Source: Micrococcus luteus NCTC 2665 (GTDB lineage: Bacteria; Actinomycetota; Actinomycetes; Actinomycetales; Micrococcaceae). From it: a stretch of DNA of 32,000 bases. The notes beneath the pieces are model-generated. The model saw only the letters and a program-made list of their open reading frames with translations, did no database searches and was not told where the DNA came from. Position numbers and translations under genes: made by a program. The DNA is taken from positions 240,001 through 272,000 of the forward strand of contig NC_012803.1 of NCBI RefSeq assembly GCF_000023205.1, read 5' to 3'. Every line of letters begins with the position of its first letter. The first letter of the stretch is position 1. Of the stretch, positions 1 to 32,000 are shown in pieces.

Positions 1-90
1 TGGAGGCCACGATCCGGGACTGACCCCGGTCACGTCGTCGGACGACGACGGTGCCGCCGCGCCGCCGCCGTCCGACGTCTTCACCGCCGC

Positions 91-120
91 GAGCCGGACG
101 GGCGGCCGCCCGTCCGGCTC
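91..120. terminator. 30-bp perfect palindrome (GAGCCGGACGGGCGG|CCGCCCGTCCGGCTC). It lies between an upstream gene end (in-frame TGA at 21-23) and the membrane-protein gene. It could be an intrinsic-terminator-like hairpin or an operator.
   Basis: Read directly: the two 15-nt halves are exact reverse complements. It sits 20 nt upstream of the ATG at 141. No U-tail follows. Confidence 0.35.
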
Positions 121-140
121 GCGATCGAAAGGACACCACG

Positions 141-1517
141 ATGGACTCGTCCCGCCCCGCAGACCACGAGCTGCACACCGACACCACCGCGATGGCCGCG
201 ATCGAGGCCGACGCGCCCCGCCCGCCGGCGCGCTGGCGCATGATCGTCTACTCGACGATCGGCATCGTCATGTTCTTCGTGCCCGTCACGATCAACGGGG
301 CGAGCTCCATCCCGCTGGACCACCTGGTGACCTGGGTGCGCGGGCTGCTCGGCCCGGCCGACCGCTGGGTGGGCCTGGCCATCATCGCCGCCGGCGCCGT
401 GTACCCGTTCGCCTCGGGCCGCTGGCGGACCAGCACCACGCGGACGGTCTTCGCCCTCCTCGCCGTGCTCGGCCTGGTCGCCTCGGCGATGGTCGTGTTC
501 GGCGTGGGCCCGAGCTGGATCCTGGACGAGAGCATCGGCCCGTTCCTGATGGACAAGCTCGTGGTGCCCGTGGGCCTGATCGTCCCCATCGGCGGCGTCT
601 TCCTGGCCCTCGTGATCGGCTACGGCCTCATGGAGTTCGTGGGCGTCTACCTGCGCCCGGCCATGCGGCCGATCTGGCGCGTGCCCGGCCGCGCCGCCGT
701 CGACGCCGTCGCCTCCTTCGTGGGCTCCTACGCCCTGGGCCTGCTGCTGACGAACCGCATGTACACCGGGGGCCGCTACACGGCCCGCGAGGCGGCGATC
801 ATCGCCGTCGGGTTCTCCACGGTGTCCGCGACCTTCATGGTGATCGTCGCCAAGACGCTGGGCCTGATGGACATCTGGCTCTGGTACTTCTTCGGCACCC
901 TCGTGGTGACGTTCGTGGTCACGGCCATCACCGTGCGCCTCCCGCCGCTGAGCCGCATCCCGGACGAGGTGTACCCCGGCGCGGTGCACTCGCCCGAGCA
1001 GGCCGTCACCCGGGACCGCTTCCGCGTGGCCCTGCGCGCCGCCGAGCAGACCCTCGCCGAGGCCCCGTCCCTGCCGAAGAACATCTGGGTCAACTTCCGG
1101 GACGGCCTCGTGATGGTGCTCCAGATCCTGCCCTCCATCATGTCCGTGGGCCTGATCGCCCTGGTCCTGGCCACGTACACGCCCGTGTTCGAGTGGATCG
1201 GCGTGATCTTCTACCCGCTGTTCTGGGCGCTGGGCTACTCCGACCCCGGCCTGCTGGCCTCGGCCTCCGCCACCTCGATCGCCGAGATGTTCATCCCGGC
1301 CACGATGGCGGCCGGTCACGAGGACCTCGTCGCCCGGTTCGTGATCGGCGTCGTCTGCGTCTCCGCGATCATCTTCTTCTCCGCGGTGGTTCCTGCCATC
1401 CTGGCCACGGACATCCCCGTGAAGATGTGGCACCTCCTGGTGATCTGGGTCGAGCGCGTGGCGCTCACCATCGTGCTGGCCACGCCGCTGGCCCACCTGG
1501 TGGCCGCGCTCACCTGA
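141..1517 (+). CDS. Polytopic inner-membrane protein, YjiH / GATE (nucleoside-recognition) family-like. Candidate hut-linked permease.
   Basis: ORF 51..1517. I prefer the ATG at 141 (MDSSRPADHE...), which follows AAAGGA. The product has many hydrophobic helices (IVYSTIGIVMFFVPVTINGASSIPLDHLV..., IIFFSAVVPAILATDIP...). High GC3 in this frame. It lies directly upstream of hutI and hutH on the same strand. The family call rests on pattern recognition only. Confidence 0.7.
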   Translation: MDSSRPADHELHTDTTAMAAIEADAPRPPARWRMIVYSTIGIVMFFVPVTINGASSIPLDHLVTWVRGLLGPADRWVGLAIIAAGAVYPFASGRWRTSTTRTVFALLAVLGLVASAMVVFGVGPSWILDESIGPFLMDKLVVPVGLIVPIGGVFLALVIGYGLMEFVGVYLRPAMRPIWRVPGRAAVDAVASFVGSYALGLLLTNRMYTGGRYTAREAAIIAVGFSTVSATFMVIVAKTLGLMDIWLWYFFGTLVVTFVVTAITVRLPPLSRIPDEVYPGAVHSPEQAVTRDRFRVALRAAEQTLAEAPSLPKNIWVNFRDGLVMVLQILPSIMSVGLIALVLATYTPVFEWIGVIFYPLFWALGYSDPGLLASASATSIAEMFIPATMAAGHEDLVARFVIGVVCVSAIIFFSAVVPAILATDIPVKMWHLLVIWVERVALTIVLATPLAHLVAALT

Positions 1518-1564
1518 GGCCCGCCCCACCGCCCCACCCCCGTCCGTCCCGCAGAGAGGCCCCC

Positions 1565-2770
1565 ATGCGCTCCACGCTCATCACCGACATCGCCGAGCTG
1601 ACCACCGTCGACCCCGAAGGGCGGGTGCTCACGGACGCGGCCGTCGTCGTCGAGGACGAGCGCATCGCCTGGATCGGCCCTGCCGCGGACGCCCCGGACG
1701 CGGACGACCGGGTGTCCGTCGAGGGCCGCGCCGTGCTGCCCGGCTGGGTGGACTCCCACACGCACCTCGTGTTCGACGGGGACCGCTCCGCCGAGTTCGA
1801 GGCCCGCATGGCCGGTGAGTCCTACGCGGCCGGCGGCATCGGCGTGACCACCTCCGCCACCCGTGCCGCCTCGGACGACCGCCTGGCCGAGCTGGTCCGC
1901 GGCCGGGTGGCCGACGCGGTGGCCGGCGGCACCACCTACCTCGAGACCAAGACCGGCTACGGGCTCACCGTGGAGGAGGAGGCGCGCCACGCGCGCCTGC
2001 TGGCCGGGCTGCGCGAGGAGGGCCTCGTGGACGAGGTGACCTTCCTCGGTGCCCACCTCGTGCCCCCGGGCCGGGACGCGGAGGACTACCTCGACGACGT
2101 CGTCGGACCGATGCTCGAGGCCGTGCGGGAGCACGCGGGCTGGGTGGACGTGTTCTGCGACACCGGCGCCTTCGACGCCGAGCAGACCCGCCGCGTGCTC
2201 GCCGCGGGCGTGGCGGCGGGCCTGGGCGTGCGCCTGCACGGCAACCAGATCGAGCAGGGCCCGGGTGTGGGCGTGGCCGTGGAGTTCGGCGCCGCCTCCG
2301 TGGACCACGTCAACCACCTCTCCGACGCGGACGTCGAGGCCCTGGCCGGCACCTGGACCGGCTGGGACCGCGCCTCGGCCACCGGCACGCCCGGCACCGT
2401 GGCCGGCTGCCTGCCCGCGTGCGACCTGTCCACCCGCGCCCCGCTGGCGCCCGCGCGTCGCCTGCTCGACGCCGGCATCGAGGTCTCCCTGGCCTCGAAC
2501 TGCAACCCGGGCACCAGCTACACCACGTCCATGAACTTCAACGTGGGCACCGCCGTGCTGCAGATGCACCTGACCCTCGCCGAAGCCGTGCGCGCCGCCA
2601 CCCTCGGCGGGGCCCTCGGCCTGCGGGCGCAGGACCGCGTCGGCAGCCTCGAGGTCGGCAAGCGCGCCGACCTGCACGTGCTCGACGCCCCCGCCGCCAT
2701 CCACCTGGCCTACCGCCCCGGCATGCCGCTGACCCACGCGGTCTGGCGCGCGGGCCGTCGGGCCGTCTGA
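1565..2770 (+). CDS. hutI: Imidazolonepropionase
   Basis: In-frame ATG at 1565 within ORF 1193..2770. N-terminus MRSTLITDIAELTTVD...LPGWVDSHTHLVFDGDRSAEFEARMAGESY is typical of HutI (metal-binding HxH, amidohydrolase fold). Adjacent to hutH. Confidence 0.93.
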   Translation: MRSTLITDIAELTTVDPEGRVLTDAAVVVEDERIAWIGPAADAPDADDRVSVEGRAVLPGWVDSHTHLVFDGDRSAEFEARMAGESYAAGGIGVTTSATRAASDDRLAELVRGRVADAVAGGTTYLETKTGYGLTVEEEARHARLLAGLREEGLVDEVTFLGAHLVPPGRDAEDYLDDVVGPMLEAVREHAGWVDVFCDTGAFDAEQTRRVLAAGVAAGLGVRLHGNQIEQGPGVGVAVEFGAASVDHVNHLSDADVEALAGTWTGWDRASATGTPGTVAGCLPACDLSTRAPLAPARRLLDAGIEVSLASNCNPGTSYTTSMNFNVGTAVLQMHLTLAEAVRAATLGGALGLRAQDRVGSLEVGKRADLHVLDAPAAIHLAYRPGMPLTHAVWRAGRRAV

Positions 2771-2799
2771 TCGACCGACAGCAAGGAGAACGCATCACC

Positions 2800-4413
2800 A
2801 TGACCACCCCTCCCGTCACCGTCACGCTCGGCACGTCCGGGGCCACCCTGGACGACGTCGTCGCCGTGGCCCGCCACGACGCCCGCGTGGTGCTCGCCGA
2901 CGACGTGCTCGAGACCGTCGGCGCGGTGCGCCGCCACGTCGAGGCGCTGGCCGAGGCCGAGACCCCCACCTACGGCGTCTCCACCGGCTTCGGCGCGCTC
3001 GCGGACAAGCACATCCCGCTCGAGTCCCGCGCGCAGCTGCAGAAGTCCCTGATCCGCTCCCACGCCGCCGGCATGGGCCCCGTGGTGGAGCGCGAGGTCG
3101 TCCGCGCGCTGATGTTCCTGCGGGCCACCACGCTGGCCTCCGGCCGCACGGGCGTGCGCCCCGTGGTGGTCGAGACCTTCGTGGCCATGCTCAACGCGGG
3201 CATCACCCCCGCCGTGCGCGAGTTCGGCTCCCTGGGCTGCTCCGGTGACCTCGCACCGCTCTCCCACGTGGCCCTGGCGCTGATGGGCGAGGGCGACGTC
3301 GTCGGGACGGACGGCGCGCTGCGTCCGGCCGGCGAGGCGCTCGCCGAGGCCGGGATCGAGCCGGTCGAGCTGCGGGAGAAGGAGGGCCTGGCCCTCGTCA
3401 ACGGCACCGAGGGCATGCTCGGCATGCTGATCATGGCGCTGGCCGACCTCGAGGAGCTCGCCGACACCGTGGACCTCACCGCCGCGATGTCCGTGGAGGC
3501 GCTGCTCGGCACCGACCGCGTGTTCGTGCCGGAGCTGCACCTGCCGCTGCGCCCCCACCCGGGCCAGGCGACCTCCGCCGACCGGATGCTGAGGATCCTG
3601 GCGGGCTCGCCGATCGTGGCCAGCCACAAGGAGGGCGACTCCCGCGTGCAGGACGCCTACTCGCTGCGCTGCGCCCCGCAGGTGGCCGGCGGCCTGCGCG
3701 ACACCCTCGCGTACGTGCGCACCGTGGCCGAGCGTGAGCTCGCCGCGACCGTGGACAACCCGGTGGTGCTCGACGACGGCCGGGTGAGCTCGAACGGCAA
3801 CTTCCACGGGGCGCCCGTGGCGTACGTGCTGGACTTCCTGGCCATCCCGGTGGCCGACGTCGCCAGCATGTCCGAGCGCCGCACCGACCGCATGCTGGAC
3901 CCGGCCCGCTCGCACGGGCTGCCCGCGTTCCTCGTGGACGACCCGGGCGTGGACTCCGGCATGATGATCGCCCAGTACACGCAGGCCGGGCTCGTCTCGG
4001 ACATGAAGCGCCTGGCCGTGCCCGCGTCCGTGGACTCCATCCCGTCCTCCGCGATGCAGGAGGACCACGTCTCCATGGGTTGGCACGCCGCCCGCAAGCT
4101 GCGCTCGGCCGTGGAGAACTTCCGCCGCGTGCTCGCCGTCGAGCTCGTGGCCGCCGCCCGCGCGATCGAGCTGCGCGCGCCGCTGCAGCCCTCCGCCGCG
4201 ACCGGTGCCGCCGTCCGCGTGATCCGCGAGGCCGACGTCCCCGGTCCGGGCCCGGACCAGTACATGGCGCCGCAGCTGGCCGCCGCCGAGCAGGCCCTGC
4301 GCGACGGGTCCGTGCTGGCCGCCGTGGCGGAGGCGCTCGCGGGCGTGTCCGCCGACGCCGAGCCGCAGGACCTGGCCGAGGAGTCCGAGGGCGCCGGGGC
4401 CGAGGGGCACTGA
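2800..4413 (+). CDS. hutH: Histidine ammonia-lyase (MIO-dependent)
   Basis: ATG at 2800, preceded by AAGGAGA (2783-2789). Contains YGVSTGFGALA, GSLGCSGDLAPLSH (MIO-forming tripeptide region), NGTEGM and QEDHVSMG. Confidence 0.95.
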   Translation: MTTPPVTVTLGTSGATLDDVVAVARHDARVVLADDVLETVGAVRRHVEALAEAETPTYGVSTGFGALADKHIPLESRAQLQKSLIRSHAAGMGPVVEREVVRALMFLRATTLASGRTGVRPVVVETFVAMLNAGITPAVREFGSLGCSGDLAPLSHVALALMGEGDVVGTDGALRPAGEALAEAGIEPVELREKEGLALVNGTEGMLGMLIMALADLEELADTVDLTAAMSVEALLGTDRVFVPELHLPLRPHPGQATSADRMLRILAGSPIVASHKEGDSRVQDAYSLRCAPQVAGGLRDTLAYVRTVAERELAATVDNPVVLDDGRVSSNGNFHGAPVAYVLDFLAIPVADVASMSERRTDRMLDPARSHGLPAFLVDDPGVDSGMMIAQYTQAGLVSDMKRLAVPASVDSIPSSAMQEDHVSMGWHAARKLRSAVENFRRVLAVELVAAARAIELRAPLQPSAATGAAVRVIREADVPGPGPDQYMAPQLAAAEQALRDGSVLAAVAEALAGVSADAEPQDLAEESEGAGAEGH

Positions 4414-4434
4414 CGCTGCCGAGCGGCCCGACGC

Positions 4435-4497
4435 CACAGAGTGGTCACGACATGCCGCGTGCGTCTGGAATGGACGGCGTGTCGTGACCACTCTGTG
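4435..4497. terminator. Long hairpin: 18-bp perfect arms (CACAGAGTGGTCACGACA / TGTCGTGACCACTCTGTG) around a 27-nt partly self-pairing loop. Probable bidirectional terminator of the ancestral convergent hutH / hutG pair.
   Basis: Arms at 4435-4452 and 4480-4497 are exact reverse complements. The hairpin starts 22 nt after the hutH stop and ends 43 nt before the relic hutG stop at 4540. Confidence 0.55.
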
Positions 4498-4539
4498 TGC
4501 GGAGGGGGCGGCCTGCGGGTCGGGCCGGTCGGCTCCGGC

Positions 4540-4596
4540 TCAGGTGAGGAGCGCCGTCGTCGTCCTGTGCCTGCTGACGATCGTATGGATCAGGCG
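4540..4596 (-). pseudogene. hutG: Relic 3' end of hutG (19 codons plus stop, ...RLIHTIVSRHRTTTALLT*). Proposed attL-side direct repeat.
   Basis: Hand alignment to 9598-9654 (...RLIHTIVSRHRTDASLLA*) gives 44/57 nt identical, in the same register and with its own TGA. The core 25-mer at 4573-4597 matches 9631-9655 at 23/25. Confidence 0.6.
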
Positions 4597-4690
4597 GGAG
4601 ACAATCCGGGCAACGTCATGTGGTTGGTGTCGTGGGGTGAAGCCGGAACGGCGCGATCAGTCCGACTGCAGCACGACACCAGCTAAGGGC

Positions 4691-5230
4691 TTATCCCAGG
4701 AGTCCCTGTTGTTCGGCCCAGCACTTGAATCCTCCTGGGCCGAAGGGAAGCCGGTAATCGCCCATGATGAGATCGTCAGCGAGGCTCTCAACCATGGGAA
4801 CGGTGAGTTGCTCCTTGCGGATCGCCTCACAGAGCAACCCGAGGGTGCCGGTGCACTCGAGCTTCTCGCGCTTGGCCAGGACGCGGGGCACGTTGTCGTC
4901 GATCACGATGCGATACCCGTGCGTCCGACCGAGGGCTAGAACGCCGCATTCGCCCCGGTTCCGACCGCCCGCCACAAGGTGCTCCTCGTATCGGGCGAAG
5001 GCCGCGAGGAACTCGAGGTCCTCGCTGCGGTCCACGACGATCCATTCGGCGTCCAAGATCTGCCGGAGATCTGGGTGCTGGTACTGCTGGTCCCTGATCT
5101 CCTGCTCCACACTCTCCGGAATCACGGCATGGCCGGCTGTCAGGAACTTGAGCACACCGAGCCATCCTTTCAGGGTGAAATGGCGCAGTGGTCCCGTATC
5201 GAAGACGTAGGTCTCCGGAACGGCGGTCAC
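4691..5230 (-). CDS. PIN-like nuclease domain protein (DUF3368-like). Putative toxin.
   Basis: GTG start at 5230 overlaps the stop of the upstream gene (GTGA). Motifs: YVFDTGPL (N-terminal Asp), IPESVEQEI, GECGVLALG, IVIDDNVPR and TGTLGLL. These match the DUF3368/PIN pattern as I remember it. Confidence 0.7.
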   Translation of the reverse strand: MTAVPETYVFDTGPLRHFTLKGWLGVLKFLTAGHAVIPESVEQEIRDQQYQHPDLRQILDAEWIVVDRSEDLEFLAAFARYEEHLVAGGRNRGECGVLALGRTHGYRIVIDDNVPRVLAKREKLECTGTLGLLCEAIRKEQLTVPMVESLADDLIMGDYRLPFGPGGFKCWAEQQGLLG

Positions 5231-6339
5231 GAGACGTACTCCCAGATCTCCTGTTCCTGACGTGGGGGAAGGTCCGGAAGGTCGTCGTCGTCGAAAGTCC
5301 CATCCAAGAGGTCGAGTGTGCGTTCACGCGAGAGCTTCTCGGCCTCGAACAGCGCGATGACGTGCTTCTGGTACACCCGGGGCTGGGTAGTGCCTGCCAT
5401 CTCGTCAGACGGGTACAGATCGTGGGTGATGATGTCCGTCTGCGTGGTCTGCACAGCGCGGATGTCGTTTGCCGTGGAAGCGTCCACCAATTCCAGGTCG
5501 TGGAGTCGGCGGGCCAGGGTCGACATGTCCACCAGGTAGGTGCCGGCGATCTTCACAGCGGCAGTGCGGACATCGCCTGAGTGAGCTGCGGCGGGCCATT
5601 CCTGTAAAAGGACAGCTGCTGGCAGGAGAAATGCTCGAGCGAACCGATCGAGGCGACCCTCGATGTCCGGGCCGGTGTGGGCGGTGCGCCAGTCCACCGT
5701 GTATTCATCGGCAAGTAGGTAGTGCCCAAGCTCGTGCACGGCGGAGAGGCGGCGTCGCCCGACCTTGGGGGTGGAATTCACCAGGGAGATGCCGCCCTCG
5801 GCGAGGAGCACCGTTCCCGCGTCAGCGGCGTCCACGCCGAAGTTGCGGGAGAACAGGAGCAGGCCAGCAGTGGCCAGGTGCGCCTGGAGGTCCTTTACGG
5901 GTTCCGTTGCTGTATACCCGACGTGCTCGCGTGCCCGGGCGGCCATGTCGTCGGCCTCGTGAACGGACTTGGGCTGCTCCCAGGGGTCCCGCACGCCGAA
6001 CCCCTCGATGGGATGCAGGCCGTGCAGGAACTCGACGTCTGCGAGGAGTTCGGCCAGCAGGTGGTCCACGGCCGACTCGGTGGTATCCAACCCCTGGGCG
6101 GAACGGTGCGAGACGAGCGCTGGCGCAGGCTCGGTGAAGAACGACTGCATTCGGGTTCCCAGGGCATCGGCGATGGAGGCCAGCTCCAGGGCAGTGACCT
6201 TCCGTTGTCCGCCTTCGATCCGGTTGACCATGGTGCGCTCGAGGCCAACGGCGGTAGCTAGGTCCTGCTGGGACATCCCGCGACGCTCCCGCGCGGCACG
6301 TACACGGGCACCCAGCGAATGAGGAGTGGTCGGCGACAT
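5227..6339 (-). CDS. Fusion protein: XRE-family HTH, then ImmA/IrrE (COG2856) zinc metallopeptidase, then a C-terminal tail. Putative antitoxin/regulator.
   Basis: HTH: LGARVRAARERRGMSQQDLATAVGLERTMVNRIEGGQRKV. HEXXH motif: AVHELGHYLL, followed by FARAFLLPA. ATG at 6339 (MSPTTPHS...); an alternative in-frame ATG lies at 6360. Translationally coupled to the PIN gene. Confidence 0.85.
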   Translation of the reverse strand: MSPTTPHSLGARVRAARERRGMSQQDLATAVGLERTMVNRIEGGQRKVTALELASIADALGTRMQSFFTEPAPALVSHRSAQGLDTTESAVDHLLAELLADVEFLHGLHPIEGFGVRDPWEQPKSVHEADDMAARAREHVGYTATEPVKDLQAHLATAGLLLFSRNFGVDAADAGTVLLAEGGISLVNSTPKVGRRRLSAVHELGHYLLADEYTVDWRTAHTGPDIEGRLDRFARAFLLPAAVLLQEWPAAAHSGDVRTAAVKIAGTYLVDMSTLARRLHDLELVDASTANDIRAVQTTQTDIITHDLYPSDEMAGTTQPRVYQKHVIALFEAEKLSRERTLDLLDGTFDDDDLPDLPPRQEQEIWEYVS

Positions 6340-6361
6340 GTGTGCGATTCTCGCACACATG
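6337..6361. promoter_or_regulatory. Perfect 11-3-11 palindrome CATGTGTGCGA-TTC-TCGCACACATG overlapping both candidate start codons of the XRE-ImmA gene. Probable autoregulatory operator.
   Basis: Read directly. The half-sites are exact reverse complements. The spacing suits a dimeric HTH protein. It sits in the 90-bp divergent gap between the XRE-ImmA gene and the hsdR remnant. Confidence 0.55.
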
Positions 6362-6374
6362 GCACTGGCGGTGA

Positions 6375-8747
6375 ACCCTCGTCGCATACGCTGATGCGTT
6401 CGAGAACAAGCGCCGCGCCGCACTGCTGGTGATGGCCACCGGCACCGGGAAGACGTGCACCGCCGTCGCCCTGGTGGACCAGATGGCCCGCGCCGGATGG
6501 GTCAAGCGCGTGCTCTTCCTGGCGGACCGGCAGGCCCTCGTGAAGCAGGCCGCGGACGCCTTCGTGGAGCACGGCTTCGTCGGCACCACCGTGAACCTGC
6601 TGAAGAACCGGCACGGGGAGGGACGCGTCTACGCCTCCACCTACCCCACCATGCTCGGCCTCATCCAGGAGTCCACCGGCCAGGGCGCCCGCTTCGACCC
6701 CGGATACTTCGACCTGGTGATCGTGGACGAGGCCCACCGGTCCGTATACGCCAAGTACGGCGAGATCTTCCGCCACTTCGATGCCCTTCTCGTGGGCCTC
6801 ACCGCCACCCCCAAGGACGAGATCGACCGGAACACCTACGGCCTCTTCGGCCTCGAGCCCGGCGTGCCGACTGATGCCTACACCCTCGACGAGGCCGTGG
6901 CGGACGGGTTCCTGGTGCCGCCGCGGGGCGTCTCCGTGGGCACCACCTTCCTGCGTCGCGGCACCCGGTACGATCAGCTTCCCGCCGAGGAGCAGGAGGC
7001 CTGGGACGCGCTGGACTGGGGCGAGGACGAGGCGCCCGAGGAGGTTTCGAGCGAGGAGATCAACCGGTTCCTCTTCAATGCGGACACCGTGGACCGCGTG
7101 CTCTCCACCCTCAGGGAGCACGGCCACAAGGTGGCCGACGGCGAACGGCTCGGCAAGACCATCGTCTTCGCCAAGAACCAGCCGCACGCCGAGTTCATCC
7201 TGCAGCGGTTCGACGCCCAGTGGCCGGAGCTCGGCGGCCGGTACGCCCAGATCATCACCCACGCCAGCCGCTACCCGGACGCCCTGCTGGACGACTTCAA
7301 GACCCCCGGCAAGGCCCCGCACATCGCCATCAGCGTGGACATGCTGGACACGGGGGTGGACGTGCCCGACGTCGTCAACCTCGTGTTCTTCAAGCTCATC
7401 CGCTCCAAGACCAAGTTCTGGCAGATGATCGGCCGCGGCACCCGCCTGCGCCCGGACCTCTACGGGCCGGGGAGGGACAAGGAGGACTTCCTCGTCTTCG
7501 ACTGGTGCCAGAACCTCGAGTTCTTCAACCAGGACCTCCCGGAGTCCGACGGCTTCACCCAGAGGTCCCTCACCCAGCGGTTGTTCGAGGACCGGCTCGC
7601 GCTCGTCGTCGCCCTCGACGCGCTGGACGACGATGCCGGGGCGCCCGCCGCCGTCGGGCCGGAGGAACGCGCGGTGCGCGAGCTACGCCGCACCGCCGCC
7701 GAGGAGCTGCAGGCGGCCATCGCCCGCCTGACCCTCGAGAACGTCCTGGCCCGCCCCCACCGCAGGGAGGTCGAGGAGTTCCAGCGGCCTGAGGCGTGGA
7801 CGTCCCTGAGCGCCCAGGCCGCCGAACGGGCACGCGCGCTGGCCGGTGTGGTCACCGGGCTGCCGGGGGAGGACATCGACGCCAAGCGCTTCGACCTGCT
7901 CATCGTGCGCCGGCAGCTGGCAGACCTCACCGGGGAGGCCGGCACGGCCGAGCGCATCCGGACCACGGTGCAGTCCCTCGCGGAGAACCTGCTCTCCAAG
8001 GACGCCATCCCCGCCATCAAGGAACAGATCATCCTCCTCGAGGCCGTGGCCGGAGAGGAATGGTGGGAGGGCGTCACTCTCGGCATGCTCGAGCACGCCC
8101 GGAAGAAGCTGCGCGGGCTCGTCCAGTTCATCGAGAAGGTCCGCCGCTCCCGCGTATACACGGACTTCGCGGACACGCTCACGCAGCTTGAGGAGGTCGA
8201 CGTCGTGCGGCCGACGCCCGGCGTGGACATCGAACGGTTCTGGGCCAAGGTCAGCGAGCCGCTGCGCCGCAACGAGTCCTCGCTGGCGCTGCAGAAGCTG
8301 CGCCACGGCAAGCAGCTCACCAAGCAGGACCTGGAGTCGCTCGAACAGCTGCTCCGGAGCATCGGGGCCGAGGACGTGCACCTGGCCGCGGCGAAGTCCG
8401 AGGGCGAGGGACAGCTGGGCCTGTTCGTGCGCATGCTAGTGGGGATGGATCGCGCCGCCGCGCAGGGTGTGGTCGCGGACTTCGTCCAGGACCGGACGCT
8501 CACCCAGGCGCAGATCCGCTTCCTGGGTCACATGGTGGAGGAGCTGACCGCCAACGGCGTCCTGGACGCCGGCCGGCTGTTCGAGTCCCCCTACACGGAC
8601 GACGCCCCCGAGGGGCCGTTCGGCCTGTTCGAGGAGGCGCAGGTGTACTCCCTGCGCGAGCGGCTGGACCTCGTCCGGGCGTCTGCGATGGTGCCGGGAC
8701 CAGAAGCGAACGCGGACGGGGACGAGGCGTGCGGCGTCGTCGCATGA
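6375..8747 (+). pseudogene. hsdR: 5'-truncated type I restriction enzyme R subunit (EcoEI/COG4096-like HsdR). The helicase core and EcoEI_R_C-like C-terminus are retained; the nuclease N-terminal domain is missing.
   Basis: The open frame after TGA 6372-6374 reads TLVAYADAFENKRRAALLVMATGTGKTCTAVALVDQMARAGWVKRVLFLADRQALVKQA (Walker A about 20 codons from the frame start). DEAH box: VIVDEAHRS. TATP, DMLDTGVDVP and QMIGRGTR motifs are present. The C-terminus (...RFLGHMVEELTANGVLD...LFESPYTD) resembles the EcoEI R C-terminal domain. No hsdM or hsdS is nearby. Only GTG 6429 or ATG 6432, inside the Walker A region, is available as a start. Confidence 0.8.
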
Positions 8748-8824
8748 CCTCACCGGACGGTGAGCCGAGTCGTGATATCCGCCCTTCTGCGAGCCTCCAG
8801 TTTCTATGACTGCTCACGTAGTGT

Positions 8825-9151
8825 TCAGACATGACTCCCGTCACCTGCCCCAGGGCCCCCAAGCGAGGCCATAGGAAAGAGACTGCTCGTGCACGTTGTC
8901 CGCACTGTGGCTCTTCCCCAGGTCCGGGCGTTACCCCACCAACAGAGACATTGATCGCTCTGCCCCCAGGGCCGGAGGGTGCCGATAGACAGACTTCCCC
9001 AATGGAATGTGAGCGACGTCGTCGAATCGATGAAGTGCTTCAGTTGGCTGGTGACCTTCTGGTCACGGAAAGCATCCGGGAAGTTCGTACGCACCTTCTC
9101 GATTTTGCCGTAGCCTACGGCGAACAGGGGCGTGGACGAGTGCGGCGCCAT
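8825..9151 (-). CDS. Hypothetical ORF, possibly a decayed fragment.
   Basis: The first ~50 codons (MAPHSSTPLFAVGYGKIEKVRTNFPDAFRDQKVTSQLKHFIDSTTSL...) have clearly higher GC3 than the opposite-strand frame. The distal half is Trp/Cys/Arg-rich and looks non-coding. No family recognised. Confidence 0.25.
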   Translation of the reverse strand: MAPHSSTPLFAVGYGKIEKVRTNFPDAFRDQKVTSQLKHFIDSTTSLTFHWGSLSIGTLRPWGQSDQCLCWWGNARTWGRATVRTTCTSSLFPMASLGGPGAGDGSHV

Positions 9152-9154
9152 GCT

Positions 9155-9466
9155 ATGTGCCAGGTACTTGCCGAGGTGGCGAATGCGCTAGATCCAGGCG
9201 AATACATCGATGAAGCAGCCGCTCGCATCAGGACAGCCCTCGCCACGGCAGGTCTTCCTCGACCGGTCGTCGCCTTGGCAATCGCAGCGACAAAGAAGAT
9301 TGCAGCGGGAGCCGTGGAGGGGATCAATCCGACTGAGCAGATTCGTTTGGCGATCTGGATGCTCATCTCTGTGCTCTGCCCGAGGCCGGAGGTGTGCCCG
9401 GCTCAGCCAAAATCAGGCGTGGAGGTTCTTAAAGAAGCTCTGGAAGATGCAGAGTCTGTTTTCTGA
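9155..9466 (+). CDS. Hypothetical small protein (103 aa), island cargo.
   Basis: Internal ATG of ORF 8831..9466. The composition looks protein-like (MCQVLAEVANALDPGEYIDEAAARIRTALATAGLPRPVVALAIAATKKIAAGAVEG...). Low GC. Divergent from the 8825..9151 ORF with a 3-nt gap. No family recognised. Confidence 0.35.
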   Translation: MCQVLAEVANALDPGEYIDEAAARIRTALATAGLPRPVVALAIAATKKIAAGAVEGINPTEQIRLAIWMLISVLCPRPEVCPAQPKSGVEVLKEALEDAESVF

Positions 9467-9507
9467 TCATCACAGAGGCTGAGTGACCCTCAACGCACCT
9501 CGCTACC

Positions 9508-9573
9508 TCAGCGGCGGTGGCGGCCGACGATCGTGTGGATCAGCCGCACCGCGGCCCTCGCGGTGCGGCCCCC
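9508..9573 (-). pseudogene. hutG: Second relic copy of the hutG 3' end (GGRTARAAVRLIHTIVGRHRR*), 108 nt from the functional copy.
   Basis: 9514-9570 aligns with 9622-9678. The core at 9523-9547 matches 9631-9655 at 23/25. It has its own TGA at 9508-9510 and is in the same frame as hutG. Confidence 0.55.
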
Positions 9574-9597
9574 GCGCCCGAATGGACCCCGGCCCGC

Positions 9598-10644
9598 TCA
9601 GGCCAGCAGCGACGCGTCCGTCCGGTGACGGCTGACGATCGTGTGGATCAGCCGGGCCGCGGCCTTCGCCGTGCGGCCGTCCACGTCCAGGGCGGGGTTG
9701 AGCTCCACGACGTCGGCCAGGGCCAGCTTCCCGGACTGGGTGGCCTCCAGTGTGCACGCGTGGATCACCTCGTACGGCACGCCGAAGCCGGCCGGTGCGC
9801 TCACCCCCGGGGCGACGGCGGCCGGCAGCACATCCAGGTCGATCGTCAGGTAGAGCACGTCCACGGCGGTGATGAACGAGCGCACCCAGCGGCGCACGCC
9901 GGTGACGTCGGCGGTCTGGGCCTGCTCGTCGGTCACCCACGTGACCCCGCGTTCGCGCGCGGTGTCGAACAGGGCGCGGGTGTTGTTGGCCTCGCTGATG
10001 CCCACCACCGCGTAGGAGAGCTGATGCTCCGCCCCCTCGGCGTCCCGCAGCGCCTGCAGGAACGGGGTGCCGGAGCTGGGCCGCGGCGCCTCGCGCAGGT
10101 CGAAGTGCGCGTCCAGGTTGAGGATGCCCACGCGGGTGCCCGCAGCCACGCGCGTGGAGCCGGTCAGCCCCGTGATCGAGGCGTAGGCGGTCTCGTGCCC
10201 GCCGCCGAGCACCACGGCCAGGTCGTGGGCGTTCAGCAGCCCGCTGACCACTGTGCCCAGCTCGGCCTGGCCCGCCTCGAGCTCGCCCGGGGCGTCGTCG
10301 TCGCCGCGGTCCACGGACACGTCGCCCGCGTCCACGAGCGCGCCCGTGCCCTCGAGGTACGCGAGCGAGGCGAGAGCGCCGCGCAGCGCCTCCGGGCCGT
10401 CCTCGGCGCCCACGCGGCCGTGGTTCCGGCGCACGCCCTCGTCCGAGGCGAAGCCGATGAGCGCCGTGGACCGCGCGCCCGACGTCGGAGCGCCGGCGCC
10501 GGGGTCGCGCTGCGGCGTCGTGGGATCGCCGCGGCCGTCGGCGGGGCGGACGACCTGGTGCCAGCGCAGGTGCTCGGGGGTGTCACCGTCGGTGCGGCCG
10601 GTCCAGGCGGGGGAGAGGGACGGGGAGGGGAGCTCGGAGGTCAT
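9598..10644 (-). CDS. hutG: Formimidoylglutamase (arginase/ureohydrolase superfamily)
   Basis: C-terminal 348 codons of track ORF 9598..11922. ATG at 10644 (MTSELPSP...); alternative at 10662. Motifs: LGGGHETAY, NLDAHFDLR, TIDLDVL, APGVSAP. The upstream part of the long ORF is an Arg/Pro-rich shadow frame over the neighbouring genes. Confidence 0.88.
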   Translation of the reverse strand: MTSELPSPSLSPAWTGRTDGDTPEHLRWHQVVRPADGRGDPTTPQRDPGAGAPTSGARSTALIGFASDEGVRRNHGRVGAEDGPEALRGALASLAYLEGTGALVDAGDVSVDRGDDDAPGELEAGQAELGTVVSGLLNAHDLAVVLGGGHETAYASITGLTGSTRVAAGTRVGILNLDAHFDLREAPRPSSGTPFLQALRDAEGAEHQLSYAVVGISEANNTRALFDTARERGVTWVTDEQAQTADVTGVRRWVRSFITAVDVLYLTIDLDVLPAAVAPGVSAPAGFGVPYEVIHACTLEATQSGKLALADVVELNPALDVDGRTAKAAARLIHTIVSRHRTDASLLA

Positions 10645-10688
10645 GGGCCCATCCCACGCCATCGACGGGCGGGTGCGCAACGAGGGCC

Positions 10689-10716
10689 GGACGACGCCCG
10701 ACATGGGGCGTCGTCC
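10689..10716 (-). terminator. Hairpin (11-bp stem GGACGACGCCC / GGGCGTCGTCC, 6-nt loop) immediately after the CoA-binding protein gene.
   Basis: Exact complementarity read at 10689-10699 and 10706-10716. It starts 3 nt after the TAG at 10719-10721 on the minus strand. Confidence 0.5.
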
Positions 10717-10718
10717 GC

Positions 10719-11234
10719 CTAGCGGTCCAGTTCCTGGCGCCGTGAGCTGATCACGCCGGTGACGAAGCCGGCGAGGTTGAGCCCGCCGTGGAAGCGGGCG
10801 TGCTCGATCTTCACGCAGCGATCCATGACGATCTCCAGGCCCGCGGCCTCGGCCTGACGCGCGGCGTCCTCGTTCCAGATGCCCAGCTGCAGCCACACGG
10901 TCCGGGCGCCCACGCGGGCGGCGTCCGCCACCACCTCGGGGGCGTCGGAGGACTTGCGGAACACCTCCACGAGGTCCGGGGTGACGGGCAGGTCGTCCAG
11001 CGAGGCGTAGACGCGGTGGCCGAGGATCTCCTTGCCGGCCGCGGCGAGCACGGGATTGACGAAGTAGACGTCGTACGTGGTCGAGCTCAGCAGGTACGTG
11101 GCCACGAAGTACGACGCACGGGCCGGCTTGTCCGAGGCGCCGACGATCGCGATCGAGCGGGTGCGGCGCAGGATCGCCAGGCGCTCGGGGGCGCCGGGGC
11201 CGGTCCAGGTGCGCTCGGGGTGGGTGGTGCTCAT
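10719..11234 (-). CDS. CoA-binding domain protein (YccU/YneT-like)
   Basis: IAIVGASDKPARASYFV, RVYASLDDLP..PDLVEVFR and TVWLQLG are typical of the CoA_binding_2 family. The start lies 3 nt after the metY stop, so co-transcription is likely. Confidence 0.85.
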   Translation of the reverse strand: MSTTHPERTWTGPGAPERLAILRRTRSIAIVGASDKPARASYFVATYLLSSTTYDVYFVNPVLAAAGKEILGHRVYASLDDLPVTPDLVEVFRKSSDAPEVVADAARVGARTVWLQLGIWNEDAARQAEAAGLEIVMDRCVKIEHARFHGGLNLAGFVTGVISSRRQELDR

Positions 11235-11237
11235 GGC

Positions 11238-12608
11238 TCAGGCCTCCTGCTCTGCGGGGACGACGGCGCCGTCGCGGGTGCGGCCGGTGGCTTCGGTCAG
11301 AGCCTGGTCCAGGTCCCAGAGGATGTCCTCGGTGTCCTCGATGCCCACCGAGATGCGGATCAGGTCCGCCGGGATGCCCGCGGCCACGAGCTGCTCGGCG
11401 GTGAGCTGCTGATGGGTCGTCGTGGCGGGGTGCAGCACCAGCGTCTTCGCGTCGCCGATGTTGGCCAGGTGGGAGGCCAGCTGCAGCGCCGAGATGAAGC
11501 GCGCCGCCGTCGCGCGCCCGGCCTCCGGACCGGAGGCGCCGTCGTCGGTGTCCGTGGCCGCCGGGGCCACGCCGAAGCTGAACACCGAGCCGACGCCCCG
11601 GGGCAGCAGCTGCTGCGCGCGGGCGTGGTGCGGGTGGCCGGGCAGGCCGGCGTAGCGGACCCAGGAGACGCGCGGGTCCTCGTCCAGCCAGGTGGCGACG
11701 GCGCGGGCGTTGGCGAGGTGGGCGTCCATGCGCGGGGCCAGCGTCTCGACGCCGAGCAGCAGCTGGAACGCCGACTGCGGGGCCAGCGACGGGCCGAAGT
11801 CGCGCAGCTGCTCCGAGCGGAGCTTGGTGAGGAAGCCGTACTCGCCGAAGTTGCCCCACCAGGAGACGCCGCCGTACGAGGGCACGGGCTCGGTCATCGA
11901 CGGGAACTTGCCGTTGTCCCACGGGAAGCGACCGGACTCCACCACGACGCCGCCCAGCGTGGTGCCGTGGCCGCCGAGGAACTTCGTGGCCGAATGGATG
12001 ACGATGTCCGCGCCGTGCTCGATCGGCCGGATCAGATAGGGCGGGGTGAGGGTCGCGTCCACGACGAGCGGCACGCCGTGCCGGTGGGCGACGTCGGCCA
12101 GGCCCGGTAGGTCCACGACGTCACCGGAGGGGTTGGCGACGATCTCCGTGTAGACGGCCTTGGTGTTGGGCTGGAGGGCGGCCTCGAAGTCCGCGGCCTC
12201 GGCGGAGTCCACGAACGTGGTCTCGACGCCGAACCGGCGCAGGGAGACGTCCAGCTGGGTGATCGTGCCGCCGTAGAGCTTCGAGGACGCCACGATGTGG
12301 TCGCCGGCCCCGGCGAGGGCCGCGAAGGTGACGAACTCGGCGGCCATGCCGGACGCCGTCGCGACGGCCCCGATCCCGCCCTCGAGCGTGGCGACCCGCT
12401 CCTCGAACGCGGCGACCGTGGGGTTGCCGATCCGCGAGTAGATGTTGCCGTACTTCTGCAGCGCGAAGAGGTTGGCGGCGTCCTCGGCGGACTCGAACAC
12501 GAAGGAGCTGGTCTGGTGGATCGGCACGGCCCGCGAGCCGTGGACGGCGTCCGGGACGGCGCCCGCGTGCAGCGCCTGGGTGCGGAAGCCGAACTCGTGG
12601 TCAGCCAC
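11238..12608 (-). CDS. metY: O-acetylhomoserine sulfhydrylase / aminocarboxypropyltransferase (PLP-dependent)
   Basis: GTG at 12608, preceded by GAAAGGA. Begins VADHEFGFRTQALHAG...PIHQTSSFVF...YSRIGNPT. PLP-lysine motif HSATKFLGGHG. The upstream 45 codons of the track ORF run into a repeat element and are not coding. Confidence 0.9.
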   Translation of the reverse strand: MADHEFGFRTQALHAGAVPDAVHGSRAVPIHQTSSFVFESAEDAANLFALQKYGNIYSRIGNPTVAAFEERVATLEGGIGAVATASGMAAEFVTFAALAGAGDHIVASSKLYGGTITQLDVSLRRFGVETTFVDSAEAADFEAALQPNTKAVYTEIVANPSGDVVDLPGLADVAHRHGVPLVVDATLTPPYLIRPIEHGADIVIHSATKFLGGHGTTLGGVVVESGRFPWDNGKFPSMTEPVPSYGGVSWWGNFGEYGFLTKLRSEQLRDFGPSLAPQSAFQLLLGVETLAPRMDAHLANARAVATWLDEDPRVSWVRYAGLPGHPHHARAQQLLPRGVGSVFSFGVAPAATDTDDGASGPEAGRATAARFISALQLASHLANIGDAKTLVLHPATTTHQQLTAEQLVAAGIPADLIRISVGIEDTEDILWDLDQALTEATGRTRDGAVVPAEQEA

Positions 12609-12722
12609 GGGGGTCCTTTCGATGGAGGCTTCGGGACAGTCCGTCCCATTGTCCCGGGCGAGGCGCGCCGAGTGCAGGGTGGGCACGTCGCAGAGCGTCA
12701 CGCGGCGCCGGCCGGTGGCATG

Positions 12723-12817
12723 CAACGCGGGTTGAGTTATCACCGATTACGCGGGCCTGGACCCGTGACAACTCAACCCGCGTTGGACGGGACCCGTGAC
12801 AACTCAACCCGCGTTGG
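12723..12817. repeat. Palindromic element, copy A. A 21-bp stem (1 mismatch) with a 21-nt loop at 12723-12785, plus a tandem duplicate of its right arm (28-bp unit at 12759-12786 and 12790-12817).
   Basis: CAACGCGGGTTGAGTTATCAC ... GTGACAACTCAACCCGCGTTG read directly. The unit GGACCCGTGACAACTCAACCCGCGTTGG occurs twice with a 3-nt spacer. Confidence 0.85.
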
Positions 12818-12832
12818 CCGGGAGGGGGCGGA

Positions 12833-13765
12833 TCAGCGCGTGCGGGCCAGCCGACGCCGGACCAGCCCCACGATCCGCCCGAACCCAGCGCGCTGGTCCT
12901 CCCAGGTGCAGCGCAGGGTCGTCCATTCCCGCTCGAGGCAGTACGCGTCCCGACGGGCGTCCCTCGCCTGCTGCTGAGCCGTGCGGTGGCCGGCGCCGTC
13001 GTACTGGAGGGCCAGGCGCGCCCCCCGGTACCCGAGGTCCACGACGGGCGAGGCCGGGTCGGCCGGGTCGACGGCGACCTGCAGCTCCGGCTCCGGCAGC
13101 CCGGCCCGGATCAGCGCGAGCCGGAGGAAGGTCTCGGGCGGGGAGTCGGCCCCGACGCGCACCTCCGCCAGCGCGGCACGTGCGAGACGGACACCCGGCC
13201 GGCCACGGCAGCGGGCGAGCACCTCCGACAGCTCGGACACGGTGGCCGCGGGATCCGCCCGGCCCGTCGGCGTCCACGGCGGACGCACCAGGTGGTCGCC
13301 GGCCGCGATGAGCCAGTCCACCTCGTGGGGGCGGAGCATCCCGGCGAGGTCGAACCAGGTGCGCGCAGCCGTCGTGACGCGCTGGCCGTCGGGAAGGTCG
13401 AGCACGTGGTCGGTGGGCAGCCGCACCCGGTGGCTGACGGCGCCGCCCAGGTCGGTCCGGTGCGTGCGCGCGGACCGGTCGAAGGTCAGGTGCAGCCCGG
13501 CCGGCCGCGCGAGGCGGGGCGGCAGCGGCAGTCCGTGCCAGAGGGCGGCAGAGACGTGGGAGACCACCCCGCCCGTGAGGCGGGCCAGCGCGGCCGCGCC
13601 GTCCGGGGAGCACGGGTCGGGGGCGCCCGCGGTGTGCACGCCGCGGCAGATCCGGGCGAGGTCTGCCGCGAGGGTCCGGCGCCACGGCAGGCCGGCGGCG
13701 TGCAGCTCGGCCGTCGTGAAGGCGCCCGCGGCGAGGGCGGGCGGCAGGGGCGTGCGCGCGGTCAT
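12833..13765 (-). CDS. DUF559 (Vsr-like endonuclease fold) protein with an AbiEi-like N-terminal region
   Basis: ATG at 13765 (MTARTPLPPALAAGAFTTAELHAAGLPWRR...CRGVH). C-terminus: SPPETFLRLALIRAGLPEPELQ...DLGY...ALQYDGAGH...D..RD..L...W..LR. This is the pattern of the multi-copy actinobacterial DUF559 family. Confidence 0.8.
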   Translation of the reverse strand: MTARTPLPPALAAGAFTTAELHAAGLPWRRTLAADLARICRGVHTAGAPDPCSPDGAAALARLTGGVVSHVSAALWHGLPLPPRLARPAGLHLTFDRSARTHRTDLGGAVSHRVRLPTDHVLDLPDGQRVTTAARTWFDLAGMLRPHEVDWLIAAGDHLVRPPWTPTGRADPAATVSELSEVLARCRGRPGVRLARAALAEVRVGADSPPETFLRLALIRAGLPEPELQVAVDPADPASPVVDLGYRGARLALQYDGAGHRTAQQQARDARRDAYCLEREWTTLRCTWEDQRAGFGRIVGLVRRRLARTR

Positions 13766-13885
13766 GGGGCGAGCCTGCCGCCCCCGGACCCTGCGACGGA
13801 TCGAACCGATGCGCCCTGGGGAGGGCCGCCGTCGTCGTGGTGGCTGTGCAGGAGCGGCCGGCCCGCCGGACACGGCGGCCCCGGC

Positions 13886-13950
13886 ACGACGCGGGTTGAG
13901 TTATCACGGGTGCAAGCCGCCTGGACCCGCGATAACTCAACCAGCGTTGC
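13886..13950. repeat. Palindromic element, copy B. Same orientation and architecture as copy A.
   Basis: ACGCGGGTTGAGTTATCAC (13889-13907) is identical to 12725-12743. The 21-nt loop ends in the same GCCTGGACCC. The right arm GCGATAACTCAACCAGCGTTGC matches copy A at 18/22. Confidence 0.85.
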
Positions 13951-13974
13951 AGGGGGGAGCGGCCGGCCCGTCGG

Positions 13975-14511
13975 TCACGGCGTGCGGTCCACGGACACCA
14001 GCTCCACGTCCTCGAGCCGCCCGCCCCGCACCACCGCGCGCATCAGGGTGCACACCGGCTGCCGCCTCCGGTCCGTGCAGGAGCCGGGGTTGAGCAGCCG
14101 CAGCCCCGGGTTCGCGGTGTCCGGACCGGCCACGGTGTCCCACGGGATGTGGCTGTGCCCGAAGACCAGCACGTCCGCGTCCGGGAACGCCGTGGCCATG
14201 CGGCGCTCGCGGCCGGCCGCCGGGCCCGTCTCGTGGACCATCGCGATCCGCACCCCGCCGAGCTCCACGCGCGCCACCTCGGGCAGCCGCGCCCGCAGCC
14301 CAGGCCCGTCGTTGTTGCCCCACACGCCCACCAGCCGGGCGGCCCGCGCGTCGAGGTCGTCGAGCACGTCCTCGGCCACCCAGTCACCGGCGTGGAGCAC
14401 GACGTCGGCCCGCGCCACCTCGGCCCGCACCTGCGCGGGCAGGGCGCGGGCACGCCGCGGGATGTGGGTGTCGGCGATCAGGAGCAGGCGGACGGCGACG
14501 TCGTCGGGCAC
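13975..14511 (-). CDS. Metallophosphoesterase (YfcE/MJ0936-like)
   Basis: GTG at 14511, 8 nt after the upstream stop. Motifs: IADTHIP, HAGDW, WGNNDG, MVHETG, FGHSHIP. Confidence 0.85.
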   Translation of the reverse strand: MPDDVAVRLLLIADTHIPRRARALPAQVRAEVARADVVLHAGDWVAEDVLDDLDARAARLVGVWGNNDGPGLRARLPEVARVELGGVRIAMVHETGPAAGRERRMATAFPDADVLVFGHSHIPWDTVAGPDTANPGLRLLNPGSCTDRRRQPVCTLMRAVVRGGRLEDVELVSVDRTP

Positions 14512-14519
14512 GGTCCGCC

Positions 14520-15326
14520 TCACCGCGCCGCGTACGCGCCGAGCCAGATCGCCAGCGGCAGGCCGACGATGAACACGGCCACGAATCCGCGCACCAGCCA
14601 CCGGCCCACTGGGGTGGCGAGGTTGACCGTCGCGCCCACCCCGTAGCCGGGACGCTTGGCGGGGAAGACAGCCGGGTCCTCGGGGTCGCGCTTGAGCCCC
14701 AGGGGCGTCCACACCTCGTCCTCGGCGAGCTCCGCGGCCGTGGGCCGGTACCCGAGCTCCGCCGCGACGCGGTCCGACCAGCGCGTCCACCGCTGCGTTC
14801 CGGCCCGCAGTTCCGGGAAGATGCCCACCATGAGCACGGTCAGTGTGAGGGGCAGGAGCCACCACGGCATCGTCCAGGTGCCGGCGGCGAGCACCTCGGC
14901 CGTCGTCGGGGCCAGCACCAGCACGATGAGCACGCACGACCACCCGAGGCTTTCCTGGACCCCGCGGTGCACCCCCGTCTGGCGCACGCGCCGCCACGGG
15001 GACAGTCCCGGATCCGTGGGGGTGAGGGCGGTGACCATAGCGGAGACCAGCGCCAGGAAACCCGTCATGCCGAGGCCGATCAGCGGCCCCGCCGCCACCG
15101 TGCCGAACGAGGTGTCCTCCCACGCATCCGGCCGCCCGTCGACGCCCCAGTGCGTGGGCACGCGCTCCGGCAGGCCCGGCAGGGCGACGAGGGCCCACCC
15201 CAGCAGCGCCAGGCACAGCACGGCCGCGAGCAGGAACGGCAGCCACGGACGCAGCCGGCCACGGCGCAGGGCGGCGCGCTCGGCGGCGGGGACGTCGTCG
15301 GGGGTGGGACGGGACGGGTGGGGCAT
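14520..15326 (-). CDS. Membrane protein with a DUF1648 (SdpI-like) N-terminal part and a DUF5808-like C-terminal part
   Basis: VPTHWGVDGRPDAW signature after the first TM helix. Several TM helices. C-terminal RPGYGVGATVNL. Family assignment is from memory of the family signatures. Confidence 0.7.
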   Translation of the reverse strand: MPHPSRPTPDDVPAAERAALRRGRLRPWLPFLLAAVLCLALLGWALVALPGLPERVPTHWGVDGRPDAWEDTSFGTVAAGPLIGLGMTGFLALVSAMVTALTPTDPGLSPWRRVRQTGVHRGVQESLGWSCVLIVLVLAPTTAEVLAAGTWTMPWWLLPLTLTVLMVGIFPELRAGTQRWTRWSDRVAAELGYRPTAAELAEDEVWTPLGLKRDPEDPAVFPAKRPGYGVGATVNLATPVGRWLVRGFVAVFIVGLPLAIWLGAYAAR

Positions 15327-15335
15327 CCACCCAGG

Positions 15336-16220
15336 CTAGCCACGGCCCCCGCCCGCCACACCCGGTGACCGGCTCGTCCAGACGGCGGCCGCGCACGCCG
15401 CGATCACCAGCAGCATCCCCGCCAGGTCCAGCGGGGTGAGCTCCTGCCCGCGCACGGCCCACGCGGTCAGCGCCGCCGCGATCGGCGACAGGCACGTCAG
15501 CAGGGAGAACAGCGCGGTCGGCATGCGGCGCAGCACCTGCAGGTCGATCCCGTACGGCACCGCCGTGGACAGCAGCGCCACGGCCAGCCCCACGCCCAGC
15601 ACCACGGGAGAGAGCAGGGCCGCCCCCGCCGTCGCGACGCCGACCGGCAGCGCCACGAGGGACCCGGCGGCCGTCGCCAGGGCCAGCCCCTGCACCCCCG
15701 GCAGATGGGTCCCCGCGCGCCGCGAGAGCAGGATGTACGCCGCCCAGCACGCCGCCGCGGCCAGCGCGAGCGCCACCCCCACCGGGTCCAGTCCCGCCCC
15801 GCCGATCCCGCCGCCCGCGCTGAACCCCTCCCGGCCGAGCACCCCGATCCCGGCGAGAGCGAGGGCCGCCCACGCCGCCGACCGCCACGACGGCCGCGCC
15901 GCCACGGACAGCGCCAGCGGCCCGAGCACCTCGAACGTCACGGCCACGCCCTGCGGGATCCGCGCGAACGCCTCGTAGATGGCCAGGTTCATGCCGGTCA
16001 TGGCCGCGCCCAGCCCGACGACGGCGGCCCACCCCCGGGTGCCCAGTCCGGCGAGGGCGGCGCGGCTCGGCCGGGTGACGAGCAGCAGCACGGCCGCGGA
16101 GAACACCACGCGCAGGGCGACCATGGCGGACGCGCCGACGTCGTCGAACAGCAGGCCCGCCACGGACGCGCCGAGCTGCTGGCTCAGCAGCGAGAGCAGG
16201 ACGAGCAGGACGAGACGCAC
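15336..16220 (-). CDS. EamA/DMT-family transporter (RhtA-like exporter)
   Basis: GTG start at 16220. About ten hydrophobic helices in a duplicated EamA pattern (LSQQLGASVAGLLF..., ALRVVFSAAVLLL..., YEAFARIPQGVAVT...). Confidence 0.82.
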   Translation of the reverse strand: MRLVLLVLLSLLSQQLGASVAGLLFDDVGASAMVALRVVFSAAVLLLVTRPSRAALAGLGTRGWAAVVGLGAAMTGMNLAIYEAFARIPQGVAVTFEVLGPLALSVAARPSWRSAAWAALALAGIGVLGREGFSAGGGIGGAGLDPVGVALALAAAACWAAYILLSRRAGTHLPGVQGLALATAAGSLVALPVGVATAGAALLSPVVLGVGLAVALLSTAVPYGIDLQVLRRMPTALFSLLTCLSPIAAALTAWAVRGQELTPLDLAGMLLVIAACAAAVWTSRSPGVAGGGRG

Positions 16221-16423
16221 GGGCTCAGCCTAGGGCCGCGCCGCGTCACCCCGGCCCCGGCCGGCGCGGGACCGCTGCTGCCCGAGGACCACCGCGGGGC
16301 CCGGTTCCGCTGACCCCGACGCCGCGGGAAAACATCACGCTGACGTGCGCTAATCCGCCTCGTCGTGGGAGAGTGGGGGACGCGCGCCCGCGCAGAACCC
16401 GCCCCCGACCCCAGGAGGCCCGC

Positions 16424-17302
16424 ATGGCCCGGCCCCAGACCGTCCTCACCGTGCTGGCCGCCCGCCGGCTCACCCCGCACCTCGTGCGCCTGACCCTCGG
16501 CGGTGAGCAGTTCGACGGCGTCCACGCCCGCTGGGCGGAGAAGGGCGCCACGGACCAGTACGTGAAGCTGCTCTTCGCCGACCCCGCGCTCGGCCTCGAA
16601 CCCCCGTACGACCTGGACGCCCTCCGCGAGCGTCTCGCCCCGGAGCAGCTGCCGGTCCGCCGCACCTACACGGTGCGCCGCATGGACGCGGCCGCCCGCA
16701 CCATGGACGTCGACTTCGTGGTCCACGGCGCGTCCGACGACGGCGCCGCCCCCGGGCACGACGGCGGCCTGGCCGGGGCGTGGGCGGCCTCCGAGCCGGT
16801 GGGGCAGCAGGTCGCGTTCCTGGGCCCCGGCGGCGCCTACCGGCCCGACCCCACCGCGGACTGGCACCTGCTCGCCGGCGACGAGGCCGCGCTGCCGGCG
16901 ATCGCCGCCGCCCTCGAGGACCTGGCCGCCACGGACGCCGCGGCGGCCGGTGTCGCGCTGATCGAGGTGACCGACGCAAGCGACGAGGTGCCCCTGACCG
17001 CGCCGGCCGGCGTCGAGGTGCGCTGGCTGCACCGCGGCGGCCCCTTCACCCCGGAGACGACGCGGTTCGCCGCCGCCGTCGAGGACGCGGGGTGGCGGGA
17101 CGGCCGGGTGCACGCGTTCGTGCACGGCGAGCGGGAGCAGGTCAAGCGCGTCCGGGCGTACCTCACGGACGTGCGCGGCGTGGACCGGCGGCAGCTGTCG
17201 GTGAGCGCGTACTGGGCCTACGGCCGCACCGAGGACGTGTTCCAGGCGGAGAAGCAGACCCCGGTGGGGCAGATCTTCGAGGACGGCGCCACCGGCGGCT
17301 GA
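16424..17302 (+). CDS. Siderophore-interacting protein / ferric-siderophore reductase (FAD-binding_9 plus SIP domain)
   Basis: ATG at 16424 after AGGAGG (16413-16418). Motifs: RRTYTVR, VDFVVHG, HLLAGDEAALPAIAAALEDL, YWAYGR. Confidence 0.85.
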   Translation: MARPQTVLTVLAARRLTPHLVRLTLGGEQFDGVHARWAEKGATDQYVKLLFADPALGLEPPYDLDALRERLAPEQLPVRRTYTVRRMDAAARTMDVDFVVHGASDDGAAPGHDGGLAGAWAASEPVGQQVAFLGPGGAYRPDPTADWHLLAGDEAALPAIAAALEDLAATDAAAAGVALIEVTDASDEVPLTAPAGVEVRWLHRGGPFTPETTRFAAAVEDAGWRDGRVHAFVHGEREQVKRVRAYLTDVRGVDRRQLSVSAYWAYGRTEDVFQAEKQTPVGQIFEDGATGG

Positions 17303-17441
17303 CCCGCACAGGCTCGGAACAGCCGCAGTTCCGCCGTCCCTCATGACGTGACGGGCCAGGGGTGACGTGAGACGGTCGAGGGGTCATCATCCGGCGGTCC
17401 CCGGCCGCCGTCACGTCCGCACCTCTGTGAAGGAGTCCCCC

Positions 17442-18239
17442 ATGAAGACGCCCGCACGCCTCGCCGTCGGCATGCTCGCCGCCTCCGGTCTGCTGCTCAC
17501 CGGCTGCGCCGCCGACCCGACGCTGGACGAGAGCTGGCCCGAGATCCGCCAGAAGGTCGTGGATGCCGAGAGCCTGCGCCTGAGGATGGAAGGCACCGCC
17601 GCCGACAAGGAGGAGGACAAGGACGACGCGTCGGCCTCGGCGTCGCCCTCCGCCTCCCTGGGCGCGGACGCCATCCAGTCCGCGAACGTGGACCTCGCCG
17701 GCGCCACCGACGACTCCCACCTCAAGGGCACCATGAACGTGGACATGGGGGCGGCCACCCTGGACATCGAGGTCCTGCGCCGGGACGCCGACGTGTTCTT
17801 CAAGCTCAAGGCCGACGGTGACGACCTGCCCCGGGAGATGGGCATGTTCTCCACCCTCGTGGGCGACCGCTGGATCAAGACGAACGCCGAGCAGGCCGCG
17901 CAGATGGACATCTCACTCGAGGAGATCATGTCCGACCTCGAGGAGGACATGCCCGCCGCGGACGCCTTCGACGGCAAGGACCTGAAGGCCGAGGAGGTGG
18001 AGCTCGAGGGCAGGAAGTACCTCAAGTACGCGCTGCCCGAGGAGCACCACGCGTTCGGCCGGACGATGCTGGTCGACCCGGAGAGCACGACCCTCTACCG
18101 TCTCGAGGACGTGAACTCGGAGGACGAGGACGTGGACGCGAACGCCACCTTCACCGAGTGGAACGCGGTCGAGGCGCCCGAGGCCCCCGCCTCGGAGGAC
18201 GTCTTCGACCTGGCCGAGCTGCAGGAGCTGGCCGGCTGA
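17442..18239 (+). CDS. Secreted lipoprotein. Acidic. Paralogue of the 25969 and 26676 genes.
   Basis: ATG at 17442 after GAAGGAG. Signal peptide with lipobox LLLTGC. Shares the layout W..(I/A)R..(L/V).(D/E)A.S(L/V)R... with the other two lipoproteins. Confidence 0.8.
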   Translation: MKTPARLAVGMLAASGLLLTGCAADPTLDESWPEIRQKVVDAESLRLRMEGTAADKEEDKDDASASASPSASLGADAIQSANVDLAGATDDSHLKGTMNVDMGAATLDIEVLRRDADVFFKLKADGDDLPREMGMFSTLVGDRWIKTNAEQAAQMDISLEEIMSDLEEDMPAADAFDGKDLKAEEVELEGRKYLKYALPEEHHAFGRTMLVDPESTTLYRLEDVNSEDEDVDANATFTEWNAVEAPEAPASEDVFDLAELQELAG

Positions 18240-18290
18240 CCCGCTGCGCGATCCGGGTGGGCCGGCGGGGCGCCACGGCATGATGTCCTG

Positions 18291-19580
18291 ATGGACCGCA
18301 CCGCCCCCACCCCGCCCGCGAACGCCCTCGCCCCGGGCCTGCCGGAGGACATCGCCCGGGAGGCGATCGCCTTCCGCCGCCTCCTCCACGGACATCCGGA
18401 GCTGGACCTGCACCTGCCCCGCACCCAGGCCGCCGTCCTCGAGCGGCTCGAGGCCCTGCGCGCCGAGGCGGGGGAGGATGCCGCCACCGGCCGCCCCGCG
18501 CTGGAGACGAGCGTGGGCCGGGCGCTGAGCTCCGTCGTCGTGGTGCTGCGCGGCGGGGCCCCGCTGCCGGAGGGGGTCCGGCGGCCGGTCGTGCTGCTGC
18601 GGGGGGACATGGACGCCCTGCCCGTCACGGAGGAGACCGGGCTGGAGTACGCCCCCTCCGTGCCGGGCACCATGCACGGCTGCGGCCATGACCTGCACAC
18701 CGCCGGCCTCTACGGCGCGCTGGCGTGGCTGGTGCGCCGTCGCGGGGAGCTCACCGCCGACGTGGTGGCCATGTTCCAGCCCGGGGAGGAGACCGGCGGC
18801 GGCGCCCTGCACATGATCCAGGAGGGGCTGCTGGAGGCGGCCGGGCGACCGGTGGACGCCGCCTACGCGATCCATGTCTCCTCGGGCACGTACCCGCGCG
18901 GCGTCCTGCTCAGCCGCCCGGGGGCGATCCAGGCCGGCTGCGACGACCTGGTGGTGACGGTGCACGGTCGAGGCGGGCACGGCTCGGTGCCGCACCTGGC
19001 CCAGGATCCGGTGCCCGTGGCCGCCGAGATGGTGCTGGCGCTGCAGTCCGTGGTCACCCGGCAGTTCGACGCCTTCGACCCGGTGGTCGCGACCGTCGGG
19101 CACCTGAGCGCGGGCACGGCGGCCAACATCATCCCGGACAGCGCCACCCTCGCCCTCACCCTGCGGACCTTCTCCGCGGACGCCCGCGCCCGGCTGCTCT
19201 CGGCCGTGGAGCGCCTGGTGCACGGGATCGCCGCGGCGCACGGCATGAGCGCACAGGTCCGGACGGACTGCGCGTTCCCGGTGACGGCCAACGACCCGGA
19301 CGCGGTGGCCTTCGCCCGCGGGGTCGTGGAGGACCTCTACGGGGCCGACGCCTACCGGGAGCTGCCCGAGCCCGAGCCCGGCAGCGAGGACTTCTCCGAG
19401 GTCCTCCAGCGGGTGCCCGGCGCCTACGTCCTGCTCGGGGCGGCCCCGGAGGGCGTGGACCCGGACGAGGCCCCGGTCAACCACTCCCCGCAGGCCGTGT
19501 TCGACGACGCCGTGGTGCCGCGGGCCGCTCAGGTGCTGGCCGAGCTGGCGCTGCGGACGGCGCCGGTGCCGGCGTCCTGA
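18291..19580 (+). CDS. M20-family amidohydrolase (M20D, N-acyl-amino-acid / hippurate hydrolase-like)
   Basis: FRRLLHGHPEL, LRGDMDALPV, MHGCGHDLH, QPGEETGGGA. Confidence 0.85.
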   Translation: MDRTAPTPPANALAPGLPEDIAREAIAFRRLLHGHPELDLHLPRTQAAVLERLEALRAEAGEDAATGRPALETSVGRALSSVVVVLRGGAPLPEGVRRPVVLLRGDMDALPVTEETGLEYAPSVPGTMHGCGHDLHTAGLYGALAWLVRRRGELTADVVAMFQPGEETGGGALHMIQEGLLEAAGRPVDAAYAIHVSSGTYPRGVLLSRPGAIQAGCDDLVVTVHGRGGHGSVPHLAQDPVPVAAEMVLALQSVVTRQFDAFDPVVATVGHLSAGTAANIIPDSATLALTLRTFSADARARLLSAVERLVHGIAAAHGMSAQVRTDCAFPVTANDPDAVAFARGVVEDLYGADAYRELPEPEPGSEDFSEVLQRVPGAYVLLGAAPEGVDPDEAPVNHSPQAVFDDAVVPRAAQVLAELALRTAPVPAS

Positions 19581-21733
19581 GCGCGGCGGCCGGCCCGGAG
19601 CACCTCGGCGATCTGCCCGACGCACGGCTCGTTCTGCAGGCTCGTGGTGTCCCCGAGCGCGGTGCCCTGGTGCAGCTGCGTCAGCAGCCGCCGCATGATC
19701 TTGCCCGAGCGGGTCTTGGGCACGTCGGGGACGAAGACCACCTCGGCGGGCTTGGCCACCGGCCCGATCACCCGCCCCACGTGCCGCCGCAGCTCCTCGG
19801 CGCGGTCGGCGGCGGAGGCGCCGGGGCCGTCGTCGCCGGCCAGCCAGCTCTCGTGCGCCACCACGAAGGCGACGGCCGCGTGCCCGGTGGTCTCGTGCGG
19901 CACGGGGCACACCCCCGCCTCGATCACCTCCGGGTGCGCCACGAGGGCGGACTCGATCTCGATGGTGCTCAGCCGGTGCCCGGAGATGTTGATGACGTCG
20001 TCCACGCGCCCGAGGATCCAGACGTCGCCGTCCTCGTCCCGCTTGGCGCCGTCGCCGGCGAGGAACCAGCCCGCCTCGCCCTGGTCCGCGTAGTCCTCCC
20101 AGTACGAGTGGAAGTAGCGGGCCGGGTTCCGCCACACGGTCCGGGCCATCGACGGCGAGGTGCGGGTGACCACGATCCGGCCCTGCAGGCCCTCGGGCGT
20201 GGGGGCGCCGTCGTCGTCGACCACGGCCACGTCCACCCCCGGCAGGGGCCGGGAGCCGCAGCCCGGCTTGAAGGCCGTGTCCGTGGGGCGGGGGGAGAGC
20301 ACGGTGGCGCCCGTCTCGGACTGCCACCACGTGTCCACCATCGGCAGGTCCGGGGTGTCCCGGCCGATCTGGGTCCGCGCCCACGTCCAGGCCTCCGGGT
20401 TCACGGACTCGCCCACGGTGCCGATCAGGCGGATCGAGGACAGGTCCGGGCCGCCGTCCGCGTGCGCCGGGATCCCCTCCGGATGCCAGCCCTTGAGCGA
20501 GCGGATCAGGGTGGGGGCCGTGTAGTAGCTCGTCACCCGGTAGCGCTCGATCACCTCGAAGTGCCGGCCCGGGTGCGGGGCGTTCGGCACGCCCTCGTAG
20601 ATCACCTGCGTGACCCCGTTCGAGAGCGGACCGTAGATCTCGTAGGTGTGCGCGGTGACCCAGGCCAGGTCCGCGGTGCACCAGTGGACGTCGTCGTCGC
20701 GCCGTGCCGGGTCCGGGTGGGAGAACAGGAAGTCGTGCGTCCACGAGGCCGCGGCGAGGTACCCGCCGGAGGTGTGCACGAGCCCCTTGGGCTGTCCCGT
20801 GGTGCCGGAGGTGTACATGATGAACAGCGGGTGCTCCGCGTCGAAGGCGCGCGGGGTGTGGGTGTCCGGCTGGCGGTCCACGACGTCGTGCCACCACAGG
20901 TCCCGGCCCTCGGTCCACGGGATGTCCCGGTGGCCCGTGCGGTCCAGGACGAGGACGTGCTCGATCGCGTTGTCCCCGGACACGGCCTCGTCCGCGTTGG
21001 CCTTCACGGGGACGGCGGCGCCGCGGCGGAACTGGCCGTCGGTGGTGACGAGCAGCTTCGCGCCCGTGTCCTCGACGCGGAACCGCAGCGCCTCCGCCGA
21101 GAACCCGCCGAACACGAGCGAGTGCACGGCCCCGATCCGCGCGCACGCCAGCGTGATGACGATCGTCTCCACGAGCACGGGCAGGTACACGACGACGCGG
21201 TCGCCCGCCTCGATGCCCAGCTCCTCGAGGGCGTTCGCGGCCTGGGCGACCTCGCGCTGCAGCTGCGCGTAGGTGACGGCGCGGCGGTCGCCGGGCTCGC
21301 CCTCGAAGTACAGGGCGACCTTCTCCCCGCGCCCCGCCGCCACGTGGCGGTCCACGCAGTTCACGGCCACGTTCAGGGTGCCGTCCTCATACCAGCGGAT
21401 CTCCGGGCCGCGCTCGGCGGCCGGGTCCGGGGCGGTGAGGGAGCGCGTCCGGGTGAAGGGACGCTCCCAGCTCAGACGTCGGCCGGCCGCCTCCCAGAAC
21501 GCGAGCCGGTCCGCCTCGGCCACCGGGCGGCCGTCACCGCGCCCGCCGTGCAGCCGGTCCGCCGGGCGGCCGGGGTGGACGTCCGGGTCTGCGGCGTCGA
21601 CGAGCGCCTGCGGGAGGGGGCCGGGCAGCGTGGCGAGGGCCGCGGCGGGCACGCCGTCGTTCGGTCCGCGGACGGCCCCGGAGGCGCCCTCCTCGGCCGG
21701 GTCGGGGCGGGCGGGGTCCTCGGTGGGCGTCAT
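19529..21733 (-). CDS. acs: Acetyl-CoA synthetase (AMP-forming)
   Basis: WYEDGTLNVAVNCVDRH, YTSGTTGQPKG, WWQSETG, PKTRSGKIMRR (conserved acetylatable Lys). Compared with typical Acs there is an N-terminal extension of about 60-70 aa, so the true start may lie downstream of 21733. Confidence 0.9.
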   Translation of the reverse strand: MTPTEDPARPDPAEEGASGAVRGPNDGVPAAALATLPGPLPQALVDAADPDVHPGRPADRLHGGRGDGRPVAEADRLAFWEAAGRRLSWERPFTRTRSLTAPDPAAERGPEIRWYEDGTLNVAVNCVDRHVAAGRGEKVALYFEGEPGDRRAVTYAQLQREVAQAANALEELGIEAGDRVVVYLPVLVETIVITLACARIGAVHSLVFGGFSAEALRFRVEDTGAKLLVTTDGQFRRGAAVPVKANADEAVSGDNAIEHVLVLDRTGHRDIPWTEGRDLWWHDVVDRQPDTHTPRAFDAEHPLFIMYTSGTTGQPKGLVHTSGGYLAAASWTHDFLFSHPDPARRDDDVHWCTADLAWVTAHTYEIYGPLSNGVTQVIYEGVPNAPHPGRHFEVIERYRVTSYYTAPTLIRSLKGWHPEGIPAHADGGPDLSSIRLIGTVGESVNPEAWTWARTQIGRDTPDLPMVDTWWQSETGATVLSPRPTDTAFKPGCGSRPLPGVDVAVVDDDGAPTPEGLQGRIVVTRTSPSMARTVWRNPARYFHSYWEDYADQGEAGWFLAGDGAKRDEDGDVWILGRVDDVINISGHRLSTIEIESALVAHPEVIEAGVCPVPHETTGHAAVAFVVAHESWLAGDDGPGASAADRAEELRRHVGRVIGPVAKPAEVVFVPDVPKTRSGKIMRRLLTQLHQGTALGDTTSLQNEPCVGQIAEVLRAGRRAQDAGTGAVRSASSAST

Positions 21734-21943
21734 GGGCGGCGGTCCTCCTGGTCGGCGGGTCCGACCAGGCTAGGGACGACGACGACGGCGCCCCGCCCGC
21801 CGTCGTCACCGGCGGTCATGCTCGGCCCGCCGGACCCCCGCGGGCGCCCGGCGCGGGCCAGGGCGACGGCGGCCGGTGTGGACCCCGTCCCACGGCCGGG
21901 TCGCCCCGGCCGCCGGCCCGCCCGCGCGTGCCAGAGTAGGGCC

Positions 21944-23200
21944 ATGACCACCTACGCCACCCTCGCCGCCCGGTACGCCGACGCCTTCGACTCCGTCGCC
22001 CACGGCGAGCGGGCCCGCGAGGCGGGCCGGCACCTGCCGTTCGCCGCCCTCGGGGAGCTGCAGGCCGCCGGGTTCGGCAAGGTCGGTGTCCCCGAGGACG
22101 CGGGCGGCGAGGGCGGCGGCAGCGAGACCGTGCTGCGCCTGCTCATGGACCTGGCCGCCCGGGACGTGAACACCGCGCACGTCTGGCGCTCCCACCTCGT
22201 GTTCATCGCCACGGCCATGGACCAGGCGCCCGCCCGCCGGGAGCGGTGGCTGCGGCACATCGTCGACGGGGACTGGGCCGGCTCCGCCCTGGCCGAACGC
22301 GCCGGCGGGGCCGCGCCGGGCCGTGCCGCCACCCTGGCCAGCCGGGACGAGGGCGGCACCTGGGTCGTGCGGGGGCAGAAGTACTACGCGACCGGCTCGG
22401 CCTTCGCCACGTGGACCGCCGCGACCGTGGGCATCGAGGGGGCGGACCTCGTCTCCCGCCGGAACTCCAAGCGGGCCGGGGGCGCGGTCCGCGAGCCGGA
22501 CCGGGCCGTCGCCGTCGTGCGCGTGCGTCAGCCGCGCGTGGGCATCAAGGACGACTGGGACGGCTTCGGCCAGCGCCTGACCGCCACCGGGTCCGTGGTG
22601 CTCGACGACGCCGCGGCCGAGGAGCTGCTCGAGGTGCCGCGGCAGGACGGGCCCGTGCCCGTGCTCATGGAGGCGACCCTGCTGGCGCTGCAGGCCGGGA
22701 TCGGCCGGGCGGCGCTCACGGAGGGCACGCAGCTGCTGCGGCAGCGGCGCCGCACCTTCAACACCGGCACGGCCGCGCTGCCCAAGGACGACCCCCAGCT
22801 CCTCGAGATCATGGGGCAGCTGGCCGGGCGGCAGGCCGCGGCCGAGCTGATGGTGCGCGAGATCGGGCGGCTGCTCGACGAGGGGCAGGACGGCGCCGAC
22901 GGGGCCGGCCCGGCGGAGGCCGACGTCGTGGCGGCGTCCGCCGAGGCGATGGCGGCCGCGTACCGGGCCCAGGCCGTGGTGCCGGAGGCCGTCCTCGAGG
23001 TGTGCACCCGCATCTTCGACACGCTCGGCGCGTCGGCGACGTCGGCCACGCTGCGGCTCGACCGGCACTGGCGCAACGCCCGCACCCTCGCCACCCACGA
23101 CCCGGCGGCGTTCAAGGTGCGCATGGCCGGCGACTGGCTCGTGAACGGCACCCCGCCGACCGCCTACACGTCGGCCGGCGAGGTCCCCGAGGGGGACTGA
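21944..23200 (+). CDS. Acyl-CoA dehydrogenase-fold flavoprotein, SfnB/DszC-type sulfur-acquisition oxidoreductase-like
   Basis: ATG at 21944 within track ORF 18725..23200. Motifs: GQKYYATGS, DWDGFGQRLTATG, LDRHWRNARTLATHDP (typical SfnB/DszC-type C-terminus). Confidence 0.78.
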   Translation: MTTYATLAARYADAFDSVAHGERAREAGRHLPFAALGELQAAGFGKVGVPEDAGGEGGGSETVLRLLMDLAARDVNTAHVWRSHLVFIATAMDQAPARRERWLRHIVDGDWAGSALAERAGGAAPGRAATLASRDEGGTWVVRGQKYYATGSAFATWTAATVGIEGADLVSRRNSKRAGGAVREPDRAVAVVRVRQPRVGIKDDWDGFGQRLTATGSVVLDDAAAEELLEVPRQDGPVPVLMEATLLALQAGIGRAALTEGTQLLRQRRRTFNTGTAALPKDDPQLLEIMGQLAGRQAAAELMVREIGRLLDEGQDGADGAGPAEADVVAASAEAMAAAYRAQAVVPEAVLEVCTRIFDTLGASATSATLRLDRHWRNARTLATHDPAAFKVRMAGDWLVNGTPPTAYTSAGEVPEGD

Positions 23201-23231
23201 CCCGACGACCGGGCGGCCGGACGTGCCGGGC

Positions 23232-24101
23232 TCAGGCCCAGCGGCGCAGGGCCCGGCGCTCCAGCAGGCCGAGCAGCCAGTCGGTGAGCTTGCCGAGCAC
23301 GGCGAGCAGGATGATCGCCAGGATCAGGCGGTCCGTGCGTCCGTTGTTCTGCGAGTCGGTGAGCAGGAAGCCCAGGCCCATCGAGGACGCGATCAGCTCC
23401 GCGGCCACCAGGAACAGCCAGGCCTGGGCCAGGGCCAGCCGCAGGCCGGAGAACACGGCCGGCACCACGGCGGGCAGCTGCACCGTCCGCAGCAGGGACA
23501 GCCCGTGGTAGCCGAAGGCCCGACCGGCCTCCACCAGGTGCGGGTCCACATGGCGCAGGGCGGCGTAGACGGTGGTGAACACCGGGAAGAACGCGCCGAT
23601 CGCGATGAGGGTGACCTTGGACTCCTCGCCGATCTGCATCCACAGGATCAGCAGCGGCACCCAGGCCAGCGAGGGCACCGCGCGCAGCGCCCCGATCAGC
23701 GGGGCGAACAGCGCGTCCGCCCACCGCGACAGCCCGAGCGCGGACCCCACGGCCAGCCCGAGTGCGGCGCCGAGCAGGAAGCCCAGCAGCACGCGCTGGG
23801 TGGAGATGCCGACGTGCAGCCACAGGTCGCCCCGCTCCAGCAGGTTGACGCCGGCGCTGAGCACCGCGCCGGGGGAGGGCAGCTGCACCGCGGAGAGCAG
23901 CCCGGCGGCCGTCACCGCCCACCACAGCACCAGGAGGACGGCGGGCGCGGCCAGCCCCACCACCGCCCGGGCGCCGGGCCGGTCCGGCACCCGGGGGCGC
24001 GGCCGTCGGCGTGCCCCCGTCCCCCCGTCGTCGCGGCGATCCGACCGCTCGCGCGCCTCGGGGTCCGTCGTCGCGGCGGGGGTGGTCAGGGCGGTGCTCA
24101 T
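23232..24101 (-). CDS. ABC transporter permease, NitT/TauT family (SsuC/TauC-like aliphatic sulfonate permease)
   Basis: Six TM helices. EAA loop: VEAGRAFGYHGLSLLRTVQLPAVVP. Also LPSPGAV... and ISTQRVLLGF. Confidence 0.85.
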   Translation of the reverse strand: MSTALTTPAATTDPEARERSDRRDDGGTGARRRPRPRVPDRPGARAVVGLAAPAVLLVLWWAVTAAGLLSAVQLPSPGAVLSAGVNLLERGDLWLHVGISTQRVLLGFLLGAALGLAVGSALGLSRWADALFAPLIGALRAVPSLAWVPLLILWMQIGEESKVTLIAIGAFFPVFTTVYAALRHVDPHLVEAGRAFGYHGLSLLRTVQLPAVVPAVFSGLRLALAQAWLFLVAAELIASSMGLGFLLTDSQNNGRTDRLILAIILLAVLGKLTDWLLGLLERRALRRWA

Positions 24102-24431
24102 CGGATGGCCTCCTCGGCGAAACGGGTGTCCAGGATGCTCGCCAGCGCGGCGTCACACCGGGGGCGCCGCCGGGCCCGGGCTGGGCCAGCGCCGAGCCAG
24201 ACGTTTCGGTCGTCACCGCAGGGTGGAGGCAGCAGATTTCTCTGGCTCAGCGCTGGGGTGCCGCTGGGCCGCAACAGGGCCGCCACCCGCGGACGTGTCC
24301 TCCGTCACGGTCGGGGCGTGTCACGAACCGGGCGCCGGACGCGTGGCCGGGCCCGGCGGCGCCGTCATGAACCCCTGGGCCGGCCGACTTCCACCGCCGG
24401 CCGCGTCGGCGTTGCATGGTGCGGAACCGTC

Positions 24432-24451
24432 GCCCGCCCGCCCGCCCGCCC
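24432..24451. repeat. (GCCC)5 tetranucleotide repeat, 38 nt upstream of the LLM monooxygenase start codon
   Basis: Read directly: GCCCGCCCGCCCGCCCGCCC, followed by GCGCCCC. The complementary strand is a run of G-tracts. Confidence 0.9.
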
Positions 24452-24488
24452 GCGCCCCTGCGACCGGGCGGCCATGGAAAGGAGACCC

Positions 24489-25910
24489 ATGAGCACCGCC
24501 GAGAACGCCGGGGCCGGAGCACCCACCCGCCCGGATGAGCACCGCGAGATCCTCTTCAACGCATTCGACATGAACTGCGTCGCCCACCAGTCCCCGGGGC
24601 TCTGGCGTCACCCCGACGACCACGCCCGCGACTACAACACCCTGGGCTACTGGACGCACCTGGCGCAGACGCTGGAGAAGGGCCTGTTCGACGGCTTGTT
24701 CATCGCCGACGTCCTCGGCCCGTACTCCGTGTACGGCGGCACCTCCGAGGCCGCCATCAGGACCGGCGCGCAGACCCCCGTGAACGACCCGTTCCTGCTC
24801 GTCTCCGCGATGGCCGCGGTCACCGAGCACCTCGGCTTCGGCGTCACCGCCGGCACCGCCTACGAGCACCCCTACCCGTTCGCCCGCCGCCTCGCCACAC
24901 TCGACCACCTCACGGGCGGCCGCGTGGGCTGGAACGTGGTCACCGGCTACCTGCCCTCCGCCGCCCAGAACATGGGCCAGGACGACCAGATGGAACACGA
25001 CGAGCGCTACGAGCACGCCGACGAGTACCTCGACGTCGTCTACAAGCTCCTCGAGGGCTCGTGGGAGGACGACGCCGTCGTCTACGACAAGGAGTCCGGC
25101 GTGTTCGCGGACCCGGCCAAGGTCCACGACATCGCCCACCAGGGCCGGTACTTCACCGTGCCCGGCCACGCCGTCACCGAGCCGTCCGTGCAGCGCACCC
25201 CCGTGATCTACCAGGCCGGTGCCTCGACGCGCGGCCGCGCCTTCGCCGGCAAGCACGCCGAGGCCGTGTTCATCAACTCCCCCACGAAGGAGCTGGCGGC
25301 CGCCACCGTGAAGAAGATCCGCCAGGCCCTGGTGGACGCTGGCCGTGACCCGTACGACGTGAAGATCTTCGCGATGCAGACGATCGTCACCGGGGCCACC
25401 GATGAGGACGCGCGGGCCAAGTACGACGACCTGGCGCAGTACGTGGACCCGCTGGGCGGCCTCGTGCTCATGTCCGGCTGGATGGGCATCGACCTGTCCC
25501 AGTACGACCTGGACGAGCCGATCGGGGACGTGAAGTCGAACGCCATCCAGTCCACCGTGGAGACCTTCCAGAAGGCCTCCGGCACGGACGAGGAGTGGAC
25601 CGTGCGCAAGCTCGCCGAGTGGGTGGGCATCGGCGGCTTCGGCCCCGTGATCGTGGGCGGCGGCGAGTCCGCGGCCCGCCAGCTCGTCGAGTGGGCCGAC
25701 GAGACCGACGTGGACGGCTTCAACCTCGCCTACCACATCACCCCGGGCACCTTCGAGGACATCGTGGAGTTCGTGGTGCCGGAGCTGCAGAAGCTCGGTC
25801 GCTACAAGACCGCGTACACGGACGGCACGCTGCGCCACAAGCTCTTCGGCCGCGGCGACCACCTGCCGCAGAACCACCACGGCGCCTCCTTCGCCCTGCG
25901 CCGCCGGTAG
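24489..25910 (+). CDS. LLM-class flavin-dependent monooxygenase, NtaA/SnaA/DszA (SoxA) family
   Basis: ATG at 24489 after AAAGGAG. Family-typical N-terminus LFNAFDMNCVAHQSPGLWRHP. Also GRVGWNVVTG and YQAGASTRG. Confidence 0.9.
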   Translation: MSTAENAGAGAPTRPDEHREILFNAFDMNCVAHQSPGLWRHPDDHARDYNTLGYWTHLAQTLEKGLFDGLFIADVLGPYSVYGGTSEAAIRTGAQTPVNDPFLLVSAMAAVTEHLGFGVTAGTAYEHPYPFARRLATLDHLTGGRVGWNVVTGYLPSAAQNMGQDDQMEHDERYEHADEYLDVVYKLLEGSWEDDAVVYDKESGVFADPAKVHDIAHQGRYFTVPGHAVTEPSVQRTPVIYQAGASTRGRAFAGKHAEAVFINSPTKELAAATVKKIRQALVDAGRDPYDVKIFAMQTIVTGATDEDARAKYDDLAQYVDPLGGLVLMSGWMGIDLSQYDLDEPIGDVKSNAIQSTVETFQKASGTDEEWTVRKLAEWVGIGGFGPVIVGGGESAARQLVEWADETDVDGFNLAYHITPGTFEDIVEFVVPELQKLGRYKTAYTDGTLRHKLFGRGDHLPQNHHGASFALRRR

Positions 25911-25968
25911 GGTGACGCCAGTGGCCGCGGCGCCCTGCCTCGGCCGGCAGCAGCCCCAGGAGGAGAAC

Positions 25969-26679
25969 ATGCAGCGCAGACGTGCCGTCCGCGCGGCCGG
26001 GCTCGGCGTCGTGGGCGCCCTGGCCCTGGCCGGGTGCGCATCCGAGCCGCAGTCGGCGGGGGAGGCCTGGCATCAGGCCCGCACCCAGTTGGACGAGGCC
26101 GAGACCGTCCGACTCGAGACCGCCTACACCACCGGCCGTCAGGGCCCGCAGTCGGTCCGCTGGGACATCGCCGGCCGGCTCGACGGCGGCGACGCCGAGT
26201 CGAAGGGCATCATGCAGGTCGGCCGGGACTCGCACATCACCATGGAGTCCCGCCAGGTCGGCGAGGACGTGTTCGTCCGGGTCGACGTGGACGGGTCCGA
26301 CATCCCGGACGACGTCCAGATGATGTACTCCGACCCGCAGTGGCGCCGTGTCCCGGCCGGCGAGGGGCAGGAGCCGCCCCTGAAGTCCCTCCTCGACCAG
26401 GTGGGCTTCCCCGCGGCGGACGCCCTCGACGGCGCCGAGGTGCGCGCCGAGGAGGTCGACTGGGACGGCGGCACGGCCTACCGCTATGCCGTGCCCGAGG
26501 AGGTCGCCGACGCGGCGATGGCCGAGGGCGACGCCACCCGGGTGCACTCCTTCACGGTGGACGACGACGGCGAGCTGGTCGCGCTCACCGTCGACGACGG
26601 CCGGGCCACCCAGCAGTACGCCCTGAGCGACTGGAACCAGATCGAGCCGGCCGGGGCGCCGGAGGAGGTGGCCGAGTGA
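25969..26679 (+). CDS. Secreted lipoprotein (paralogue family)
   Basis: ATG at 25969 after AGGAGGAG. Lipobox LALAGC. AWHQARTQLDEAETVRLE resembles the N-terminal mature regions of the other two lipoproteins. Confidence 0.8.
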   Translation: MQRRRAVRAAGLGVVGALALAGCASEPQSAGEAWHQARTQLDEAETVRLETAYTTGRQGPQSVRWDIAGRLDGGDAESKGIMQVGRDSHITMESRQVGEDVFVRVDVDGSDIPDDVQMMYSDPQWRRVPAGEGQEPPLKSLLDQVGFPAADALDGAEVRAEEVDWDGGTAYRYAVPEEVADAAMAEGDATRVHSFTVDDDGELVALTVDDGRATQQYALSDWNQIEPAGAPEEVAE

Positions 26680-27422
26680 GGCAGCGCCAGACCCAGACCC
26701 GCCGCACCCGCCGCGGCCTGTCCCTCGCCGCCGTCGGGGCGGCCGCCCTGCTGCTGACCGGCTGCGCCTCGGGCGACGACGCCCCCGGCGCCTGGGACCG
26801 CGCCCGCACCCAGCTCGAGGAGGCCGACTCCGTCCGCATGGTCACCGAGCTGCGGTCCGAAGCTCCGAGCAACGGCCGCGCGATCCCGGACTCGGTGGAC
26901 ATCTCCGGCCCCGTGGACGGCTCGTCCATGCGGTACGTGTCCGTGTACCAGGACGACGGTCTGATCACCCGCGACGAGTCCCGGATCGTGGACGGCACCG
27001 CGTACTCCCGGTTCACGGTGGAGCGCGCCGGTGCGAGCGGCGAGGACCGCCCCGCCTATGTGGAGCGCTGGACCGCCACCCCGTACGAGAGCGATCCCAG
27101 CGCCACCGGCATGGGCGCGATGGTGAGCTCGCTCCTGGGCTCCCTGCCGGAGTCGGGCGGCCTGGACGACGTCGAGGCGGACGCGGACGGCATCCGCCGC
27201 AGCGGTCAGGACGCGATCCGCTACGTGCTGGACGAGCCCGTCTCGGGCCCGCAGGAGGGCGTGGAGCTGACCGCGTTCACGGTGTCCAAGGAGGACGGCC
27301 GCCTGCTCACCGTGGAGACCGAGTCCGCCGGCACGAAGGCCGTGGTGACCCTCTCCGAGATGGGCGGGGTGGATCCGGTGCAGGCCCCGCCGGCCGACGA
27401 GGTCCTGACGCAGGACGGCTGA
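26676..27422 (+). CDS. Secreted lipoprotein (paralogue family)
   Basis: GTG at 26676 overlaps the upstream TGA (GTGA). GGAGGAGG lies 8 nt upstream. Lipobox LLLTGC. Contains AWDRARTQLEEADSVRMV. Confidence 0.8.
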   Translation: MRQRQTQTRRTRRGLSLAAVGAAALLLTGCASGDDAPGAWDRARTQLEEADSVRMVTELRSEAPSNGRAIPDSVDISGPVDGSSMRYVSVYQDDGLITRDESRIVDGTAYSRFTVERAGASGEDRPAYVERWTATPYESDPSATGMGAMVSSLLGSLPESGGLDDVEADADGIRRSGQDAIRYVLDEPVSGPQEGVELTAFTVSKEDGRLLTVETESAGTKAVVTLSEMGGVDPVQAPPADEVLTQDG

Positions 27423-27438
27423 CCCGGCCCACGACGAC

Positions 27439-27472
27439 GGCGGCCCGCCTCCCCTCGGGGAGGCGGGCCGCC
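27439..27472. terminator. Bidirectional terminator hairpin between the convergent lipoprotein and ytxH-like genes
   Basis: GGCGGCCCGCCTCCCC / GGGGAGGCGGGCCGCC are exact 16-nt complements (the innermost pairs must open to form the loop). It lies between the stops at 27422 and 27486. Confidence 0.7.
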
Positions 27473-27485
27473 GTGTCTGAGCGGG

Positions 27486-27866
27486 TCAGCGCGTCAGCGG
27501 ACCCTCGTCACCCAGCGGGGTGGACGGGTCCGAGACGGTGTCCGGCTCGGCACCGTGGCGGGCCGCCGAGGTGACGTTGTCGTTGTTGGACTCGGTCACG
27601 CGGTCGTCGCGGACGTCGTTCTTCTTGTCGTTGCCCTGCATGGCATCCTCCACCTTCGTCGTGGCCTTCTGCACCGGATCGGAGTTCTTCACCTCAGCGA
27701 ACTTCTGCTGGGCGGTCTCCTGGACCTGGCCGACCTTCTCCTGGGTCTTGGGGTCGTTCCAGAGCTTCTGGGCGTTCTGGGTCATCTTCTCGAGGTTCTT
27801 GCGGCCCTCGGCGGAGCCGAGCAGGTAGCCGAGTGCGGCGCCGAGGCCCAGGGTGATGAGGCGCAT
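27486..27866 (-). CDS. YtxH-domain protein (small stress-associated protein with an N-terminal TM/amphipathic helix)
   Basis: MRLITLGLGAALGYLLGSAEGRKNLEKM... followed by a Lys/Gln/Asp-rich low-complexity tail. Noticeably lower GC than its neighbours. Confidence 0.72.
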   Translation of the reverse strand: MRLITLGLGAALGYLLGSAEGRKNLEKMTQNAQKLWNDPKTQEKVGQVQETAQQKFAEVKNSDPVQKATTKVEDAMQGNDKKNDVRDDRVTESNNDNVTSAARHGAEPDTVSDPSTPLGDEGPLTR

Positions 27867-28033
27867 GGGTGGTCTCCTTCATGTGTCGGGACCGCGCCGA
27901 CCCTCTTGGACGGGCCGGGCGGCGCGCTGACGCGCTGTCCTGGGATCACTCTGGTCACCGGAGCCTGCCACGTCAACGGTTGAGGCGCACGGCCGCGCGA
28001 GGGCCGGTGGCGTTCGTCCCCACCGTCCCGCCC

Positions 28034-28079
28034 CACGACGACGGCCGCCCACCCCCGGGGGTGGGCGGCCGTCGTCGTG
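28034..28079 (-). terminator. purL terminator hairpin (23-nt perfect arms)
   Basis: CACGACGACGGCCGCCCACCCCC / GGGGGTGGGCGGCCGTCGTCGTG. It begins 24 nt downstream of the purL stop codon (28103-28105) on the minus strand. Confidence 0.7.
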
Positions 28080-28102
28080 CCGGGGCCCGTGGGCCCACGG
28101 GG

Positions 28103-30409
28103 TCAGCCGAAGTGCTTCGGCAGGGTGGCCTCCCAGGCCTCGCGCAGCTCCGCGATCGGCAGGGTGAAGGCGTCCTGGACCTCGAGGGCCGCGGAGTCGG
28201 CGTTCACCACGCCGATGCGCACGGCCGCGTAGCCGCGGGCCGTGGTCATGTCCGTGAACCGGACCTCCTCGGTGCGGGGCACGGCCACGACGGCGCGCGC
28301 CTGCGTCTCGGAGAACAGCGCGGTGAACAGGTCCACGCCGTCGCGGCGCAGCACCTCGTCCAGCACCACGCGGGCCCCCACGCCGAAGCGCAGCACCATC
28401 TCGGACAGGGTGGCCGCGAGGCCGCCGCCGGAGACGTCGTGGGCGGCGTCGATCATGCCGTCCCGGGACATGTTGACCAGCAGCTCGCCGAGCAGGCGCT
28501 CCTTCTTCAGGTCGACCTTCGGGGGCAGGCCGCCGAGGTGGCCGCGCAGGCGCGCGAACTCGGAGCCGTCCAGCTCGTCCGCGGTCTCGCCCAGCAGGTA
28601 GATCGCCTGGCCGTCCGCGTCCGGGGCGAAGCCGGACGGGGTGCGGCGCAGGACGTCGTCGAGCTGGCCGAGCACCGCCACCGTGGGGGTGGGGTGGATC
28701 GGGGTGCTGCCCGTCTGGTTGTACAGGGACACGTTGCCGCCGGTCACCGGGATGCCGAGGGTCTGGCAGCCGTCCGCCAGGCCGCGCACGGCCTCCGCGA
28801 ACTGCCACATCACGTCCGGGTCCTCGGGGGAGCCGAAGTTCAGGCAGTCGGAGACGGCCAGGGGCACGGCCCCGGCGGTGGTGACGTTGCGGTACGCCTC
28901 GGCCAGGGAGGCCTGCGCGCCCGTGTACGGGTCCAGGTAGGTGAACCGGTCGTTGCAGTCCGTGGCCAGGGCCACGCCCATGCCGGTCTCCTCGTCCACG
29001 CGCACCACGCCCGCGTCGTCCGGGGCCGCCAGGGCGGTGTTGCCGCGGACGTAGCGGTCGTACTGGCGGGTGATCCAAGAGGTGTCCGCCAGGTTCGGGG
29101 AGCTCATCAGCTCCACGACGGCGGCGCGCAGCTCCTCGCCCGTGGCGGGCAGGTGCTGACCGGCCTCGGAGGAGCGGAACGTGTCCGCCTGGAGCTCGTC
29201 CTGCCAGGCCGGACGCGCGTACGGGCGCTCGTAGACCGGGCCGTCGTGGGCCACGGTGCGCGGGTCCACGTCGACGATGACCTCGCCGTCCCAGGTGATG
29301 ATCAGGCGGCCGTCGCCGGTGACCTCGCCCAGCCAGGAGTACTCGACGTCCCACTTGGCCATGACGGCCTCGAACGCGGCGACGTTCTCCGGCGTCACCA
29401 CGGCCATCATGCGCTCCTGCGACTCGGACATGAGGATCTCGCCCGGGGTCAGCGTGGAGTCGCGCAGCAGCACGTCCGTCAGCTCCACGCGCATGCCGCC
29501 CTCGCCGTTGGAGGCGAGCTCGGAGGTGGCGCAGGAGATGCCGGCGGCGCCGAGGTCCTGGATGCCCTCCACGAGGGAGTCGCGGAACAGCTCGAGGCAG
29601 CACTCGATGAGCACCTTCTCGGAGAAGGGGTCGCCGACCTGCACCGAGGGGCGCTTGGCGGGCTTGCCGTCGCCGTCGAAGGACTCGGAGGCCAGCACGG
29701 AGGCGCCGCCGATGCCGTCACCGCCGGTGCGGGCACCGAACAGGACCACCTTGTTGCCCACGCCGGAGGCGTTGGCCAGGCGCAGGTCCTCGTGCTTGAG
29801 CACGCCCACGGCGAGGGCGTTGACGAGCGGGTTGCCCTGGTAGACCGGGTCGAAGCGGGTCTCGCCGCCGATGTTCGGCAGGCCCAGGGAGTTGCCGTAG
29901 CCGCCGATGCCGGCCACCACGCCGTGGAACACGCGGGCGGTGTCCGGGTGGTCGATCGCGCCGAAGCGCAGCGGGTCCATCACGGCCACCGGGCGGGCGC
30001 CCATGGAGATGATGTCGCGCACGATGCCGCCGATGCCCGTGGCCGCGCCCTGGTAGGGCTCCACGTAGGAGGGCGAGTTGTGGGACTCGACCTTGAACGT
30101 CACGGCCCAGCCGTCACCGAGGTCGGTCACGCCGGCGTTCTCGCCGATGCCCACCATCATGTGCTGCTTCATCTCGTCGGTGAGCTTCTCGCCGAACTGG
30201 CGCAGGTGCACCTTCGAGGACTTGTACGAGCAGTGCTCGGACCACATGACCGAGTACATGGCCAGCTCGGCCGCGGTGGGGCGGCGGCCGAGGATCTTCT
30301 TGATCTCGGCGTACTCGTTCTCCTTCAGGCCCAGCTCGGCCCAGGGCTGCTCGACGTCCGGCGTCGCCTGCGCGTCCGCGACCGTCTCGATGTTGAACTG
30401 CTGGCTCAT
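28103..30409 (-). CDS. purL: Phosphoribosylformylglycinamidine synthase subunit PurL
   Basis: ATG at 30409 ([10 protein letters not shown]...). Motifs: [36 protein letters not shown] overlap with purQ. Confidence 0.95.
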
Positions 30410-31200
30410 GCATGGCCTCCACGGCTGGCGAGGGTGGTCAGGACGGAGGTGAAGAAGCCGAGGCCGTCCACGCCGGAGCGGGGGCCGGCGGCGGTGTCCG
30501 GGCCGAAGCCCGTCTCCACGGCGTGCTCCGGGTGCGGCATCAGGCCGACGACGTTGCCGGCCGGGTTCGCGATGCCCGCGATGTCCCGGCGCGAGCCGTT
30601 CGGGTTCCAGCCCCGATAGCGGAACACCACGCGGCCCTCGGCCTCGAGGGCGTCGAGGGTCTTCTCGTCCGCCACGTACTGGCCGTCCTGGTTCTTCAGC
30701 GGCACGGTGATGGTCTGACCCTGCTCGAAGTCGCGGGTCCACACGGTGTCCGTGCTCTCCACGACCAGCTCCTGGTCGCGGCAGATGAAGTGCAGGTGGT
30801 CGTTCTTGATCATCGAGCCCGGCAGCAGGTGCGACTCGGTGAGGATCTGGAAGCCGTTGCAGATGCCGAGCACCGGCAGGCCGTCCGCGTCGCCCTCGGG
30901 GCCGCCGGCCGCCGTCGCCACCGCGTCCATCATGGGGGCGAAGCGCGCGATCGCGCCGGCGCGCAGGTAGTCGCCGTAGGAGAAGCCGCCCGGGATCACG
31001 ACGGCGTCGACGCCGGCGAGCGTCCGCTGCGGGTCCGCGTCGGCGTGCCACAGGGAGACGGGCTCGGCGCCGGCGAGGCGGACGGCGCGCAGCGCGTCCA
31101 CGTCGTCCAGGGTGCCGGGGAAGGTGATGACGCCGATGCGCGCGCCGCTGAGCGGCGTCGCCGGCGTCGAGTAGTCGCCGATGAGGGGGAGCTCGGTCAT
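30406..31200 (-). CDS. purQ: Phosphoribosylformylglycinamidine synthase glutaminase subunit PurQ
   Basis: [28 protein letters not shown] (catalytic Cys), MPHPEHA. ATGA overlap with the purS stop. About 19 aa of N-terminal extension relative to typical PurQ. Confidence 0.93.
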
Positions 31201-31463
31201 CGGGCGCCCTCGGCCTCGTCCAGGACGGCCACGTTCACGACGTCCTCGATGACGGGGTTGGACAGCATCTCCTCGGCGGCCGTGCGGGCCTGGGCGAGGA
31301 TCTCGTCGGTGACCTCGCCCTCCACGGTGAGCTCGAAGCGCTTGCCCTGGCGGACCTGGCTGAACTCGGTGAAGCCGAGGCGGGGCAGGGCCCCGTTGAT
31401 CGCCTTGCCCTGCGGATCGAGGATCTCGGGCTTGGGCATGACGTCGACGACGATGATGGGCAT
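31197..31463 (-). CDS. purS: Phosphoribosylformylglycinamidine synthase subunit PurS
   Basis: ATG at 31463 after AGGAGCG. The 88-aa product [22 protein letters not shown]...LSNPVIED is typical PurS. Confidence 0.9.
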
Positions 31464-31638
31464 GAACACGCTCCTGGGTGCGGGACGATGCCGCGGAGCA
31501 GGACGGTGTGATGCCGTCTCACGCCCGGCCCGGTGCGCTCCGCGTGCTTGCCCGCCCAGTCTACTCGGCCGCCCGGACGCGGAATCGGGGGTGTGACGGG
31601 GGCGGCACGCGGCAGCCGGCCCGGCGTAGCCTGGCGGC

Positions 31639-31803
31639 ATGAGACCTCAGCAGACCCGTGTGTCCCCGCTCGGTCGACGTCGGCCGATCAGTCCGCTCGG
31701 CCCTGCGCTGCTCGCCGCGGCGGCCGGCGTCGTGCTGACGGGAGTGCGCCGCATCAAGGCCCGGTCCGCCCGGCGTCGCGCGGCCGGACGCCCGCGCCGG
31801 TGA
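31639..31803 (+). CDS. Possible small membrane protein (54 aa)
   Basis: ATG at 31639. High GC3. One hydrophobic segment (PALLAAAAGVVLTGV) and an Arg-rich tail. Its stop overlaps the GTG of the next gene (GTGA). No homology recognised. Confidence 0.25.
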   Translation: MRPQQTRVSPLGRRRPISPLGPALLAAAAGVVLTGVRRIKARSARRRAAGRPRR

Positions 31804-32000
31804 CCCGTCCCGAGCCCTGCCCCTGCGGGTCCGGAGCCGGACTCGCGACGTGCTGCGGTCGCCTGCACGCGCGTTTCGCCCAGGACGGCGCCCTGACCGC
31901 GCCCACCGCCGAGGCGCTCATGCGTTCCCGGTACACGGCGTTCGCGCGGCTGGGCGAGACCGAGACGGCAGAGGCCCGGGCGATGGCCGACTACCTCGCC
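31800..32000 (+). CDS. ychJ: YchJ-family (UPF0225) SEC-C-motif protein, 5' part; continues beyond the window
   Basis: GTG at 31800. Product VTRPEPCPCGSGAGLATCCGRLHARFAQDGALTAPTAEALMRSRYTAFAR matches the CPCGSG...CCG...TAE.LMRSRY.AF signature. Not in the ORF track because there is no stop inside the window. Confidence 0.8.
   Translation, partial: MTRPEPCPCGSGAGLATCCGRLHARFAQDGALTAPTAEALMRSRYTAFARLGETETAEARAMADYLA

Follow-up and report, generated by a model that had tools for sequence, protein, structure and literature searches.

Intact genes followed by truncated 3' ends in the same orientation are known from the rhs, CDI and T6SS effector-immunity loci, where homology-facilitated illegitimate recombination (HFIR) is the precedented model for such "C-terminal displacement" (PMC5361080 and work cited there): the stubs start in a conserved stretch and have divergent tails, one side is joined by homology and the other illegitimately, and the arrays then spread among strains by ordinary homologous recombination. 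Defense islands in core-gene hot spots hold variable, lower-G+C cargo (e.g., type I restriction-modification (R-M) or toxin-antitoxin systems) at one fixed position, with occupants that differ among sister strains or species, islands that are more alike across species than their flanks, and no integrase. Integrative elements that supply a replacement 3' end (tRNA/tmRNA islands and the AICEs pSAM2 and SLP1) leave direct 3'-end repeats that bracket lower-G+C foreign DNA. The locus described here lies within a 32,000-nt stretch of Micrococcus luteus NCTC 2665 (NC_012803.1, positions 240,001 to 272,000; hereafter the window, whose own numbering is used throughout) and shares the features just listed. 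It departs from the rhs/CDI/T6SS loci in that hutG encodes a housekeeping catabolic enzyme rather than a polymorphic toxin, only two stubs are present, of 19-20 codons each and encoding nothing useful, and the cargo is a defense island rather than toxin tips with immunity genes. Compared with the hot-spot islands, the copy in the window is largely dead (its R-M system is deleted) and keeps hutG stubs, which most such islands lack. Unlike the integrative elements, it has no recombinase, its functional hutG end is native, its junction falls 33 nt beyond the gene, the boundaries of the repeats are non-equivalent, and the repeat core reflects codon conservation. With a probability of roughly 0.6, we read the segment from ~4545 to 9564 as a decayed defense island in a recombination-prone slot, and the stubs as scars of successive homologous and illegitimate recombination.

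The segment is flanked by native genes of histidine catabolism. On the left, hutH (histidine ammonia-lyase; 2800..4413, plus strand; Pfam Lyase_aromatic, E=8.8e-186) is 98-100% identical to that of the island-free relative L038 as far as its stop codon, and is followed by a 23-bp-stem hairpin (4435..4497; arms 96% complementary; folding energy -61.9 kcal/mol, z = -7.9), probably a bidirectional terminator, and by a spacer (4498..4544) whose homologous counterpart in island-free relatives such as L038 follows the MFS gene. The same hairpin family occurs directly 3' of hutG in L002 (whose contig stops before any hutH), after the MFS gene in L038 and L020, and after the PIN gene in L001. On the right, hutG (formimidoylglutamase; 9598..10704, minus strand; NCBIfam TIGR01227, 277 bits against a cut-off of 229; Pfam Arginase) has an end (...RHRTDASLLA and stop) identical to that of island-free M. 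luteus relatives.

The end of hutG recurs within the window. Positions 4540-4596 match 9598-9654 at 44/57 nt, the core of the repeat (4573-4597 versus 9631-9655) at 23/25, and the slightly longer stretch 4535-4598 matches 9593-9656 at 50/64, compared with 16.6 +/- 3.5 matching positions (sampled maximum 30) when the hutG end is set without gaps against 57-mers elsewhere in the window. The 18-mer CTGATCCACACGATCGTC occurs three times in the window with at most two mismatches, and in none of 100 shuffles. Each copy, translated in frame, gives a hutG C-terminus and its own stop codon; copies of the hutG end have 18-21 nt of exact identity in common, and just past the left copy, on the island side, identity drops to 14/62 nt. 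A sequence-only reading had reported this repeat with exact positions and counts, together with the abrupt loss of similarity, and had taken it for a two-copy bracket. Same-orientation hutG ends do flank the segment, but the copies number three. Besides the left copy (stub A; 4540..4598, minus strand, RLIHTIVSRHRTTTALLT and stop), a second orphan end (stub B; 9508..9570, minus strand, GRTARAAVRLIHTIVGRHRR and stop), likewise recognized by alignment and in-frame translation, matches 9616-9678 at 50/56 nt over the aligned part and is separated from the true hutG stop codon by 27 nt.

Both stubs have the orientation of hutG and bracket the cargo, and neither matches the hutG end of M. luteus. Stub A is closest to the L036-type end (TTTALLA), at 48/54 nt versus 42/54 for the hutG of its own genome (hand count), and stub B is like the L037-type end (GRHRPRR) but two codons shorter. 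Projected onto the present hutG, homology begins at 9656 for stub A and at 9678 for stub B, so that the boundaries lie 22 nt apart; stub A is cut off sharply at its 5' edge and on its 3' side runs seamlessly into native sequence. The 18-nt core is found with 0 mismatches in seven other fetched Micrococcus hutG genes (M. luteus MAW843 and six whose proteins are only ~70-80% identical to that of the window). As judged from these alignments, the core is simply the most conserved stretch of hutG codons (RLIHTIV), and conservation of these codons accounts for its identity across copies. The hutG loci fetched for other lineages and other genera contain no second copy of the hutG end, and a scan of metagenomes for A-type hutG ends returned only the island of the window. 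Ten independent metagenome/SRA contigs carry the same structure (100% identity), as do the complete M. luteus genome CP041689.1 and four more contigs (98-99%); because a complete genome and over ten separate assemblies share it, it is no assembly artifact.

The segment between the stubs has a G+C content of 0.60-0.70 versus 0.72-0.79 in the flanks, and GC3 is 0.78 in the PIN gene, 0.79 in the XRE-M78 gene, 0.55 in ORF211 and 0.95 in the hsdR remnant, compared with 0.96-0.98 in hutG and hutH. It begins with an island-specific spacer of 92 nt (4599..4690) that has no match in any fetched locus outside the island lineage of the window. Beyond the RmrA/PIN pair discussed below lies a truncated type I restriction R subunit (hsdR remnant; 6429..8747, plus strand; PADLOC REase_I; Pfam ResIII, Helicase_C, EcoEI_R_C), which covers model positions 370-1087 of 1107 and has 82% nucleotide identity to the full-length hsdR of L001 and M. 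flavus. Alignment with these two places a deletion joint at 6358..6393, where hsdM and hsdS, present in both, and ~370 N-terminal hsdR codons have been lost: the two ends of the joint, window 6358 and 6393, align with L001 17207 and 13403, respectively, whereas against M. flavus both homologies meet at window 6393, with 3.6-3.8 kb missing. The type I R-M system of the window is thus incomplete, without hsdM, hsdS and the N-terminal nuclease region of hsdR. The last gene, ORF211 (8831..9466, plus strand), encodes an uncharacterized Cys/His-motif protein without a Pfam, PHROG or PDB match; its 38 distant homologs have invariant H107, C110, C183, C189 and P190. The closest of these lies on a plasmid-like contig, 46 bp from a convergent plasmid-type resolvase (a serine recombinase of 206 aa), and the incoming DNA may therefore once have carried a recombinase. 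The lower G+C, the cargo (PIN, XRE-ImmA and an hsdR remnant) and the lack of a remaining integrase or recombinase had all been recognized from the sequence beforehand, and all were confirmed, the cargo as a DUF3368/PIN-like protein, HTH_XRE with Peptidase_M78, and a type I R subunit truncated at its N-terminus. A Pfam scan detected no integrase or recombinase in the ORFs of the window, nor was a recombinase found among the gene calls within 10 kb on either side in CP041689, in the M. flavus islands, or in the M. luteus MAW843 island, whose ORFs were identified solely from their lengths and their resemblance to the foregoing.

Comparison with island-free relatives defines both junctions. Window 1-4544 aligns with L038 8164-3623 at 97.3%, up to the MFS stop codon, and the left junction (J1, 4540-4549) falls where CCTGAGCCGG is common to the MFS end and stub A. 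At the right junction (J2, 9565-9570), the hutG end and ~33 nt past its stop codon, including the native 3' flank (9571..9597), are collinear with L038, L039 and L020, and divergence begins after a common GGCCGC, just before the GntR stop codon of the relatives. As far as the joints, the flanks share 98-100% identity with L038, and the joints themselves carry only short common strings (GGCCGC, CCTGAGC(CGG)); a displacement scar has this form, with one flank joined by homology and the other at a microhomology of a few bases, although GC-rich microhomologies of 6-10 nt in DNA of 73% G+C are weak evidence. In place of the segment, L038 carries a 2.75-kb GntR / flavin reductase / MFS block, and since the left homology reaches the MFS stop codon (4544), the segment replaced this three-gene block and did not split hutG. 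Because of the collinearity through the stop codon and the following ~33 nt, the working hutG end is native rather than element-supplied, contrary to the proposal in the sequence-only reading of a replacement end between attL and attR sites. That proposal was right about ~5 kb of foreign, lower-G+C DNA with defense and addiction cargo; integration into the hutG 3' end is not supported. A site-specific element in the hutG 3' end of the window is at odds with a junction 33 nt outside the gene and with the lack of a recombinase in the sampled islands, and an att-site interpretation of the repeats with stub boundaries 22 nt apart and a core explained by codon conservation.

The position between hutG and hutH is a variable slot across Micrococcus. 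Its occupant in L038, L020 and L021 is the GntR / flavin reductase / MFS block; M. flavus has this block and also an intact type I R-M system, and M. luteus MAW843 has only the R-M system. The expectation that hutH and hutG should be neighbors is borne out in L037 and L049-52, where the two genes are directly convergent; these lineages are more distant than the closest island-free relatives, in which the three-gene block intervenes. M. flavus and M. luteus MAW843 carry the R-M/RmrA/PIN island in the same slot and have no hutG-end repeats. Their islands are 93-96% identical, versus 83% for the flanks, which indicates that the island moves between species into the same slot without stubs or recombinase.

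Under the explanation we prefer, stubs A and B would be orphan hutG ends of other Micrococcus lineages, imported or left behind by successive DNA imports, each resolved on one side by homology and on the other by illegitimate joining at a few-base microhomology in or beside the hutG 3' end, through HFIR of the kind described for rhs, CDI and T6SS loci. The starting genome would have had hutG, then the hairpin, then hutH directly. It would first have received a segment with the 3' part of a B-type hutG, ORF211, the type I R-M system, RmrA and PIN, with the old hutG end left as stub A. An exchange with ordinary M. luteus DNA would then have fused the GRTA codons of the B-type gene to a point 33 nt past a native hutG, creating stub B and, relative to the island-free form, removing the GntR / flavin reductase / MFS block. 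Finally, the internal deletion of 3.6-3.8 kb would have taken hsdM, hsdS and the 5' third of hsdR. Such a history would need no dedicated integrase, with DNA entering by natural transformation, and M. luteus is naturally competent (PMC4322843, PMC6667448). Since neither a donor lineage with a B-type hutG contiguous with ORF211 and the island nor a lineage with an A-type hutG directly abutting the hairpin of the window was found, we infer the order of these steps. Two independent illegitimate joints within the last 63 nt of hutG are somewhat more of a coincidence than a model of random joints predicts, which allows that the conserved RLIHTIV codons were preferred, as a site or for their homology.

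An integrase may instead have acted in an ancestral or donor genome, which we regard as unlikely. An element would have targeted the RLIHTIV codons of a hutG adjoining hutH, supplying stub B as the new end and displacing the native end as stub A, after which the recombinase was lost and the body of hutG was replaced in a later exchange with M. luteus DNA; this amounts to the replacement-end model with stub B, not the present hutG end, as the supplied end. It would explain why same-orientation stubs bracket the cargo and why stub A runs seamlessly into spacer, hairpin and hutH, as in the lineages with directly convergent hutG and hutH, and the resolvase gene beside the ORF211 homolog is in its favor, although a 206-aa resolvase is no typical integrase. 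It is opposed by the lack of a recombinase in all four sampled island versions (window, CP041689, MAW843 and M. flavus), by the stub-free islands in the same slot of M. flavus and M. luteus MAW843, by the single hutG ends in the loci fetched for other lineages and genera, and by a core identity for which codon conservation suffices. Quite improbable, in our estimation, is a RecA-dependent, Campbell-type insertion, in which a circular molecule (e.g., a plasmid with ~60 nt of captured hutG 3' end) recombined with the chromosomal hutG and duplicated its end. The boundaries of stub A, the exact identity of 18-21 nt among copies, and the low G+C and plasmid-like relatives of the ORF211 segment fit such an event, but RecA acts very poorly on ~55 nt of homology at 78-89% identity, the junction of stub B with the present hutG, 33 nt outside the gene, is left unexplained, and a plasmid match was found for neither ORF211 nor 8700-9600. 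It would be similarly surprising if the 18-21 nt encoding RLIHTIV were a reusable landing pad at which defense cargo is captured repeatedly without a resident integrase, by short-homology recombination or a transient small serine recombinase like that beside the ORF211 homolog; if so, each of the two stubs would mark a targeted insertion, not a random joint. Chance similarity or an assembly artifact, favored by the high G+C of the region and nothing beyond, is refuted by the alignment counts (44/57 against 16.6 +/- 3.5), the 0/100 shuffles with core matches, the in-frame copies, and the recurrence of the structure across assemblies.

The remaining cargo is a pair of minus-strand genes whose predicted products resemble those of RosmerTA (RmrT/RmrA), the defense systems to which RmrA-type antitoxins belong (PMC10440598). 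The upstream gene (5227..6339) encodes an XRE-HTH and M78/ImmA protease protein (Pfam HTH_31/HTH_3 and Peptidase_M78) that matches eleven PADLOC RmrA models at E<1e-12 (best 6.5e-22), its length of ~370 aa being set by the M. luteus MAW843 and M. flavus orthologs. Directly downstream, in the same orientation and overlapping by 4 nt, a smaller gene (4691..5230) encodes a DUF3368/PIN-like candidate toxin of 179 aa (PADLOC PDC-S70, E=1.9e-18; precomputed PF11848). As in RosmerTA, an HTH and ImmA/M78 protein matching RmrA models is overlapped by a small downstream gene, and the pair adjoins an R-M system; the partner differs in being DUF3368/PIN-like and in matching the PADLOC candidate PDC-S70. 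Both genes are intact in the window, and the putative antitoxin and its PIN partner probably still work as a RosmerTA-like toxin-antitoxin or phage-defense module.

The interval between the converging genes hutG (9598-10704, minus strand; TIGR01227, 277 bits against a cut-off of 229) and hutH (2800-4413, plus strand) differs in content among Micrococcus lineages and is thus a variable slot. In Micrococcus sp. HMSC30C05 (L038), whose hutG protein is 99% and whose flanks are 97.3% identical to those of the window, the order is hutG, a GntR gene (-), a flavin reductase gene (+), an MFS transporter gene (+) and hutH, without the island, and two further lineages (L020 and L021) have the same three-gene arrangement. 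M. flavus carries the three-gene block together with intact hsdR-hsdS-hsdM and an XRE-M78 gene (its loci extend only as far as inside the XRE gene, short of the PIN-hutH junction). In M. luteus MAW843 (L001), hutG and hutH directly flank an intact restriction-modification (R-M) system, XRE-M78 and PIN, without the three-gene block or additional hutG ends. The two genes are directly convergent in two lineages (L037 and L049-52), lying ~90-130 nt apart with a long hairpin, and in L002 a hairpin of the window's family directly follows hutG.

Read from hutH, the slot of the window contains a hairpin with a 23-bp stem (4435-4497; -61.9 kcal/mol, z = -7.9), a spacer, an orphan hutG 3' end (stub A, 4540-4598), a 92-nt unique spacer, a DUF3368/PIN-like gene of 179 aa (4691-5230, minus strand; PADLOC PDC-S70, 1.9e-18), an XRE-HTH and Peptidase_M78 gene overlapping it by 4 nt (5227-6339, minus strand; PADLOC RmrA, 6.5e-22), a type I R subunit (6429-8747, plus strand) covering only positions 370-1087 of the 1107 of the REase_I model, ORF211 (8831-9466, plus strand), and a second orphan end (stub B, 9508-9570) separated from the hutG stop codon by just 27 nt. 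The lower G+C content of the island was confirmed (0.60-0.70 versus 0.72-0.79 in the flanks), and GC3 is 0.96-0.98 in hutG and hutH, 0.95 in the hsdR remnant, 0.78-0.79 in the PIN and XRE genes, and 0.55 in ORF211. There is no tRNA gene within the window, and recombinase domains are absent from all ORFs scanned across the 32 kb, in line with what the sequence-only reading had said of the island. The hairpin always lies at the hutH end of the slot, whether beside hutG, MFS, PIN or stub A (~11006-11058 in L002, 3665-3727 in L038, 18905-18960 in L001 and ~10030-10095 in L049). The hairpins of L001 and L049 differ in stem sequence but share this architecture, suggesting that a bidirectional terminator is conserved here. 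Across 4300-9800, Rfam yielded sub-threshold miRNA-model matches on the hairpin only, and no family fits it.

The direct repeats that the sequence-only reading had placed around the island are real, with 44 of 57 positions identical between 4540-4596 and 9598-9654, and its count of 23/25 for the core (4573-4597 versus 9631-9655) was exact. The background match of window 57-mers to the hutG end is 16.6 +/- 3.5 positions, and at most 2 mismatches separate the 18-mer CTGATCCACACGATCGTC from three sites in the window, compared with 0 sites in 100 shuffles. On the minus strand, stub A translates as RLIHTIVSRHRTTTALLT followed by a stop codon, while the true hutG C-terminus (C) ends in GRTAKAAARLIHTIVSRHRTDASLLA and its stop; stub B, a third copy that had been overlooked, encodes GRTARAAVRLIHTIVGRHRR and a stop. 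The boundaries of the stubs are not equivalent, similarity to hutG extending 22 nt deeper into the gene for B than for A. Since B matches 9623-9678 at 50 of 56 positions (89%) and has a tail unrelated to C, its origin by tandem duplication was rejected. The complete genome CP041689.1 shares this structure, collinear at 98.07% identity across 16 kb (with slight strain differences, stub A ending in GRHRTTTVLLT and stub B in RHRH), and ten independent metagenome/SRA contigs match it at 100% and four others at 99%. This recurrence excludes an assembly artefact, and the background and shuffle counts exclude chance similarity. A second hutG-end copy is absent from every other fetched hutG locus of Micrococcus or other genera; a scan of genome contigs with hutG matched only two Micrococcus loci, and its loci from other genera had no second copy. 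A metagenome scan for A-type ends returned only the same island, with neither a native A-type hutG nor a deletion product among its matches.

Comparison with L038 locates both joints of the island. On the left, collinearity with L038 covers window positions 1-4544 and stops where the L038 MFS gene has its stop codon, CCTGAGCCGG being common to both at the joint. On the right, collinearity covers hutG, its stop codon and ~33 nt of 3' flank, and divergence begins after a shared GGCCGC, just before the L038 GntR stop codon. Identity is 98-100% up to both joints, dipping to 86-89% only in the intergenic region 4380-4544. Judged by this collinearity on both sides, the working hutG end and its 3' flank are native, the segment at ~4545-9564 has replaced the 2.75-kb three-gene block, and stub B begins at a joint outside hutG. 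The reading as an island remnant between hutG-end repeats therefore stands, but the proposal that an element had integrated into this hutG and supplied it with a replacement end does not. Nor did the core survive as an att recombination site, being invariant across divergent Micrococcus hutG genes: its 18 nt are present with zero mismatches in L001, L021, L022 (M. flavus), L036, L037 and L038, whose hutG proteins are ~70-80% identical to that of the window (exceptions: L001, 96%; L038, 99%), and it probably reflects conserved RLIHTIV codons. The C-terminal tail of hutG is TDASLLA in M. luteus and close relatives, TTTALLA in P0007/L036, GRHRPRR in P0012/L037 and RHRRG in M. flavus, among other types. 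Stub A is identical to the L036-type end at 48 of 54 positions versus 42 of 54 for the window's own end, and stub B resembles the L037-type end less two codons, so that both stubs look like hutG ends from other lineages. Stub A passes unbroken into the spacer, hairpin and hutH, the architecture of lineages in which hutG abuts the hairpin.

The cargo itself has moved between species. Between MAW843 and M. flavus, flanking core genes are 83% identical, while hsdR is 93.3% and hsdM with XRE-M78 95.7% identical, and the hsdS region fails to align (L001 11064-18177 against L022 13890-20999); these values indicate recent inter-species transfer of the R-M and XRE-M78 island with a swap of the specificity subunit. 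The island moves in this way without hutG-end repeats. The window's shared island genes are 75-82% identical to both the MAW843 and M. flavus versions, and the protein database holds no full-length hsdR closer to the window's (next best, 79%). Compared with these two relatives, the window is missing 3.6-3.8 kb at ~6358-6393, a deletion that took hsdM, hsdS and the first ~370 hsdR codons, and its R-M system is dead. The truncated hsdR begins inside helicase motif I (GTGKT), yet a cluster of 129 member sequences preserves it as an open reading frame of 771-776 aa. Its pN/pS between the window and CP041689 is 0.32, from ~36 substitutions, too few to judge selection, and the other island genes likewise have too few substitutions in this comparison to judge constraint. 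The RmrA/PIN pair is intact and almost invariant between strains; RosmerTA phage-defence systems include RmrA-type HTH and ImmA protease antitoxins (PMC10440598).

A word-indexed search with ORF211 recovered near-identical relatives only, and a full HMMER scan 38 distant homologues with conserved Cys/His motifs. The family is uncharacterised, ~200 aa long, with three motifs: C-TAP-RGH...RCP-C at the N-terminus, a conserved HWLC, and CPxPDxCP. Across 19 sequences, H107, C110, C183, C189 and P190 do not vary. ORF211 has no match in Pfam, PHROG, NCBIfam or PDB sequences, and its single-sequence AlphaFold model (pLDDT 66) is all-helical without a significant fold match, for which reasons a decayed recombinase was rejected. 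The N-terminal motif gives a PADLOC ThsB1 (PDLC00424) match in 11/19 family members, and since the match spans this Cys/His motif only, a TIR protein reading was also set aside. The neighbours of the closest distant homologue (P0243, locus L047) are an Lsr2 gene and, 46 bp away and convergent, a gene for a 206-aa resolvase that shares 89% identity with a gene of Dermacoccus plasmids. The position of this resolvase gene hints that the low-GC segment may derive from a plasmid or other mobile element. Searched against plasmid and phage DNA, the island and the stretch 8700-9600 showed generic helicase similarity only, and tblastn of ORF211 against plasmids gave no match.

The stubs are best explained as scars left by successive DNA imports. 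Each import would have involved homologous recombination on one side and, on the other, a joint at microhomology within or close to the hutG 3' end (homology-facilitated illegitimate recombination); we infer both the order of events and this mechanism of joining. The natural transformability of M. luteus (PMC4322843, PMC6667448) offers a route for DNA entry, and displaced 3' ends at rhs, CDI and T6SS loci follow the same logic as the stubs (PMC5361080). A rival model has an integrase insert the segment in an ancestral or donor genome, supplying end B and displacing end A. It would account for the start of both stubs inside the final 63 nt of hutG and fits the resolvase beside an ORF211 homologue, but it is unlikely given that there is no recombinase and that no other island version has equivalent repeats. 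Campbell-type insertion through the short hutG homology is less likely still. With the stubs read as import scars, this segment is a further case of two familiar phenomena, defence islands at chromosomal hot spots and the displacement of gene ends, and no new class of mobile element is revealed. It provides a clean, datable case of defence-island turnover at one slot in a naturally transformable actinobacterium, with four alternative occupants documented, an island more alike between species than the core genome, and joints recorded by two orphan ends. For genome scans it is a warning that direct repeats of a gene 3' end around low-GC DNA are insufficient evidence for an att-type integrative element, since conserved codons can mimic a core.

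Other mosaicism is present nearby. Inverted copies of a palindromic element of ~37-76 nt (GTGACAACTCAACCCGCGTTG and its complement) lie at 12714-12822 and 13876-13955 and flank ~1.1 kb that holds an ORF without a Pfam match. The region 12600-14570, where MAW843 has ~0.5 kb instead and no counterpart, is a second variable segment of the window. Identity to MAW843 falls to ~35-60% at 10576-10720 (the hutG 5' end and upstream), 11170-11270 (the CoA-binding/Cys-Met boundary) and 11470-11570 (within the Cys-Met gene), with surroundings at 80-99%, and these stretches represent further local mosaicism or indels. A hutG homologue on a 10.7-kb ENA contig (P0029) is 90% identical to that of the window over its C-terminal 74%, and its first ~110 residues are unrelated, which points to a rearrangement on the 5' side of hutG in that other strain.

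Follow-up and report, generated by a model that had tools for sequence, protein, structure and literature searches.

The toxin-antitoxin system VapBC52 of Mycobacterium tuberculosis (Rv2514c/Rv2515c) was solved recently (NAR, June 2026; PMC13273310). [quoted passage not shown] PDB entry 9vzy is likely the VapB52 entry (VapB52-delta23). Associations of this kind had been catalogued on three earlier occasions: Xre-COG2856 fusions adjoining PIN toxins were counted by Makarova 2009 (PMC2701414), the pairing of a COG2405/DUF3368 PIN protein with an HTH-DUF955 protein was explicitly named by Matelska 2017 (PMC5499597), and in NetFlax 2023 (PMC10440598) the pairing is a hub of the RosmerTA/ImmA zone. 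PMC12457610, a 2025 preprint on modularity networks and a review of M. tuberculosis toxin-antitoxin systems (PMC3968373) had no bearing on the module. The locus described here had been called non-canonical in the original prediction, a description that these catalogues do not sustain, and the statement that the PIN-linked fusion lacked experimental work has been superseded by VapBC52. That comparative surveys had predicted Xre/COG2856-toxin associations was also noted in the original prediction. The module is therefore not novel in design, since it was predicted years ago and its homologue VapBC52 has been solved, and it opens no new class of system.

Three other groups of systems share parts of this design. 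In RosmerTA (NetFlax node D25), a toxin-antitoxin type that acts against phages (Millman et al. 2022), the antitoxin RmrA also joins an XRE HTH to an ImmA-type Zn-peptidase, and the fusion of the present locus resembles RmrA in being a hub antitoxin paired with swappable toxins, PIN-like ones included (PMC10440598). The role of the Rosmer antitoxin is known from the Millman 2022 preprint, from RmrTA of the Kita phage and from RipAB; however, the validated toxins described are not PIN proteins, since RmrT of Kita acts by membrane depolarisation and the target of RipA is the sliding clamp. In the pairs formed by DUF3368/COG2405 proteins and UPF0175 (COG2886), the PIN lineage (as indicated by the fold and by transitive homology), the two-gene operon and the antitoxin-first order are the same as here, but the antitoxin is a small UPF0175 protein instead of a 370-aa three-part protein. 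In CapP/CapH (regulators of CBASS), IrrE/DdrO and ImmA/ImmR, an M78 Zn-peptidase activated by damage or infection signals acts on an XRE-type HTH repressor and causes derepression, as we propose, by homology, for the present locus. In contrast to these systems, here the protease and the repressor are one polypeptide without a GAF domain and without a cysteine switch, and the proposed output includes the release of a toxin.

The locus lies in a 32-kb window of Micrococcus luteus NCTC 2665, by which we mean the whole stretch of DNA analysed, and consists of two minus-strand genes (Table 1). As read directly from the sequence, and as originally described, the TGA stop codon of the gene for the fusion protein shares the tetranucleotide GTGA (5227-5230) with the GTG start codon of the gene for the PIN protein. 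The conservation of this arrangement was evaluated in species-representative genomes, in 80 loci picked solely by two peptide motifs of the PIN protein; by the motif search, a relative is present in 105 of 185,579 such genomes. The fusion gene was found directly upstream of the PIN gene in all 80 loci, and it is full-length in 79 of them, the remaining copy being cut by a contig end. An in-frame NTGA overlap occurs in 73 of the 80, which agrees with the anticipated translational coupling: the overlap itself is observed, and coupling would be its probable consequence. The recurrence of the pair in loci found by the PIN motifs alone is more than chance, and the pair is a real two-gene toxin-antitoxin module, probably directed against phages, that is conserved across Actinobacteria. 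We consider it likely that the module is a horizontally acquired, self-contained type II toxin-antitoxin system of the RosmerTA/VapBC52 kind, with a probable role in abortive infection or stress and with a self-cleaving antitoxin.

Table 1. Features of the two-gene module, in positions of the 32-kb window.
Feature	Position	Strand	Basis
Toxin gene, 179-aa PIN-fold nuclease (DUF3368-like; PADLOC PDC-S70)	4691..5230	-	ORF, GTG start
Antitoxin/repressor gene, 370-aa fusion (XRE HTH, linker, M78 ImmA/IrrE Zn-peptidase, helical C-terminal domain); RmrA-like, VapB52-like	5227..6339	-	ORF, ATG start
GTGA stop/start overlap	5227..5230	-	Read from sequence
C-terminal helical domain, residues ~300-370, probable toxin-neutralising domain	5230..5442	-	hhalign, conservation
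Zn-peptidase active site: HELGH (5722-5736), switch-like loop, putative third ligand E227 (5659-5661)	5659..5736	-	Invariant/near-invariant columns
Linker between HTH and peptidase, residues 66-95, candidate self-cleavage site; H78-R79 at 6103-6108	6055..6144	-	Conservation, likeness to VapB52 FR motif
XRE-type helix-turn-helix DNA-binding domain, residues 9-65	6145..6315	-	Pfam HTH_31/HTH_3
Putative HTH operator: perfect 25-nt palindrome CATGTGTGCGAGAATCGCACACATG, ends in ATG start codon	6337..6361	-	Sequence + recurrence
Putative promoter: -35-like TTCACC (6370-6375), 17-nt spacer, TGn-extended -10-like GAGAAT (6347-6352)	6347..6375	-	Read from sequence

The domains originally assigned to the 370-aa product were recovered by profile searches. 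The XRE HTH matched HTH_31/HTH_3 of Pfam (E 6e-11), and Peptidase_M78 (PF06114) matched residues 186-280 with a score of 32.5 bits, above the curated cutoff of 22 (E 8.6e-8). HELGH corresponds to residues 202-206; across 46 homologues, H202, E203 and H206 never vary and the conservation of E227 is 90% or more, and in the alignments this HExxH plus Glu arrangement is in register with those of CapP, IrrE and 9vzy, whose chains are among the PDB entries matched by the fusion profile. By profile and zinc motif, the fusion is a member of the ImmA/IrrE (Peptidase_M78, COG2856) family. After HELGH follows a switch-like loop in which Y213, D216 and W217 are invariant, and in the structural model residues 214-222 of this loop have a pLDDT below 50. 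In PADLOC, the fusion matched 14 RmrA models (best E 5.6e-22), several of them spanning residues ~5-345. A Foldseek search with the full-length fusion recovered IrrE and no VapB52 entry, its matches being dominated by the small HTH domain.

The C-terminal tail of about 110 residues noticed originally is present and folded (pLDDT 86-96 for residues 301-360), and it is conserved from end to end (100% query coverage in homologues), with P320, R340, L345, L354, P355 and W366 invariant. One segment of it, about residues 321-346, had been taken to resemble UPF0175 antitoxins. No profile search supports this similarity: UPF0175 (PF03683) gave no match with the whole fusion (E<=1), with eight isolated tails (E<=10) or with six C-terminal domains of the VapB52 family. 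Sub-threshold SHOCT-like matches on the same segment (E 0.0035-0.095) were judged uninformative. The idea that the tail is the neutralising element is nevertheless supported through a different relative, as the flagged segment aligns with the C-terminal domain of VapB52 (hhalign; residues 319-349, positions 5293-5385), the domain that occludes the PIN active site in that system. By this homology, the C-terminal helical domain of the fusion is the probable neutraliser of the toxin.

The likeness to VapB52 is not confined to the tail. The alignment of the window fusion family (A2) with the VapB52 family (A8) had a probability of 98.7% and an E value of 2.1e-16 over 329 columns (hhalign), residues 13-349 of the window fusion being aligned with a VapB52 homologue of 387 aa through its residues 2-371; the VapB52 homologue, too, scores as RmrA. 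Both systems occur in actinobacterial hosts, and in both the gene for a PIN toxin is preceded by that for a large antitoxin, in which an XRE HTH is joined through a linker to an IrrE/M78 Zn-peptidase and then to a helical C-terminal domain; a 4-bp gene overlap is seen in the locus of the VapB52 homologue (L081), and the linkers carry a conserved aromatic/His-Arg motif at comparable, although not identical, positions. The two families also differ within the antitoxin. The linker motif is FR in VapB52 and HR or YR here, and the window linker is four residues shorter. The C-terminal stretch of ~20 residues, DLPxxRxRRxDEIWxFVS, is peculiar to the window fusion family. The switch loop of VapB52 contains a Cys that serves as the fourth Zn ligand, whereas the window fusion family has V/I-D-W; there is no Cys in residues 207-226 of the window fusion, any loop Cys occurs in only 7 of 70 family members, and in the alignments the VapB52 Cys falls opposite V215 or a gap. 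Since the window fusion lacks the switch cysteine, the trigger and the chemistry of the switch may differ from those of VapB52.

Signal-triggered self-cleavage that frees the PIN protein, as the original prediction proposed, has been shown for VapB52, and the linker of the window fusion is consistent with a similar event. Residues 71-90 are poorly modelled (pLDDT 50-53), although R79, S89 and D92 never vary and the conservation of H78 is 90% or more; in 70 parsed loci the motif is HR in 43 and YR in 17 ([HY]R in 60), at a position comparable, although not identical, to that of the VapB52 FR motif. By analogy, the linker near H78-R79 is a candidate self-cleavage site. A rather unlikely alternative is an ordinary type II system in which the antitoxin is removed by Lon/Clp or in a ClpX-dependent manner, the M78 domain acts in trans on the PIN toxin, a phage protein or another repressor, and neutralisation is proteolytic or adaptor-like instead of steric. 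ImmA and IrrE indeed act in trans on separate repressors (PMC10440598, PMC2701414), the Rosmer antitoxin RipB depends on ClpX for countering its toxin, and the cysteine switch shared by VapB52 and CapP is missing from the window fusion. However, the fusion unites the 'CapP' part with the 'CapH' part in one chain, and its linker combines strong conservation with poor modelling and has [HY]R at about the place where VapB52 has FR; in VapB52, moreover, the toxin is still bound after mutation of the Zn site, and the protein cleaves itself (PMC13273310). Considered together with VapB52, the present family shows that a VapB52-type antitoxin scaffold also serves an unrelated PIN family and does so without a cysteine switch, so that the comparison could help to separate the general features of the VapB52 mechanism from the others. 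With this module, the HTH-M78 'sensor-antitoxin' systems gain a family that is well defined and widely conserved in Actinobacteria.

The original description of the 179-aa product as a DUF3368/PIN protein stood as regards the fold and only indirectly as regards DUF3368. The protein gave no Pfam or NCBIfam match even at E<=1, and profile searches of the PDB with A1 and A3 returned only noise. PF11848 did not match the window PIN protein at E<=10 and matched only 3 of 44 close homologues, weakly (best E 0.034), while PF11848.14 is listed for all homologues in the precomputed annotations of the protein database. The AlphaFold2 model has a pLDDT of 92, and its top Foldseek matches in the PDB are all PIN/VapC proteins (6a7v VapC11, 1o4w, HARP RNase P), with VapC11, AF0591, VapC4 and HARP matched at a probability of 1.00. 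Among distant homologues, 13 of 52 match DUF3368 (best E 1.1e-5) and 4 of 52 match PIN. Because the direct profile searches gave no match, the PIN assignment rests on the fold and on transitive homology. The acidic residues D11, E44, E94 and D111, which are candidates for catalysis, do not vary among 44 homologues, and D111 and E44 stay invariant in a broader set. In PADLOC, seven models of PDC-S70, a PIN candidate defence gene, match residues 8-150 (best E 1.9e-18); these are the only PADLOC models that match the protein, and none of the RmrT toxin models does. The RmrT families are diverse, so the missing match limits the database call and not the functional analogy. A representative of PDC-S70 protected E. 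coli against T4, T5 and T7 (bioRxiv 10.1101/2024.09.26.614923). PDC-S70 is a single-gene candidate, but here the fusion gene always precedes the PIN gene (80/80).

The partner of the VapB52 homologue in L081 is a PF14367 DUF4411 protein. The toxin of VapBC52 is a DUF4411 PIN and that of the window is DUF3368-like/PDC-S70, both with a PIN fold; no profile similarity was detected between the window PIN family and the VapC52-type PIN (hhalign probability 1.2%). Since the two toxins are unrelated in sequence, the binding geometry of VapBC52 is not simply transferable to this pair.

The direction of toxicity is indicated by broken genes. In 5 of the 80 loci the PIN gene carries a nonsense mutation or a frameshift beside an intact fusion gene, and the reverse was found in none, which argues that the PIN protein is the toxin. 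It is very unlikely that the roles are reversed, with the HTH-peptidase fusion inhibiting growth and the PIN-like protein restraining it. A precedent for such an inversion is PD-lambda-2 of E. coli, whose Xre-peptidase is toxic alone and is rescued by a HigB-like partner, and NetFlax (PMC10440598) calls the assignment of toxin and antitoxin near the ImmA/Rosmer zone uncertain. Besides the asymmetry of the broken genes, the invariance of the PIN catalytic residues, the usual antitoxin-first order (fusion first, with a 4-bp overlap) and the role of the PIN protein as the toxin in the homologous VapBC52 all speak against it.

Upstream of the fusion gene, the core of the palindrome, TGTGC-N7-GCACA (6341-6357), occurs just once in the 32-kb window, where 0.25 occurrences would be expected by chance. 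In 69 of 79 loci a copy of this 17-nt core with at most three mismatches is present, and nearly all copies end 1 nt before the start codon. At a fixed spacing, the centre of the palindrome reads GAGAAT, GATAAT, TAGAAT or TATAAT across the loci; in the window, this -10-like hexamer is enclosed by the palindrome and lies 7 nt upstream of the ATG, a placement that implies a leaderless mRNA. The palindrome, the embedded -10 and the adjoining start codon suggest a putative leaderless, autorepressed operon. A longer GTG-started ORF (398 aa, extending to 6423) was rejected as the fusion gene, because the conserved operator and -10 element abut the ATG at 6339, where the homologues start. The proposed promoter is weak by the E. 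coli consensus. A generic E. coli-type scan for promoters and terminators did not flag it and found no convincing terminator. The conserved operator with its embedded -10 and the leaderless layout offer a handle for tests of autoregulation.

Within the reading that we prefer, a self-cleaving antitoxin of the VapB52 type, the operon would be transcribed as a leaderless mRNA from a -10 located inside the palindromic operator abutting the ATG, and the XRE HTH of the 370-aa protein would bind this operator and repress its own operon. The GTGA overlap would couple the translation of both genes. Judging from the model and the conserved acidic residues, the 179-aa protein would be a Mg-dependent PIN ribonuclease, and its presumed target is most likely tRNA, by analogy with VapC toxins. 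By homology with VapB52, the fusion may neutralise the toxin through direct binding, with the C-terminal helical domain covering the PIN active site and the N-terminal domain providing a second interface, while the mobile loop 214-222 would keep the M78 peptidase inactive. A signal of infection or DNA damage would then activate the peptidase; this signal is ssDNA for VapB52 and CapP. The activated peptidase is predicted to cut its own HTH-peptidase linker near H78-R79, which would derepress the operon and free the active PIN toxin.

The module is situated in a low-GC island (60-69% GC, compared with 73-78% in the flanks), which points to a horizontal origin. The window contains no tRNA gene, so a tRNA-linked integration site was not found. 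A tblastn search with the PIN protein against plasmid and phage collections returned no match, and defence genes are neighbours in a minority of the loci; for these two reasons, a defence role is less certain than the toxin-antitoxin role. Among 65 upstream and 70 downstream neighbour genes, neither a third component shared by the loci nor a recurring defence-island setting was detected.

Restriction-modification (R-M) genes appear beside some of the pairs. The window operon adjoins an hsdR remnant, the operon is divergent from hsdM in M. luteus MAW843 and M. lylae, and the VapB52-like pair of L081 lies inside a type I R-M locus. These neighbours, together with the fact that C.BclI and C.AhdI, both R-M controller proteins, are the solved structures nearest to the fusion HTH, would fit a fusion that acts like a C protein, mainly controlling the transcription of adjacent type I R-M genes, with the PIN protein as an accessory nuclease and not a toxin. 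We regard this explanation as extremely unlikely: R-M methylases account for only ~3 of the 65 upstream neighbours and the flanks are otherwise heterogeneous, the putative operator lies on the promoter of the pair itself in 69 of 79 loci, and the window keeps the pair although its R-M system has been destroyed. For a toxin-antitoxin module with a self-cleaving antitoxin, there is a more specific idea, which we judge improbable: that the fusion family is a cysteine-switch-independent variant of the VapB52 type, whose Y213/D216/W217 loop answers a trigger other than ssDNA, and that the module possibly serves as a PrrC-like fail-safe of type I R-M systems. The fail-safe idea goes back to the observation that two PIN families, unrelated to each other but sharing this antitoxin, both adjoin hsd genes (in the window, in L001/L002 and in L081). 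If it were true, the module would fire once restriction is defeated, as PrrC does.

[quoted passage not shown] The two minus-strand ORFs, with their GTGA overlap, were present precisely as the original prediction described them, in a window with a G+C content of 73% whose nearest proteins belong to Micrococcus luteus. A longer fusion ORF starting at GTG 6423 is mechanically possible; it was rejected because the homologues begin at the ATG and because a conserved promoter/operator abuts this codon. A Shine-Dalgarno-like GGGAG was also found 8 nt upstream of the PIN GTG, within codons W366-E367-Y368 of the fusion. Part of the conservation of W366, an invariant residue, may reflect this overlapping signal for the PIN gene, and constraints on protein and on translation may coincide at these codons.

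Coordinates of the gene pair and of associated features (window coordinates unless a locus is named)
Feature	Location	Strand	Remarks
Fusion ORF, 370 aa	ATG 6339 to TGA stop 5227-5229	minus	read from sequence
PIN ORF, 179 aa	GTG 5230 to 4691	minus	read from sequence
GTGA shared by both ORFs	5227-5230		
Shine-Dalgarno-like GGGAG	within 5238-5246	minus	
25-nt palindrome	6337-6361		
Type I restriction R subunit remnant, 5'-truncated (ResIII + EcoEI_R_C)	6375-8747	plus	divergent from the pair
211-aa ORF	8831-9466		
Intact hsdM	L001 and L002 (M. lylae and M. luteus MAW843), 1363-2889	minus	compared with window 6340-6600
Disrupted PIN gene	~4001-4540 in locus coordinates (L022: 1521-2057)		L022, L023, L031, L043, L049

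To evaluate the pairing, we surveyed 185,579 species, each represented by a single genome, selecting loci by two PIN peptide motifs alone. This yielded 105 relatives, and in all of the best 80 loci, which were fetched, an HTH-M78 fusion gene lay directly upstream on the same strand; 79 of these genes were full-length, and the remaining one was truncated at the end of its contig. An in-frame GTGA, ATGA or TTGA overlap joined both genes in 73 of the 80. The hosts were Micrococcales, Propionibacteriales, Streptosporangiales, Streptomyces, Micromonospora, Nocardia, Mycolicibacterium, Corynebacterium, Actinomycetales and Acidimicrobiia, and no relatives were found in plasmid and phage collections. 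The nearest flanking genes were heterogeneous, with no recurrent third gene among them, and a few loci had R-M methylases, integrases, transposases or GmrSD close by. In five loci, a broken PIN gene stood beside an intact fusion (in-frame stops in L022, L023 and L031; frameshifts in L049 and L043), and the converse state, a broken fusion with an intact PIN, occurred in none of the 80. Decay of the PIN alone is what one expects if it is the toxic partner; the broken genes may be what is left of inactivated toxins, or else errors in draft assemblies. The sole non-actinobacterial record among the 80 loci was a MAG labelled Candidatus Melainabacteria, whose operator, ACGTGTGCGATAATCGCACACGT, is of the typical actinobacterial type; this contig may have been mis-binned, or the module may have been transferred recently.

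The assignment of the 179-aa product to the DUF3368/PIN proteins stood on its fold and on transitive homology, with no direct match of the protein to Pfam or NCBIfam profiles even at E ≤ 1; we use the label 'DUF3368-like PIN' in this sense. Its AF2 model (pLDDT 92) gave leading PDB Foldseek matches that were all PIN proteins, namely VapC11 (6a7v), AF0591 (1o4w), HARP RNase P, VapC4 and Shigella VapC, with probabilities of ~1.0. As expected for the acidic PIN site, D11, E44, E94 and D111 were invariant among the homologues. DUF3368 was matched only weakly, by 3 of 44 close homologues (best E 0.034). An exhaustive HMMER search yielded 450 representative clusters, and of 52 more distant ones that were scanned, 13 matched DUF3368 (best E 1.1e-5) and 4 matched PIN. 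PADLOC identified the protein as PDC-S70 (E 1.9e-18), a candidate PIN defence gene (PMC12988326), one representative of which shielded E. coli against T4, T5 and T7 (bioRxiv 10.1101/2024.09.26.614923).

For the 370-aa product, Pfam matches bore out both proposed domains, an XRE-type HTH (residues 9-65, E 6e-11) and Peptidase_M78 (186-280, E 8.6e-8). In an alignment of 46 full-length homologues (49-85% identity), H202, E203 and H206 of the HELGH motif were invariant and E227 nearly so, and conservation extended up to the final residue, with the consensus end ...DLPxxRxRRxDEIWxFVS. The AF2 model (mean pLDDT 86) showed a folded HTH, an alpha/beta peptidase core and a confidently helical C-terminal region (helices 300-305, 321-332, 338-345 and 362-369). 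The linker at ~71-90 and the loop at 214-222, directly past HELGH, were modelled with low confidence, yet both carry highly conserved residues. The fusion matched 14 PADLOC models of RmrA, the RosmerTA antitoxin (best E 5.6e-22), and several alignments ran from ~5 to ~345; most of the tail is thus part of the common RmrA scaffold and no add-on. The tail had been likened by eye to UPF0175 antitoxins; no UPF0175 profile match was obtained with the whole protein, with eight isolated tails at E ≤ 10 or with six VapB52-family C-terminal domains, and the likeness is probably one that short helix-turn-helix-like pairs have in general.

The module had also been considered uncharacterised; however, one of the same kind, VapBC52 of M. 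tuberculosis (Rv2514c/Rv2515c), was characterised in June 2026 (PMC13273310). In that system, VapC52 is a DUF4411-related PIN tRNase, and VapB52 consists of an HTH N-terminal domain, a middle domain with an IrrE-like Zn-peptidase and HTH motif, and a C-terminal domain of four helices. The crystal structure of the 1:2 complex shows the N-terminal domain bound to the toxin dimer on its outer face and the active site covered by the C-terminal domain. When triggered by ssDNA, VapB52 cleaves itself, in a manner that depends on the Zn site, within the linker that joins the N-terminal to the middle domain; this linker holds a conserved 'FR motif', and C229 serves as a switch ligand like that of CapP (PMC13273310). 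The intuition of a signal-triggered self-cleavage with the tail as neutraliser thus agrees with the findings on this homologue.

The fusion-family profile matched PDB chain 9vzy_A, very probably VapB52-delta23, since it has 393 aa, three such chains in the entry and HEFVH...C...E. When VapB52 homologues were gathered, aligned and compared with the fusion family profile to profile (hhalign), the families aligned over 329 columns (probability 98.7%, E 2.1e-16), pairing fusion residues 13-349 with 2-371 of a 387-aa VapB52 homologue. The tail segment singled out earlier, VYQKHVIALFEAEKLSRERTLDLLDG, was paired with the C-terminal-domain segment GKAYVRAVTDAHRRRVIDSNTAAVYLDAKV. The partner of one VapB52 homologue, with a 4-bp overlap, is a DUF4411 protein without profile similarity to the window PIN family (hhalign probability 1.2%). 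Because the antitoxins align and these PIN proteins do not, the antitoxin scaffold is shared, whereas the PIN has been exchanged for another lineage. The families also differ at the switch loop, where VapB52 has a cysteine: a Cys anywhere from HExxH to the Glu ligand is present in just 7 of 70 window-family members, and Y213, D216 and W217 are invariant in the loop that AF2 cannot place. The linker is 4 residues shorter than that of VapB52 and carries HR (43/70) or YR (17/70) instead of FR. Peculiar to the window family are the final ~20 residues (acidic run, DLP, basic RxRR, EIW, VS), a good candidate for a toxin-family-specific contact. In FitAB and other VapBC structures, arginines of the VapB-type antitoxin extend into the acidic site of the PIN.

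We also observed a perfect 25-nt palindrome, CATGTGTGCGAGAATCGCACACATG, terminating in the fusion start codon, a feature absent from the original prediction. Within the 32-kb window, its 17-nt core, TGTGCGAGAATCGCACA, has a single occurrence (0.25 expected by chance); with up to three mismatches, the core is present in 69 of 79 related loci, ending 1 base before ATG or GTG in nearly all of them. The palindrome centre is always a −10-like hexamer (GAGAAT, GATAAT, TAGAAT or TATAAT) preceded by TGn, with 7 nt between it and the start codon downstream; in the window, a 17-nt spacer separates it from TTCACC on its upstream side. This arrangement would produce a leaderless transcript whose −10 element is set inside the HTH-domain operator, and autorepression would follow. 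Taken whole, the model of a toxin-antitoxin pair with autorepression and steric neutralisation seems to us fairly likely; given that model, we see roughly even chances that activation proceeds by self-cleavage at the HR linker in response to a trigger. Of practical use from this analysis are the operator with its leaderless promoter, the asymmetry of toxin decay and the contrast with VapB52, which could reveal the general parts of its mechanism.

The pairing had been called non-canonical; it was already catalogued. Makarova, Wolf and Koonin (2009) reported that COG2856 is fused to Xre in over half of cases, often in operons with PIN or RelE toxins (42-60 PIN associations), and proposed a protease-controlled TA circuit (PMC2701414). 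Matelska et al. (2017) described HTH and DUF955 co-transcribed with COG2405/DUF3368, DUF4411 and other PIN families, including a Geobacillus HTH-DUF955 fusion immediately upstream of a COG2405 gene (PMC5499597), and NetFlax tied the ImmA/Rosmer antitoxin hub to PIN-like toxins in 2023 (PMC10440598). Experimentally tested Rosmer members include the original system, Kita phage RmrTA and pneumococcal RipAB, whose antitoxin requires ClpX; in PD-lambda-2, the toxic protein is the Xre-peptidase itself.

The pair is located within a ~5-kb low-GC island (window 4400-9600; 60-69% vs 73-78% in the flanks) bounded on one side by hutH, a Lyase_aromatic gene that ends at 4413, and on the other by housekeeping genes. 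A stretch of very low GC inside it (8800-9500, ~60%) holds a 211-aa ORF without Pfam or PADLOC match. The R-subunit remnant starts at helicase motif I, covers just 370-1087 of the 1107-position REase_I profile and has an in-frame stop exactly at the TA promoter edge. Given this truncation, and with no hsdM or hsdS evident beside the remnant, the R-M system of the window appears destroyed, with the TA pair still there. The same pair, also adjacent to hutH, is present in M. luteus MAW843 and M. lylae, where it is divergent from an intact hsdM (N6_Mtase + HsdM_N); homology with the window stops ~45 nt upstream of the fusion ATG, a point that marks the upstream edge of the mobile unit. The window strain seems either to have lost hsdM and hsdS along with the 5' part of hsdR, or to have acquired a different junction. 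The VapB52-homologue/DUF4411-PIN pair of L081 (1370-7164) lies within a type I R-M locus with the order hsdM, antitoxin-PIN, orf, hsdS, hsdR; two unrelated PIN families that share one antitoxin scaffold thus occur beside hsd genes. The association of the TA pair with type I R-M is suggestive but rare, R-M genes being the upstream neighbours in about 3 of 65 cases from the 80 loci.
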